Assembly (NCBI GenBank): GCA_963796285.1
Contig: CAWCKW010000012.1
Location: 896,001 to 960,000 of the forward strand
Direction: 5' to 3'
Length of the DNA stretch: 64,000 nucleotides
Source: Nitrospirota bacterium
Lineage (GTDB): Bacteria > Nitrospirota > UBA9217
Position 1 is the stretch's first letter; each line of letters begins with the position of its first letter. The notes beneath the pieces were generated by a model. That model was not told the DNA's origin. It made no database searches and saw only the letters and a program-made list of their open reading frames with translations. Shown here piece after piece: positions 1-64,000 of the stretch. The position numbers were made by a program, and so were the translations under genes.

Positions 1-386
1 CCGGTGGCGGACGCGTCAGTATCGAGCCAGGTTAGAGGCCATTCTATGGGATTCGTGATGTGATGGTCGATATTGATCAGTATGTCGGCGGGAGTGGACT
101 TGTCAAACAGTCCGGTTCGAGGCGGGTCTGCATCAACGACAATATACGCGTCATACCGGCCCTGCACCGGCTTGCCGATCCTGATCCGATGGTTCTGCGG
201 CAGGAAACGGTAAATCTCCGGTACCGGATCCAGATTGTGCGCAATCACCGTCTTGCCCATTTTTTCCAGCGCGAGCATGAGCCCCAGTTGAGATCCGAGG
301 GCGTCTCCATCAGGGCTTTTATGCGTGGAAATGAGAACGCTCGTGCACCCTTTCAGCGACTCAGCGATGCTCGCAAGGTTATTCAT
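1..386 (-). CDS. nrnA: DHH family phosphoesterase (NrnA-like), 3' end outside window
   Basis: Manual translation [32 protein letters not shown]...VVD...NIDHH shows the DxD and DHH motifs; directly follows rbfA. Confidence 0.88.
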
Positions 387-768
387 GCTCCGGGTCTTTC
401 TTTTCCTTCTCTTCAGTCGTCTGCTTTTCCTCGATCTCGTGCAGCAGTTCCATGATATGCGCGCCCTGCTCGACCGTACTGTCGAAGCGGAACAGTATTT
501 CCGGAACGCACCTCATCGTCATCCGCCTGCCGAGTTCCGACCGGATAAATGGTGCGGCGCTTTTCAAGCCCTTGAAGGTCTCTTCCTTATCGCCGCCATA
601 GACGCTCACGAAGACCTTTGCATTCCTGAGGTCGTCAGACAACTCGACGTCGGTTACCGTGACAAACCCTATTCGGGGGTCCTTGATCTTTCTCATCAGG
701 ATATCGGCGATCTCCTGTTTCATCTGGTCGCCGACGCGTACTGATCTTTTGTATGTTGGTTTGGCCAT
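379..768 (-). CDS. rbfA: Ribosome-binding factor A
   Basis: [25 protein letters not shown] and PEILFRFD motifs; infB operon context. Confidence 0.97.
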
Positions 769-776
769 GGTTAAAA

Positions 777-878
777 TCAGAAGACAGGAGTCAGAATGCA
801 GGAGTCAGGAGAAAAATAGCGCATCAGGTTCACATCAGATTTTATGCTGGCTTCTGGATACTGGCTTCTGGCTCCTGT
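777..878. repeat. Inverted heptamer arrays (CAGGAGT/CAGAATG x5 ... CTGGCTT/CTGGCTC x4-5)
   Basis: Read directly in the DUF503-rbfA spacer. Confidence 0.75.
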
Positions 879-881
879 TCC

Positions 882-1163
882 TTAAAATATTTCGATGTGA
901 TAATCCAGGAGGCTTATTTCCGGAACACCGCGGACCATGTTCAGCACATGATCCAGCGTCTGGTTCAGGTGGGATTTATCATTGCTCACAGCGGCCACTG
1001 CCAAGGACGCCTTCTGCCAGAGATCGTTGTTGTCGACCTCAGCCACCGAGACATTGAACTTGTTCCGCATCCTGTCCTTCAGGCTGTGGAGAGAATGCCT
1101 CTTTGCCTTAAGCGACCCGCTGTCGGGAATATGGATTTCTATGGTACAAACACCGATAAACAT
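882..1163 (-). CDS. DUF503 (YlxP-like) protein
   Basis: SLKAKR...KFNVSVAEVDNNDLWQ motif; lies between infB and rbfA. Confidence 0.93.
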   Translation of the reverse strand: MFIGVCTIEIHIPDSGSLKAKRHSLHSLKDRMRNKFNVSVAEVDNNDLWQKASLAVAAVSNDKSHLNQTLDHVLNMVRGVPEISLLDYHIEIF

Positions 1164-1219
1164 CGTTCAACCACTGCCGGATCCCGGGAAAATCGCCTCC
1201 GGAAGCATGGCCAGGCACC

Positions 1220-3866
1220 TTACAGTTTTCCCGCCACCTTGTCGATCACATAAGCCTCAATGATATCGCCGACCTTGATATCGTTGAAGTTCTCAATACC
1301 GATACCGCACTCATATCCTGACTGCACCTCGCGTACGTCGTCCTTGAACCGTTTGAGCGAATGGAATTTCCCCGTGTACACAAGCACATTGTCGCGGATC
1401 ACTCGTACGCCGTCGCACTGGCGGGAGAGGACACCTTCCACGACATGCGATCCCGCGATCGTGCCGACCTTGGACACATGAAAGGTCTGACGCACTTCAG
1501 CACGTCCGAGGATTCGCTCTTTGAGCGTTGGCTCGAGCAGGCCTTCCATGGCGGCTTTAATGTCATCGATGGCGTTGTAAATGATGTTGTATAAGCGGAT
1601 GTCCACTCCCTCGCGCTGTGCCAGTTCGGTTGCCTTGGGTTCCGGACGGACACTGAAACCGATGATGATGGCATTCGAGGCGGCAGCAAGCATCACGTCC
1701 GTTTCCGTGATCGCACCCACGGAAGAATGGATGACCTTGAGTTTGACGGCAGAAGTCGACAGCTTTTCGAGTGAATCCACGATGGCCCCGGCCGAGCCCG
1801 ACACGTCGGCCTTGATCACGATATTGAGCTCCTTGACCACGCCTTCCTGGATCTGGGCGTGGAGATCTTCGAGCGTAACCTTCTTCATCGTTGCCATTTC
1901 GGTGCTTCTCTGCTTGGCTTGCCTGGCCTCTGCGATCTGACGGGCCTTGCGTTCCTCCTCAAGCACGACAAATCGATCGCCCGCAAGCGGAACATTTGAA
2001 AAACCGATGACTTCGGCGGGCATGGATGGTCCGGCGCTCTCCACCCGTTCACCCTTATCGTTAATAAGCGCCCGCACTTTTCCGAACTGCGAACCGGTCA
2101 CAAAATAATCGCCGACCTTCAGGGTGCCGGACTGTACCAGCACCGTCGCCACCGGGCCTCGTCCTTTGTCCAGTTTTGCCTCGATGACCGTACCACGCGC
2201 CATTTTGTCGGGGTTCGCTTTGAGCTCAAGCACATCGGCCTGGATAAGGATCATTTCGAGCAGATGTTCGAGGCCGATCTTTTTCTTCGCCGATACCTCG
2301 CAGAAGATGGTCTGACCGCCCCATTCCTCGGGTGTGAGTTCAAACTCCGCAAGTTCCTGCTTGACCCGATCCGGCTTGGCTTCGGGTTTATCGATCTTGT
2401 TGATCGCTACGATGATGGGAACGCCGGCTGCTTTGGCGTGGTTGACTGCCTCGCGCGTTTGCGGCATCACACCGTCATCGGCGGCAACGACGAGGATCAC
2501 AATGTCCGTTACCTGTGCGCCGCGGGCACGCATTGCCGTAAACGCCGCATGGCCGGGTGTGTCGAGGAACGTAATGTCGCGTCCTTTCAGGCTCACCTGA
2601 TAGGCGCCGATATGCTGGGTAATGCCTCCGGCTTCCCTCGAAACAACATTCGTTTCCCGAACAGCGTCGAGGAGCGACGTCTTTCCATGGTCCACATGGC
2701 CCATGATCGTAACCACGGGCGGCCGCAATACCTGGGATTCGGCCGTATCGGCCTTTTCCTCCAGAATGTCTTCGGCCGTCTCTATGCTCGTGATCTCGGC
2801 CTTGATGCCGTATTCCTCGGCAAGGAGCATGGCTGCATCAGTATCCATGACCTGGTTTTGCGTCGCCATGATGCCGTTGACCATGAGCTTCTTTATCACA
2901 TCGCTGACCTTCTGACCGATTACCTCGGCGAATTCCTTGATAGTGCACGCCTTCCTGTATCTTGACAACCTTCTTTCGCGGCTTGGTGATATCGGCCACA
3001 TCGGTCTGCGGCGCATGACGTTCGTCCTTCTTATGCGGTCTTTTGCCGAGGGGCAACGTCTTGAGATCGGGAAGTTTCTTGAACGATGGTTTTTCGCGGA
3101 ACTCCCGATCCGTCTTGCTCTCGAATTCACCTTTTTTCTGCCACTTTTTCTTTGATGGTTTGCCGGGGATCGGCATCAATGACGGCGGCAGCTGCGTTGG
3201 TTCAAGCACCGGCGATCTGAACGAGGATCTTTCGACAGGCCGCCCTGCTGTCCGCGGCGGCGCACCAGGACGCTGCGGCGAATATCCCGGCCGCGCTGGC
3301 GCGCCGGGGCGCTGCGGTGCGAAGCCTGGCCGCACCGGTGCGCCGGGACGCTGCGGCGTGAAGCTGGGCCGCGCCGGCGCAGTGGGGCGCTGCGGCATTG
3401 GGGCCGGCTGCGCTGTCGCTGCCGGCTGAGGTTGTATGGCGGCTTGCGCGGGCTGAACAGAAACGCTTATTTCTTCAACCTTGGCAGGCTGAACTGGCGC
3501 TGCATGGGAAACAGGCGGAATGACCGGCGGAGCGGGAAGGGTCGGCTTCGGCGGAGGAACAGGAGCTGGTTTCGGTTTTACCCCTGGTTTTTCGAGCGTT
3601 GACGAAAATTTACCAATGAGTGCCGCGGCCTTCTTCAACCGGTCCTCTTTGGAGACGATCGCATCGGCCGGTTCTTTCTTTACCTTGTCTTTTTCCTTTT
3701 CTTTTCGACTCGCCTTCAACTTCTCGATCAGGGACTTGGCCTCCTTGTCATCAAGACCGCTCGACGGCGTTTTGCTCTTGATGCCCATCTTATCAAGGAC
3801 GGAGATGATGTCCTTGCTTTCGACTCCCATTTTTTTGGCCAACTCGTGTACCCTGATTACCGTCAT
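1220..3866 (-). CDS. infB: Translation initiation factor IF-2 (frameshift near 2950, probably a sequencing error)
   Basis: N-terminal IRVHELAK and Pro-rich linker in ORF 2838-3884; [13 protein letters not shown] and NKID in ORF 1220-3130. Confidence 0.97.
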
Positions 3867-3913
3867 AAAATCACATACCCCCAAAAGGTTGTTATTGAAT
3901 GTTGCATTTTACT

Positions 3914-4505
3914 CTACTCATTGATATTTATCAAGCCCTTTAATCTTTCGGTCTCTTTCCAGAGCGCATTGGCAAGTCCGTTATCCTCTATCCCGATCAC
4001 CCCGACCAGTTCACGATTCAGCAGTGTCCCAAGCTCTTCCCGGGTGAAAAGAGTCGCACACCGCACTGATGCGGCAGAGGGGGTCGCCACTTTGTCCTTC
4101 GTCCCTTCGGACAGGTCGAGCGTGTACAGGAGCATGGAAACACGGCCTTTTTCCACAGCATCATGGACCGCGGAGTATCCGGCCGCCAGTTTGCCCGCCT
4201 TGGCCGACATGACAATGAGCGCCTTGATTTTCTCCGTAATGAGTTCCGACAAGCTGAGCAATAAAGACCTCTGCGTCCGGCGGCCTGACCCTGCTATGCA
4301 GCGCTCGTGAAAGGTTTTCTTTGCTGAGCGATTTTGTTATGCACTCCACCGTCGGACAGACATAGGCCGCGCGGCCCGGGAGCTTCTCCCGGTAGTCGAT
4401 AGCGACACCCAGGGGTCCTGCAACGATCCGCACGACAGCGTCCTTCTCAAATACGCCACGACAACCGATGCACGTTCTTTCCGGCTCATGTTTCATCTTA
4501 TTCAC
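3914..4505 (-). CDS. YlxR/RnpM (DUF448) plus L7Ae/YlxQ, probably one fused gene split by a frameshift near 4255
   Basis: PERTCIGCR...GRAAYVC in 4161-4505; AKAGKLAAGYSAV...FTREELG in 3914-4261. Confidence 0.85.
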
Positions 4506-4519
4506 AGTGCGGGCAATGA

Positions 4520-5873
4520 CTACTTCCGGATAAGCGCACTCGCAGACAACAGTATCTTTTGTGCAGTTTTCTCACCGATACCGGGGATCGCCAGGATATC
4601 CTCACTGGACATGGCGGCAATCTTCTCCACCGTATCATAGCCTGCCTCAATGAGCTGTTCCGCCGTTTTCTGTCCTACGCCCTCGATGATCGTCAGGTCT
4701 GGACCTGACTTCGCTTCACCGGAGTCGGTCCCGGCGACTTCAGCCTCCATGGTCTCGGCAGCTTCGTTCTCCTCTGCCATTTTCCGAGTTTCTTCAACGA
4801 TCGCTGCTTCGATCTCCTGCTCACGTTCCTTTTGCCGCTCCTGATCGTATTCGGATTCGCTCAGAATATCGATCTTCCAGCCGGTGAGCTTTGCCGCAAG
4901 CCTCACATTCTGGCCTTTTTTCCCGATGGCGAGGGAAAGCTGGGAATCGGCGACCACGATCAGGGCCGAGCGGTCTTCCTCGGTCACGCCTACCTTCTCA
5001 ACCACGGCAGGGCTCAATGCCTTGGCGATAAAAATGCGCGGATCTTCGGACCAGGGGATGATATCGATCTTCTCTCCCCGCAGTTCTCGGACCACGGCCT
5101 GCACGCGGGAACCTTTCATTCCAACGCAGGCGCCGACCGGATCAACCTGCGGTTCTTTTGACGCTACAGCTATCTTCGTGCGGTCTCCTGCCTCGCGGAC
5201 AACTGCCTTTGACCTCAACGATATTCTCGTAAATTTCCGGCACCTCCATCTCGAATAACCGGGAGACGAAATCCGGATGGGCGCGGGAGAGGACCACTTG
5301 CGGACCTTTCGAGGTGTCGCGGACCTCAAGCACATAGGCCCTGACGCGGTCTCCCCTGCGGTAGCTCTCACGCGGTACCTGCTCGCGCGCGGGCAGAACA
5401 GCTTCGGTCTTGCCCAGGTCGATGTAGTAGGCGCCCTTCTCATGACGCAAAACAATGCCGTTCACGAGCTGGCCGATTTTATCGTTGAACTCCCTGAGGA
5501 TAACATCGCGTTCGGCCTCGCGCACTTTCTGCACGATGACCTGGCGGGCGGTCTGCGCCGCGATCCTTCCGAAGCCTTGAAACTCGACCTGCAAGGGAAC
5601 TTCTCCATCCATCTGCGCATCCGGGTAGAGCGTCAGCGCCTCATCAAGGGTGATCTCCTCCTCGGGGTTTGAGACCTCCGCCACGACCTTCTTGTAGGCG
5701 TACATGATGATGTCTCCCCGCTTGGGGTCGATCTGCACCGCGATCCGCTGGGAGCCGTATTTCTTCTTGGCCGCGCTCACCAGCGCCGACTCAACAGCCT
5801 CTACGACCATCTCTTTCGCGATGCCCTTTTCCTTGCTGATCTGATCGATCACATGAATCAGCTCTTGACTCAT
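4520..5873 (-). CDS. nusA: Transcription termination/antitermination factor NusA (frameshift near 5205)
   Basis: [25 protein letters not shown] and [14 protein letters not shown]; C-terminal HhH repeat. Confidence 0.97.
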
Positions 5874-5950
5874 AAGCTTTTCTCCTCCTGATAGATCTTT
5901 TAAATTAATTTTTCAGAGATTAAGAAAACAGATATTCAGATATTACCCTA

Positions 5951-6165
5951 ACCCGGACAAGCCGGAAACTAAAGGGCGTCTCTCGTACCCTGCTCTTGCG
6001 ATAACGCGGGCACAAGCAGAGCTCGCGGAGCACGCAGAGTTAAATAAAAACTTTTTTTAAGTCTTAGTTTTAAACCGGAATATTTTTTAATCTTTTCTCT
6101 GCGAACTCTGCTTGTGCCCGCGTTCTGGCTACAGCAGGGTACGCCTCTGCGAGAAATTTTTCCCC
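5951..6165. repeat. Dispersed palindromic intergenic element, copy 1, with two nested 31-bp inserts
   Basis: Shares CCGGACAAGCCGGAA...TCTCGTACCCTGCTCTTGCGATAACGCGGGCACAAGCA and CTCTGCGAGA ends with 44869-45045. Confidence 0.85.
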
Positions 6166-6183
6166 GTTTTGATAAGTTAATGG

Positions 6184-6645
6184 CTAAAACTCCACCTCTA
6201 GCGAGGCTTTGGTGATACCGGTCATCGGTATCTCAAGTACCACTCCCGTTTCGAGTTCCATGCTTACCCTGCCTTCAACCAATCCAAGAAGCGTTCCGCG
6301 GAAGACCTTCTGCCCGTTGATGGACTGAAAGGTCTTTATCTTTACCCTGCTTCCCGTGAACCGGGCAAAGTGCTCGGGCTTCGAAAGTGACCGGTCAAGA
6401 CCTGGTGACGATACCTCAAGGGTATACGCGTGCGATATTATGTCCTCCACGTCCAGTGCCGCGCCGAGGTCTCTGTTCACGGTCTCGCAGTCGTTCAGCG
6501 TGACACCACCGGATTCGCGGTCAATAAAAATACGGAGAAGCCACTGGGGCCCCTGTTTATGGAACTCCAAGTCCCAGAGCGTCAAACCCATGGATTCGAG
6601 GATAGGAATCAGGATCTGCCGGATCTGCTCCGCAATATCAGACAT
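6184..6645 (-). CDS. rimP: Ribosome maturation factor RimP
   Basis: LRIFID...DCE...YTLEVSSPGLDR. Confidence 0.97.
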   Translation of the reverse strand: MSDIAEQIRQILIPILESMGLTLWDLEFHKQGPQWLLRIFIDRESGGVTLNDCETVNRDLGAALDVEDIISHAYTLEVSSPGLDRSLSKPEHFARFTGSRVKIKTFQSINGQKVFRGTLLGLVEGRVSMELETGVVLEIPMTGITKASLEVEF

Positions 6646-6659
6646 TCAAACCCCCAAAT

Positions 6660-6689
6660 AAAAAGAGTGGGCAAAAGATGCCCACTCTT
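6660..6689 (-). promoter_or_regulatory. rimP leader attenuator hairpin
   Basis: AAGAGTGGGCA-tctttt-GCCCACTCTTTTT just upstream of rimP, matching the widely conserved rimP leader. Confidence 0.75.
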
Positions 6690-7043
6690 CAAGGAATTTC
6701 CCAGAGTGTTGGATAGTATTTAACACAGTAAACTAAGGAATGCAAGGGAAAAATGGCCTCATTTCTTTTGTCCATGGATGTGGGATCCGGAATGCATACG
6801 GGTGTGTCGAGGTTCAAAGCATTTTATGGGAGGATTGCGCTATGTTTCAGATGTGAAAAATCTGCTGATTGCATGTGAATGCAGCCCGAATGCAAGTATG
6901 TTGCATCTGCAAACACGAACCACCGGAACGCCGGAGGTGCATCGACGCTTGCCTTGAACGTCTTCTTCCTGGATTTTGTCAGTCTTCAGCCACCGTCCGC
7001 ATATTCTTTATGCGCACAGGTCAAGCGACGGTGGAACAAAGGC

Positions 7044-7081
7044 AAAAAAAAGCAGGCACTGAAAACGATCAGGGCCTGCTT
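7044..7081 (-). terminator. Intrinsic terminator of the csp gene
   Basis: AAGCAGGC...GCCTGCTTTTTTT on the minus strand. Confidence 0.8.
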
Positions 7082-7100
7082 CAAAGGGTTAAGCGTTCGC

Positions 7101-7301
7101 TTAGAGCTTTACAACGTTGGATGCCTTGGGGCCCTTGGGTGAGTCGACAACGTCGAACTGCACTTGCTGGCCTTCGGCCAACGACTTAAAGCCGCTGTCC
7201 TGAATGTCGCCGAAATGAACGAACACATCGCCGCCTTGTTCACGGGTAATGAAGCCAAAACCTTTGGCATCATTGAACCACTTGACTGTACCATTTTCCA
7301 T
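7101..7301 (-). CDS. Cold-shock protein (CspA family)
   Basis: [15 protein letters not shown] and DVFVHF. Confidence 0.97.
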
Positions 7302-7633
7302 GATGAGCTACCTCCTTCTTAATGTATTGAAGCCGACGGAAAGGACAAAAAAAATACCGCAAAGTCGAACTGTCTTTGCGGTTACCCTACAAGTACATCC
7401 GGAACTTCTAGGCATCATAGTCTCACTTTGGCGCCAGGAAGTCAAGGGTTATTATTTTGAGCGTTATTCTTTCGGGGAGAAGAACCCTTGCTGGGTCACT
7501 TCTATTAGGTATTGCTGAATACATTATTTTTGCCATGGTTCGGCAGGGGCGGTAAAAAAGTTCTTGTCAATACAGTCTTAATGGCTTATAGTTGCTGCAT
7601 TGCAGCACCATTCTAATTCACAGGAGGATAAAT

Positions 7634-7921
7634 ATGGCAAAGGCAATGACGAAGTCCCAGTTGGTGACGAAGCTCGCGGAGAAGGCATCACTCACCAAGA
7701 AGGCAGCCGGTGAGATATTGGATTTCATCGCAGAAGTGGCCTATAAGGAAGCAAAGAACACGTTCACGTTGCCCGGGCTCGGCAAACTCGTGCTGGTACA
7801 GCGCAAGGCCCGCATGGGCAGAAACCCTGCAACCGGTGAAACCATCAAGATCAAGGCAAAGAAGGTCGTCAAGTTCCGGGTTGCCAAAGCCGCCAAAGAC
7901 GCGATCCTCGGCGCAAAGTAA
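7634..7921 (+). CDS. hup: HU family DNA-binding protein
   Basis: RKARMGRNPATGETIKI; AGGAGG RBS; GC hairpin at 7946-7970. Confidence 0.95.
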   Translation: MAKAMTKSQLVTKLAEKASLTKKAAGEILDFIAEVAYKEAKNTFTLPGLGKLVLVQRKARMGRNPATGETIKIKAKKVVKFRVAKAAKDAILGAK

Positions 7922-8091
7922 ACGATCCCTTACAATACAATACGACGCCCGCTCCTGACACGAGCGGGCATAATTAGTACCAGGTACATCTTAGCGATCT
8001 CCTCTACTGCTCTGTCAGAATTCGACAATAACGCTGTTACACCCTTCGTCCTCATCGAACCATGAACAGGTTGAAAAAGAATAATGATGCT

Positions 8092-8370
8092 ATGACCGAT
8101 CCTCAGTCGATACAGCTGCCTATAGACGGCACACTCGACCTTCACACGTTCCTGCCCAACGAAGTTACGGACCTTGTGCCCGAGTATCTGGCAGCCTGCC
8201 GGGAACACGACATATTCCAGGTCCGCATCGTACATGGAAAAGGCATCGGCACGCTCAGGCGTACCGTGGAATCCGTCCTCCGCAAGCTCTCATGCGTGGA
8301 ATCATTCAGAACAGCCCAAGAAGACGCCGGGGGCTGGGGAGCGACGATCGTGACGCTTCTGAGAAAATGA
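8092..8370 (+). CDS. Smr/MutS2 C-terminal domain protein
   Basis: LDLH...IVHGKGIGTLR...GGWGAT. Confidence 0.92.
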   Translation: MTDPQSIQLPIDGTLDLHTFLPNEVTDLVPEYLAACREHDIFQVRIVHGKGIGTLRRTVESVLRKLSCVESFRTAQEDAGGWGATIVTLLRK

Positions 8371-8966
8371 CCATGATGGTCAATCATTTTCAGAAGATGA
8401 TCAGTATCGTGATCTGCGCCGTTGTACTGCATTCCTGCGCCCCTTCCCCTTCACGGATCGATACCGGGTCGCTCAAGATGCGATCGCGGCCGAAGATATC
8501 CGCGGCCGGCTTGGAAAAGCAGATCCACACCCTTATAAATAGGGAACGACACAAACAGGGCTTGTCACAACTCGAATGGGATGATGCTCTGGCAGGCATT
8601 GGAAGGAAACACAGCCGGGACATGGCCGCGAGGAATTACTTTGACCATAACTCGCCGGAAGGGCATGACTTCTTGTACCGGTACCAGCAGGATGGATATC
8701 AGTGTGGTATCCGGATCAACAAGACAATACACATGGGTGCTGAGAACATCGCTCTAAACAACCTGTATGATTCCATTACCACGGTAAACGGCGTCGCATT
8801 CTATGACTGGAATTCACAGGAAAAGATCGCTGATACAACGGTACAGGGATGGATGAAAAGCCCGGGACACCGGAAGAACATTCTTACGCCTCATTTGAGA
8901 CATGAGGGCATAGGCGTGATCGTGGCTCCGGATGACAAGGTCTATATAACGCAGAACTTTTGTTAA
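8367..8966 (+). CDS. CAP/SCP domain lipoprotein
   Basis: Lipobox LHSC; INRER, HSRDMA, AENI and WMKSPGHRKNIL. Confidence 0.92.
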   Translation: MTMMVNHFQKMISIVICAVVLHSCAPSPSRIDTGSLKMRSRPKISAAGLEKQIHTLINRERHKQGLSQLEWDDALAGIGRKHSRDMAARNYFDHNSPEGHDFLYRYQQDGYQCGIRINKTIHMGAENIALNNLYDSITTVNGVAFYDWNSQEKIADTTVQGWMKSPGHRKNILTPHLRHEGIGVIVAPDDKVYITQNFC

Positions 8967-8967
8967 C

Positions 8968-9363
8968 CTACCCTTTCCATGCAATAAAATCCATTTCAAT
9001 TGACACATCCTTCGGAAGACGGGACACTTCAACCGTGGCACGGGCAGGCGGGTCAGAGGGGAAATATCCACCGTACACCTCATTCACTTCAATGAAATCA
9101 GAAATGTTCTTTAAATAGATCGTGGCCTTTACCACCTTTGACATGCCGCACCCGGCTGCCGAGAGTATGGCATTAGCATTCTCCATGACCTGCCTGGTCT
9201 GTGCTTTTATGTCAGCCTGTACCACATTTCCTGATTTAGGGTCTAATGGTATCTGACCTGATATGAACACAAAACCACCTGCCTCAACAGCTTGGGAATA
9301 AGGCCCGATTGACTTGAGAGCATTAGCAGTTTTTACGATTTTCTTGTCCAAAATAACCTCCAT
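8968..9363 (-). CDS. ridA: RidA (YjgF/UK114) enamine deaminase
   Basis: GPYSQAV, SGQIP and [12 protein letters not shown]. Confidence 0.93.
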
Positions 9364-9480
9364 AATATATTTAACTTAACGTTATAACATATTATTATTT
9401 AAAGCTATTTATAATATGAAGTAAACCATTAAGCTAATCATATAAACAATATGATCCTAAGCTCCTGAACCTGATCTTCC

Positions 9481-11628
9481 CTACCCCGTCCTGACTCTCT
9501 TCACATCAATGACCCCATTTATTGCCTCGATATTCTTGATGATCCTGTTCAGATGCTCCACGTCTTTAATTTCGATGGTAAAGTTGAGGGTGGCTTGTTG
9601 TTCCGCACCGGTAATCGCCTCGGCATGCGTGATGTTTGCCTCTGCCGCACTGATGGATGATGAGACGCCGGCAAGGAGGCCCGGCTTGTCCTCGGTCCGG
9701 ACGGATATTTTGACCGAATGCGCCACAGCCTGCAGATCGCCCCAGGACACGTCGACGATCCTGTCTTTATCAAAGGTAAGATCACCAATGTTCGTACAGT
9801 CCGCAGTATGGACGGAGACCCCTCTCCCCCTGGTGATAAATCCGATTATTTTGTCGCCTGGCACCGGATTACAGCACTTGGAAAGGTGGATCATCATATT
9901 GTCCATGCCGCTGATCTTCATGCCTCCGGATGGGGTTTTTGCGAGCTTCTGGGGCGGTTTTTTGGGAATCGGCTCTATATGCGGCTTCTCAGGCGCAAGC
10001 TTGTTCGCCACCATGTGCGCGGACACCTTGCCGTAGCCGATGGATGCCAGCAAGTCTTCGATCGAGTTCTGGGACAGCTCGTTCGCGACAACCGGGAGTT
10101 CTGTTGATTTAAACACTTTGGAGGGGCTGAGTTCGTGCTTGCGAAGCTCTTTTTCGAGCAATTCCTTCCCCAGCAGGATGCTCCGCTTGCGCTCATCGAC
10201 CTTGAGCCATGCCTTGATCCTGGTCCTGGCCCTTGAAGTCTTGACGAACTTGAGCCAGTCGCGGCTTGGCGTGTGGCCGGTCTGGGTGATGACCTCTATC
10301 TTGTCTCCGTTGCGGAGCACATGTTTGAGCGGCACGATCTTGCCGTTGACCTTTGCTCCTACGCACTGGTTGCCGATATCGGTATGTACGGAGTAGGCAA
10401 AATCCACGGGAGTAGAGCCCTGCGGCAGCTCTTTCACATCCCCCCGCGGTGTAAAAACATAGACCACGTCCGGGAACAGGTCGCCCTTGACCGTTTCCAT
10501 GAACTCCCTGGCGTCCGGGACGTCCTTCTGCCATTCAAGGAGCTGCCTGAGCCACGCATACTGCTGCTCTTCGCGCTGGCTGATGGCTGATTTTTCCTTG
10601 TACCGCCAGTGCGCGGCGATCCCTTCCTCTGCAATGCGATGCATTTCATCGGTGCGGATCTGGAACTCGACGCGCTCTCCTTTAGGGCCGATGACCGTGG
10701 TATGGAGCGACTGATAGAGGTTGGACTTGGGAACACCAATAAAATCCTTAAATCGCCCCGGTACGGGCGTCCAGAGCGAATGGATAAGCCCGAGGATGGC
10801 GTAGCAATTCGCCTTGGTATCGGTGATGATCCGGATCGCGATCAGGTCGTAAATGTCCTCAAAGGCGATCCCCTGCTTTTGCATCTTCTGGTAGATGCTG
10901 TAGAAGTGTTTTGGCCTGCCCTTCACCTCAGCTTTATACCCGTGCTCCGCGAGCTGGCGTTTCATGACATCTATGAGTTCATTGATATAGGACTCGCGCT
11001 CGACACGGCGCTGGTTGACCTTCTGGACCAGGTCCTGGTACGCTTCGGGATTAAGGTACATGAACGATAGGTCTTCAAGCTCGATCTTGATCCTGGAGAT
11101 ACCCATGCGATTGGCGAGGGGGGCGTAAATATCGAGCGTTTCCTGGGCAATACGCTTCTGTTTCTCCGGCGAGAGGTGACTAAGCGTCCGCATGTTGTGA
11201 AGCCGGTCTGCCAGCTTGATCAGGATCACCCTGATGTCCTTGGCCATGGCCACGATCATCTTGCGAAAGTTCTCAGCCTCGCGCTGCTCGCGGCTCTGAA
11301 GCTCCATGCGGGAGATCTTTGTCATGCCTTCCACCAGCCTCGCTACCTCTTCACCGAACATTACTTTGAGCTCGTCAGGCGTGGCGGTGGTATCTTCGAT
11401 CGTGTCGTGAAGCAGGCCGGCTGCAACCGTGGCCGCATCGAGCTTGAGGTTGGCGAGGATGGCGGCTACTTCGATAGGATGGTTGAGATAGGATTCACCA
11501 GAAAGCCGCGTCTGTCCCTGATGGACCTTTGCCGAGAAGATGTAGGCGCGCCTCAGAAGGTCCACATCCGCGTCGGGGTTGTAGTTCTGGATCCGTTCAA
11601 CTATGTCTTCGAGGCGAACTGCAGGCAT
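9481..11628 (-). CDS. relA/spoT: Bifunctional (p)ppGpp synthase/hydrolase
   Basis: HD motif LHDTIED, YQSLHT, EFQIRT, TGS and ACT domains. Confidence 0.97.
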   Translation of the reverse strand: MPAVRLEDIVERIQNYNPDADVDLLRRAYIFSAKVHQGQTRLSGESYLNHPIEVAAILANLKLDAATVAAGLLHDTIEDTTATPDELKVMFGEEVARLVEGMTKISRMELQSREQREAENFRKMIVAMAKDIRVILIKLADRLHNMRTLSHLSPEKQKRIAQETLDIYAPLANRMGISRIKIELEDLSFMYLNPEAYQDLVQKVNQRRVERESYINELIDVMKRQLAEHGYKAEVKGRPKHFYSIYQKMQKQGIAFEDIYDLIAIRIITDTKANCYAILGLIHSLWTPVPGRFKDFIGVPKSNLYQSLHTTVIGPKGERVEFQIRTDEMHRIAEEGIAAHWRYKEKSAISQREEQQYAWLRQLLEWQKDVPDAREFMETVKGDLFPDVVYVFTPRGDVKELPQGSTPVDFAYSVHTDIGNQCVGAKVNGKIVPLKHVLRNGDKIEVITQTGHTPSRDWLKFVKTSRARTRIKAWLKVDERKRSILLGKELLEKELRKHELSPSKVFKSTELPVVANELSQNSIEDLLASIGYGKVSAHMVANKLAPEKPHIEPIPKKPPQKLAKTPSGGMKISGMDNMMIHLSKCCNPVPGDKIIGFITRGRGVSVHTADCTNIGDLTFDKDRIVDVSWGDLQAVAHSVKISVRTEDKPGLLAGVSSSISAAEANITHAEAITGAEQQATLNFTIEIKDVEHLNRIIKNIEAINGVIDVKRVRTG

Positions 11629-11676
11629 GAGTCATACCTCAACTATCTCTATTCAGTGCACAGATCCGGTAGATAA

Positions 11677-11790
11677 AGTTCAAATTCCAAGGTGAAAATG
11701 CCAAATCAAACGACAATGACAAAGAATCAAGCTGTTTGATGTTTTGGGTCTTGAAATTGATTTGAACTTTGAGTTGTGATATTTGTCATT
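11677..11790. repeat. Degenerate inverted short-repeat array in the rel-recJ spacer
   Basis: CAAAT/CAAAG units facing TTTGA/TTTGT units. Confidence 0.5.
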
Positions 11791-11829
11791 CACTCAAATC
11801 AGCGACCGCAGCGATCTTAGTGGTGAAAA

Positions 11830-13606
11830 TCATTTTTCGGTCTTGATGTCCCGTATTTCCAATTCCACAGCCGTCTTCCCATTCCAGACATTGAGGCGCG
11901 GGGTGAACACCGCGGCAAGCCGCGCTCCGTCCCTCACCTGGTTCCCGAGAAGATTGCCGCGGTTGAATGCGATGGCATCAAGAAAAACACCGCTCTGCTG
12001 CCGTAAGCGCACTTTCAGATGATTGTTGCCCACGATACGCGAAGAAACCACGCTGAGGTCCCGCGCGCCGAGCCGGGGCTCGGGATTGCCCTGTCCAAAG
12101 GGCGCCAGTTTTTCCATCTTCTCCATCAGGTCGAACGTCAATTCGTCGAGTGTCACGGCGCTGTCCACCGAGAGCGTACGCACGAATCCCTGAGTGCCGA
12201 TCCTTTCCAGGACAAGAGCGCTCAGCCGCTCGCGGAACTTCGGGATATTTTCCTGTGCTATGGTGAAACCCGCGGCATATTTGTGTCCACCGAATCCCAA
12301 CAGCAGGTCTTTGCACCTCACCAGGCCTTCATAGAGGTCAAAGCCGGGGATGCTCCGGGCCGAACCCTTTCCCACGCCGTCCTTGACGGAGATGAGCGCC
12401 GTGGGGCGGTAGAACTCCTCGACGATCCGCGAGGCAACGATGCCGATGACCCCCGCGTGCCACTCCTCGGATGACAGCACGAGCGCTCCTGCAGCATCGG
12501 TATCCGTCATACGACAGAGCCTGCGGGCGTCTTCCCATATTCCCATTTCCACGGACTGGCGCTCCTTGTTCACCACGTCGAGCGCCGTAGCAAGTTTCAA
12601 AGCCTCTTCCCGCGAGCTTGTAGTGAGCAGCTGAAATGCCGTATCAGCCCTCTCCAGCCTGCCGCTCGCGTTGATCCTCGGCGCGAGCGTGAAACCGACG
12701 ATGCCCACGCCGATCTTTTTATTGTCCAGCCTCGATACCTGCTTCAGCGCCGCAATCCCCGGCCGCTGCAATTCCGCGTCCTGACGAAAGCCGGTCAAGG
12801 CCGTGTTTCACGAGTATCCGGTTCTCACCCGAGATACTGCCCACATCAGCGACGGTACCGAGGGTCACGAGGTCGAGATAGGTCGTCAGGCGCTCATCAT
12901 CGAGACTCACACCCAGAAGGGCCTGGGCCAGCTTAAAGGCGATGCCTACGCCCGTCAGTCCGCGTACGGACGCGCGGAGAGCAGGTGAAACGCCTGGCGA
13001 CAGAAGACCGGGATGGAGGACCGCGTAAGCATTGGGGAGAATAACATCGTCAGAATTGTGTGACGCGTTTAAACTGTCAGAACCGTTCGAACGGTTTAAA
13101 CGCTCAAATTCATGGTGGTCCGTGATGATCAGATCCAGACCTATTGAACGGGCTCGTTCTGCCTCACGGAGAGCGGTGATACCGCAATCAACTGAAATGA
13201 CGAGATGGACGCCGGCGGTCTGTAATGCTTCAAGGGCCTTTGCGTTCAGCCCGTATCCCTCGGACATCCTGTCCGGTATGTAGCAGTCCACCTTGGCGCC
13301 CAATTCCTTGAGCGCGAGGTACAGGAGGGAGGCACCGGTCACGCCGTCGACATCATAGTCTCCATACACCACGATCCTTTCACTGCTGACGATAGCTGAA
13401 CGTATCCGTCCAACGGCTTTTTCCATCTGAATGAAGATGCCGGGGTCGGACAACGTTGACAAATCGCAGGCAAGAAACGACAATGCGGCCTTGGGTTCTG
13501 TAATGCCCCGGTTGACCATTAGCCTGGCAATGAGCGGATGCAGTCCAGCCTGTTCGGCGAGCGCGGCCGTACAAACATCATCAGCCTCTGCAAGGACCCA
13601 TTTCAT
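11830..13606 (-). CDS. recJ: ssDNA exonuclease RecJ (frameshift near 12780)
   Basis: YGDYDVDG, VDCG, TDHH, LAPRINASGR, GSARS, GGH and PFGQGNPEP. Confidence 0.95.
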
Positions 13607-13627
13607 ACCCTGCCGGACCTTCGTCAA

Positions 13628-13813
13628 TCAGGATTTGCCTTCTTTTTTATCTGTATCCTTCGCGCTTTCGTTTGCATCGGAAGAAATGCCCTTCTTGAAC
13701 CCCTTGATGGCTTTTCCGAGCCCTTCGCCCAGCTGCGGCAGGCGATTCGCGCCAAAAATTACCAGTACAATTACCAAAATGACGATCAGCTCCGGCATTC
13801 CAAGTCCAAACAT
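13628..13813 (-). CDS. tatA: Twin-arginine translocase TatA
   Basis: TM helix, [21 protein letters not shown]. Confidence 0.95.
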
Positions 13814-14377
13814 GCTGCCTCCTTGTATTCCTCTGGCGTATTAAGATTTTTTAACGATCGTTTTTCCGGATCGTAGCGAACGATCTCTGATTCCGTTACA
13901 TACAGCACCCGTGCTTCATTGAAGATCCCCTGGATCTGACGGGCATCCTCGTGGAGCCGCTCTCTCGATAAGCGGCAGCAGCCCTTTCGAGTAGATCGCA
14001 TGGAGCGGTTCGACACGACCGGCCACCCTCGGCACAACAATGTCATAACCCTGGACAAGACCGGCCATATACGAGATAAGACCCGGGTTCAAAAAAGGCA
14101 TGTCGCAGGCCACCACAAAGTTATATTCATCCGTCGAGTGAAGGAGACCCGAATAGATGCCTGTAAGCGGCCCCCGCTTGTCAACGGCATCAGTGATTAC
14201 GACGGCATCGTACGAGACATAGGCCGACGGGGTGTTGGTAACGATAATGGTCTTCGGGAAAATACCACGAAGCGTCCGCAGCACATGCTCGATCAGAGGA
14301 ACACCATCAAGTTTGAGGAATGCCTTGTCCCTGCCCATGCGACGGTTTTCACCGCCTGAAAGCACAATGCCTGTCAT
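13786..14377 (-). CDS. mobA: Molybdenum cofactor guanylyltransferase (frameshift near 13955)
   Basis: [25 protein letters not shown] and NLNTPEE. Confidence 0.92.
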
Positions 14378-14547
14378 GTTTAAAATTACAGCATTTACCA
14401 TGAGGTGTCAACTAAGAACTTGAGCTTTTTCATTGTGATATCCGATAATAGTGCTGAACAGTGCTAGTTTATGTACGCCCGAAAAGAAACATGATACGCG
14501 AATGTGGCAAAGTAAGTTTATACAAACAAGAAAATAATGACTTCATG

Positions 14548-14576
14548 TTGACATGATTGTTTATTTGACCTATATT
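14548..14576 (+). promoter_or_regulatory. Sigma70-type promoter for the cytochrome-rhodanese genes
   Basis: TTGACA-17 nt-TATATT. Confidence 0.65.
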
Positions 14577-14667
14577 TATTCCTATATGTGACCATTTCGT
14601 TGGTTTTTATGATATTTTTTAATTATTTTCTTGGCAATCTAAACTAACCAAACTAAGGAGGCCACTA

Positions 14668-15930
14668 ATGTTTAAAACAAAACATATGATAGCCGCAGGT
14701 TATGTCATGTTGATGATGTTTATGATGTTACCATCTGTTGCTAAAGCGGATGATTTTCTCGACAAGACCAAGGCTGAGAGGGAAAAAACCCGGGCTTTCC
14801 TGGTAGAACTCGGGGCAACAAAAGAAGAGGCCACCAAAATCGTTCCAAAAGATGAGGATTGTGCCGTATGCCATCTTGACCAATTCAAAGAGTGGGCCCA
14901 GGATGCTCCGCACTATCAGGGGATATCCTTCGCCAGGGTCGCCTATAACCATTTTGTACGTGACATGAAGGCGAATGGCCTGAAAACCGACCAAAAGGTC
15001 ATGGCCTCTTGCGACCGCTGTCATGCACCCACCCTTCATCGGTACGGGTCCGAGAAACTGTATGCGGCGATCACGAATATCATCGGCGAAGATACGGAAG
15101 ATGCAAAGACAAAGGCTAACGAAAAGATCACTGCCCTGAGATCCATCGGCGTAGGCTGCATTGAATGCCACACCGCACAGCTGACAGGCGGAAACCAGGA
15201 AGGGCCACGGTATGGCACGAAGAAAGATGCAAAATCGCCCCATGAAACGAAGTATGCCCCGGAAATGGCCAAGAGCGAGTTCTGCGGGAAATGTCATGCC
15301 ATGAATGCAAAGGATAGCGAAGCGATCAGAGGTGCCAAGATCGGAAAGACGCAGCTTATCTGGTGCGCGCTTAATTATGACGACTGGAAGCTCGGGGGTT
15401 CAAAACAACAGTGCCAGGACTGTCACATGGAAAAAACAGGCGGCCGGCACAACCACAGCTTCCCGGGATCGAACAACACTGAATTCCTGAAAAAGGCGGT
15501 CGATCTTTCCATTTCCGGAATGAGGTTGAGCGATGAAATCGCCGGGGTGAAGGTGACGGTGCATAGTAACGCAGGACATATCTTCCCGGAGGGCTGCATC
15601 CTCTTAGCCGATGTCGTGTTGTCGCTCACCGTGAAAGATGATACCGGGAAAACAGTGCTCTCCACGGAGCGGACCTGGTATTCTGAGTCAAATGGCTTCC
15701 TCCCCCTCGTGTTCTCACCGGAATTAAAAGAGGTCCCGAGAACGCCGGCGGTCTGGACGGTCGACGACTATATACGTTCCTTTGCCGTTCAGATGGGCGA
15801 TAATATTGTTGACACCTCCTTTTACATCGCGGCCGGCACTAAGAAACTGACCGTAGAAGCCGCTATGGGTTACCGGCAAAAAGATAAGACGGTTCCGATG
15901 ACTAAGGTCACCAAAGAAATAACCCTGTAG
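14668..15930 (+). CDS. Periplasmic pentaheme cytochrome c, ExtKL/MccSep-like (Cys form)
   Basis: Signal peptide; CAVCH, CDRCH, CIECH, CGKCH and CQDCH; extra Cys in WCALNY and GHIFPEGC. Confidence 0.8.
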   Translation: MFKTKHMIAAGYVMLMMFMMLPSVAKADDFLDKTKAEREKTRAFLVELGATKEEATKIVPKDEDCAVCHLDQFKEWAQDAPHYQGISFARVAYNHFVRDMKANGLKTDQKVMASCDRCHAPTLHRYGSEKLYAAITNIIGEDTEDAKTKANEKITALRSIGVGCIECHTAQLTGGNQEGPRYGTKKDAKSPHETKYAPEMAKSEFCGKCHAMNAKDSEAIRGAKIGKTQLIWCALNYDDWKLGGSKQQCQDCHMEKTGGRHNHSFPGSNNTEFLKKAVDLSISGMRLSDEIAGVKVTVHSNAGHIFPEGCILLADVVLSLTVKDDTGKTVLSTERTWYSESNGFLPLVFSPELKEVPRTPAVWTVDDYIRSFAVQMGDNIVDTSFYIAAGTKKLTVEAAMGYRQKDKTVPMTKVTKEITL

Positions 15931-15989
15931 GCCGACAACGAGGGGGACACTGTCCCCCTCCTCAATTTCACAACAAAGAGAGAGGATCC

Positions 15990-16562
15990 ATGAATATAAA
16001 GCTGCTGTCCGCACTGCTGATCTCATGTGCGTTCATGATGGCCCTTACCGTCTACTCACCGCTTCAGGCGGGCAGCGGGCCGGACGAGGTCCTGTCCGCG
16101 CTCGAAAAGACCTTCGATATGATACCCGAAGACGGGTATATCATCTCTGCCGATACCCTGTACACCAGAATGAAATCAGGCAAACAGGATTTTGTGATCA
16201 TTGATACCCGTCCGCATATAGAAGATTTTGAAGCTGGTCATCTTCCCGGCGCTCTCTTTGTCCCCTGGCGGGAAATCGTCAAGGAGGACAGTCTCAAAAA
16301 GCTGCCCAAAGACAAGGACATTATTCTTTATTGCAGCACGGGACATCTGGAGAACCAATCTCTCATCGCATTGCGGACACTCGGCTACAAGGCCTATGCC
16401 TTAAAATGGGGAATGATGTCCTGGGCCGAGACAAGACAATCTGATCAGGCCCGGGAAGAGATAAACAAGGCCAGAAAGGCGGGTTATCCTGTCGAGAAAG
16501 GGATGGACGCCAAGCTCAGGGAAGAGTATAAGAAAAAGATGCTGCAACACATGGGCTGCTAA
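15990..16562 (+). CDS. Exported rhodanese-domain sulfurtransferase
   Basis: Signal peptide; IIDTR, GHLPGA, active-site loop YCSTGH; C-terminal GC. Confidence 0.9.
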   Translation: MNIKLLSALLISCAFMMALTVYSPLQAGSGPDEVLSALEKTFDMIPEDGYIISADTLYTRMKSGKQDFVIIDTRPHIEDFEAGHLPGALFVPWREIVKEDSLKKLPKDKDIILYCSTGHLENQSLIALRTLGYKAYALKWGMMSWAETRQSDQAREEINKARKAGYPVEKGMDAKLREEYKKKMLQHMGC

Positions 16563-16886
16563 ATAACCGCTATGCTTCTTTATCCGGCTTCCTGTCGAAG
16601 AATCAAAGACATCAAGATAATCTCTTGAGAAATGCCCGCCGCAGGTTCAGTGACTTGAAAATAACCTAAAATTTGAATTTTATATGTAATTCCGAGGTTG
16701 AAAAATGATTATATATGGTTTAATATCAATCATTATACGATTGCAATGGATATGGGGAAGGGACGGGTAGTGTTGACATGAACAATACAATCGTCTTTGT
16801 TCTACGGGTTCGCATCATCCCGGTTCGACGGCAGCCTATCTCATACCCGGCTTACTTGAGAGTATGCACTCTTCAGGAGCCTCGGC

Positions 16887-18671
16887 ATGAAAATACATAA
16901 CGTGATCAGTCATGCGGAGGATTTGCTCTCCGTGAATTACAAGGAGTCTTTGCTCAGGTACGTGGTCTTTCACCTGGATGATGTAGAAAGCGGGCATTCA
17001 GCGATCAGTCGGAAAAGGCTTCTTTTCCTCACCTTTTTTGTCTTGGCCGCTGTCGCCTCCGTATCAGTCGTCGAATGGCTCTTCATTCCAATGGCACACG
17101 ATCGCCTCTTTGTGGATGCTTCAAAACACGCGAACCTTGAAATATTCTGCGGTCTCATCTCAGGTATCATTGCATTTATCCTGACGTGGGAATATCAGGT
17201 TTCGGGAAAGAAGAACATACTCTGGCTTGTTTTTGCGTTTTTTTCGATGGGCATCCTCGACATTTTTCATGCTTTTTCCAACCATGATCACTACGCGTTT
17301 ATCTGGTTCCACTCTCTCAGCGCCTTCTATGGATCTGTATTCCTCGCGGTTTCAGCCTTTCAGAACGGGAAAATAAGCGACCCCGCAAGATCATCGTGGA
17401 CGAGAAGCGGTCATGTTGCATCGGGGTTCGTCTTGATCGTTCTAATCGCCCTGTTCGCCCTGCTGACCCCGAGATTGGACGAGTTCATTCCCAACGTCCT
17501 GTCAATGTCGCTGCCGCACAAGGTACGCGCGGTCGATGTGCGAGGACAATTCAGCAATCTCATTTATGCCGTCAATTTCATATCGGGCATATTGTATCTC
17601 CTTGTGGGCATCGTTTTCGTGAAGGGATTTCTGAAAACAAGCGACGTCATTTACCTGATCTTCGGGACCGCCGCGCTCCTTCTCTCTGAAAGCGAACTGC
17701 TGTTCGCGTTTTCAAACCTCTGGGACCCCCTCTGGTGGTACTGGCATATTATCAAGGTAATGATCTTTTCCGGCCTGCTCATAGGCCTTGCCTACGGTTT
17801 CACCCACACCGTCTACCGCCTTCATGAATCAAGGATAAAGCTTGCGGCCGTCCTTCGGGAGATCGAAAAGAAAAATTTCGAAATCCGCGATGCTTATGAT
17901 CGTCTGAAAGAAACACAGAAATATCTGAAGGAATCGGAAAAGTTTGCCTCCCTAGGCAAAATGTCCGCCATGGTGGCACATGAGATCAGAAATCCTCTCG
18001 GCGCCATTTCCAATTCCCTTGGTGCACTCAAGCGCTACAGCTCCATGGGCCGCGACGATCTCGAATTGATAGGGATCGTCGAGAAGGAAATGGACCGGCT
18101 CAACAACATGACCGAGGATTTTCTGAGCTTCGCCCGCCCGTCGCAGCTCAAGAAGGAGGCGACCGATATCCATCCCCTCATCGAGGAAACGATCGCGCTG
18201 CTCCGGAACGGCGAGAAGGGCTGGACGGAGGTCCGGATCGAGCGCTCCTTTGCGCCGGACATGCCGAGTCTGATGCTCGACGAGAACCGATTCAGGCAGA
18301 TCCTGCTCAACGTGCTGATCAATGCCCGGCAGGCGACGCCGGCGGGAGGAGAAATATCCATTTCAACACGGCTCAAACGGTCCGAGAACGAGGTGGAGAT
18401 CACGATCGCCGATACTGGTACCGGCATGTCCCAGGAAGTACTGTCGCAGGTTTTTCAACCTTTTTTCACGACAAAAGACTCTGGACTGGGCCTGGGGCTC
18501 AATATCGTGCACAAGATCGTGAAGGAACACGGTGGATACATACTTCTCTCGAGCACCCTGACTAAGGGGACCCATGTTCAGCTCATTTTTCCCGCCCCCG
18601 GGAAAGATGAGACCGCTAACGAAGATGTGAGCACGCATGAAGGGGAACGGCCGTTCCGAGGCGGGGAGTAA
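16887..18671 (+). CDS. Membrane sensor histidine kinase (MASE3-like multi-TM input)
   Basis: About 8 TM helices with HANLE and DIFH; H-box AHEIRNPL; N, G1, F and G2 boxes. Confidence 0.92.
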   Translation: MKIHNVISHAEDLLSVNYKESLLRYVVFHLDDVESGHSAISRKRLLFLTFFVLAAVASVSVVEWLFIPMAHDRLFVDASKHANLEIFCGLISGIIAFILTWEYQVSGKKNILWLVFAFFSMGILDIFHAFSNHDHYAFIWFHSLSAFYGSVFLAVSAFQNGKISDPARSSWTRSGHVASGFVLIVLIALFALLTPRLDEFIPNVLSMSLPHKVRAVDVRGQFSNLIYAVNFISGILYLLVGIVFVKGFLKTSDVIYLIFGTAALLLSESELLFAFSNLWDPLWWYWHIIKVMIFSGLLIGLAYGFTHTVYRLHESRIKLAAVLREIEKKNFEIRDAYDRLKETQKYLKESEKFASLGKMSAMVAHEIRNPLGAISNSLGALKRYSSMGRDDLELIGIVEKEMDRLNNMTEDFLSFARPSQLKKEATDIHPLIEETIALLRNGEKGWTEVRIERSFAPDMPSLMLDENRFRQILLNVLINARQATPAGGEISISTRLKRSENEVEITIADTGTGMSQEVLSQVFQPFFTTKDSGLGLGLNIVHKIVKEHGGYILLSSTLTKGTHVQLIFPAPGKDETANEDVSTHEGERPFRGGE

Positions 18672-20015
18672 ATGGCAAAGATACTGGTAATAGACGATCA
18701 GGACGGAATGAGGCGAAGCCTTGTGATCCTCTTGCGGAAAGAGGGTTATGCCGTGGAAGAAGCGGAAAACGGAGAGCGTGCCATTGCTCACCTCGGGTCA
18801 GGTCAATTCGATCTTGTTATCACTGACCTGAAAATGTCGCCGGGCACGGGACTCGACGTCCTGTATTATGTCCTCGAAAGACATCCTCAGACCGACGTGA
18901 TCATCATGACGGGGTACGGTACGGTCGATTCCGCCGTTCTGGCCATGAAACTCGGGGCCTTCGATTACATCGTAAAGCCTTTTAAGAACGAAGAGATACT
19001 CCACCGGGTAAGAAAGTCCCTTGCTCATAGAGAGTCGGAACGGGAGATAGCGGTCCTGCACACAAAAAAGGACATCGAGATCTCCATCCTCGGAGACAGC
19101 GATGCAACAAAAACGCTGATCGCCATGATACGCAAGATCGCTCTAGTTGACCTGACTGCCCTTATATCCGGAGAGACGGGTACAGGAAAGAACCTCGTTG
19201 CCAAAACAGTGCACAGCCTCAGTTCCAGGAGCGGGAAACCTTTTGTGGCCATAAACTGTTCGGCCATCCCGGAACACCTGCTGGAAAGCGAGCTGTTCGG
19301 CCATGCTAAGGGAGCGTTTACCGGGGCGATCCTTGAGAGGCAGGGTTTATTTGGAGCAGCGGATGGCGGGACCCTGTTCCTCGATGAGATCGGCGCCATG
19401 CCGTATGCCATGCAGGCAAAGCTGCTCGACGTCCTGCAGGAACATACGATCCGACGGCTCGGCGAGAACAAACAGAGGACTGTGGACGTCAGGATCATCG
19501 CTGCCACGAACCGGGACCTTGAACAGGCCATTGAGGACGGCACGTTCCGGGAAGACCTCTACTACCGTATCAAAGTCACCCGAGTTCACATCCGGCCGCT
19601 CAGGGAGAAGCCTGATGATATTCCCGTCCTGACCCGGCACTTTTTAGACGACGTCAGAATCCTTCATCAAAAGCCTGATATTGACCTGTCGCCGGATGCA
19701 CTGGAATTCCTTCTTCGGTATGATTTTCCCGGGAACGTGCGTGAACTGCAGAACATCATAACCAGCGCAGCCGCACTCGCAACTGGGTCCCTGATCACGG
19801 TGCCCGATTTGTCTCTCGGGTTTACGAACCAGCTGTTTGATGTTTCCGTCGGAACGACAGGTGAGGCAAATCCCGGCACCCTGGAAGAATGGGAAAAAGA
19901 TATCATCGTGAAGAGCATCGAAAGAAACAACCATAATCTCGGAAAGGTATGCAGCGAACTGGGAACCAGCAGGACAACGCTCTGGCGTAAGATGAATAAA
20001 TACGGTATTACATGA
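18672..20015 (+). CDS. Sigma54-dependent response regulator (NtrC family)
   Basis: Receiver domain, GETGTGK, GAFTGA, FLDEI and C-terminal Fis-type HTH. Confidence 0.96.
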   Translation: MAKILVIDDQDGMRRSLVILLRKEGYAVEEAENGERAIAHLGSGQFDLVITDLKMSPGTGLDVLYYVLERHPQTDVIIMTGYGTVDSAVLAMKLGAFDYIVKPFKNEEILHRVRKSLAHRESEREIAVLHTKKDIEISILGDSDATKTLIAMIRKIALVDLTALISGETGTGKNLVAKTVHSLSSRSGKPFVAINCSAIPEHLLESELFGHAKGAFTGAILERQGLFGAADGGTLFLDEIGAMPYAMQAKLLDVLQEHTIRRLGENKQRTVDVRIIAATNRDLEQAIEDGTFREDLYYRIKVTRVHIRPLREKPDDIPVLTRHFLDDVRILHQKPDIDLSPDALEFLLRYDFPGNVRELQNIITSAAALATGSLITVPDLSLGFTNQLFDVSVGTTGEANPGTLEEWEKDIIVKSIERNNHNLGKVCSELGTSRTTLWRKMNKYGIT

Positions 20016-20019
20016 AAAC

Positions 20020-20316
20020 CTACTTGAGCCAGCCGACCAGATCTATCGTTAAATGGAAGTTCTGACCTTCTTCTTCCCGGACCATCTGGTAAAACCTGCA
20101 TTTCCGGCAATCCTCATATTTCCTGGCAAAGCTCCCCTGGGCCTCTCCACCGCACATCGTGCCCGCAATGATCCAACATACCCGGCCCGCATTTTCCCCT
20201 CCATGAGTACTGTCAAGCTTAGCGCAAGTCACGGCAGGGCATACCCCGAGCACTGCCGCATTGCTCCCTCCGGATTCTCTCCCGCACTTCATGACTTCCC
20301 AGCAGTTCTTCTTCAT
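20020..20316 (-). CDS. Small Cys-rich two-CW-domain protein
   Basis: NCWEVMKCGRE...CPA...CWIIAGTMC...CRKCRFY. Confidence 0.85.
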   Translation of the reverse strand: MKKNCWEVMKCGRESGGSNAAVLGVCPAVTCAKLDSTHGGENAGRVCWIIAGTMCGGEAQGSFARKYEDCRKCRFYQMVREEEGQNFHLTIDLVGWLK

Positions 20317-20431
20317 TTCTCAGTCCTCCGCCGGACATTTTCTTTGTGCCCCTTCTGCCGCTCATAACCGCGAACCGCTTGTGAATATTCTTTGACGCTA
20401 TATATTACCACTATAGCTTTTTAAATAAAGC

Positions 20432-20800
20432 CACATTCAGCTCTGAAATGCAACAAATGAGCGAGCGACTTTCAACGGTGTTGTGAAGTCCAGACACTTA
20501 CTGGGTCTGTTGTTGATAAGCTTCTCGATTTTCTTTATTAGCTCTTTGTCAATCTGACTGAAATCAGTGCCATTGGAAAGTAGCTTTCGAATGAGGCCGT
20601 TTATCCGCTCATTCGATCCTCGTTGCCACGCTGCAAAGGGATGGGCAAAGTAGCACGGAAAAAGCCTTTGCCTTCCAACGCATTGATGCTATGAGCTAAC
20701 GCTCTGTTTCGTTAGGATGAACATAGCTTTTTGTCATAGACACTTAGAATAGCAGATTCCTTCCTGCATACCCAAATGTTGCACTTCACAATTGAATTTG
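20432..20800 (-). mobile_element. Internally deleted IS30-family element (about 370 bp) retaining both terminal inverted repeats
   Basis: 24-bp IRs match at 19/24 (CACATTCAGCTCTGAAATGCAACA vs rc CAAATTCAATTGTGAAGTGCAACA); minus-strand remnants MTKSYVHPNETER* and YFAHPFAAWQRGSNERINGLIR...NNRPSKCLDFTTP. Confidence 0.85.
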
Positions 20801-20802
20801 CG

Positions 20803-20967
20803 TTACTTATGTGCTATCTCTTCATCATCACCGCCTTTTATCGCCTTTTTAAAGGACTGGATGCTTTTACCCAGCCCTTCGCCGAGTTGCGGCAGACGGT
20901 TTGCGCCAAAGATTACAACCACTATGACCAAAATAACCATCAATTCCGGCAGTCCTAATCCAAACAT
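20803..20967 (-). CDS. tatA: Second TatA (54 aa; not in the ORF track)
   Basis: [41 protein letters not shown]; AAGGAG RBS. Confidence 0.92.
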
Positions 20968-21035
20968 GTTTCCTCCTTAAATATGCAGGGTTTTAATGTA
21001 ATGCTATCGATCAGACTTTCATTATTTCTGTAGCA

Positions 21036-21371
21036 TCAGACTTTTTCCTCCTTCCAAAGAAGCGTACGCCAAGACTGCACGTGCTCATTCTCCGCTTGTT
21101 CATATTCCGCCACGCCTTTCGGTACAACGGTCTGTTCATGTCCAACGGCGGTGATCTCCTGGCCGATCGTCTTGAGTTCCTCAACTTGAGCGGTCTTTTC
21201 CACTTCCTTCATTTCTTCCTTTACGGAATCCTGAAACTCCTGCGAAGCCTTCTTGAACTCTGCTATGGCCCGACCGACGGACCTTCCCAGAGCCGGCAAG
21301 CGCTTGGGGCCAAACACAACTAGCGCTATCACAAAAATAACCATCAATTCCGGAATTCCGAAACCAAACAT
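21036..21371 (-). CDS. tatB: TatA/TatB family subunit
   Basis: MFGFGIPELMVIFVIALVVFGPKRLPALGRSVGRAIAEFKKA. Confidence 0.85.
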   Translation of the reverse strand: MFGFGIPELMVIFVIALVVFGPKRLPALGRSVGRAIAEFKKASQEFQDSVKEEMKEVEKTAQVEELKTIGQEITAVGHEQTVVPKGVAEYEQAENEHVQSWRTLLWKEEKV

Positions 21372-21735
21372 GATTTTCTCCAGTTTTTTCCGTTGGGCTT
21401 AGTACCATAAAAGATGGGCGAGCAGCGTTTTCCCCGCCTGTCTGCTCTATCACTACTTCCATTTGCGAATGCATTCCATGGAAAACGTTTTGCACTGTTC
21501 TCCCACACTCTTTGCGAGAGGGTAGAAAATCCTGTTTATCGCGGTGGAAACGCACCACACCGCCTGCTGAATAATGCAATCTCCTGGCCAGACTGCCAAG
21601 CTCATCGCCAGTCCCAAGAGTTAACGGCAGAACGTCGGAAACTCGCCGCGCATAGTCCATCCTACGGCATGTCACGGGACTCATAATAAATCGCTTTAAG
21701 GACAGGTGAGTGGTCCGTCATGGCGAATGTCACCT

Positions 21736-22275
21736 CTACATTCCCTCCCTGAGCACCCATTGGTTCGTTCGCGGCCGCACCCAATAAGCGCTCTCCCCTG
21801 CATCTTTACCGTCTCCGGGAGAAAAGGCACCGGTGAATGTGAGCTTATACCTGAACCGCACATTCACGTCACCCTCATGGTTTCTGTACAGGTGATGAGC
21901 CGCGGGCGATAGGGTGATGATCTCCTTTGCCTTCCATTTCCCTGCGCCGACCATGGCGAGCCCGCCGCTGTGCGCCGGTCCGCCGGCCATGCGGCGATCG
22001 AGTTCAATCCATTGACCGAGTATCTCGCTCTGCGCGGAAAAACTCGCCTCATATCCTTCCAATTCCAAGGCCCCGCCGGACCTGTTTCCTATGGCAGTTT
22101 CTACAAGATACTCGTCGTTGTTCAGATAAGTGATGTTCACAACTTCTACGGTGAGGTGGTCCGGTATCATATCTCCTGCAAAGCCGGCGCCGGTAAGGGA
22201 ACACAGAGCAACGAAGATACAGATATGGGCTGTTTTTTTTATGCCGGCGTTTAACATGCCTTGAGCAACGATCAA
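21736..22275 (-). CDS. Hypothetical exported protein
   Basis: Signal-like N-terminus; translationally coupled within the operon. Confidence 0.7.
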   Translation of the reverse strand: MIVAQGMLNAGIKKTAHICIFVALCSLTGAGFAGDMIPDHLTVEVVNITYLNNDEYLVETAIGNRSGGALELEGYEASFSAQSEILGQWIELDRRMAGGPAHSGGLAMVGAGKWKAKEIITLSPAAHHLYRNHEGDVNVRFRYKLTFTGAFSPGDGKDAGESAYWVRPRTNQWVLREGM

Positions 22276-22685
22276 CGGGCTACGTGAACAGTAAAAACTG
22301 CCGAATCATCTTTTTCGCCCTCACGCAACTTGAGGTACACATCCCAGTCTCCCGGCATGGTGAAGTTTATTCCTTCTACACGATACTGCCCTTTTCCGAG
22401 GTATGTTACCACCGCAATATCGCTCGAGCCGTGCTCCATGGCCGTCATCCAGGGTATCACATCCATGTCCAGCTTTCTTTCAATGGGCTTCATGGATTTT
22501 ATGTCGTTTATTTTGACGGTCATGTTGTTTTTGCCTACCGTTACCGGATTTGCGGCGCACTGCACATCGATCGAGTAGAATCCCTGTTCGCTATTGATTC
22601 CTTTCTGCTCGAAGGCCATCAGAAATAAACTCACGACCAGGATGGAGAAAAATCCTGTCCACCGGATCATCGCATCTCTACGCAT
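22272..22685 (-). CDS. YtkA/FixH-like exported protein
   Basis: PWMTAMEHG...GQY...FTMPGDW motif. Confidence 0.8.
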   Translation of the reverse strand: MRRDAMIRWTGFFSILVVSLFLMAFEQKGINSEQGFYSIDVQCAANPVTVGKNNMTVKINDIKSMKPIERKLDMDVIPWMTAMEHGSSDIAVVTYLGKGQYRVEGINFTMPGDWDVYLKLREGEKDDSAVFTVHVAR

Positions 22686-22703
22686 TGTTTTTTCCTCCTT
22701 CGC

Positions 22704-23330
22704 CTAATGGGGCGGCATCGGTATCATAACTGGTATCTTATTATCAGGAAATTTCACCTGCCGGGCAATTTCCCGGTCAGGCATGTAATAGGGCTTCAGA
22801 TACATATAGGCATCGGAATACCGGTCAACGACCTCTTCTTCCTTGAAGGCGCTTTCCGGCAGCACGAACAGGGAAAGACGGACACGGACGTGCATGTAAC
22901 CAAACATCTGATAATAGCTGTATTTTATAGAGCGGCTGATCGTGATAATCTTCCGGTAACGATGGACTCCCGGTTCGATTCGGATGACCTGCTCCTCCGC
23001 TTTTCGTTCGCCCTCGCTTACCGGGACTTCCGTCCAGGACATACCGGTCTGAACGTACGCAACCGCTTGCGGATAGGATATATATACAGGCTCATCTGCC
23101 AGGTTTTCTATCTTGATAACAATCTCGTATTGCCCCGGCTTTCCCTTGATGATCCGTGCGTCCTCGACGTCGGGCATGATCTGATAGAAGGCCCGTTTTT
23201 GCAGCCGCTCCTTTTTTGCCTCCTTTTCCCTGATGATGGCGGTCTCTTTCAGCCCGACCAGGTAATCAGCGGCAACGAAGAGGAGGACAACCCCGATAAG
23301 AGAGGCGACCAGTTTTCTTTTCCTGAGCAT
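22704..23330 (-). CDS. Single-TM periplasmic ABC-accessory protein, paralog A
   Basis: N-terminal TM; YMHVR; ends in IPMPPH; similar to 23384-24058. Confidence 0.75.
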   Translation of the reverse strand: MLRKRKLVASLIGVVLLFVAADYLVGLKETAIIREKEAKKERLQKRAFYQIMPDVEDARIIKGKPGQYEIVIKIENLADEPVYISYPQAVAYVQTGMSWTEVPVSEGERKAEEQVIRIEPGVHRYRKIITISRSIKYSYYQMFGYMHVRVRLSLFVLPESAFKEEEVVDRYSDAYMYLKPYYMPDREIARQVKFPDNKIPVMIPMPPH

Positions 23331-23383
23331 TTCTGTAATCTCCCCCGTCTCAATCTCCAGAACGAGCGCAGCCCGGACGTCAA

Positions 23384-24058
23384 CTAGTTCCAGTTCCTGA
23401 ACGACGATATGGGCATATAAACCGGGATCTTCGTGTCACCGAAATCTATCGCCTTAGCGATTTCCCTTTGGCTGATCCAGTAGGGTTTAAGGTAAATGTA
23501 GATATCGCTCTTCCTTTCCACGACTTCTCCCTCCTTAAAACCGCTTTCCGGAAGGACATCCATGGTTATATAGAACCGCACATGCATGTACTTCGGGATC
23601 AGGTATTTGTTGTAGGGTAAACGCTGGGAGACCGTAAGTATTTTTCTGAAAAGCAGGTGGCCTTCTGCGATCTTGTATACCTGTTCCTGTTTCTCACCGG
23701 TCTTTTCCGCCACGGGCACTTCTGTCCACGAGATGGTTCCGGTCTGAATGTAGGCCTTCACTGATGGGTGCGTCAAGTAGGCCGGCTCTTCACCGACGTT
23801 GTCTATCCGTACGAGCAGCTCATAACGTCCCGTGCGGGTGATGCCGGCCGTTTCGGTGATATCACGAACATCGACGGAAAGCATGCGAAACGCCTGCACC
23901 TCGAGGCGTTTAATCGCTGCTTCTTTCTCCCTGATAATACTTTCCTGCCAGCGCCCGACAACCATGTCAGCAAGCAGAAGGACGACAATTATTGCCGCGA
24001 CCGAAACGGCTATTTTCCTGCTTTTCAGTGCGGCGAGTATCGCAGTTCTGTTTTTCAT
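23384..24058 (-). CDS. Single-TM periplasmic ABC-accessory protein, paralog B
   Basis: Shares IIREKEA, AYIQTG..WTEVPV, YMHVR and YLKPY with paralog A. Confidence 0.75.
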   Translation of the reverse strand: MKNRTAILAALKSRKIAVSVAAIIVVLLLADMVVGRWQESIIREKEAAIKRLEVQAFRMLSVDVRDITETAGITRTGRYELLVRIDNVGEEPAYLTHPSVKAYIQTGTISWTEVPVAEKTGEKQEQVYKIAEGHLLFRKILTVSQRLPYNKYLIPKYMHVRFYITMDVLPESGFKEGEVVERKSDIYIYLKPYWISQREIAKAIDFGDTKIPVYMPISSFRNWN

Positions 24059-24087
24059 GCCTGCACCCTTTCATATCGGCGCCGGCC

Positions 24088-24831
24088 TTATGTCGGACAG
24101 ACCGGGCACAAGGAGGGCTCATCCTTTAGCAGCACGCCGTCCTTCATTTGAATGATACGGTCGGAGCTATTGGCTATCTCAAGGTCATGAGTGGAAAATA
24201 CTATGGTTATCCCCCGTTCGCGGCAAAGTCGTTTAAAGGTCTCGATAACGAACAGCCGGTTATCCCGGTCGAGATTGGCGGTCGGTTCGTCGGCAAGGAT
24301 GACTGCCGGACTGGTTATCAGCGCACGGGCAATGGCCACGCGCTGGATTTCTCCGCCGCTTAGCTGGCTCGGCATATGGTAAAGCCGGTGCCCCAGCCCC
24401 AAGGATTTGATGATCTCTATTCCGGTGTCCTTTATGTTCCCGTTGCTGTGCTTCGGTTTGAAAAAGCTGAAGGGGAGCAGGGTGTTTTCGAGCACGTTCA
24501 GCATACGCAGCGGTTTTGCGTCCTGAAATATAAAGCTGAACTTCTCTCTGCGGAACTGGACCAGTTTCTCTTCCGACAAACTGTCGATCCTGACCCCCTC
24601 CAGCAGTACCTCCCCCTGGGACGGTTTATCAAGAGCACCGATGATATTGAGAAGGGTGGTCTTGCCGGACCCGCTCGGTCCCACGAGTGCGACCAGCGTG
24701 CCCCTTCCGATACTGAGAGAAATGCCGTCGAGTGCCTTTACCTCCCCCGACGCCAGTCTGAATGCCTTGCTGACATCCCGAAGTTCCAGGAATGTTTCCC
24801 CTTCGTTGTTGTCCAAAATCACACCTCCCAC
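24088..24831 (-). CDS. ABC ATPase (LolD/MacB type) with C-terminal CPVC
   Basis: GPSGSGKT, LSGGE, LADEPT. Confidence 0.93.
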   Translation of the reverse strand: MGGVILDNNEGETFLELRDVSKAFRLASGEVKALDGISLSIGRGTLVALVGPSGSGKTTLLNIIGALDKPSQGEVLLEGVRIDSLSEEKLVQFRREKFSFIFQDAKPLRMLNVLENTLLPFSFFKPKHSNGNIKDTGIEIIKSLGLGHRLYHMPSQLSGGEIQRVAIARALITSPAVILADEPTANLDRDNRLFVIETFKRLCRERGITIVFSTHDLEIANSSDRIIQMKDGVLLKDEPSLCPVCPT

Positions 24832-26009
24832 TGGGATCTGAAGCTGTCGGATATTTTTATCCCCGACAGCTTGTAGGTCGGGTAAAAACCGGCCACCAAA
24901 CTGCAGAGAATACCGGAAGCGACAGCAGCAAAAAACACCGTGAGGCTAAACCGGACGCCTGCGCCAAGGTTCAGAACAAAGGAATCGAGGACGTAGGTCA
25001 TGAACATGCCGATCGGATAACCCACGATACCGGCCGCAAGGCCCATCGCGGAGTACTCGCCGAGAAGAACGAGAAGCAGCTGCGACCGCGATGCGCCCAC
25101 GGTCTTCAGCAGGCCAATCTCCCTGATGCGGGAATAGAGAACACTCGTAACGATATTGAAGATAGCGAATATGCTGATGAACACCGTTGCGGCTACGATG
25201 GAAAGAAGAAATTTGAAGGTTTTCTTGAGAAAGATATACTTCATCGTGCTGAACTGCTGGGGTACGAGGGTCTTGACATCAGGAATGGTGCTGTTCAATT
25301 CAGTGACAACATCGCGCAGGAGGTCCCGGTCCCGGTCAAGGGAAACATTCTGCACATTTACGAGCGACACGAAACCTTTTTTATCGGAAAGGGCCTGGAG
25401 AACCCTGAATGGGACAAAAACCATATAATCGTCGGAGACGTTATAATTTTCAAGGATACCCGCAACCGTAAAGGCCCTGCCGTCCACCGAGATTACCGCA
25501 TTCTCCGAGAGATTGTTCGCGCGGGCAAAAGTCCCGCCTATCACAGCCTCCCCTTCTCCCGTCGGCCATTGCCCGCTCGCCAGACTCCAGGACGGTTTGG
25601 CCGCCCGTTCGGATTGAAAATCGATACCGGCGACGACCGTACTGACGGAAGACTTCCGGATCACGGCATCCGTCCGCTGGTATATACGCGGCGCGATGAT
25701 AATCGCTTCTTGCTTGTTCCCTGTCCTTCTCCTGACAATCCCCTCAATTGACTCAATGACGGTCTCCGGCAGGAACTCATCAATCACCACACCGATCTGA
25801 TCGATCCGTTCGACCTTGATGTTCTTCGGCTGCACAGTCATGGTAAAGCCGAATTTCAAGGCGAGGGTTGCGAGGGACCTGTCCGCGTTGTCGACCGTCA
25901 GCAGGATCGTACTGAGAATAACCACAGGAATAAGCATGGCGGTCAGCAGATATACGCTTTTCCCCTTTCTCCGCGTTATGTCTTTAGTCGCGAGCGACAA
26001 TAAGTTCAC
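24819..26009 (-). CDS. MacB/FtsX-type ABC permease
   Basis: 4-TM topology; RIREIGLLKTVGAS. Confidence 0.9.
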   Translation of the reverse strand: MNLLSLATKDITRRKGKSVYLLTAMLIPVVILSTILLTVDNADRSLATLALKFGFTMTVQPKNIKVERIDQIGVVIDEFLPETVIESIEGIVRRRTGNKQEAIIIAPRIYQRTDAVIRKSSVSTVVAGIDFQSERAAKPSWSLASGQWPTGEGEAVIGGTFARANNLSENAVISVDGRAFTVAGILENYNVSDDYMVFVPFRVLQALSDKKGFVSLVNVQNVSLDRDRDLLRDVVTELNSTIPDVKTLVPQQFSTMKYIFLKKTFKFLLSIVAATVFISIFAIFNIVTSVLYSRIREIGLLKTVGASRSQLLLVLLGEYSAMGLAAGIVGYPIGMFMTYVLDSFVLNLGAGVRFSLTVFFAAVASGILCSLVAGFYPTYKLSGIKISDSFRSQWEV

Positions 26010-27467
26010 CTAAACCTCCCACTCGGTTCGAAACGTTTCCGTGATTTTTATGCCCGACAGTTTATATGCCGGGTAATAAATGGCGAGGAGGCTGCAAATA
26101 ATGCCGAGAGTCAGTGCGTGCCATAGCACGCCAACCTCGACCCGGACGACAGCTCCAATACCGAGGAACGTATTCATGATATGCGCCATGCCGACACCCG
26201 CCGCAAATCCGCCGAGCCCCGCAATGATCCCGATTATAAGATGTTCGTACAGAAATATCCTGAGAAGCTGAAAACGCGATGCGCCGACCGCCTTGAGCAG
26301 GCCGACCTCCCGCGCCCGCGCGTACAGAGAGCCGGCGACAATGTTGAAGATCGAAAAGATACCCACAGCGATGGTGGCAACCACGACTGCCAACAGGAAG
26401 CGATACAGCATATTAAAAAAGTCGTACTGCAAGCCAGCGACGTCGAGCTGGGAGACCGCGGTAATGCCAGTGATGTTCTTGTTCAGCTCCACCATGGCGT
26501 CTCCAACGGGGCAGTTAGGGCACATGGCCCTGACGCTCAGCAGCGATATAAATCCTTCCTTGTGAAACATTTTCTGGGCCGTCAGCAACGGAATGAAGAC
26601 CATATAATCATCGGCGGAGTTCGTTTCCTCCAGGACGCCCATGACCTTGAATTGCCGCGATGCAACCGTCATGGTATCTCCGACTTTCAGTCCCCTGGCG
26701 GCAGCATACCCCCCCCCGAGATAGGCATCGTTTCTGGTCTCATCGGCAGCTCCATGCCCATAGGCAAAATGGCGCAGCTTATCGTCTGATGACCCGGCAG
26801 CGTTGCCATGTTGGCCGTCATCGTATACGGTCTTCCCCTGTTCATCAAGCCGGTATTTCGGCTTCTTCACGGTTACCTGTCCGTCGCGCCCCATGACATA
26901 CATGGCATCGATCTTCGTATCGACATTCTTAACATCCACATCTTGCGGCCACTCGCCGCTGGACAAGGTCCACCAGAAACGGACGAAATATTCCTTGCTG
27001 ATATCGATTCCCGTAACGATAGCCTCATGACCGTCCACCACCGCCTTCACGTAGAGCCGGGGCGCCCAGGTCGGCGGTTCGATGCTCGTGTCTGGGATTC
27101 CCGGGTTGCTTACCAGCCCGCCTTTCCGTTGCCATCCCTCCCTAATTGCCTTGTCATATGTCTTTGAAATCTCCTGCACCGCCGACTCGGGTATATATTT
27201 ACCGAAAACCACCTCCGAAATGGTGAGGTTCTGCAGTGCACTCTTGTCCACCTCGTCGATAGCGGCGGTTATGACGGGACGAACGGTCAGCGTATGACCT
27301 GTCTTTGTGATCACTTCCAGAATGTTTGACGTCGCCGAAGTGCTTACGATCGAAAGCGAAGACAGGAGCGCAACGGATATGACGATCGCAAAGACGATCA
27401 GCCCGCTCTTTTTCGGCCTTCGCATCAGGTCAAGTAGCGCAAATTTCAGGATGGTCATGGCTTGCAA
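26010..27467 (-). CDS. MacB/FtsX-type ABC permease with periplasmic CPNCP motif
   Basis: RAREVGLLKAVGAS; AMCPNCP; His-containing insertion. Confidence 0.9.
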   Translation of the reverse strand: MQAMTILKFALLDLMRRPKKSGLIVFAIVISVALLSSLSIVSTSATSNILEVITKTGHTLTVRPVITAAIDEVDKSALQNLTISEVVFGKYIPESAVQEISKTYDKAIREGWQRKGGLVSNPGIPDTSIEPPTWAPRLYVKAVVDGHEAIVTGIDISKEYFVRFWWTLSSGEWPQDVDVKNVDTKIDAMYVMGRDGQVTVKKPKYRLDEQGKTVYDDGQHGNAAGSSDDKLRHFAYGHGAADETRNDAYLGGGYAAARGLKVGDTMTVASRQFKVMGVLEETNSADDYMVFIPLLTAQKMFHKEGFISLLSVRAMCPNCPVGDAMVELNKNITGITAVSQLDVAGLQYDFFNMLYRFLLAVVVATIAVGIFSIFNIVAGSLYARAREVGLLKAVGASRFQLLRIFLYEHLIIGIIAGLGGFAAGVGMAHIMNTFLGIGAVVRVEVGVLWHALTLGIICSLLAIYYPAYKLSGIKITETFRTEWEV

Positions 27468-28186
27468 ATCTTTCCCATCAAGGCTTCAACGGGATCTGCT
27501 ACATCCCGATACAAGAACCCGTCCTTCATGACGACAACAGTCTTAGCAGATTCGAGCCAGGTGAGGCTGTGGCTCACAACGATTATGGTTTTTTTGTATT
27601 GCGTGTTGATCATCCGGAAGATGTCAATGACCTCCTGCTCCGTTCTGATATCGAGTTCGCCGGTCGGCTCGTCGGCAAGGATAATATCGGGGTCGTTTAT
27701 GAGCGCACGCGCAATGGCCACCCGCCGCTGTTCCCCCCCCGACAGTTCCGAAGGATATGACTCGATCTTTTTCTTCATGTCGAGGCCCTCGAGGATGGAT
27801 ATCGCACGATCTCGGACGACATCCGTATCGCGGTCCCCGTTCTTGTTGAATATCACAGGCATAACGACATTGTTGAGGACGTTCAGCGTCGACAGCAGGC
27901 TGAAGGACTGGAATACAAAACCGATCTTGCGGTTCCTCAGGATGGAAAGTTCCCGGTCGTTGAGTTTCCAGATGTCAACGCCATCGATTGATACGGTCCC
28001 CTCGGTTGGTTTCGTAAGCCCACCGATGGTGCTGATGAGCGTGGTCTTACCTGATCCCGAATGGCCCATAAAGACCACGAAATCAGACGAAGGAATGTCG
28101 AGATCGATGCCCTTCAGGGCCTCAACGCGCTGATCGCCCAGATTATAGATCTTCTTTAGAGCACGAGTCCGAATGAAGTCTGCCAT
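27455..28186 (-). CDS. ABC ATPase (LolD/MacB type)
   Basis: GHSGSGKT, LSGGE, LADEPTG. Confidence 0.93.
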   Translation of the reverse strand: MADFIRTRALKKIYNLGDQRVEALKGIDLDIPSSDFVVFMGHSGSGKTTLISTIGGLTKPTEGTVSIDGVDIWKLNDRELSILRNRKIGFVFQSFSLLSTLNVLNNVVMPVIFNKNGDRDTDVVRDRAISILEGLDMKKKIESYPSELSGGEQRRVAIARALINDPDIILADEPTGELDIRTEQEVIDIFRMINTQYKKTIIVVSHSLTWLESAKTVVVMKDGFLYRDVADPVEALMGKICKP

Positions 28187-28187
28187 G

Positions 28188-29402
28188 TCATAACCCCTGC
28201 TTCATAGTTTCGTGAGGATCTATCCTCACGGCGAGGATGGCCGGATACATCGACCCGCTTACCCCCATGATAAGAGCCACCCCGATCGCTCCCACCATCA
28301 TTGATGCGATCATTTCGAAGGGCGGCAGCATAAACGGTATGTTGAGCAGGTTCAGGTAAAAGATAATCGACCGTTGGAACAGTTTCAGGAGAACTCCCCC
28401 GATGACCATGCCCATAAAGCCGCTGATGATGCTGATCAGGGTCGACTCATAAAGAATGAGCATGAATATATTGGCTTTCGTAGCCCCGATAGCCCTGATA
28501 ATGCCGATTTCTCTTTTGCGTTCATTCACAACAGCGGAGAATATGGCATTAATCATAAGGACATTGGAAAGAATGAGGACAACGATGAGCACGATGATGC
28601 CAAAAAATACGGCGACCGTCGTCTGACGAGCCGAGGTCGCGATATTTCCCGTGGTCACCACCTTCAGACTGGGATTATCCTTCAGGATCGAAAATGTGAT
28701 GAACGGGATCTTTGCCCCTACGTCGAGTTGGACCAATCCGCCGGATATCCTGTTTCTCAGCGGCGCAAGAGGCTTCACCAAGGAATCGCTCTGCGACTTC
28801 TCGGACATTTCATAGGCCCGGTCGATATTGAAAAAAACGGCGTTATCGTACAATCCGATCCCGGTCCGTTCGAGCTTGGCCCATACTTTCAAACGAACAC
28901 CGTAGAATTTAAGGCCGTCCTCCAGATTCCAGGGCGTCATTGCGCCGACAATCGCTCCATCGGGCGGGAACGGTTCCTTTGCGCTCTTGTCCACCCACGG
29001 CATCACGGTGAAATCATCTTTGGGATTGAAACCAATGAGAAATGAATTTCCCATGACGCAGCAATCTCCCGTTGCACTGGTCAGAAAAATCTGTCCCGAT
29101 ACCTTCTTAACGCCCTTCAGCACCCGTATCTTGTCGAGCACTGCGCTGTCCATATAAAAGGCGGAAGGCTCTCCCGTCAGGAGCGCCGACTTGAGATTTA
29201 CCAGGGATTCCTTGGGAATTACGAGCAGGTCAGCCCCGAGTTTCGAGAGGCCCTGGTTAAGAGTGTGGTTGATCCCCATAATCAGGATAGAACTTGCAAA
29301 GAACGCCCCGATGACAATGCTAACGCTGACCAGAATGATGTAGAAACGCAGATGTTTCACCTGTAGATTCTGATAAGCAAGTCCAAAGAGAGACCTGATC
29401 AT
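28188..29402 (-). CDS. MacB/FtsX-type ABC permease with periplasmic CC motif
   Basis: GADLLV, GDCCV and ERKREIGIIRAIGA. Confidence 0.9.
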   Translation of the reverse strand: MIRSLFGLAYQNLQVKHLRFYIILVSVSIVIGAFFASSILIMGINHTLNQGLSKLGADLLVIPKESLVNLKSALLTGEPSAFYMDSAVLDKIRVLKGVKKVSGQIFLTSATGDCCVMGNSFLIGFNPKDDFTVMPWVDKSAKEPFPPDGAIVGAMTPWNLEDGLKFYGVRLKVWAKLERTGIGLYDNAVFFNIDRAYEMSEKSQSDSLVKPLAPLRNRISGGLVQLDVGAKIPFITFSILKDNPSLKVVTTGNIATSARQTTVAVFFGIIVLIVVLILSNVLMINAIFSAVVNERKREIGIIRAIGATKANIFMLILYESTLISIISGFMGMVIGGVLLKLFQRSIIFYLNLLNIPFMLPPFEMIASMMVGAIGVALIMGVSGSMYPAILAVRIDPHETMKQGL

Positions 29403-29457
29403 GTTTAATCTCCCATGGTCGCGGGATATATGGTCGCGCCATCGTGCATCGGGCCTT

Positions 29458-29496
29458 AAACCCCTTGATGGGGAGCTAGTCTTCCATCAAGGGGTT
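29458..29496 (-). terminator. 14-bp hairpin between tcdh and the ABC genes (leaky terminator or mRNA stabiliser)
   Basis: AAACCCCTTGATGG...CCATCAAGGGGTTT. Confidence 0.7.
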
Positions 29497-29532
29497 TTCG
29501 ACATTCCGCGCGGGTCGCCCGCGAATAGTTTG

Positions 29533-31071
29533 CTAAGTGGTAGGGCACCTTGAAAACGCTAGACCGGCAACCGATTTTGGTACGATGACGGAATCGTGGC
29601 TGCCGTAAGGGCTCGGCAGATAACCATAAAATTTGTCATCCTTGACACGGACCACGTAGGTCCCGGTCTTGGTCTTCTGATAACCACTGAACACGCCGAA
29701 CAGCCATTTCCCGTCATCGGTGATCGCGATTGTGTGCGTGTCCGGTCCTATATCTATGGTCTTGGTAATTTTCCAAGTCTTGGTGTCGATAGCGGCAATG
29801 CCGTTCGTGCTCGGGGATGGCCACCAGAGCGTGACATACATCTTGCTGCCATCGGGCGTAAAGCACATGTGGAACGGATTAGGATAAGCACCGCGCCAGC
29901 TGGGATCTCCGACTCCCGCAATTCTTCTCCAACTCGTAGGATCTGACTGATTGCTCGAATCGAAGACCGCCATAATGTTCTCCCGGCTGTTGTTCATGAG
30001 GATAAAACGGTTTCCGTCGGGACTGAAGCCCGCCTGATGTGCCGGCGTGGGAACATTCTTAAAGACAGCCTTCCATTCCCCGTTGCCTACTTTCTGTACC
30101 GGTACCTGGAAGCCCTGCTTGGCATGCTTATCGGATCCCACGCAGATGGCTTTCGGTTCCCACGTGGTCGTATCGAAAACGACGCCGCATCCGGGGAGGC
30201 GGAGGGCTGCAATAGCATAGTTCTTGTGGTTCGGATCCCAGCAAAGGGAGTCGAGGGCGACGAGGTTCTTCAGCCGGGGGCCGGGCACTTTCCCCTGCTC
30301 AGCGAAAAGTTCACCGCCGGGAACAAGCTCCCAGTCAGTCTTGCATCCCTTGGTCCCTTTCAGGTCGTAGGGGGCATGAAGCTTTTTGATGGTGAGCGTT
30401 CCCCCGTCCAACCAAACCCGCGAAAGTTCCGAATTGTTATACTCCCAGTCAAAGAGGACTGCGGCCTCCACGGTAGAATGACCCGCGCCTTCACCCTTCT
30501 TGAATACCGCCATGATGTCCTTCTGGCCGTCACACACGGAGAACCGTTTGTTATCCGGCGCCACAGTGACGTGCACACCAAGGCCGATGCCCGTAGTTTC
30601 CGCAACGTCTTCCAGGACGTTCATCTTGGTGCCATCGTAATTGCATCTCCAGATATTGAACCCTTCTGCGGGGTCCTTCACGGGTGTGGTCACACCGTAG
30701 ATATACAGGTTTTTCCCCCCCTGGGAATCGACGATCCACTCGAATTCCTTGTAGGGGTCTGGAGAAGCAAATGCGGCGAGATGGTGAACGATGGGTGTTT
30801 TATTTCCGGCCCATATGCTCATATTCATCGAGGCAAGACATTGACCGGTCGACATATCATGGGCGGCGACGCCGCCGGCGAACTTGCCCGGGACCAGATG
30901 AATGTATTTCCCGATCTGGTCGTAGACATCCTGGAACGTAGGGTCCCCGAATATGCCGGCTTCAGCGGTGTTGGGTGACATGCCAACTCTTATGGAACCC
31001 ATTTTGGATGCCAAACCGGCTGCTGCACTTGCAATACCAAACTTGAATAAACCGCGTCTCGTTAGTTTCAT
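29533..31071 (-). CDS. tcdh: Thiocyanate dehydrogenase (TcDH) homolog, Tat-exported tri-copper beta-propeller
   Basis: TRRGLFK Tat motif; runs matching recalled Thioalkalivibrio TcDH: PGKF, HH.AAF.SPDPYKEFE, QGGKN, GLGVHVT, DGQKD, DWELVPGGEL, HQAGFSPDG, WRGAYPN.FHM, WWPSP, GPD.HT, SGYQ, LPSP.G.HD. Confidence 0.9.
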   Translation of the reverse strand: MKLTRRGLFKFGIASAAAGLASKMGSIRVGMSPNTAEAGIFGDPTFQDVYDQIGKYIHLVPGKFAGGVAAHDMSTGQCLASMNMSIWAGNKTPIVHHLAAFASPDPYKEFEWIVDSQGGKNLYIYGVTTPVKDPAEGFNIWRCNYDGTKMNVLEDVAETTGIGLGVHVTVAPDNKRFSVCDGQKDIMAVFKKGEGAGHSTVEAAVLFDWEYNNSELSRVWLDGGTLTIKKLHAPYDLKGTKGCKTDWELVPGGELFAEQGKVPGPRLKNLVALDSLCWDPNHKNYAIAALRLPGCGVVFDTTTWEPKAICVGSDKHAKQGFQVPVQKVGNGEWKAVFKNVPTPAHQAGFSPDGNRFILMNNSRENIMAVFDSSNQSDPTSWRRIAGVGDPSWRGAYPNPFHMCFTPDGSKMYVTLWWPSPSTNGIAAIDTKTWKITKTIDIGPDTHTIAITDDGKWLFGVFSGYQKTKTGTYVVRVKDDKFYGYLPSPYGSHDSVIVPKSVAGLAFSRCPTT

Positions 31072-31165
31072 TTTACGCTCCTTTTGTCTGTTATTTTATT
31101 TTAGATCCCGCCCTGATGAATCACTACGTTAAGCACCCCTTTTCGCCTCCTCTCATGCTCAAGAT

Positions 31166-31291
31166 AGCAAAACGCATGCCCAACCATGCCTATTTTCAAC
31201 TAACTGATTTATTGGAATCCCTAGAATGGAACGCACAGACTATATTTTCAAAGTGAAACATTGAAATGAAGGTGGTTTTCCAATGTGAAAC
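31166..31291 (-). promoter_or_regulatory. Sigma54 promoter of the tcdh operon with IHF site and two enhancer palindromes
   Basis: TGGGCATGCGTTTTGCT (GG-N10-GC) at 31166-31182; AATCAGTTAGTTG at 31197-31209; TTTCA-N3-TGAAAC at 31246 and TTCCA-N3-TGAAAC at 31278. Confidence 0.8.
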
Positions 31292-31615
31292 GTTTTTTGC
31301 CGATAAAGCTTACATTATAATATTGTGTTGACACTGCCTGGAATGACGGACATCTGAGCATCGGCTATGAATACAATGACAACCATGACGATGCGACTGT
31401 CGGCATGGGTCCCTCCAAACTTATGACTCTGATATGGTAGACAGTGTCAGGATCAGCAAACCTGCATTCCGCACTGTTATCTTATGTACTCATGAAAGTG
31501 ATCATTGCAATCATTGAACAATCGCATGCTTCCACCCTTCATGGCCTGGTTTATGCCGCGCATTTTTTACGAAACTTCGAGAAGCGATGTGAAAACGTAT
31601 AATTATAATTTTACA

Positions 31616-31644
31616 TTGACAAGCTTTTTTGTTCGCCTTATATT
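31616..31644 (+). promoter_or_regulatory. Sigma70 promoter giving a leaderless transcript
   Basis: TTGACA-17 nt-TATATT; predicted +1 falls on the ATG at 31651. Confidence 0.7.
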
Positions 31645-31650
31645 GCAAAC

Positions 31651-31935
31651 ATGAAATGGAAGGCCATCATCATACTTTTGGCAATCGCCCTCAGTATCGT
31701 TGTTCCTCCATCGCTGCCTTTTCTGTCCGATCAAGGCGCGATGGCAGCAATTGGGACTCTTGATATCTGCCATTCCTCAACGCCTGCCCTGTCTTCAAAC
31801 GGCGACATGCCGTGTATCAATGAGTGCCCCTGCGGTCCCCTTCCTATGGAGCTGGAAAACGCAGCGGAAATTGCACCCTCCCCGTGTAAACCTTTCTTGC
31901 TTGCCTATCAAGACGAACGTCCTCCGAAACACTAA
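31651..31935 (+). CDS. Small Cys-rich leader-type protein (DUF2946/CruR-like), C-terminal ERPP
   Basis: Hydrophobic N-terminus, DICH, CINECPC and ERPPKH; heads the copper operon. Confidence 0.65.
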   Translation: MKWKAIIILLAIALSIVVPPSLPFLSDQGAMAAIGTLDICHSSTPALSSNGDMPCINECPCGPLPMELENAAEIAPSPCKPFLLAYQDERPPKH

Positions 31936-32121
31936 TCTGTAGTTCAAAGCCGAAGTCGTCAGTATTCCCCCTCGGAATAGGTATGCGTAAGGTATGCGCA
32001 TGCCGGCATGCTCGCTCCGCTTCGGCAATATCCGTTGTCTTACTTGTTTACATACATGATATTTCTGAGGCGGAGCCGTCTTTCCCATCTCCGGAAACTG
32101 ATTTATTTTGGCACCAGAATA

Positions 32122-32610
32122 ATGAAAACCCTTATTGCCATGCTGTTTATTGCAGCCATCCTGGTTCCTCTGCCGGCTTTTGCCGTCAATGCAGGGGAAG
32201 TTGCTCCCGGATTCAGTCTGAAGGATGTTAACGGAAACGAGGTGACCCTGAATAGTTTGAAAGGGAAAGTGGTTTTCCTTACGTTCTGGGCCACATGGTG
32301 CCCTTCCTGCAAAGAGGAACTGCCGGACCTGAATACACTGCAACGAAAATATTCGGCTAAAGGATTTACGGTCCTGAGTATTTGTATTGAATCATCGGAC
32401 TCGATCGTGGCGAACTACCTGAAGAAACATCCGGTACTCTTTCCGGTCCTGGTGGACAAAGAAGGAAGTGTTGCGGAGTCTTTTCGCTTTTCCGGATTGC
32501 CGGCATCCTTCATAATCGGAAAGGATGGCTTAATCCGGTACAAGCATTCGGGTTACGATAAGGAATCTTTCACCCTGATCGAGCAGGAGATCATTGAGTC
32601 TGCTGAATAA
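32122..32610 (+). CDS. TlpA-family thiol-disulfide oxidoreductase
   Basis: Signal peptide; FWATWCPSCKEELP. Confidence 0.93.
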   Translation: MKTLIAMLFIAAILVPLPAFAVNAGEVAPGFSLKDVNGNEVTLNSLKGKVVFLTFWATWCPSCKEELPDLNTLQRKYSAKGFTVLSICIESSDSIVANYLKKHPVLFPVLVDKEGSVAESFRFSGLPASFIIGKDGLIRYKHSGYDKESFTLIEQEIIESAE

Positions 32611-32654
32611 ATGAATGAAACAAAAATAAATGATAAAACTAGGAGGAACAAGAA

Positions 32655-33583
32655 ATGAAATGGATTAGATCATATGGTTTGGAACTGGTTTTGGTATGTT
32701 TGGCATGCATGACAATGATGATCGCTTGCGTGCGGAAAATCCAATGATAGCAGTACACCGTCAGCGGTTTATAAAGTAGAGTATGTTCCTGGAACGGGCA
32801 TGAACGCGCCGACTGAGGGAAAAACAACATTTCAACTGAAGATCACAAAAACAAGTGATGGATCTCCTGCAACAGGGCTCACGCCGGCGTTGTCATTACA
32901 ATGACCATGACCAGCGGTGACTCAGCATGCCACGCCGATAGATCTTGTATCAGGAGTCCAGCACCACGCCCGGCACTTATGATTGCACGGTCTACTACAT
33001 GATGGCATCAGGAGAGGTACAACAATGGGGACATGGGAAATGAAGGTGACGGTCAATGGTGAAACAACGATATTCAATCCCGATGTCGCCATGTCCATGG
33101 ACAGTCGATACGGTGAAAGCGACATTGAAGGGACAGAACGATATAATCAGCAGCATGTCTGGTACGGAAAAGCGATCCTACTATCATTTTCAATGATGGT
33201 CTGACAGCGGCATGGGCATGGGGCAGGCACACTGAGCCTCAAATTCCTTGCACGCCAAGGAGAGCTAATGACTTCTCTGCTCTGTCGGTCAGCACGACGA
33301 CACCTGCATGATGAAACCGGTGCGCATGGATCCGCCGACCCCGTTACCGTGGAGGCATCCCTGGATGGGAACAAATTGGACAACGCGGCACGAACACCAA
33401 GGGCGGTCACTGGTCAATTTCCCTTTAATGTCAGGCATCACCTCCAGCGTCACGAACACGATCTATGTTCGCCTGTCTGTCGGCAAGAACGGTGGCGTGG
33501 CCGAGCAGAAAACCACTGACGGCAATGCGGCATCCGGCAGCAACGGATATCAGACCATTCTTGTGACGCCGAGCAGCATGTAA
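32655..33583 (+). pseudogene. Multiply frameshifted exported YtkA-like Met/His-rich lipoprotein (errors or decay)
   Basis: AGGAGG RBS, signal/lipobox-like start; fragments such as GTWEMKVTV and RLSVGKNGG...EQKTTDG in shifting frames. Confidence 0.5.
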
Positions 33584-34574
33584 ATGGATATGCGGCGATT
33601 TAAGATTTTGTTCTCATCGTTTCCTGACAGCGGCCCTCCTTGGGGGGGCCGCATGTCTCTTGCCTCCATCGGCCTGGGCCGGTTCCTGCTGCGGAGGCGG
33701 AGGCGGCGCGACCCTGCTTCTGCCGAAGTTCTCTCAGGGCATGGTCGATGTTTCCTTTGATCTGGAAAAATACGACGGTTTCTGGAACCAGGATGGGAAG
33801 TATACACCGGACCCTGCGGGATCCGATCTGCGGCAATACCGTCTGAACACGGGGCTTGCCCGGCGTCTTTCTACGAAATGGCAGGTCAGCGTCCTCGTTC
33901 CCTATGTCTGGAACGTCAATAGATATGCCTCGGGTACCCATCGAACGGACGGGATCGGCGACATGACATTGAACGCCTGGTATGAAGCGCTCGATGATAC
34001 TTCCGCGTGGAAGATACGTGATCTGAAGGACCTGACGCCTTCGATCACTATCGGTCCCTCACTGGTCATTCCCACCGGCATCTCGCCCTATGACGGTGTG
34101 CCCAGCGATGATGTGACCGGCCGCGGCTTCTACAGGCTCGATGGGAACATCATTATCTCGAAAACCCTCCACCCCTGGAGCGCTTCTGTTGCTCTGAGCT
34201 ATGGGAGTTATCTTGAACGACCTGTCAATCGGGAAGTAGACTACGTCCCGCCGTACCGTAAAAAACTGGGGGACCGATCATCCGCGTCAATTTCATTAAG
34301 CTACATCTATTACCTCGGGTCCGGTGGAGATGCATTGACCGGCACTGCTTCGCTGTCGGAATTACGTGAAGCTGATGCGACCAGAGACGGCAATCGGATT
34401 GATAACAGCGGACTTAAGAAGGACTCGATCGGCGGTTCCATTGCCTACTCAAGCACTGATCATGATTGGGGGGTCAGAGCGATATGGATTCATACGGTCA
34501 AGCAAGACGGTTGGGGGATAAACTTCCCTGCAACCGACATCTATACCATCGGGGTGAATTATGGGTTCCGCTAA
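33584..34574 (+). CDS. Outer-membrane beta-barrel 'transporter' with N-terminal SCCGGGG (frameshift in the signal region)
   Basis: GIGD...PTG...TGRGF pattern; aromatic C-terminus. Confidence 0.75.
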
Positions 34575-35121
34575 TATGCGTTGGCTAATACAGTTGCTGA
34601 TTCCGATCTTTCTTGCGGGATGCGGCGGCATGATGGATGATCTTAATCCGTCTAACATCGACAAACAGGCGACCGTTCAAGCAGGTACCGTGGGGCCCGC
34701 TGTTGGCCAGAATGCTCCGGATTTCACGCTTTCCGACACCCTCGGGACCAGCGTCACGCTCTCGTCCGTGCTTACCGGGACTGCCGTGAACGGCGTTGTT
34801 CTGTACTTCACCATGTGGTGCCCGACCTGCGACATACATATGAGCAGCATGCGAAGTTCCCAGATCCCGATGTTTCCGAATGTGCGTTTTTACGCTGTCG
34901 ATTATGTGTCAAGCACAGTTGCTGATGCCAGGAATTCAGAGCTATCGAACGGGTATGAAGGATCCGGATTCATTGTTCTGGCGGATACGGTTCAGACAGT
35001 ACTGAATCTTTACCATGGCACAATGGGGACCACTGTTGTCATTGACAAAACGGGTATCATACGGATGAACGAGGATTATAAGGACGATAGATTGACGGCA
35101 GCGCTCACGAGTTTACCGTGA
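34561..35121 (+). CDS. Redoxin (TlpA/peroxiredoxin-like) lipoprotein
   Basis: Lipobox LAGC; APDFTL; MWCPTC. Confidence 0.87.
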   Translation: MGSANMRWLIQLLIPIFLAGCGGMMDDLNPSNIDKQATVQAGTVGPAVGQNAPDFTLSDTLGTSVTLSSVLTGTAVNGVVLYFTMWCPTCDIHMSSMRSSQIPMFPNVRFYAVDYVSSTVADARNSELSNGYEGSGFIVLADTVQTVLNLYHGTMGTTVVIDKTGIIRMNEDYKDDRLTAALTSLP

Positions 35122-35153
35122 CCGGGGCACTCAATACAACTAAGGAGCAATTC

Positions 35154-35621
35154 ATGTTGAAACGAAGATTTGCCATCATCGCTGTACTCACCGTGGTTCT
35201 GGTCGGTATGGCTGAAATGAATGTCCTGGCCCAGGACGATATTGATGCTCACCGCTCCTGTGCCAGCTGCGGCATGGACAGGAAAGCCTACGGATACAGC
35301 CGTATGCTGATCCAGTATGAGGACGGGGCCATGGTAGGCACCTGCAGCCTGCATTGTGCCGTTGTCAAGCTTGATGCAAACCAAGGGCGGACGGTGAAAT
35401 CCCTTCTCGTCGCCGACAGGGACTCCCGGACGCTGATCGATGTTGAGCATGCGATCTGGGTCATGGGAGGTGGAAAGCGCGGTGTCATGACGCAACAGCC
35501 TACGTGGGCCTTCCAGTCAAAGGCAGGCGCTGAAGCGTTCATGAAGGCGAACGGAGGGAAGATGGTCACCTGGGCCGAAGCCCTCGCTGCTGCCAGGGAG
35601 GAGCTGGTCCAGAAGCATTGA
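35154..35621 (+). CDS. NosL-family copper-binding protein
   Basis: CASCGM, CSLHC, GVM...AF...AEAF...GG. Confidence 0.87.
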   Translation: MLKRRFAIIAVLTVVLVGMAEMNVLAQDDIDAHRSCASCGMDRKAYGYSRMLIQYEDGAMVGTCSLHCAVVKLDANQGRTVKSLLVADRDSRTLIDVEHAIWVMGGGKRGVMTQQPTWAFQSKAGAEAFMKANGGKMVTWAEALAAAREELVQKH

Positions 35622-35738
35622 CAGATTCTATATCAGCCCCGTAAGCTGTTAGACACCGCTTTTAATGAAAGCGCAGGCACCTGCAACTATGTTGTTGATT
35701 CATCGGGAAGTTGTGTCTTTTATCAAGTTAGTGTATGA

Positions 35739-35766
35739 TTGACGTAAATAAAATAAGCGCTATAAT
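35739..35766 (+). promoter_or_regulatory. Sigma70 promoter for the copCD unit
   Basis: TTGACG-16 nt-TATAAT. Confidence 0.6.
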
Positions 35767-35828
35767 AAAATTCAAGCAATAGAAGAATGTTGAACGTTAT
35801 TAATTTATAGGAGGAACATAAGCGTCGT

Positions 35829-36801
35829 GTGAAGAGTTCAATTGTGAGATTGCTGGCAGCAAGCTGTTCTGTTTCAGTCTTATAATGATCATCGCATCGA
35901 TCCCGTCAACTTCATTCGCCCATGGGGTCGCGGGACAACGGTTTTTCCCCACGACCTTTGCCGTGGATGATCCATTCATTTCTGATGAGTTTTCCGTGCT
36001 GTATCAATTCGATAAAGATGAACGATGACGCGGGCGGGCCGCAGCGTTCGGACTTCGTCATTTGATGTCGGATATTCCAAGCGCATCCTGCCCAACTTCG
36101 GGATTGAGGTCGCTGAATCGTACCAGCGCCTGCACACCGAGGGCGACGGCACTGTCAGCGGCTATGGCAACCTCGAAGTGAATGCAAAATATCAGTTCTA
36201 CACGAGCGCTTCAACATGAAACGATCATTTCTTTGGTGTGTCGGACGAAATCGGACAATACCGGTTCCAGCAAAGATCGGCTCGGAGTCCTTCTCCGACA
36301 ATTTCGCCCGCGCTTCTATTTTCGGCAAAGGGTTCGGCGACCTGCCCGACTCAATGCAATTACTTGAAGCCTCTCGCGATCACCGGGGTCATCGGTCCGA
36401 ACTTCCCTTCGCAGAAACAAACGATCACCGTAAACGCGGACACAGGTGACATAGATGTGGAACGTCATCCGACCACGCTGACGTGGGCGTTCTCTCTACA
36501 GTACAGCCTGATGTATCTCCAGTCGGCGGTAAAGGACGTGGGGCTTGGCGCTCCCTTCAACCGGATGGTCGCGGTCGTCGAATTTCCGATGGAGACGTGC
36601 CTGAACACGGACTGCAAAAATCAGACGACCGGGACCGTAAACCCGGGGATCGCCTGGATCGGCAAATATACGGAGTTGGGCATTGCCGCGGAGATCCCGA
36701 TGAACCCGCGTTCAGGAGCGGGTACCGGGGTCTTCGTCCTTTTTCACCTCTTTATCGATGACCTGTTCCCGAAGAGCATAGGGAGACCGATATTCCCGTG
36801 A
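35829..36801 (+). CDS. Putative outer-membrane protein of the CopCD-associated type (several frameshifts)
   Basis: Mature N-terminus HGVAGQRFFPTTFAVDDP; beta-strand pattern; ends HLFIDDLFPKSIGRPIF. Confidence 0.65.
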
Positions 36802-37184
36802 AAATATCTGCACAATCACTCACTATCCGGACTTCATCCGCTCTTCTGTTCACGGTGTTCCTCCTAATAATGCCGAACGCAGCGCGAGGCCATGCGTACC
36901 CGGACCACGCAGATCCCAAGGTAGGAGCGACGATCAACACCTCTCCCGACCGCGTGCGCATATGGTTTGACAGCGATCTGGAACCGGACTTTTCCACGAT
37001 CATGGTCCATAATGCGGAAAACACGATGGTGAGCAACAGGGACAGCCGCGTAAATCCGTCAGATGCGACACTTCTTGAGGTGAGTGTGCCGCGGCTGCCT
37101 CCGGGCAAATATCGCGTCATCTGGAGCGTCGTGGCAAGGGACGGGCACCTTACTCAGGGTGACTATACATTCTCTATCAGATGA
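36798..37184 (+). CDS. copC: Periplasmic copper-binding protein CopC
   Basis: Mature His1 (HAY), PD.VRIWF and YRVIWSVVARDGH. Confidence 0.92.
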   Translation: MKISAQSLTIRTSSALLFTVFLLIMPNAARGHAYPDHADPKVGATINTSPDRVRIWFDSDLEPDFSTIMVHNAENTMVSNRDSRVNPSDATLLEVSVPRLPPGKYRVIWSVVARDGHLTQGDYTFSIR

Positions 37185-38979
37185 CTTTCTTTATTCACAT
37201 CATTCCCGAATGGCTCGAACTCGCCGCCCTGACCTTCTGCATCGGGCTGCTTGGTTGCCGTCTCTGGGTCTCTACCCGGTCAGCGAACGCCGGGTTTATT
37301 GAACAAGAACATATCCTTGACAATATACGGCGTCTGCTCGGCGTCTGCATGGCCTTAATGTTCTTCGGCAGCGGTGTCAATTTGATCTGGCGCGCCGCGG
37401 AGATGAGCGGCCGTCCACTCTCGACAATTTTGCCCGTGCTCCCGAGGGTGATATTTCATACCCATCTCGGAGGCGCCTGGTTTATTCGCATCGTGGCACT
37501 TGTCCTTTTGTCGCTTACGCTCCTGGCGGGCCGGCGGCTCCGTAATGCGCGCGGAATTACAGGTTTCATGCTCTGCATCGCCGTCATCATCGCTATGACC
37601 GAAAGCGCATCAGGACACGCCTCGGATAAAGGCGACTTCAGCATCCTTGAAATAACGGATTTTTCCCACCTCCTCGCCGCCAGCGCTTGGGGAGGCGGGC
37701 TCTTGGCCTTGTCCCTGGTTATTCTTCCAAATTTGGCAAGGGCAGGCGATCAATCAGCAGCGCTGATAGCGGACATTGCCTGCAGATTTTCCAGGATAGC
37801 GGGCATCGCCGTCGGGATCATCGCGATTACAGCGCTCTACAACGCGTGGGCATTCGTTGGGAGTTTCGAATCGATCTGGACGTCGCCCTACGGTTGGACG
37901 GTGTTTGCCAAAGTAATTCTCTTTTCCCTCCTCATTTCCCTCGGCGCATTCAATCGGTACGTCAGCGTTCCCCTGTTGCTGGAATGGGGAGGGACTTCCC
38001 GCGCATCACGGGGCATGATTACTCGCGCTGCAAGCCATTTGTTTTCTCGATATTTCCATAATCCAGATGGACTCCAGATCGCGTTAAGATTCAAACGGAA
38101 CGTAAAGGTCGAGGCGATGCTTATGCTCGGGGTGCTCCTGTGCGCCGCCATGCTCCGCCACGAAATCCCCGCTCTCCATCATTCCCATATTGAACATGAA
38201 AGGCAGCGACATGCGGCCAAGGGACCAACGCCGGTTGTCAGCTTTGAGACAGAGCCTTCAAAGATAACTGCCCAGACCCCCGTGACGATGACGGTCCGCA
38301 TGAAAGATCCGGACGGAAGGCCGCTGCAAGGACTTGAGGTCTCCCACGAACGGATACTCCATGCAATTATCGTCGGCCAGGACATGAGGACCTTTGCGCA
38401 TATCCACCCCGAGGATGCGGGGCCGATCACCCGTGAGATGATGAAAAAGGCGGACTTCCCACTCCACTTCACATTTCCGAAGGCCGGGGAATATCTTGTC
38501 GGCGCCGACTTTTTTGCGGGAGATGAATTTTACAGCAGGATGTTTCACCTCTCTGTTTCTGGCAAGCCGGCAATGGAAGGGCCAACGACGGATTTCTCGA
38601 CGAGAAAGAATTTCGGCGAATACAGGGTCACCATGTCAGCTTCCCCGGCGAATATCAAGGCGGGCGAGGAAACGTCGCTCAGTTATATCATTGAAAAGAA
38701 CGAGAAGACGGTTACGGACCTCAATCCCTACCTGGGCGCAGCGATGCACATTGCTGTCGTCTCCGTAGACCTCAAACAGTATATTCACGTTCACGGGTCC
38801 GTTCCCGGCGAGCCCCATGATCACCAGGACCATATGCATACCAAAGCCCCCTAAAAAGTTCGGCCCGGAGATAGAGGCCGACGTCGTCTTTCCCGTCAAA
38901 GGGGATCTATACGATATTTAGTCAGGTAAAACACCGCGACAAGGTACTTCTCTTCGATTTTATGGTGAATGTACAGTGA
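37181..38979 (+). CDS. copD: CopD copper membrane protein fused to two His-rich periplasmic domains (frameshift near 38850)
   Basis: SGHA, HLLAASAWGGGL, RFS and YG..FAK; then HERILH, HIHP, YLGAAMH and HVHG. Confidence 0.85.
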
Positions 38980-38995
38980 TCAAACAGGTGATAAA

Positions 38996-39458
38996 ATGAC
39001 TTATACGATTGGCGGGAACGCTGTCATCAGGAGAATAATAGCTCTCATCTCAGCTCTTTTTTATTTGCTGCTCATTTCCTGCTCGCGCCAGACCGTCTAC
39101 CCACCTGCGCCTCAAAGCGGAACGGATGTCGTCATTGAAGTAGCTGCGCTCCAGTCTGAGGTGCCGAAATTCTATACCTACCACTATCAAGGCAAGAACA
39201 TAAGTTTCTTTTTGCTCAAGGTCCAGGACAGGGTCCTTGCCTTTCTCGATGCCTGCGCAAGTTGCTATCCTCACAAACAGGGATTCCGCTATGAGAACGG
39301 TTGTGTTTCCTGCCGCTATTGCGCTATGCAATTTCCGGTTCGCAAAGCTCGAACAAGGGATCGGCGGGTGTTACCCGATCAAACTGGAAGGCAGGCTTGA
39401 AAATGGCCAGTTTCGTATTCCGGTAAAGTCGCTTGAAGCGGCCGCTGATAAATTCTGA
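38996..39458 (+). CDS. DUF2318 Fe-S/Cys-rich protein (frameshift near 39340)
   Basis: DACASCY...CRYC...GGCYP. Confidence 0.8.
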
Positions 39459-39565
39459 CACAACCCGTTTGTTCTTACGGTAAAAGATGGTTACCCTCTG
39501 TTGCTCGTTGTTTTGTTCTCCGTCTGCGATCCCCATCAACCGCATGCGAGCATCTCACGCCATGC

Positions 39566-40696
39566 TTACTCTTTACCAAAAGGACAGACTGGATAGCGGC
39601 AAACATCACAGTTCATGCAAAGCCCCCCGTGTCCCAGTGTTGCCAACTCTCTTCTTCCGATCCTTTCACCGGCCAGTACCCGTGGGAGAATGAGGTCGAA
39701 GATGGTCGTTTTATGATACATACCGCAGGCAGGAATACCTAAAATAGGGACAGGATACAGGGCCCTGGGAGCGGGGTCTTGAGTACCCTGTTCCGGCCCT
39801 TGCTCCAGATAAGCCACAAGAAACATCGCACCCGGAAGCACGGCCGAACCGTAGCTTATGTCCGTGGCACCAAGGTCCCTGATCGCGAACCTGGTCACAT
39901 CATCGGGGTCCACGGACATGCCACCGGTAGTGATGAGCAGATCAGCGCCCGCATTCAGCAATTCCCGCAGCCTGTCAACAATGAATGCTTTATCATCAGG
40001 CGCATAATACACGCCGACCATCTCCCCGCCGAATTCCTCGATCTTCTTCGCGATGATCGGTGCAAAGGCATCCTTGATCCTGCCGTGATATACCTCATTG
40101 CCGGTAATGACTACGCCGGTTTTTGGTTTTCGGAGTTCCCTTACCTGGATCACGCCCTGGCCCTTGCCCCTTGACACTTGATCCCGACCCGCTGTCTTTA
40201 CCGCCTCATCAACAATGGTCCTTTTTATCACCAGCGGGATCGCCCGCGTCCCTGCCACGGTCTGTCCTTTTTTGACGATCATATTGTCGTGGAGCGTTGC
40301 GCACATCACTTCGCCCAATAGATTGAATTGAAAAAGCGCGTCTCGATCGATCTTCAATATGCCGTCATGGGCCGCTATCAAGTCAATCTTCCCTTCTTTG
40401 GGCTCACCCTTGATCACCACTCCGTCTCCCATAAGCGCGTTGGCAAGCGCATATGCCGCGTCGTTCTCATGCATTTCATCTTCAGCCACGTGCAGAACAA
40501 ACAAGTGTTCTTTGCCAAGCCGCTGGAGGTGACAGACGTCCTCTTCCCGGATGATGTGCCCCTTCTTAAAAACAGGTCCCTTGAATTCGCCTTGCCGAAT
40601 CTCGGTTATATCATGGGCAAGGACCGTGCCGACGGACTCGTGCACCGGGATGGACTTGGTTCCCGTTCTTGTGCTTTCATGGAGCGAGTCACACAT
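39566..40696 (-). CDS. Molybdopterin-binding (MoeA/MoCF_biosynth-like) protein
   Basis: VITGNEV, TTGGMSVDPDD, VLPGAM; C-terminal CxxCxxCxYPxC. Confidence 0.88.
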   Translation of the reverse strand: MCDSLHESTRTGTKSIPVHESVGTVLAHDITEIRQGEFKGPVFKKGHIIREEDVCHLQRLGKEHLFVLHVAEDEMHENDAAYALANALMGDGVVIKGEPKEGKIDLIAAHDGILKIDRDALFQFNLLGEVMCATLHDNMIVKKGQTVAGTRAIPLVIKRTIVDEAVKTAGRDQVSRGKGQGVIQVRELRKPKTGVVITGNEVYHGRIKDAFAPIIAKKIEEFGGEMVGVYYAPDDKAFIVDRLRELLNAGADLLITTGGMSVDPDDVTRFAIRDLGATDISYGSAVLPGAMFLVAYLEQGPEQGTQDPAPRALYPVPILGIPACGMYHKTTIFDLILPRVLAGERIGRRELATLGHGGLCMNCDVCRYPVCPFGKE

Positions 40697-41054
40697 GCGA
40701 ACCTCCCGTGAAAAGAGCTTTAAACTTCTCATCAACGATCTCTTGAATGCCTGTTTCCAGCAATTCGAACTTCCTCAGGAACACTCTCGCATGTTCGGTA
40801 AGCAGCGCGCCGCCGCCGTTCTTCCCTCCGGTCTGCCGCTCGATCAGTTTCACGCCGAGCCGGTCTTCCATGGCCTTGATGTGGCTCCATGCCTTGCGGT
40901 ACGAGATGCCTACCTCGCGCGCTGCGCGATTGATCGAGCCGTGCAGATCAATGGCCTCAAGAAGAAACCTCCTGCCCCTGCCGAATACCGGCTCACCGTC
41001 AACTTCGATCCATATCTTCGACCTGATGTCCATGCCGTTATGTTTTTTTTGCAT
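40689..41054 (-). CDS. ModE-type winged-helix regulator (N-terminal domain only)
   Basis: GSINRAARE.GISYRKAW...GGKNGGGALLT. Confidence 0.9.
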   Translation of the reverse strand: MQKKHNGMDIRSKIWIEVDGEPVFGRGRRFLLEAIDLHGSINRAAREVGISYRKAWSHIKAMEDRLGVKLIERQTGGKNGGGALLTEHARVFLRKFELLETGIQEIVDEKFKALFTGGSHV

Positions 41055-41676
41055 AACGCACCGTCAAAAAAGAGTCTTTCACTATATAGTAGCCACCCCC
41101 GGCACAGGGAATGCACAGGACCTTTCCGTCCTGATGGACCTCTCGCATGTCCTGGACATGTTCACCGCAAACATCGCACGGTACTCTGCGCAGAGGCCTC
41201 CCCGGCATGTCCTGGGGCCGTATGTCAATAGACACTTCCATCACATTAAATAGCTCTTCGTCCGGCATGATCTTGTATGCCTCGAGCTGGGCTGTGTACT
41301 TGTTCTCGATTTCCGGCAAATGATCCTTTGCCTTCTGACGACAATCCTCGCGAGCGATGATCCGAACAGCATTGCCCGTGTTGAGGTTCATGAATGTTGC
41401 GGCCATCTTGCCGTAGTCCAAAAACCTCAACGTCCGGCGGCCGAGGCTGCATCCCGTGACGGACTGGACCGCATCCGCGGCGCACCGGTCCATCTCCACG
41501 AAAACGATGATGTTCTTACGGTCGTTGCCTTTCGGGTCATTGACGCCGATCTCGCGCAGTCCGAGCATGGACATCCTCACCCCCAACACCTGTCCCGCGC
41601 ACAGATGACCGTGCACTTTTACAGACCCGGCCAGCAGTTTATCGAAACTAGATGCCTGTTCAGTTTTGTCATTCAT
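41038..41676 (-). CDS. FmdE/FwdE family protein with C-terminal zinc finger
   Basis: HGHLCAG, DRCAADA, CDVCGE and CIPC. Confidence 0.9.
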   Translation of the reverse strand: MNDKTEQASSFDKLLAGSVKVHGHLCAGQVLGVRMSMLGLREIGVNDPKGNDRKNIIVFVEMDRCAADAVQSVTGCSLGRRTLRFLDYGKMAATFMNLNTGNAVRIIAREDCRQKAKDHLPEIENKYTAQLEAYKIMPDEELFNVMEVSIDIRPQDMPGRPLRRVPCDVCGEHVQDMREVHQDGKVLCIPCAGGGYYIVKDSFLTVRYAKKT

Positions 41677-41801
41677 CCGGATTACGTCTCTCCTTATCCT
41701 GACGGTTCGCTGGGAAATCGCCACCATATAAATTATACTATATAATTATCGGACAGCAATATAATTTTCATCATTTCACAATACTCATCATGCCGGATGA
41801 A

Positions 41802-43010
41802 CTACTCGTATCGAAGCGCCTGGATGGGGTCCTGGAGCGCGGCCCTGCGCGCCGGGTACACGCCGAAGAACACGCCCACGGCAGCGGAAAATGTAAATGC
41901 CATGATGATGGACCAGGCCGAGACGCTCGTGGGAAGAACAGTCACAAATACGGGGATAAGAAGGGCAAGGCCGACTCCCAGCAGAATGCCGATCACCCCG
42001 CCCGCGCCGGAAAGCGTTATCGCCTCGATCATGAACTGGGCCATGATGTCCCTGTTCCGTGCGCCAAGGGCCTTCCGGATGCCGATCTCTCTCGTGCGTT
42101 CGCGCACCGAGACCAGCATGATGTTCATGATGCCGATGCCTCCGACGATAAGCGAGATACCCGCGATGCCGCCGAGCACGGCGGTCAGCACGCCGAGGAT
42201 CGTGTTCATCGTTTCAAGCATGGCCCCCTGGGTCTGGATAGTGAAATCCTCCTTGTGGGCATGCCGCTTGATCAGGATGTCCTTGATCTGGGCAATGGCG
42301 CGGTCGACATCCTCGGCCCTCGGTGTCGATGCGATGATCTCAAAGAGCGAGTCGGTATCAAAAAGTTCCTGGCCGCTGGTCACCGGAACGTACACGACGT
42401 CATCGATGTCCATACCGAGGCTGGTCCCCTTTTTCCGCATGACACCGACCACGCGATAGCGCGCATCGGACAGCGTCACCACCTTGCCGAGCGGATTGTC
42501 CGCGCCGAACAGCTCTTCCTTGACCTTTGTGCCGAGCACGATGATCTTGGCCTTTGAATCCACATCGCCCTGGGAAACATAACTTCCCGTGTCGACGAAG
42601 AGACTCCTCACCCGCTGGAATTCCGGCGTCGTGCCGATCACCATGGTGTCCCGGGCCATGTTCCCGAACTTGATCTTTCCGGTGCCGAACACGAGCGGCA
42701 CCGCGTCAGTCAGAAGCCACGCGCGCCGCCTGAGCGCCTGCGAATCGTCATACGTCAGCTTGCGCACCGTGCCCGCCGACGGAGGATGGAACCCGCCGCG
42801 CGTGGAGGTCTTCCCCGGCGTGATAATGAGCAGGTTCGTCCCGAGGCCGGTCAGTTCTTTCGTGATGTACACCTGCGCACCCTCTCCGATAGACACGAGC
42901 AGGATCACGGCCATGACGCCGATGATCACGCCGAGCATGGTGAGCCCCGAGCGGACCTTGTTCGAGAGGATCGCCTCGAAGGCGACGCGGAATGTTTCTA
43001 TAAAGTTCAT
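41802..43010 (-). CDS. MacB-type ABC permease
   Basis: GGIGIMNIMLVSVRERTREIGIRKALGA. Confidence 0.95.
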   Translation of the reverse strand: MNFIETFRVAFEAILSNKVRSGLTMLGVIIGVMAVILLVSIGEGAQVYITKELTGLGTNLLIITPGKTSTRGGFHPPSAGTVRKLTYDDSQALRRRAWLLTDAVPLVFGTGKIKFGNMARDTMVIGTTPEFQRVRSLFVDTGSYVSQGDVDSKAKIIVLGTKVKEELFGADNPLGKVVTLSDARYRVVGVMRKKGTSLGMDIDDVVYVPVTSGQELFDTDSLFEIIASTPRAEDVDRAIAQIKDILIKRHAHKEDFTIQTQGAMLETMNTILGVLTAVLGGIAGISLIVGGIGIMNIMLVSVRERTREIGIRKALGARNRDIMAQFMIEAITLSGAGGVIGILLGVGLALLIPVFVTVLPTSVSAWSIIMAFTFSAAVGVFFGVYPARRAALQDPIQALRYE

Positions 43011-43685
43011 GCCCGCACCTGATCGCTGATGATCTGCCCGTCCTTCACGTTGACGATGCGCCTGCAGCGCGCCGCCACGGTCTGGTCATGGGTAACGATG
43101 ATGATCGTGACCCCCTGCGCGTTGAGTCCGGTCAGAATTTTCAAGTACTTCCTCACCAGAGCGGCTGTCGAGATTGCCCGTGGGCTCGTCGGCGAGAAGG
43201 AGCGGCGGGTTGTTCACGAGCGCCCGCGCGATGGCAACGCGCTGCTGCTGGCCCCCGGAGAGCTCCGTCGGTTTGTGATGCATGCGATCCGCGAGCCCGA
43301 CCTTTTCGAGCAGGGGGACGGCCCGCGCTTTGCGCAGGCGCGCCGGGACGCCGCCGTAGATAAGCGGCACCTCAACGTTCTTGAGCGCGGAAAACCGGGC
43401 GAGGAGATTGAAGGTCTGGAACACGAAGCCGATCTTGACGTTCCTGATGGACGCGAGCTCATCGTCCGTCATGGCGTTGATCTCCCGGTCCTCGAACCGG
43501 TACGAGCCGCTCGTAGGCCGGTCCAGGCATCCGACAATGTTCATGATGGTGGATTTTCCGGAACCCGAGGGCCCCATGATGGCGATAAGCTCCCCGCTCT
43601 GGACGCTCAGGGAAACGCCGGACAGCACGGTGAAGTCAACTTCACCCATGCGGTAGGTCTTGGTTATGTTGGAGAGCTCGATCAT
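43007..43685 (-). CDS. MacB-type ABC ATPase (frameshift near 43140)
   Basis: [26 protein letters not shown]; VTHD in the shifted frame. Confidence 0.92.
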
Positions 43686-43697
43686 GCCATACATTCG

Positions 43698-43758
43698 GTT
43701 CAAGTGCAAAGTTCAAGGGGTTCTCAATTCTTTACTCCGAACTGTGAACTCTGAACTT
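43698..43758. repeat. Inverted heptamer array (GTTCAAG ... CTCCGAA/CTCTGAA)
   Basis: Same unit as 45539-45572. Confidence 0.6.
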
Positions 43759-44853
43759 TTATTCTATCTTCACCGTCGCCCCGTCCTTTAACCCTTCGAC
43801 CTCAGGCGTGGTAATGACGAATTCACCTTCCTTCAGGCCTTTTATCACCTGAGTGAAACTCCAATTCGTTTCCCCGATCTCGATCGGCGTGAGCCTTGCG
43901 ACGGCCCGCGCGCCGGATTTGATGTCCTTCCCGCTCGCGACAAAAACCCGTTTTTTCCCCTCCCGCTCGATGACCGCCTGAGACGGGACCGACAGCACGG
44001 ACGAAAGCGTCGATACGAGGATCTCGACATCGGCCGACATTCCGGGTTTTATCTTTGCGTGTTTCTCATCAAAATAGATCCAGACGTCGGCCGTGCGCGT
44101 CTCAAGCTTCCCTCCGCTCACGATCGGCGAGATCCGCTTTACCTTCCCCGGATATTTTTCTCCCGGAAACGCGTCAACGGTTATCATCACGGGCTGGTCC
44201 AGACGGAGCCTTCCCACGTCCACTTCATCAATCGTCGAAAGAACGTAGATCCTGTCGGGATTCACGATCGTTACGATCTGCTTGCCCGGAAGCAGAATCT
44301 CTCCCACTTCGGTGTATTTTTTCGCGATCACACCGTCGAAGGGAGCGCGGATGACCGAATAATCGCTTTTTACCGTGGCATCTTCCGCCGAGGCTTCGTG
44401 CTGCGATCGTGCGATATCGTACGCCCTGCGTGCCGCGTCGAGGTCCTGCTGGGCCACCATCCCGTTCTCGAACAGTTCCTGGATACGCTTAAGGTTCTTT
44501 TCCGATTCGACATAGGTGGCTTTGCTCTGGGCCAGGACGTTCCCTGTCTGGACCGCTTCTTCGGACAGATCAAGCCGGGCGATGAGCGCTCCGGCCTTTA
44601 TGAGGTCGCCCTCTTTCACCGGGAGCTTGATCACCCTTCCTGTCCGCTGCGCCGAGAGCGTCACCTCGGTCTCGGATTTTACCGTTGAGGTGGTCGTTGC
44701 GTTCACGATAACGCGGAGTTCTCCCGGTTTGAGCAGAACGGCCTTCACCAGAGGGGGCTTCTTCCCGCTGACGACAACAATCGCGACGAGGACCAGCGCG
44801 ATGAGGACAGTCCATACTAATTTGCTTTTTAACAGTTTAACCACGATCGACAT
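43759..44853 (-). CDS. MacA-type periplasmic adaptor (membrane fusion protein)
   Basis: IRAPFDG, IDEVDVGRL, KPGMSA and VPSQAV. Confidence 0.93.
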   Translation of the reverse strand: MSIVVKLLKSKLVWTVLIALVLVAIVVVSGKKPPLVKAVLLKPGELRVIVNATTTSTVKSETEVTLSAQRTGRVIKLPVKEGDLIKAGALIARLDLSEEAVQTGNVLAQSKATYVESEKNLKRIQELFENGMVAQQDLDAARRAYDIARSQHEASAEDATVKSDYSVIRAPFDGVIAKKYTEVGEILLPGKQIVTIVNPDRIYVLSTIDEVDVGRLRLDQPVMITVDAFPGEKYPGKVKRISPIVSGGKLETRTADVWIYFDEKHAKIKPGMSADVEILVSTLSSVLSVPSQAVIEREGKKRVFVASGKDIKSGARAVARLTPIEIGETNWSFTQVIKGLKEGEFVITTPEVEGLKDGATVKIE

Positions 44854-44868
44854 ATCACCAATCCCCAA

Positions 44869-45045
44869 ACCGGACAAGCCGGAACCAAAAGAGCGTCTCT
44901 CGTACCCTGCTCTTGCGATAACGCGGGCACAAGCAAAGCACGCGAAGGACGCAGAGGAATGCCAATTTATTAGTCTTGTTTTAACTCAGCATATTTATGA
45001 GCTTTTCTCTCCGGACTCTGCGCCTCTGCGAGAATTTTTCCTGCC
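44869..45045. repeat. Dispersed palindromic intergenic element, copy 2, with one nested 31-bp insert
   Basis: Homologous to 5951-6165; right arm lacks the insert. Confidence 0.85.
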
Positions 45046-45069
45046 ATTTTGAGACGAGTTCATTCGGAC

Positions 45070-45522
45070 TTATTGCGGCTCATTCTGAGCGTGATACTCA
45101 AGCCGTTCTTTGATGCCCTTCATAAAACCGCGGGTCACTTCGCCCAGTTTTTCCGCTACCACCATGTCCTGAAGAATGGAAAAGTTGCCGGTCACATGGC
45201 CTTCAAGGTGATAGGTGATCTCCGTTTCATTGTCTGATATTTTCCTGAACGACACGAGCCCCGAGGTGACCAGGTGTTCATGCGTCGCCGTCCACGCCAG
45301 ACGCTGCTGCTCGACCATCTCGGTCGTATGAGCAAACATCTCGATCGTCCGGCTGAAAGGCCCGAGCGACATCTTGATCGTCCATATGGAATCCAGATCG
45401 TTCAGGATCTCAACCCCCTTGCATCCCGGGAAGAGACAGCCGACCTCCTTCCGGTCGATCATAAAGGACCATACGCTCTTTATCGGCAGCTTGATGGTGA
45501 AAGTCACTTCTCTTGTCGGCAT
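45070..45522 (-). CDS. CoxG/SRPBCC family protein
   Basis: VWSF..D...GCLFPGC pattern. Confidence 0.8.
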   Translation of the reverse strand: MPTREVTFTIKLPIKSVWSFMIDRKEVGCLFPGCKGVEILNDLDSIWTIKMSLGPFSRTIEMFAHTTEMVEQQRLAWTATHEHLVTSGLVSFRKISDNETEITYHLEGHVTGNFSILQDMVVAEKLGEVTRGFMKGIKERLEYHAQNEPQ

Positions 45523-45538
45523 TGGTCACTCCAATCTT

Positions 45539-45572
45539 TTACTCCGAACTCCGAACTCTGAACTCCGAACTG
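45539..45572. repeat. Heptamer tandem repeat (ACTCCGA/ACTCTGA x4)
   Basis: ACTCCGAACTCCGAACTCTGAACTCCGAAC. Confidence 0.8.
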
Positions 45573-45575
45573 CTT

Positions 45576-46949
45576 TTATTCCATCCTTCCCATTGCTTTA
45601 TAGAGCCTTGCTACTGCGAGCTGATAATCATAGAGCGCCTGGACGTGGTCGGTCTCGGTATTGACCTCGGCAACCAGCGCATCGGTCACCTCGATGTACG
45701 GTCCAACGCCGGCTTCGTATCTTCCCTTCGCAAGCTCAAGGCTCTCCTTCGCCTTTTTGAGCGATGTTTCCATGCCATCGATGCGCGCCGTCGCGCTCTC
45801 GATATCCGCGTATGCCTGATTCAACTCAATAAGAATTGCCTGTTTTAAGGTGCGGCCTTGCGCCTCCAAGGCGCGCATATTCGCCCGGGCCTCTCTTACC
45901 CTTCCTTTTGTGATCCCGCCCTCGAACAGCGGCATGCTCAGCATGATGCCTGCGTTCCAGCTGTTCTGAACATCACCCCGAAGCTGTATACCCTGGAACT
46001 CTCCCGCATCCGTGGTGCCGTGCGCCCAATTGTAGGTGCCGTTCGCGGAGAGGGTCGGAAGATAACCTGATTCTTCTGTTCCGACCCTTGCGCGAGCCGC
46101 TTCGATATCAGCTTCGGACTTCAGCAGATCCGGCCGGCTTCTGACGGCTTCCGACAGCGCCTCCTCAATCGTTGGAATAACGATCGGAGCAAAGAGGACA
46201 TCGTCGATCTCGAGGTCCTCTCCCGGATCGATGCCCATGGCATTATACAGCCCGAGAGTCCTGAGACGCACGGTGTTCTTCGCGTTGATCATCCCGAGCT
46301 TCGCGGCGTTCAATTCCACTTCCGCGCGGGTCACATCGAACCTCGGCTTTGACCCCGTCCGGAAAAAAGCCTCCGCCTGCCGGAGATGGCTCTCGGCCTG
46401 CTCAAGCGTCTTCTCCGCCACCAGCACAAGTTTCTTGGCCGCAAGCAAAGCATAATACGCCTGCTTCACATTCAAGATCACGTCCTGGACAACGCGAGCG
46501 ATGTCCTGCTCAGCTGAACGCGATCCCAGGCGCGCCGCATCAAGCGAATTGCCGGTCTTCCCGAAGTCATAAAGCAACTGGTTGATCGAAAGCGACGTGG
46601 TATAGCTCTTCGTGTCACTGTCCCCGAATGCGCCCCCGATTTGACGGCTCTCAGCATAACCGGTGCTCGCGCTGACCTTTGGAAAATACGCTGACGCGGC
46701 CTGCGTAACCCGTCCCTCTCCGGCGTTGACGACTTCACGCGCCGACATGATCGTCGGCTGATTTTTGAGAGCGACATCAATGCACTCGCGGAGCGTAAGC
46801 TTCACCGCGGCATAGACCGGGTTCTGCGTTAATACGGCAACCAGGAGTACGGTGATGATATTCAATTGTTTATGTATTTTTCGCATGAGAACGGCGGCCT
46901 TTATCACGTTACGAGAAACCGGGAATGACTCATTGGTTTTCAGCATCAT
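45576..46949 (-). CDS. TolC-family outer-membrane efflux protein (start may be 46886)
   Basis: Two OEP repeats: LYDFG, PLFEGG, RYEAG. Confidence 0.93.
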   Translation of the reverse strand: MMLKTNESFPVSRNVIKAAVLMRKIHKQLNIITVLLVAVLTQNPVYAAVKLTLRECIDVALKNQPTIMSAREVVNAGEGRVTQAASAYFPKVSASTGYAESRQIGGAFGDSDTKSYTTSLSINQLLYDFGKTGNSLDAARLGSRSAEQDIARVVQDVILNVKQAYYALLAAKKLVLVAEKTLEQAESHLRQAEAFFRTGSKPRFDVTRAEVELNAAKLGMINAKNTVRLRTLGLYNAMGIDPGEDLEIDDVLFAPIVIPTIEEALSEAVRSRPDLLKSEADIEAARARVGTEESGYLPTLSANGTYNWAHGTTDAGEFQGIQLRGDVQNSWNAGIMLSMPLFEGGITKGRVREARANMRALEAQGRTLKQAILIELNQAYADIESATARIDGMETSLKKAKESLELAKGRYEAGVGPYIEVTDALVAEVNTETDHVQALYDYQLAVARLYKAMGRME

Positions 46950-47530
46950 GTGGACAACTTGAGCGCCAGTTCCATGACTACGCCGGATACGATCGGGATC
47001 ACCAGGTTGTCGTTGAGCGGGAGCGTTAAGAGCTCAACTCCCGCGGCTGCCAGTGCGCCGAGGACCATTACCCACGGGTTGGTTCCCGATCCGATCAGCA
47101 AGAGGACGCCTCCGGCCGCGAGCGATGCAACGACAAAGGCAGCCGTGCCCTCCAGACTCTTGTTCCCGATCTTTGTTCTTCCGTATCGCTCCCCGATCGT
47201 AGTCGCGGCCACATCGCCGAAGACAAGATAGCAGATCGCCGCTGTCGCTACCGGCTGGGAGAAGAAATACAGCGAAAGGCCGATGCCCAGGATGTACGGA
47301 GCAGTGCCCGTGAGCTTATGCGCCTCGTTCGTCCGAATGAAGCCGGCGAACCGGGCAAACATGAAGTTGTTCACTGCCGGGACCGTGAGCCGAATGATAT
47401 CGAAGCCCAACACAATGAAAAACAACAGTGCATAGCATACAAGCGCCCGGTCTCTTCCCGTGATGGAATAAAGCGAAAGAAGCCCGACCCCGCCTATGAT
47501 ATGGTATAGTTTACGGCCGAGCTGGTTCAT
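46946..47530 (-). CDS. Polyprenol/phytol/dolichol-kinase-like membrane protein
   Basis: RKLYH, FGDVAA..IG...G, KSLEG and DNLVIP. Confidence 0.87.
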   Translation of the reverse strand: MNQLGRKLYHIIGGVGLLSLYSITGRDRALVCYALLFFIVLGFDIIRLTVPAVNNFMFARFAGFIRTNEAHKLTGTAPYILGIGLSLYFFSQPVATAAICYLVFGDVAATTIGERYGRTKIGNKSLEGTAAFVVASLAAGGVLLLIGSGTNPWVMVLGALAAAGVELLTLPLNDNLVIPIVSGVVMELALKLST

Positions 47531-47598
47531 GGTAGCCTCTTCGTAACTCGTTCAGATCAGGGGTCTGGTTTCATCAGTGCGTGCCGACTGACGTCGTT

Positions 47599-48579
47599 TC
47601 AGCGGTGATTCCGGATATCGTCGGGCAAACTGCACGTCGGGTTCATGTCGCACTTCTCGCACTCCAGCTGAATGGTACTGTGGAGAACTTTGAACTTCTC
47701 AGAGAGGAGCTTTCTGATCCGGTCATTCAGTTCCCTGCTGTCGCTGACCATCTGATCGTCAATGAGCACATGGGCGCTCAAGGCGTAGACGCCGGAAGTA
47801 ATGGACCAGAGATGGATATGGTAGGCCTCACGCACTCCCTTGAGCTTTGCGATCTCTGCAGCAATGGTGTCGATATTAAGATGCGCGGGCGCCGACTCGA
47901 GGAGGATATTCACCGATTCCCTTACGAGCGACCATGCCCCGAAGATGATCACCAGCGAGATCATGATGCTCAGGATCGGGTCGATCAGATACCAGCCGGT
48001 GTAGAGGATAATGACTCCGCCGATGACCACCCCGACGGATGAGAGCGCGTCTCCGATGATGTGCAGATAGGCGCCGCGTATGTTGAGACTGGTATGGCTG
48101 TGTTTGAACAGGAACAGGGCGCCGATGATGTTCGCGACCAGGCCAATGACCGCAATGATCAGCATCAGCATGCCTTGTACCGGCTGGGGGTGGATCATTC
48201 GCAGATAAGCATGGTATATGATATAGAGCGATATCAGGACCAGCACAATGCCGTTCACGAACGCGGCAAGGATCTCAAGTCGATAGAACCCGAAGGTCTT
48301 GCGATCCGTTGCCGGCAAGGATGCAAAGGTCATCGCAAAGAACGAAAGCAGAAGAGCGAGGTTGTCGGTCAGCATATGACCGGCGTCCGACAGAAGAGCA
48401 AGGCTGTTCGAGAGCAGTCCGCCGATCACCTCGGCGACCATCATCAGGAGCGTGATAGAAAATGCTATCAGCAGATCTCTTTTCCCGCCCCCGGGGACCT
48501 TGCGCAGACCAGGATCGATATCGTGTTCATGACTATGTTCATGTTCGTGATTATCAGTATGAGGATGAGCCATTGACAT
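47599..48579 (-). CDS. Cation diffusion facilitator (CzcD/ZitB-like)
   Basis: His-rich N-terminus; SLALLSDAGHMLTD; LHIIGD. Confidence 0.95.
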   Translation of the reverse strand: MSMAHPHTDNHEHEHSHEHDIDPGLRKVPGGGKRDLLIAFSITLLMMVAEVIGGLLSNSLALLSDAGHMLTDNLALLLSFFAMTFASLPATDRKTFGFYRLEILAAFVNGIVLVLISLYIIYHAYLRMIHPQPVQGMLMLIIAVIGLVANIIGALFLFKHSHTSLNIRGAYLHIIGDALSSVGVVIGGVIILYTGWYLIDPILSIMISLVIIFGAWSLVRESVNILLESAPAHLNIDTIAAEIAKLKGVREAYHIHLWSITSGVYALSAHVLIDDQMVSDSRELNDRIRKLLSEKFKVLHSTIQLECEKCDMNPTCSLPDDIRNHR

Positions 48580-48634
48580 GGTGCCTGAGCTCCCGAATAT
48601 AACAATTCATGATGCAATTGTCATGCGTTTAACA

Positions 48635-48711
48635 CACCACGAAAACCCTGAGACAAAGAGAAAGCGTTTAAACTAAATGTTTTTTCTCAGTGCCTTAGTG
48701 ATATCGTGGTT
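48635..48711. repeat. Imperfect intergenic palindrome
   Basis: ACCACGA...CTGAG...AAAG / TTTTCTCAG...TCGTGGT. Confidence 0.45.
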
Positions 48712-48732
48712 CATTCCGCTTTTTAAAGATCG

Positions 48733-49551
48733 TCAATTTTTTGTCCAGAACCGCAGCGACGTTACTGGCTCGATCGCGCCAATCTCCGCGGCATACCCGT
48801 AAAAAGCGAGAAGTCCTTTTTGTTCATTATTTCCGAAGTCATAGCTGAATGAATTCCAGTACGATAAGAGCAATGCTGCCGGGACATTGAACCGATTCGC
48901 CTGCGAGATAGACAGGTCCCGCAGATGCGACATGCCATAAGTTCTCGATGTTATTAGTATATCATACAGTGCGGCGATGTCCCGATCGATGTTCTTTTTG
49001 TAGTTCACATGCCAGAGGGCGAAAACGAACGGAAGACCGGTGAATTCGTGCCAGAGTTCTCCGAGGTCATAGCGATAGGGAAACCCGGGCAGCGGTGCCT
49101 TCGTGAGCGCCAGGTCGCCAATCGTGAGCATTGCATCGGCCTGTCCCGAAGGGTCGTCTACACCCTGCTCATACTGTGTGTAGCCCGGGTGGACGTCATG
49201 CCGTACTTCCAGCAAAATGCGGAGAAGTACGACCGAGGTAGCCGATGCGGTGGTCAGGGCAACTACTTTTTTGTCCAGATCTTCAATCGGGACCTTACTT
49301 TCAAGAAGGATGCTCATGACCTTGTTCTTCGAGGTGATCGATAGGTTCGGCAAAAGATGGTAGCGTCCAGGGTTCATGGCATACTCAATGGACGAGGACG
49401 GCGATACATCGACCTTTCCCTCATAGAGCAGGCGGTTCAGCTCCGTTGGAATGCCCTCAACCAGTTTGAACGGAAATGGGACCGTCTTCGTGATGATCCC
49501 GGCATGGGGCGGGAAGCAATTGGAGTATACGATATGACCGAGTTTGAGCAT
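48733..49551 (-). CDS. mqnA: Chorismate dehydratase (futalosine menaquinone pathway)
   Basis: G.I.Y.N, PTELN, SATSV, IGDLAL and DLGELW...TGLPFVFALW. Confidence 0.9.
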   Translation of the reverse strand: MLKLGHIVYSNCFPPHAGIITKTVPFPFKLVEGIPTELNRLLYEGKVDVSPSSSIEYAMNPGRYHLLPNLSITSKNKVMSILLESKVPIEDLDKKVVALTTASATSVVLLRILLEVRHDVHPGYTQYEQGVDDPSGQADAMLTIGDLALTKAPLPGFPYRYDLGELWHEFTGLPFVFALWHVNYKKNIDRDIAALYDILITSRTYGMSHLRDLSISQANRFNVPAALLLSYWNSFSYDFGNNEQKGLLAFYGYAAEIGAIEPVTSLRFWTKN

Positions 49552-49858
49552 AAGATTAGTAAAATAACACGAATAAATACTGGAATACAAGAGAAACAAA
49601 ACAAGACGAGAGGTTATCCGTGTTTATCCATATTCAGCCTCCCGCTGCACTTTATATATTTATTGTTTTCGAACCCCTGTTTTCTATTTGCGTTTTCGAT
49701 CGACCTTTTGAGTACTAAGCCCGCAGAAAAATAGTTCAGCGACAAATGCTCCGAACCCGAAAACCGCCACGAGGATCATCCCGAGACAAATCCTCCACTT
49801 GCCGTAGCAAAAAGTGAGATTCTATATGTGGAGGTCTCAGCAATTCTGCGTTTTATAC

Positions 49859-50449
49859 TCATCCTGAAGTGGCCCCTCTCGTAGGACCGGCGTTATAGAT
49901 CGTCCCTCCTGTGGACGCATAATTCTGGAGTACTGCCACAGCATCCATGCGCAGTACGTCGCGCACCACCTCAATGCCGCGATCGTTGAGCGCTGTAACC
50001 CAGTCAATCATCTTGGGTCCTTCATCAAAACCAATGGCGCGAGCGTCTTCGTCTCGTGCCCCGCATACCAGTCTCTGCACACCGGACCAAGGAAGTGCGC
50101 CAAAGCACATGGCGCACGGTTCCGTCGTGGCAAAAAGATCGTAATTCAGCCGTCCACCATCGCTGAGATCGTATCTGCCCACAACCCTTTGAGCAAGAAC
50201 TAGTGCCACGATCTCCGCGTGGAATACAGAGCAGTTCGCGGTGACTACCAGGTTCACACCCGCAGCTACCAATCGACCATCATGTTCGAAAACCGCGGCA
50301 GCAAAAGGGCCTCCAGTTCCGTTCTGTACATTCCGATCAGAAAGGTCCAGTATGAACCGCATCCGGTCTTCTACGCTTTTGAATATTGTTGGAGCCGTCG
50401 CTAAAAAGCTCTCAACCCACTCAGGCAGATGTATGGTTACATGGGGCAT
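49859..50449 (-). CDS. Nucleoside/guanine deaminase family protein
   Basis: GGPFAA, HAE and EPCAMC. Confidence 0.92.
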   Translation of the reverse strand: MPHVTIHLPEWVESFLATAPTIFKSVEDRMRFILDLSDRNVQNGTGGPFAAAVFEHDGRLVAAGVNLVVTANCSVFHAEIVALVLAQRVVGRYDLSDGGRLNYDLFATTEPCAMCFGALPWSGVQRLVCGARDEDARAIGFDEGPKMIDWVTALNDRGIEVVRDVLRMDAVAVLQNYASTGGTIYNAGPTRGATSG

Positions 50450-50746
50450 ATTATTGCTGATCTCCTGACTGACACCTTTTTGATAATACTTGATCATGTC
50501 CTAAATTTACCGGTGGCCGCAGATTAGGATATTTGTGCAGATTGGCCTGAATCTTCCGTCTGTAAATCAGGAGGTAAGATTGAACTGCGGGTAGTCGAGC
50601 TGGAGCGAGATCAAAATGCCGATGAGTAGCACCACGATAGGCCAAAAAAGCGCTGAGAGAGCGAACCCTTATCAGTAAAGTACCCATACTCATTTTCCGC
50701 CATACGATTGTCCCCGAAGAATGGATTCATGGTTCAGGAAAACGCA

Positions 50747-51154
50747 TTATACTTTTTGTCTTGCCAGGTCTTCAAAATTTGTCTTTTTAAGCGTTTCGAC
50801 TATCTTTGACTGGACAGTGACCCACAGAAAATAGGTAGGGCAGTGTTTTGAAAAATTGCATTTCTTTTTATCGACAAGGCAGAGGTTTATGGCAAGTTTT
50901 CCTTCGATTGCATTCAGCACATCCAGCGCGGTGATCTCACGCGCCTGTTTGGCAAGCGAAAAACCACCTTTCACTCCGCGATAGGACCGTACGATCTTCG
51001 CCTTCACCAGTTTCTGAAGTATCTTTGCGAGAAAACTTCGTGGTATCTTGTATTCCTCGGAAATTTCATTCACGAAACTTACCTTGTTGAACGGCTGTCG
51101 GGCAAGATATAAGACACTTCTTATCCCGTAATCTCCCTCACGTGTAATTTGCAT
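50747..51154 (-). CDS. Rrf2-family regulator with 3 Cys (Fe-S type)
   Basis: FLAKILQKL...SYRGVKGGF...C..C..C. Confidence 0.93.
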   Translation of the reverse strand: MQITREGDYGIRSVLYLARQPFNKVSFVNEISEEYKIPRSFLAKILQKLVKAKIVRSYRGVKGGFSLAKQAREITALDVLNAIEGKLAINLCLVDKKKCNFSKHCPTYFLWVTVQSKIVETLKKTNFEDLARQKV

Positions 51155-51560
51155 GCTACAACTATATCAAACCTGCCGTCTTTGTCAAGCCCGATATGTT
51201 CCTTCTTCCCAATCAATGAAGCGGCAATATCTTAAAGCATTCAATCTTTTTTTTGTGATATAATGCAGCCAACGGGATACCGTACATGCAGATGTCGAGA
51301 CAGATAATGACTATTGTGACTGTGCTTCTCTCCGCTCTCTTTTTATCCTCATGACGCAGTAGACAAGATGGAGCCATTGAAGGAGCCGTTCTCCCGCCGG
51401 AAACGTCAGCACATATCGAATGTTTTCTTAAGTGTTTTATGATCGTCAGTGAACGGAAAACGGCAAGGTTGAAGTCATACATGGAACTGCCGTTTTTTCC
51501 GGCCCTGCGGGGTCTGACCAGATACATAACCGAATAGAGCTGAATCGTCTAGTACTCATT

Positions 51561-52242
51561 ATGAGAGAGATTAGGAGTCCGATACCCGTTAAGCTGTTCA
51601 TCGGGATGCTTTCACCTGAACCTGAACTATTCGACATATGCGCGAATATCGTATGCAAGGAATATGGTCCCATCGATTATCAAAGCGAGATCGTTCCATG
51701 GACTAATTCGGATTTCTACCAGGAAGAAATGGGATCCGGAATTTTACGAAAGTTTATTTTTTTCGAGCAATTGAGGGACCCCGGGGACCTGCCGGCAATA
51801 AAATTAAACACCATCAGGATCGAGAATAGCCTCGCAATTCAGACTGTGAAATAAAGCTCGACGCAGAATCAACCTCGACCCCGGATACGTGACCGAAGCC
51901 AAGGTCGTACTTGCAACAACCAAGGATTACACTCATCGCCTTTACATCGGCGAAGGCATCTATGCCGAAGTGACGCTCCGATACGTCAATAAAATTCGAA
52001 GCTTTACTCCCTTTGATTATACTTACCTCGACTATTGCTCGGAAACGTACATAACAATGTTCAATGAAGACCCGGGACATTCTGCGAACAGCGCTGCAAA
52101 TACACGCGCAGAAATGATCATGCACGAAGTAGTGAAGAGAGCGCTCAGGTATGGGAGGACATTGCTGCAGGAGGCACCGCTTGCTTCGGCATTGCTATGG
52201 AAAGAAAGATCTCTGCGGACCGTAAGGTCTCCGGAGAGATAA
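51561..52242 (+). CDS. DUF4416 family protein (frameshifted near 51845; 3' end uncertain)
   Basis: FYQEEMG, RINLDPGY, VLATTK and HRLYIG.GIYAE. Confidence 0.8.
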
Positions 52243-52673
52243 ATTCACGGGTTGGCAAATGAATCCTGTCGTAAGGTTGAATGTCTCTATCCACAAACGT
52301 CACGGTGAAGTCCTTCCAGGACTGAAATTCCTTCATTGATTGCCGGATCTGCTCATGGACCATCATTTCAATAACCTCGATGGTGACCTTACCTGTCTTC
52401 AAGAACATCCCCCCCCAGCGGTGAAGAGGAATTCATTTTCTGAAGCTTCAGAGTTTCGAGCAATTCCGCGTCGGTGATTATTCCATATTCGACGAGGAGG
52501 TCACCGATGGCCCGTGAATACGGAGAAAACGCCTGAAGTATTACCCTTGTAGAGCAGCATGGTCCGATGTTGTTTCCAGTTTCCAGGACCAGCTCCCCGG
52601 TGCGAAGCTCCATACCTATAATAAATAAAACATCCTCAACCGAAAAACCTGACGCTTCAGCCTTCTTGGTCAC
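52145..52673 (-). CDS. DUF4388/PATAN-like protein (frameshifted)
   Basis: DVLFII..E.RTGEL and IGDLLVEYGII; C-terminal part in 52145-52408. Confidence 0.6.
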
Positions 52674-53038
52674 GTATTAAACCATAAAAGCTGTCATCTG
52701 TCAAATCTGACAAATCATTATTTTGTCCCAAAGCATTACTTCAAGATCCACATACTACACCGCGTCACAAAGATTCCCAGCGACAAGTCTATAAATAGGC
52801 ATACACTAGCTCGCTACCTTATAACAATCGCGGCAATTTTCGCACTGTTTAGGCGATAGTGCGCATGGGTTCGGCAATTATTCCTGCTATCTGAGATAAG
52901 CAGCATCATCAGTCATTACTTACTGTTTGAAATTCACAATATAATTCACATACATAACCGCCTCGCAACACATACTCAAATAGCATGAATATGACGGCAC
53001 TTTTGATACAAATCGTTTATAAAAAGGCATTCATAAAA

Positions 53039-53104
53039 TGTGATTTGAATCACAAATATTGTGTAATCAGAATCACATACTATCTTTCGATCTTAACGTA
53101 CAAT
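53039..53104 (+). promoter_or_regulatory. Tandem CRP/FNR-family boxes with class II promoter, copy 1
   Basis: TGTGA-N6-TCACA and TGTAA-N6-TCACA; -10 TACAAT places the proximal box at -41.5. Confidence 0.7.
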
Positions 53105-53177
53105 TGCACCAACTTTAAATCCAAATCTCACTCAATCTATTGCGGGTAGTAACAGATTTCATATTTTTTCAAATTTT

Positions 53178-53240
53178 TTCTGCTCAGAGCAAAGGGAGTA
53201 ATGAGTTACCAGATTCACTGTACGTAGAGCCGCCCGAGAG
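53178..53240 (+). ncRNA. Degenerate GEMM-I riboswitch with P2 deleted
   Basis: CTGCTCAGAGCAAA joined directly to GGGAGTAA; GAGCCGCC retained. Confidence 0.65.
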
Positions 53241-53289
53241 AATCACCGGTATTTAAATATTGCCCGAAACAGAGGAGGAACACTAACTG

Positions 53290-53688
53290 ATGGTTAACAA
53301 AAAGGCATGCTTCGTTCTTTTTGTATCACTGATTGTTACAAGCCTGTTCGGATGCGGAGGAGGCGGTGCCAATCTAGATGGCTCAACAAGCAACAACAGC
53401 GACCAGACAGCGACAGAAGGGGTAGCTTTAACATTGGCTTGGGATGCGCCAACAACGAACACAGACGGATCTTCCTTGAATCCTGCGACTGATCTATCTC
53501 AGTATAAAATATACTATGGAACGGCATCTTTTACATATATACAAGTAGTGGATGTCACAAATCCTGGGACGACTACAATTTCAAAAACCTTGAACCTTTC
53601 ACCAGGGACATACTATTTTTCGGTAACTACAGTAGATGCCTCTGGGCAGGAAAGCAGCTATTCAAATGAAGTAATGAAAACGATTTAA
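53290..53688 (+). CDS. FN3-domain lipoprotein, paralog 1 (no Ig repeats)
   Basis: Lipobox LFGC; LAWDAPTTNTDGS...YKIYYG...GTYYFSVT...ESSYSNEV. Confidence 0.9.
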   Translation: MVNKKACFVLFVSLIVTSLFGCGGGGANLDGSTSNNSDQTATEGVALTLAWDAPTTNTDGSSLNPATDLSQYKIYYGTASFTYIQVVDVTNPGTTTISKTLNLSPGTYYFSVTTVDASGQESSYSNEVMKTI

Positions 53689-53696
53689 TATACAAT

Positions 53697-53737
53697 AAAA
53701 CATGCCCCCCAGCTGCATCGGGGGGCATTTTGTTTTT
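53697..53737 (+). terminator. Intrinsic terminator, copy 1
   Basis: ATGCCCCCC...GGGGGGCAT-TTTGTTTTT. Confidence 0.85.
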
Positions 53738-54397
53738 ATACAAGAATAATTTTGGCACTTCGTGTGAACTTACGAGCGAAAAAGCATGCCCCATTTTACG
53801 CATCCAATGATTATCGTTTAAACCCGCATATAGAATGTACTTGAAACACAATAACATCGGCATGCATCATCTTTCATGAAGCAATCGTGATGCAGTCCTA
53901 ATCTCTGCATTGCTTATCTGATCTTCTTCACAATTATCTCCTTCGCAATGTCCTAATCAAATATGATCATGATCTTACCATGCTGGATCACAGAATAAGT
54001 TCTGTGAAACTTTATCACGGTGCCAGGCACGGCCCCATTGCAGGAAGACGATGCACGCTCTTATAAAACGACCTCTATCGTTTGCTTTAATTCAAAGCGT
54101 CATTAGAAACAGACTCACTTAGGAACACTCCCTCCACTCCCAAATACACATTAACGATAACGTTACCTAGACCATCAGGCTTGCATCCACTTCCGATTTT
54201 TTCCAGAGCATCTCCGTAACACTGTCCGCAGTTTCAATAATCCTGCCAGTTTTTTAACAATGACATCAGCGGACGTTTCCTCATGCTTGAGCCGTCGGCA
54301 AATCACATTCTTTTTTACCACGAACCATAGATCATTACAGAATATTTATTGACGGCGACGTTGACGTGCTTCGTCATAATATCGTGCATTCATACAA

Positions 54398-54463
54398 TGT
54401 AACTCGAATCACAAATAATGTGTATTCGAAGTCACAGACTATCCTTCGGGTCTAACGTACTAT
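54398..54463 (+). promoter_or_regulatory. Tandem CRP/FNR-family boxes with class II promoter, copy 2
   Basis: TGTAA-N6-TCACA and TGTAT-N6-TCACA; -10 TACTAT. Confidence 0.65.
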
Positions 54464-54533
54464 TACATCAACGTGAGATTCAACTCTCACATGATCATTG
54501 ATGGCATTCATAGTTTTATGACTTTTTTTATCT

Positions 54534-54627
54534 TTCTCTGCTCAGAGCAAACCAGGGGAAACCCTGGGACGCAGAGAAACGGGACTAACGAATTACTGGA
54601 GTCAATGTCCGCCGAGCCGCCAGAGAG
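54534..54627 (+). ncRNA. Cyclic dinucleotide GEMM-I riboswitch, A20 (c-AMP-GMP-type) variant
   Basis: P1 CUCUG/CAGAG; AGCAAACCAGG-GGAAAC-CCUGGGACGC; P3 ending GCCGAGCCGCC. Confidence 0.85.
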
Positions 54628-54672
54628 AATCACCGGCATTTATGTATTGCTCGAACAGAGGAGGAACACCAA

Positions 54673-55656
54673 ATGGTTAACAAAAAGGCATGTGTCATTC
54701 TTTTGACATCGCTGATCATTACAAGCTTGTTCGGCTGCGGAAGCGGAGGAGGTACTGCCAATCTCGATACATCGGCAAGCAGCAGCGGCGCCCAACTTGA
54801 ATCCATCGCATTAACGCCGACAAACCCAACGATCGCTGTAGATACCGATATACAATTCACCGCTACCGGCACATACTCGGACAACACAACAAAAGACCTG
54901 ACATCGACAGTAACATGGACCTCATCGTCTCTGGATGCTTTGAATGTTGCATCCGGCGCTGATGTTGCACAATTCACAGGATTCTCCGCATCAACAGCCG
55001 ATAACTCAAGCACGCTCCTCAGTGCGGGGCGCACAAAAGCCACGCGTTCTGGCAAGGCAAAGATCACGGCAAAGTGGGGAAGCATTTCAGGATCGACTAC
55101 TGTAACAGTGACTTCGGCAACACTCGTATCCATAGCCATCACCCCGACCGATCCAAGCATTGTCAAGGGAACAAACCAGCAGTTCGTTGCCACAGGTACA
55201 TTCTCAGACAATACAACGCAGGACCTGACGATAACAGTAACCTGGAGTTCATCGGATGCGGCTGTGGCAGCCATCAGTAACGCAGCAGGTTCCAATGGAT
55301 TGGCAACCTCTGTAGCCACTGGCTCAACAACGATCACGGCAACATCAGGGAGCGTTTCAGGAACTGCCACACTTGCCGTAACCGTGGGGGGTGTTGTATC
55401 TTTGGCGTGGGATGCGCCAACGACAAACACAGACGGATCGTCCTTGAATCCTGCGACTGATCTATCTCTGTACAAAATATACTATGGATCGGCATCTCTT
55501 ACGTATGCAACAGTATTGAATGTCACAAATCCGGGGACAACTACCATATCACAGACCTTGAACCTTTCACCAGGGACATACTATTTTTCGGTGACAACGG
55601 TAGATGCCTCTGGTCAGGAAAGCAGCTATTCAAACGAAGTAATGAAAACAATTTAA
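54673..55656 (+). CDS. Lipoprotein with 2 Big_2 Ig-like domains plus FN3, paralog 2
   Basis: LFGC; two SIA.TP...QF.ATGT.SD..T.DLT..VTW.SS repeats. Confidence 0.92.
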   Translation: MVNKKACVILLTSLIITSLFGCGSGGGTANLDTSASSSGAQLESIALTPTNPTIAVDTDIQFTATGTYSDNTTKDLTSTVTWTSSSLDALNVASGADVAQFTGFSASTADNSSTLLSAGRTKATRSGKAKITAKWGSISGSTTVTVTSATLVSIAITPTDPSIVKGTNQQFVATGTFSDNTTQDLTITVTWSSSDAAVAAISNAAGSNGLATSVATGSTTITATSGSVSGTATLAVTVGGVVSLAWDAPTTNTDGSSLNPATDLSLYKIYYGSASLTYATVLNVTNPGTTTISQTLNLSPGTYYFSVTTVDASGQESSYSNEVMKTI

Positions 55657-55665
55657 CATACAACA

Positions 55666-55705
55666 AAACATGCCCCCCCAGCCGTACCGGGGGGGCATTC
55701 TGTTT
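55666..55705 (+). terminator. Intrinsic terminator, copy 2
   Basis: ATGCCCCCCC...GGGGGGGCAT-TCTGTTT. Confidence 0.8.
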
Positions 55706-56517
55706 GTAAACAAGCAATATTGGGCACTTCGTTTGCACAATGGAGCGAAGAAGCATGGCTCATATTGTGCGTGCAATAATGATCGTTTAAACCCACTTAT
55801 AGAAAGTAATTGAAACTCAATAACAGCAGCATGCATTCTTTCTTGCAGCGATCGTGAATCAGTCCTAATCTCTGCATTGCTTATCTGATCTTCTTCACCA
55901 ATAATCCTTCGTGATATCGATATCAAATGCGACCATCGTCCTACCAAGCTGGATCATATAATAAGTTATTTTCTGGTAAAGTTTGGCCACAGTGCCAGGC
56001 ACTTCCCCATTGCAGAAAAGACGATCATGAAGATAAAGTGCTGCGTTCTCATAAATTTGATCTCCGAGAAATAGTTTACGATGAGAAACGCTCAATGTGG
56101 TAAGCGACAGAGAGGACATCGCTTGGGGAAGTCAAATCTATTCTAACGTGTTAAATTGTGACTAGGCACATAAATACTTTTCGTGCATATCTTTAAACGA
56201 TTCGTATACTTCTATTCAAAGCGACATCATAAACGACCACGCAGGAACACCTCCTCCACTCCCAATACACATGACCATAACGTTACCTAGACCATCAGCC
56301 TTGCATCCTACTTCCGATTTTTTCAGAGCATCTCCGTAAGACTGTCCGCAGTTTCAATAATCCTGCCAGTTTTCTAACAATGACATCAGCGGACGTTTCC
56401 TCATGCTTGAGCCGTCGGCAAATCACATTCTTTATTACCACGAACCATAGATCATTACAGAATATTTATTGACGGCGACGTTGACGTGCTTCGTCATAAT
56501 ATCGTGCATTCATACAA

Positions 56518-56583
56518 TGTAACTGGAATCACAAATAATGTGTATTCGCTGTCACAGACTATCCTGCGAGCCTAACGTACTAT
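56518..56583 (+). promoter_or_regulatory. Tandem CRP/FNR-family boxes with class II promoter, copy 3
   Basis: Same arrangement as copy 2; differences fall in the N6 spacers. Confidence 0.65.
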
Positions 56584-56652
56584 TACATCAACGTGAGATT
56601 CAAATCTCACACGATCTTTGAGAGCGTTAATAGATTCAGACTTTTTCAATCT

Positions 56653-56746
56653 TTCTCTGCTCAGAGCAAACCAGGGGAAACCCTGGGACGCAGAGAAACG
56701 GGACTAACGAATTACTGGAGTCAATGTCCGCCGAGCCGCCAGAGAG
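56653..56746 (+). ncRNA. Cyclic dinucleotide GEMM-I riboswitch, A20 variant (identical to 54534-54627)
   Basis: Same sequence; A20 equivalent at 56665. Confidence 0.85.
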
Positions 56747-56791
56747 AATCGCCGGCATTTATGTATTGCTCGAACAGAGGAGGAACACCAA

Positions 56792-58855
56792 ATGGTTAAC
56801 AAAAAGGCATGTGTCATTCTTTTGACATCGCTGATCATTACAAGCTTGTTCGGCTGCGGAAGCGGAGGAGGTACTGCCAATCTCGATACATCGGCAAGCA
56901 GCAGCGGCGCCCAACTTGAATCCATCGCATTAACGCCGACAAACCCAACGATCGCTGTAGATACCGATATACAATTCACCGCTACCGGCACATACTCGGA
57001 CAACACAACAAAAGACCTGACATCGACAGTAACATGGACCTCATCGTCTGTGGATGCTTTGAATGTTGCATCCAGCACTGATGTTGCACAGTTCACAGGA
57101 TTCTCCGCATCAACAGCCGATAACTCAAGCACGCTCCTCAGTGCGGGGCGCACAAAAGCCACGCGTTCTGGCAGGGCAAAGATCACGGCAAAGTGGGGAA
57201 GCATTTCCGGATCGACTACTGTAACAGTGACTTCGGCAACACTCGTATCCATAGCCATCACCCCGACCGATCCAAGCATTGTCAAGGGAACAAACCAGCA
57301 GTTCGTTGCCACAGGTACATTCTCAGACGATACAACGCAGGACCTGACGACAACAGTAACCTGGAGTTCATCGGATGCGGCTGTGGCAGCCATCAGTAAC
57401 GCAGCAGGATCCAATGGGTTGACAACCTCAGCAGCCGCCGGCTCAACAACGATCACGGCAGCATCGGGAAGCATATCGGGTTCAACTTCGCTGACGGTAA
57501 CTTCGGCTGTACTCGTGTCCATAGCAGTAAACCCGACGAGCCCGAGCATAGCGCCAGGGACTACGCAGCAGTTTACTGCCACAGGCACTTACTCCGACAA
57601 TACGACGCAGGACCTGACTACAACAGTGATGTGGAATTCATCGACTGCGGCAGTTGCCACCATTAGTAACGCGGCAGGTTCCAACGGATTGGCTAATTCT
57701 GTAGCCACGGGCTCAACTACGATCACGGCAACATCGGGAAGTATTTCAGGAATTTCCACGCTGACAGTGACACCCGCAACGCTCGTTTCCATTGCGCTCA
57801 CCCCTACCAATCCAAGTATTGCGCTGGGGACATCCAAGCAGTTCACTGCAACGGGGACGTACTCCGATAATTCGACGCAGAACCTGACCACGTCAGTAAC
57901 TTGGAAGTCATCATCGACGACTGTTGCAGCCATCAGTAACGCAGCAGGTTCCAATGGTAAGGCAACATCAGTGGCCGCGGGCTCAACAACGATTACGGCA
58001 ACATCGGGAAGTATATCGGGATCTACCACGCTTACGGTGACCTCGGCTACACTCGTATCCATAGCGGTTACCCCGACCAACCCAAGCATTGCGCTGGGGA
58101 CATCCAAGCAGTTCACTGCCACGGGGACGTACTCCGATAATTCGACGCAAAACCTGACCACATCAGCAACTTGGAAGTCATCATCGACGACTGTTGCAGC
58201 CATCAGTAACGCAGCAGGTTCCAATGGTAAGGCAACATCAGTAGCCGCGGGTTCAACAACGATCACGGCAACATCGGGAAGTATATCGGGATCTACCACG
58301 CTTACGGTGACCTCGGCTACACTCGTATCCATAGCGGTTACCCCGATTAATCAGAGCATTTCGCTTGGAGCAACACAGCAATTCACCGCAACAGGGACTT
58401 ACTCCAATAGTTCAACACAGAACCTGACGACCGCAGTAACCTGGAAGTCATCAACGGCGGCTATTGCAAGTATCAGTAACGCAGCAGGTTCCAATGGACT
58501 GGCAACCTCGGTAGCAGCTGGCTCAACGACGATAACAGCAACGTCAGGGAGCGTTTCAGGAACTGCCACTCTTGCCGTAACCGGGAGCGGTGTTATATCT
58601 TTGGCGTGGGATGCGCCAACGACGAATACAGATGGATCTTCCCTGAATCCTGCGACTGATCTATCCCTGTACAAAATATACTATGGATCGGCATCTCTTA
58701 CATATGCAACAGTTGTGAATGTCACAAATCCTGGGACGACTACAATTTCAAAGACCTTGAACCTTTCACCGGGGACATACTATTTTTCGGTGACGACAGT
58801 AGATTCCTCCGGTCAGGAAAGCAGCTATTCAAATGAAGTAATGAAGACGATATAA
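56792..58855 (+). CDS. Lipoprotein with 6 Big_2 Ig-like domains plus FN3, paralog 3 (Lig-like adhesin architecture)
   Basis: LFGC; 90-aa (270-bp) tandem repeats; C-terminal FN3 shared with paralogs 1 and 2. Confidence 0.93.
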   Translation: MVNKKACVILLTSLIITSLFGCGSGGGTANLDTSASSSGAQLESIALTPTNPTIAVDTDIQFTATGTYSDNTTKDLTSTVTWTSSSVDALNVASSTDVAQFTGFSASTADNSSTLLSAGRTKATRSGRAKITAKWGSISGSTTVTVTSATLVSIAITPTDPSIVKGTNQQFVATGTFSDDTTQDLTTTVTWSSSDAAVAAISNAAGSNGLTTSAAAGSTTITAASGSISGSTSLTVTSAVLVSIAVNPTSPSIAPGTTQQFTATGTYSDNTTQDLTTTVMWNSSTAAVATISNAAGSNGLANSVATGSTTITATSGSISGISTLTVTPATLVSIALTPTNPSIALGTSKQFTATGTYSDNSTQNLTTSVTWKSSSTTVAAISNAAGSNGKATSVAAGSTTITATSGSISGSTTLTVTSATLVSIAVTPTNPSIALGTSKQFTATGTYSDNSTQNLTTSATWKSSSTTVAAISNAAGSNGKATSVAAGSTTITATSGSISGSTTLTVTSATLVSIAVTPINQSISLGATQQFTATGTYSNSSTQNLTTAVTWKSSTAAIASISNAAGSNGLATSVAAGSTTITATSGSVSGTATLAVTGSGVISLAWDAPTTNTDGSSLNPATDLSLYKIYYGSASLTYATVVNVTNPGTTTISKTLNLSPGTYYFSVTTVDSSGQESSYSNEVMKTI

Positions 58856-58860
58856 GATAC

Positions 58861-58900
58861 AAACAGAATGCCTTCCAGCAGCACCGGAGGCATTCTGTTT
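58861..58900 (+). terminator. Intrinsic (bidirectional) terminator, copy 3
   Basis: AAACAGAATGCC...GGCATTCTGTTT. Confidence 0.8.
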
Positions 58901-58979
58901 CATTACCTGCTTGAGTTATATGTCGATTGCTGAAACGAGATTAACATTGTGCTTATGACGGAGTCCTATACTATAATAG

Positions 58980-59150
58980 GTGGTTACGCCGGCTAATTTC
59001 CCACTTGGAACCACCTGCTTTCAGTGACTTTGATGAGTATGGACTTGCCGGAGTTGGAGTTGCATACGACGGCTATTGTAATAGGCAGGGTGGGTGCTTC
59101 TGGGTCGGACTTGAACACTGGCGCCATTTTCAGTTTTATTCCTTCATCTT
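58980..59150 (-). pseudogene. feoB: Decayed 5' remnant of feoB
   Basis: ITIAVVCNSNSGKSILI...QVGN* resembles the FeoB G1/G2 motifs (GNPNSGKS...VGNWPG). Confidence 0.65.
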
Positions 59151-59164
59151 CCCTCCGTGCCTTC

Positions 59165-59395
59165 AATTAAGCTTCTGCACATCAACCCACTCCGTTTTTC
59201 TCTTTTTTCTGGACGAAAGGTGTTAGTTTTTGATCTGCACCTCGATGCGGTCGTCGAGAGGGGCAACTATCCTGATCCAGGTCTCTTCCCCAACGAGCAC
59301 AGCCATGTCCATGAATCTCCGCTTGAACGGACCGAGCGATCCGGTCCGTGTGATCTTCCTTTTTCGCTGACTTTCAGCATTGCCGGATTCTTCAT
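59165..59395 (-). pseudogene. feoA: FeoA pseudogene
   Basis: FKRRFMDMAVLVGEE...VAPLDDRIEVQIKN* with a frameshift and an in-frame stop. Confidence 0.7.
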
Positions 59396-59620
59396 ACTAT
59401 TCTCCGCACCGTGATGTTCATTGCCAGACCCCGGACGAGAGTGATCCTGGATTCATCGACTCTGATCAGGATTGGGCCTTTGCCGTTGTTATCCAATATC
59501 TCGACCAAATTTCCTGCGCGTAAATTCCATGTCCTCAATCCGCGCATAGGAATGCTTTCCAGGAATGATCGCCCCGACCTGCGCCGCATCTCTTGAATGT
59601 AACAACCCCAAAGGAAACAT
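59392..59620 (-). pseudogene. feoA: FeoA family protein, frameshifted
   Basis: MFPLGLL...RIEDM | LRAGNLVEIL..GPILIRVDESRITL.RGLAMNI. Confidence 0.75.
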
Positions 59621-59630
59621 GCCATACCTT

Positions 59631-60455
59631 CTAAAACAACGGGTGTTCGAAAGAAAGATAGAAAAAGACACCATATTCATTCTTTGACTCACCCACTCCT
59701 ATCGGAAAGGCCAGTCCCGGCACAACCTGCAATCCGGATTTATAATTTAAGGCAAACCGCATCCCAGGATTGATGAAACACGTTTCCGAATTTTTTTTCG
59801 AACCATCCGTACGCACCAGCTGAGAGGAATTCCAGACCACCTCGGTCAGAAGATTGAAGTTCTCCGATACGAGCCATATCGCGCTGGCCCCCAGGTTGTA
59901 ACCTATGGTGTCCGCCCTGGCACCTCCCGGTTCTTTGCTTCCCGGCGTATACGTGGTCCCTGCGTTCCAGTGAGTAACCAGGTTGTTCGAAAGTATCCCA
60001 CTGAACGGCATATTCACCTGATAACCATACGCGCCCGAGCCCATTCGATTTTTATAATCGCCGGTCGGTAGTATCAGTGAAAAACGAGGGGCGACCGCGA
60101 TTTTTTCTTTTTGAACGAGCTGATATCGATAATTAAGAAGAATGTCTCCCAGTCCTGTTTCTGTCGGTTCTCCGAAATGGGATACTGGAAGGGTATACGA
60201 AAGCTGATTTTTCTCGTCCGGTACCGGCCACTCCTGCGTGAAAGTATAAAGCCACGTGTTAGCTTTTTTCAGATATTCAAAGGTCTGAATATGCTGGACT
60301 ACACCTCTTTCTTGGTTGTAGGCTTCTTCGATGAGGAACGAATTGTCCTCAATCCTCTTTGGTTCATCTTTCTTATTTTCCTCCGCAAAGGTACAGGTAA
60401 TGAAAACCAGAACATTCAAGAGGCAAACCAGTAAAGCCACAACTGTCTTAATCAC
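59631..60455 (-). CDS. Outer-membrane 'transporter' family beta-barrel
   Basis: Signal peptide; IEDNSFLIEEAYNQE; GLGD..LPTG; ends YLSFEHPLF. Confidence 0.8.
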   Translation of the reverse strand: MIKTVVALLVCLLNVLVFITCTFAEENKKDEPKRIEDNSFLIEEAYNQERGVVQHIQTFEYLKKANTWLYTFTQEWPVPDEKNQLSYTLPVSHFGEPTETGLGDILLNYRYQLVQKEKIAVAPRFSLILPTGDYKNRMGSGAYGYQVNMPFSGILSNNLVTHWNAGTTYTPGSKEPGGARADTIGYNLGASAIWLVSENFNLLTEVVWNSSQLVRTDGSKKNSETCFINPGMRFALNYKSGLQVVPGLAFPIGVGESKNEYGVFFYLSFEHPLF

Positions 60456-60504
60456 CTTTAACTCCTTTTATATTTATTTTCTCGCAAAATAAATTTGGCG
60501 GCTT

Positions 60505-61242
60505 TTAAAACGGAACTCCAAGAACGAAGCGTACTTCGCGGTCATTGGTGTTCCTGTTCAGGCCGTACACTGCCCCGAGGTTCGCCCAGATTCTGCTTCC
60601 CATCCAGGATAAAGTCGGTCCTACAGCATATTCGTCTCTAGTATAGCTCCCCTTCGACTCAACGCCGATCCGTATCCATGGTGCGAGCTCGTAGCTTATA
60701 CCGGCGGCGTATGCGTTATCGCCCGTACCAGTGTTTTTTACACGTTCATAGATTTGGTTGTACGAGGCATTGAACCTCCCGATGTCCTTTGACAGAATGA
60801 TTTTACCTTCGTACACGCTCCCCTCTACTGTGCTCACCTCGGTCTCTGCATATAACAGCACATCCACGGGCAGCATATTAGCATCAGCTATTCGGTACTT
60901 GAGTTCGACATTGTATCCTACATAGGTCAGTGAATTGCTGTCCGCTGCTTGTTCATAAATCTGATAGAGGCTCGCATTCAGACGGTCCGTTATACCGTAC
61001 TCAAGCTCTACCTTCTGCTGCCAATCGCTCGCATTCCGTGTCTGCACATCCTGTGTCACGGCGGTGTTCCAAAACTCGATTTCCGCGTTTCCTTTTGCCA
61101 GAGTCGCATACTCTTCAGTCCAAACATAGGTCTTCTGCGCCGCCCACGCCCCTGTGCTTCCAAAAAACAACATTACAACAATACCCCAAAACATCCTCTT
61201 CATGTTCCTCGTCCTCCTCATGATATTGATTTTCATTTTCAT
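60505..61242 (-). CDS. Putative porin (DUF6662-like)
   Basis: Signal peptide; ELEYGITDRL; C-terminal F. Confidence 0.75.
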   Translation of the reverse strand: MKMKINIMRRTRNMKRMFWGIVVMLFFGSTGAWAAQKTYVWTEEYATLAKGNAEIEFWNTAVTQDVQTRNASDWQQKVELEYGITDRLNASLYQIYEQAADSNSLTYVGYNVELKYRIADANMLPVDVLLYAETEVSTVEGSVYEGKIILSKDIGRFNASYNQIYERVKNTGTGDNAYAAGISYELAPWIRIGVESKGSYTRDEYAVGPTLSWMGSRIWANLGAVYGLNRNTNDREVRFVLGVPF

Positions 61243-61430
61243 TAAAAGACCGAACTAATTTCTCCCTTTTTTATTCCAAAGGCGTAGTTCAGGTTGCCGG
61301 ATGCGGCTTGTTCTAGAATATTTTTATCGTTGTCGGTGGGCGTGTCGGCAGCTTCATGGTTTTCAAGAAAATCCTGATGAAATCCCAGTAAACCGTCCAT
61401 ATAAACCGTCGCCGCATCGTCCCTGCTCAT
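61242..61430 (-). CDS. Small hypothetical protein
   Basis: GGAGGT RBS; TAATG coupling to the next gene. Confidence 0.4.
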   Translation of the reverse strand: MSRDDAATVYMDGLLGFHQDFLENHEAADTPTDNDKNILEQAASGNLNYAFGIKKGEISSVF

Positions 61431-61479
61431 GGTAACCTCCTTTCCCTAATTTAGTATTTTGAGCTTTCAAAACAGACCG

Positions 61480-62187
61480 TCATACTTTTTTCACGAATAT
61501 CTCTTTTGTAATGTCCTTGTCAACTGCGATCATTGTCTCGCCAAGTTGGATTACATAAGCCGGTTTTTTCTGGTGAAGCTTTACCACCGTGCCAGGCACA
61601 ACCCCCATTGCCGAAAGTCTGTCAAGACGCGAGTGGGAACCTGGGGTAATGAATACGATCTTTGCCTGCTCACCAGGTACAAGATCAGCAAGCGGCGCGA
61701 CAAGCGGCTTCATTTCCTGCCGGAACATTGTGCAGCATTCACCGCGTGGTATCGGCTTTCCGTCCGGCGAGTTCGGCGGATGACCGAGAAGGGTGCAGAC
61801 GCTGTCGGTTACCTCAGGGGAAAGAATATGCTCGAACTTGCAGGCCTCTGCCTCAGCACCGTCCAGGGCAAATAGATCGTAGAACATCCTGAGCGAGAGT
61901 CGATGCCGCCTTACCAACTCACGTGCCCTTTTCTCACCTGTCGGGAGCAGTTCTACCACCTGCCCTTTGATATCGATCCAGCTGTTCCTGGCAAGATCTT
62001 TAAGGATATCTGCGCATCCCTGGAGAGTACAGTTCTGAACAATTGCGTCCAGCGTCAGCGTTCCTTCCTCTCTCAGCGTCCAGATAATCTCAAAGAGTTC
62101 GTCTTCCTTCTCAATCTCCGGCAACACGCACAACGCAGGATGACCTGCTTTCCCCTCAAGAGTATTAATTCGTTTTTGTTCTGACAT
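61480..62187 (-). CDS. DtxR/MntR-type metal-dependent regulator with FeoA domain
   Basis: RRHRL, EACKFEH, LLGHP...PDGKPIP and RLSAMGVVPG. Confidence 0.92.
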   Translation of the reverse strand: MSEQKRINTLEGKAGHPALCVLPEIEKEDELFEIIWTLREEGTLTLDAIVQNCTLQGCADILKDLARNSWIDIKGQVVELLPTGEKRARELVRRHRLSLRMFYDLFALDGAEAEACKFEHILSPEVTDSVCTLLGHPPNSPDGKPIPRGECCTMFRQEMKPLVAPLADLVPGEQAKIVFITPGSHSRLDRLSAMGVVPGTVVKLHQKKPAYVIQLGETMIAVDKDITKEIFVKKV

Positions 62188-62296
62188 GATTCACCTCTTT
62201 CCTCGCGGATCGCTAATTGAACCATAATGATCAACGTTTAATCCGCAATCCTCTTTTTGTTTTACGCCTTACTCCTCACCCTGACGTTGCACGGGT

Positions 62297-64000
62297 TTAC
62301 AATGCTACATTAAAGGTCCTCAGCACCCAGTTCAGCGCACCTCCCACGCCAAAGGCAAAAGGGAATATGAAAGCCACCATATACAGGGCGGTCTTCATTC
62401 CCCGCTCCTTCACCATCATGAAAAAGTTCGCGATACAGGGCACAAACAAGGTCATCACGGTGAGGCTCACCACGATCTGGATAGGGTCAAGCAATCCTTC
62501 TTTGGCCAGCATGAAGAGCCCTGCAGCGCCATAATCACGACGTAAAAATCCGATGACGAATGCCTCTGCAGCCCTGCTTGGGAGGCCGAGGAAATGACAA
62601 CAATTGGATCGGTCAGCTGCTGGATATAGGCAAGTGCCCCCACTTTGTGACTGATAAAAAGGATGAACGTGCCGAGAATGAAAAGCGGCACCGCTTCTTT
62701 CAAATACCACTGCACACGGGCGAGGGTCTTGACAAGGATGTTCGAAAGTTGCGGCACGCGAATCGGAGGCAATTCGAGAACGAAGTCGGACGGATCGCCA
62801 GGGATGACCTTTGCGGCCAAATACCCTACGAGAAGCATCACCGCAAGCAGTGTGACAAGCCAGATGATCGTGGCAAGGCCGGAAAGCCCGGCAACCAGTC
62901 CGAGGATGACTCCCAGCTGGGCTGAACAGGGCACCCCGAGCGCAAGCAGAAGTGTTACAAGTATTTTCTCTTTTTTGGTCTCAAGGATCCGTGTGGTAAG
63001 CGTTGCCATAGTGTCGCAGCCCAACCCGAGGATCATAGGGAGCACTGCTTTGCCGTTCAGACCCATGATTTTAAAGACCTTATTCACCATGACCGCGAGC
63101 CGGGGCAGATAACCCGAGTCTTCCAAAAGGCCGAACGCGATAAAGAAGAACCCAACGATCGGCAACACAATAGCGATGGAATAAGTGAGCGCCATGGTCA
63201 CGAGTCCGTAGTCGCCGACGATCAATTCCTGAAGAAATGGTATCGGCAGGATAAAATGAACGATCTTTACAGCCCAGGGGTTCAAGTATTCGCCAAAGAC
63301 GATCTTCTCAAGAAAATTGACCGCAGTGCCTGCCCCCAGCACACCAACAAATTGATAAACGACATAGAGAACGGCCAAGCAGGATCGGCAACCCATAGAC
63401 CGGATGCATGGACCATTTGCCGATGTGGAATGCAATGGCTGAACCCTTCCCTGCCTCGTGGAGGCTCAGTGACTGTGCGAGGATCTCATCGGCTTTCTTC
63501 ATCCTTCGCTGGTTGATGAGATAACCGAGCGAGTTATTGAATTTCGACTGCACTCCCTGGCGAATCTTTTCTATCTCTTTGATCACGTGGTCCTGAACGT
63601 TCGCATGAAGCCAACCTTTGAGACTCTCGTCACCGGCCAGGATCATAAGCGCAAGAGCTCGGCGCGAAATATTAGCTTCCGGCAACAAAACAGAGATGTC
63701 CCTGATCCCGCCTTCGATCTTATCATCGTACAACACCTCGATAGCGGACGGCCGCGGATGCTGAATGCCCTTCAACAGCTTATCGATACCGCTCCGCCGG
63801 ATCGCCACGGTTTTTACCACTTCAATACCGAGGATCTGTGAGAGCGTCTCCTGATTGATTACGATGCCGCGACTCCTCGCCTCATCGTCCATATTGAGAT
63901 CGAGAATAAACGGTACACCCATTTCCGCAAGTTGGAGCGTGATCAATAGTCCGCGCCTCAGGTTCTTGGTATCGGCAACCTGCACGATCACATCAGCCCG
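62297..64000 (-). CDS. feoB: Ferrous iron transporter FeoB (5' end outside window; frameshifts near 63350 and 62590)
   Basis: LNMDDEA, LEDSGYLPRLA, GLGC, PCSAQ, ELPP and LFVPC. Confidence 0.93.

Follow-up and report, generated by a model that had tools for sequence, protein, structure and literature searches.

Work on thiocyanate dehydrogenase (TcDH) has so far centred on aerobic sulfur-oxidising bacteria of soda lakes and waste reactors. The initial annotation of a 64,000-nucleotide stretch of a Nitrospirota genome (GTDB lineage UBA9217; the whole stretch analysed is called the window) described a TcDH homolog with an intact copper site in an anaerobe-like host. This raises the question of whether the protein is a genuine TcDH, how its gene reached this lineage, and to which acceptor its electrons would pass. 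Published sources are cited here for those parts of their text that were available.

A TcDH ortholog with the complete active-site set

The tcdh reading frame (29533..31071, minus strand, ATG start) encodes a 512-aa TcDH ortholog predicted to be Tat-exported. As the initial annotation had stated, the frame is present at this length and its N-terminus (MKLTRRGLFKF) is of the twin-arginine type (TRRGLFK motif, read by eye in the translation); all nine motifs quoted there were also found. When PDB sequences were searched with phmmer, 9 of the 11 matches were TcDH (E 4.4e-175 to 5e-155), and the remaining two had E values of 3.5e-13 and 2e-4. The best match was Pelomicrobium pmTcDH (E 4.4e-175), and Thioalkalivibrio paradoxus TcDH was matched at 7e-158.

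Thirteen residues of the TcDH active site are listed in the available text of PMC6504805: K103, H135, H136, Q156, H206, E288, D314, H381, H437, H482, H528, D529 and R544. Alignment showed that all 13 are kept in the window protein, as K63, H96, H97, Q117, H167, E248, D274, H345, H401, H446, H492, D493 and R508. The numbering was verified on P0070, a 548-aa Thioalkalivibrio-type homolog that has every residue at its published number. The earlier assignment of motifs to the active site therefore held for the set as a whole, but not for the glutamate: the Glu288 equivalent is E248 in DWELVP, and the Glu of the GGEL motif, also invariant, is position 294. Beyond the 13, the Y164, P291 and F436 positions are likewise kept, and Tyr164 sits on the modelled electron path of TcDH (PMC9456337). 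The His527 position, outside the 13, is Ser in the window protein and His in its 20 closest homologs.

The AlphaFold model of the protein (pLDDT 90.4) was superimposable on the seven-bladed beta-propeller of solved TcDH (Foldseek TM 0.88, rmsd 1.3–2.0 Å), whereas other beta-propeller folds gave a TM of about 0.5 or below. Together with the 13 of 13 site residues, this bears out the claim of a TcDH homolog with an intact copper-ligand set. Membership in the NosZ, NirS or hydrazine synthase beta-propellers was ruled out (22.6 bits against a cut-off of 560; TM under 0.5 at 10–13% identity). A Pfam search of the protein gave zero matches and NCBIfam only a sub-threshold one; Nitrospirota tcdh genes are annotated as hypothetical because neither collection has a model that names TcDH.

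The closest solved relative, pmTcDH (Pelomicrobium methylotrophicum; PDB 8Q9X, 8Q9Y and 8Z75), shares 55–56% identity (E 4e-175), the same propeller (TM 0.88) and the site residues with the window protein. It comes from another host phylum, whereas the window TcDH belongs to a separate long-branch clade with T435P and loop changes. The TcDH of T. paradoxus and T. thiocyanoxidans (PDB 5F75; available text of PMC5328954 and PMC5744179) shares 51% identity, all 13 site residues and the Tat motif. A TcDH-like subfamily with Gln in place of His482 makes up 44 of the 120 homologs listed, some of them named thiocyanate desulfurase by JGI. Its members are 41–48% identical to the window protein, keep the other ligands and also have Pro at position 435, but they lack His482, which the window protein keeps as His446, so that it falls outside this subfamily. 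Many of these H482Q proteins (P0075, P0078, P0080–P0121) are ~600 aa long, and some are encoded in very large clusters.

Of the features expected of a TcDH, the site residues, the propeller fold, the twin-arginine motif with a nearby tatA gene and the cluster layout were found. An adjacent cytochrome c552 or FccAB, an accessory feature that does not define the enzyme, is missing. We conclude that the window protein is a genuine member of the TcDH family, by its residues, fold, signal motif and operon. It very probably oxidises thiocyanate.

The tcdh cluster and its promoter

Recurrence of the operon was counted over 12 related loci, three contigs of which end early. On the minus strand with tcdh lie genes for FtsX/MacB-type ABC permease A (28188..29402; 11 of 12 loci), LolD-like ABC ATPase A (27455..28186), permeases B (26010..27467) and C (24819..26009) of the same type, and LolD-like ATPase B (24088..24831); the last four were recognised by family matches and also occur in related loci. 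They are followed by genes for two membrane-anchored proteins of no known family, with one TM helix each, of 224 aa (23384..24058) and 208 aa (22704..23330), and for a YtkA-like exported protein (22272..22685, family match), each found in 9 of 12 loci. An Atlas search with the 224-aa protein returned unnamed clusters below 0.9 only. Next come an exported 179-aa protein of no known family that ends in LREGM (21736..22275; 7 of 12), a TatA/TatB-family subunit (21036..21371, family matches), a 54-aa TatA (20803..20967; a native tatA-like gene also lies near 13.7 kb), and a two-CW-domain Cys-rich protein (20020..20316; NF045718 above cut-off; 8 of 12). The plus strand encodes a sigma-54-dependent response regulator with GAFTGA (18672..20015; 8 of 12) and a histidine kinase with ~7 TM helices (16887..18671, weak MASE3 match). 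All operon reading frames from 21736 to 31071 are open.

The island that holds these genes encodes no CxxCH protein, fccAB was not found within it, and no cytochrome c is conserved beside the Tat-clade loci. Native copper-handling genes (NosL-like, CopC and CopD; 35118..38854, plus strand) lie beside the island but outside it, and are present in congeners without tcdh. In locus L001, whose TcDH is 89% identical, a cyanase gene on the tcdh strand lies 1.1 kb upstream; it is the sole one among the 14 carrier genomes, and cyanase was not found in the other 13. Directly upstream of tcdh in another locus (L009:498-5400), a large Cas9-like ORF, a Cas1-like ORF and repeat-like sequence were read by eye.

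An exported pentaheme cytochrome and an exported rhodanese-like protein are encoded at 14668-16562, patchy in the genus (G004, G006) and at the same insertion hot spot after mobA. As parts of the system they were rejected: they lie outside the island, occur in G004 and G006 without tcdh, and are not beside tcdh in the other loci read.

The Thioalkalivibrio cluster, as described in the available text of PMC5328954, resembles that of the window: tcdh is followed by ABC subunits, membrane-anchored hypothetical proteins, tatA and a sigma-54 two-component pair. The genes of that cluster are induced by thiocyanate (logFC 1.6–7.5; PMC5744179). As far as that part of the literature goes, the window cluster differs in having three permeases rather than two, in adding the YtkA-like, LREGM and two-CW proteins, in a convergent regulator pair on the strand opposite to tcdh, in lacking fccAB and cytochrome c552 within the island, and in having copCD outside it. 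A further clade of Nitrospirota TcDH with Sec-type signal peptides (for example G033, G367 and P0022–P0068) has the same site residues and operon, but is 52–58% identical and has no RR motif; the Sec-type carrier G033 has a diheme cytochrome c directly upstream of tcdh.

A sigma-54 (−24/−12) promoter-like site, GG-N10-GC, lies at 31167..31181 (minus strand), 109 nt before the ATG. The exact pattern occurs in 9 of 13 tcdh upstream regions, and GGC-N7-TTG is found at the aligned place in 12 of 13. Since the window holds no more such patterns than chance predicts (49 seen, 59 expected), support for the site comes from its positional conservation. Two palindromic TTTCA-N3-TGAAA boxes (31246-31258 and 31278-31290, minus strand) form a candidate activator-binding enhancer. 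The pair is present in 12 of the 13 upstream regions, 80–110 nt above the promoter site, and was found once in the whole host genome, at tcdh; rpoN is present in that genome. Between promoter and enhancer lies an IHF-like site (31197..31209, minus strand), called with the IHF consensus and partly conserved upstream of tcdh. We infer that the palindrome pair is probably the enhancer of the TcDH regulator; being conserved, it offers a ready candidate binding site. In locus L056 (5300-5840, genome G233) the tcdh promoter, the enhancer and the initial ~45 codons occur again in decayed form, placed before a tatA and the kinase gene; this duplicate is a relic of island rearrangement.

By analogy with Thioalkalivibrio, the presence of thiocyanate would cause the kinase/regulator pair to act on the paired palindromes and so switch on the sigma-54 promoter, and the extra TatA subunits would aid export of TcDH. 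Together with the exported and the membrane-anchored proteins, the ABC complex of MacB/LolCDE type may mature TcDH (copper loading) or clear its product, and the neighbouring CopCD/NosL-like genes could feed the copper.

Transfer and distribution of the island

The whole ~14.9-kb block (16686..31590, edges approximate, genes on both strands) is an island, because it is absent at the same site in two congeners. In G004 the flanks (window positions 16606 and 31598) are 137 bp apart with no island between them, and mobA and the 31651 ORF are immediate neighbours in G008. A weak empty-site joint (16685 to 31766, with 20 letters on the short side) was also seen in the public run X1. Both edges carry a weak, imperfect AT-rich repeat of ~35 bp. 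The GC profile gave no island signature, and within the window no tRNA was found and no integrase was seen.

The island operon is 94.1% identical over 9063 bp to that of locus L005, from another genus. At fourfold-degenerate sites the identity is 0.85–0.94 for the operon, compared with 0.43 for rpoB and 0.46–0.55 for four housekeeping genes on the same contig; relA reaches 0.88 against the nearest congener. Since the operon so far exceeds rpoB across genera, the island was transferred horizontally, and recently, between Nitrospirota genera. That the two genera have lately exchanged DNA is also indicated by a transposase-like gene (L005:6541-7086), which lies upstream of the sister island by 3 kb and is 92.7% identical to a segment of the host genome (G000 C13:80540-81101). 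The island is also a mosaic (16869-22699): from tcdh to the 208-aa gene it is 94% identical to G233, and the kinase, regulator, YtkA-like and LREGM genes are 75–82% identical.

TcDH (E below 1e-20) has a patchy distribution: within the genus 1 genome in 9 has it, within the family 5 in 64, and across the phylum sample 9 in 401. The carriers belong to the host family and to Thermodesulfovibrionales-like lineages. Public runs with a fifth or more of the operon words (9 rows from 6 studies) bear the labels peat, soil, sediment and wetland; 11 rows with a small share of the words were left aside. The four runs examined more closely carry operon pieces 87–100% identical, and X1 or X2 may be the source sample. 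There were no RNA runs among the 21 listed public runs with operon words.

Electron acceptors, alternative readings and biological meaning

The host genome (G000; 3.58 Mb, 96% complete, 5% contaminated) is that of a Nitrospirota bacterium, in keeping with the Nitrospirota/delta-like look proposed for it: all 12 related loci are titled Nitrospirota, Nitrospirae, Thermodesulfovibrionales or Ca. Sulfobium, and its RpoB is 90–95% identical to three Nitrospirota of the same family and 63–65% to Ca. Sulfobium and Thermodesulfovibrionales. We infer that it belongs to class UBA9217, whose description in the available text of PMC11033732 and PMC10591310 its traits fit. The mqnA-type (VitK2_biosynth) gene, the FmdE gene and the two c-di-GMP-I riboswitches on which the proposal had rested are all in the window. 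The two riboswitches (54536-58855) score identically, and each precedes one copy of a duplicated Big_2 lipoprotein gene, the two copies sharing their N-terminus.

The dsrAB genes of G000 are frameshifted (the N-part of DsrA is 72% and DsrB 59% identical to Ca. Sulfobium). The genome also has dsrC, dsrMKJOP, DsrE/F/H-like genes, aprA, acetyl-CoA synthase and SorAB-like genes; this reductive-type Dsr with Wood-Ljungdahl contrasts with the rDsr/Sox and Calvin cycle of Thioalkalivibrio (available text). A DsrD-like 78-aa ORF follows dsrB (L067:9743-9979, G000 C13) in a dsr cluster that also holds the DsrE/F/H-like genes. The G000 copy itself matches nothing, but its orthologs in G061 and G063 match DsrD at E 0.003–0.005, and the reading that DsrD is absent (0 of 20 over the Pfam cut-off) was rejected on these matches. 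So divergent an ORF may bear on published counts of these lineages as lacking dsrD.

An A-type caa3 operon is present in G000, with ctaD (C12:1264366-1265959) covered over its full length but in three frames. It has 14 gap openings in 1.6 kb relative to a congener and is intact in relatives; the break may mark a pseudogene and not an error of sequencing. G000 further has cNOR (NorBC; frame open for 365 aa), qNOR and an HAO-like octaheme protein. With the queries used, narG, napA, nirK, nrfA, ccoN (cbb3), soxB and cyanase were not found in G000; its nirS and nosZ searches were run without a positive control. The suggested check for cyanase and terminal reductases thus turned up the frameshifted caa3 operon, cNOR and qNOR, but no cyanase. 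An A-type oxidase subunit I was matched in 12 of 15 TcDH-carrying Nitrospirota genomes. Since 3 of 5 congeners without tcdh match as well, the oxidases are not tied to the island. A ccoN-like gene occurs in four close carriers, and SoxB is above cut-off in 3 of the 15. On its predicted gene content, the host is not simply a strict anaerobe, with caa3 (frameshifted) and NO reductases beside DsrAB, AprA and acetyl-CoA synthase. A strict-anaerobe reading is therefore unsupported, and the unexpected redox niche of the initial annotation is weakened.

TcDH converts SCN− and H2O to OCN−, S0, 2H+ and 2e−, and its native acceptor in Thioalkalivibrio is at the cytochrome-c level (Em +162 mV; available text of PMC9456337). 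A predicted periplasmic trinuclear-copper TcDH would carry out this oxidation to cyanate and S0 in the window host, and electrons would leave it at the cytochrome-c level, most likely to the caa3 oxidase under micro-oxic conditions. Electrons at such a potential cannot be taken up by sulfate or sulfite reduction, so O2 via caa3 or NO via cNOR would be needed. The S0 would enter the Dsr/Apr/Sor sulfur metabolism of the host, and the cyanate would be released or hydrolysed without an enzyme. The island itself is an accessory unit that has moved horizontally among Nitrospirota.

A regulated TcDH island that oxidises SCN− and passes electrons to O2 via caa3 under micro-oxic conditions is the best explanation, to which we assign a probability of about 0.6. 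It is favoured by the 13 of 13 residues, the fold, the Thioalkalivibrio-like cluster, the L001 cyanase, the promoter/enhancer in 12 of 13 regions, rpoN, an oxidase in 12 of 15 carriers, the potential of the acceptor, the narG, napA, nirK and nrfA queries that found nothing in G000, and the empty site with the 94% cross-genus identity. Against it stand ctaD in three frames, no cbb3 or SoxB found in G000, oxidases in non-carriers, the lack of cytochrome c and fccAB in the island, cyanase not found in 13 of 14 carriers, and the long branch (0.38) with T435P. The broken ctaD and the missing cytochrome gene are the weak points of the micro-oxic route. Residue conservation, moreover, is not always confirmed by assay, since purified TcDH of Thiohalobacter FOKN1 had no activity in vitro (available text of PMC6934394).

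The alternative that best survives, though unlikely, is SCN− oxidation without oxygen, with electrons passing to a cytochrome-c-dependent NO reductase or an octaheme cytochrome. The open cNOR frame beside a broken ctaD, the qNOR, the HAO-like protein and NorB-sized heme-copper matches in most carriers speak for it, as does a TcDH-using culture that degraded SCN− anoxically with nitrite. Nitrite did not support growth of that culture, however (PMC6934394, available text), and with the narG, napA, nirK and nrfA queries G000 showed no reductase for nitrate or nitrite that could supply NO.

The family tree bears on a slightly less probable reading, that the Tat-type clade of Nitrospirota now acts on a different small substrate containing S or Se, with its copper site kept. 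A search of representatives gave 99 matches at 1e-30, mostly fragments. In a FastTree of 105 rows, from which 33 His482Gln proteins were left out, the Tat-type Nitrospirota TcDH form one clade (support 1.0, stem 0.38), sister to the Sec-type clade with its Nitrospirota members (support 0.98) and separate from the Thioalkalivibrio-containing group. About 30 positions are fixed differently from proteobacterial TcDH, among them T435P, which adjoins F436/H437 near the active site, T169P, a shortened loop and a clade-specific Cys78. This long branch, the habitat labels (peat, soil, sediment and wetland, not thiocyanate waste) and the rarity of cyanase among the carriers would fit a changed substrate. 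The 13 residues with Y164, P291 and F436, the whole accessory cluster and the cyanase upstream of tcdh in L001 argue for thiocyanate, and cyanase is uncommon in known TcDH users too (PMC6934394, available text).

Detoxification, or scavenging of nitrogen or sulfur with little energy gain, appears improbable. The patchy spread of TcDH in genus, family and phylum, the lack of Sox in G000 and the ammonia that the L001 cyanase would release are in its favour, but a 15-kb, copper-demanding, regulated system matches lithotrophic users (PMC5328954 and PMC5744179, available text), and no cyanase was found in G000. An assembly or binning artefact, or silent cargo, for which the 5% contamination and many frameshifts of G000 could be cited, is largely refuted: the island is inside a 2.06-Mb contig with flanks 90–94% identical to G004, its operon frames are open, a contig of run X1 (possibly the source sample) spans the left edge (16526-16974) while others cover most of the island, and the neighbours of the sister island on the G233 contig have diverged as far as its rpoB has.

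In the literature covered, as far as its text was available, TcDH was not found reported for Nitrospirota, although the homolog list of Tikhonova 2020 (PNAS, PMC7071890) may include members of the phylum. The TcDH papers within this scope do not name Nitrospirota, and thiocyanate is unmentioned in the available text of two Nitrospirota genomics papers (including PMC11033732). That TcDH would be unexpected outside aerobic Proteobacteria stands insofar as its occurrence in Nitrospirota was found unreported, but precedents exist: a homolog in Hydrogenobacter (PMC5328954), an anoxic reactor in which a Thiohalobacteraceae MAG transcribed tcdh (bioRxiv 2021.08.31.458400), the anoxic SCN− removal cited above and a distant homolog in Afipia (PMC8061750). 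As far as their available text goes, these lower the surprise of a Nitrospirota TcDH. The enzyme chemistry is already known and the lineage is new as far as literature was found; the island, its cross-genus transfer and the promoter/enhancer are added here.

The presence of a recently transferred, intact and regulated island in a lineage with Dsr and Wood-Ljungdahl suggests that natural wet soils select for the use of thiocyanate. Tentatively, sulfate-reducer-like Nitrospirota of peat, wetland and sediment may trade a thiocyanate-inducible TcDH island and use natural SCN− as a donor at the oxic-anoxic boundary, with the sulfur entering a 'reductive' Dsr run backwards or disproportionation. Substrate, promoter and marker gene together give a handle for enriching this uncultured group and for testing the direction of its sulfur metabolism. 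If thiocyanate-driven oxidation is true, it (i) would be an overlooked natural sink for thiocyanate; and (ii) would provide a defined substrate to test whether the lineage switches between sulfur reduction and oxidation.
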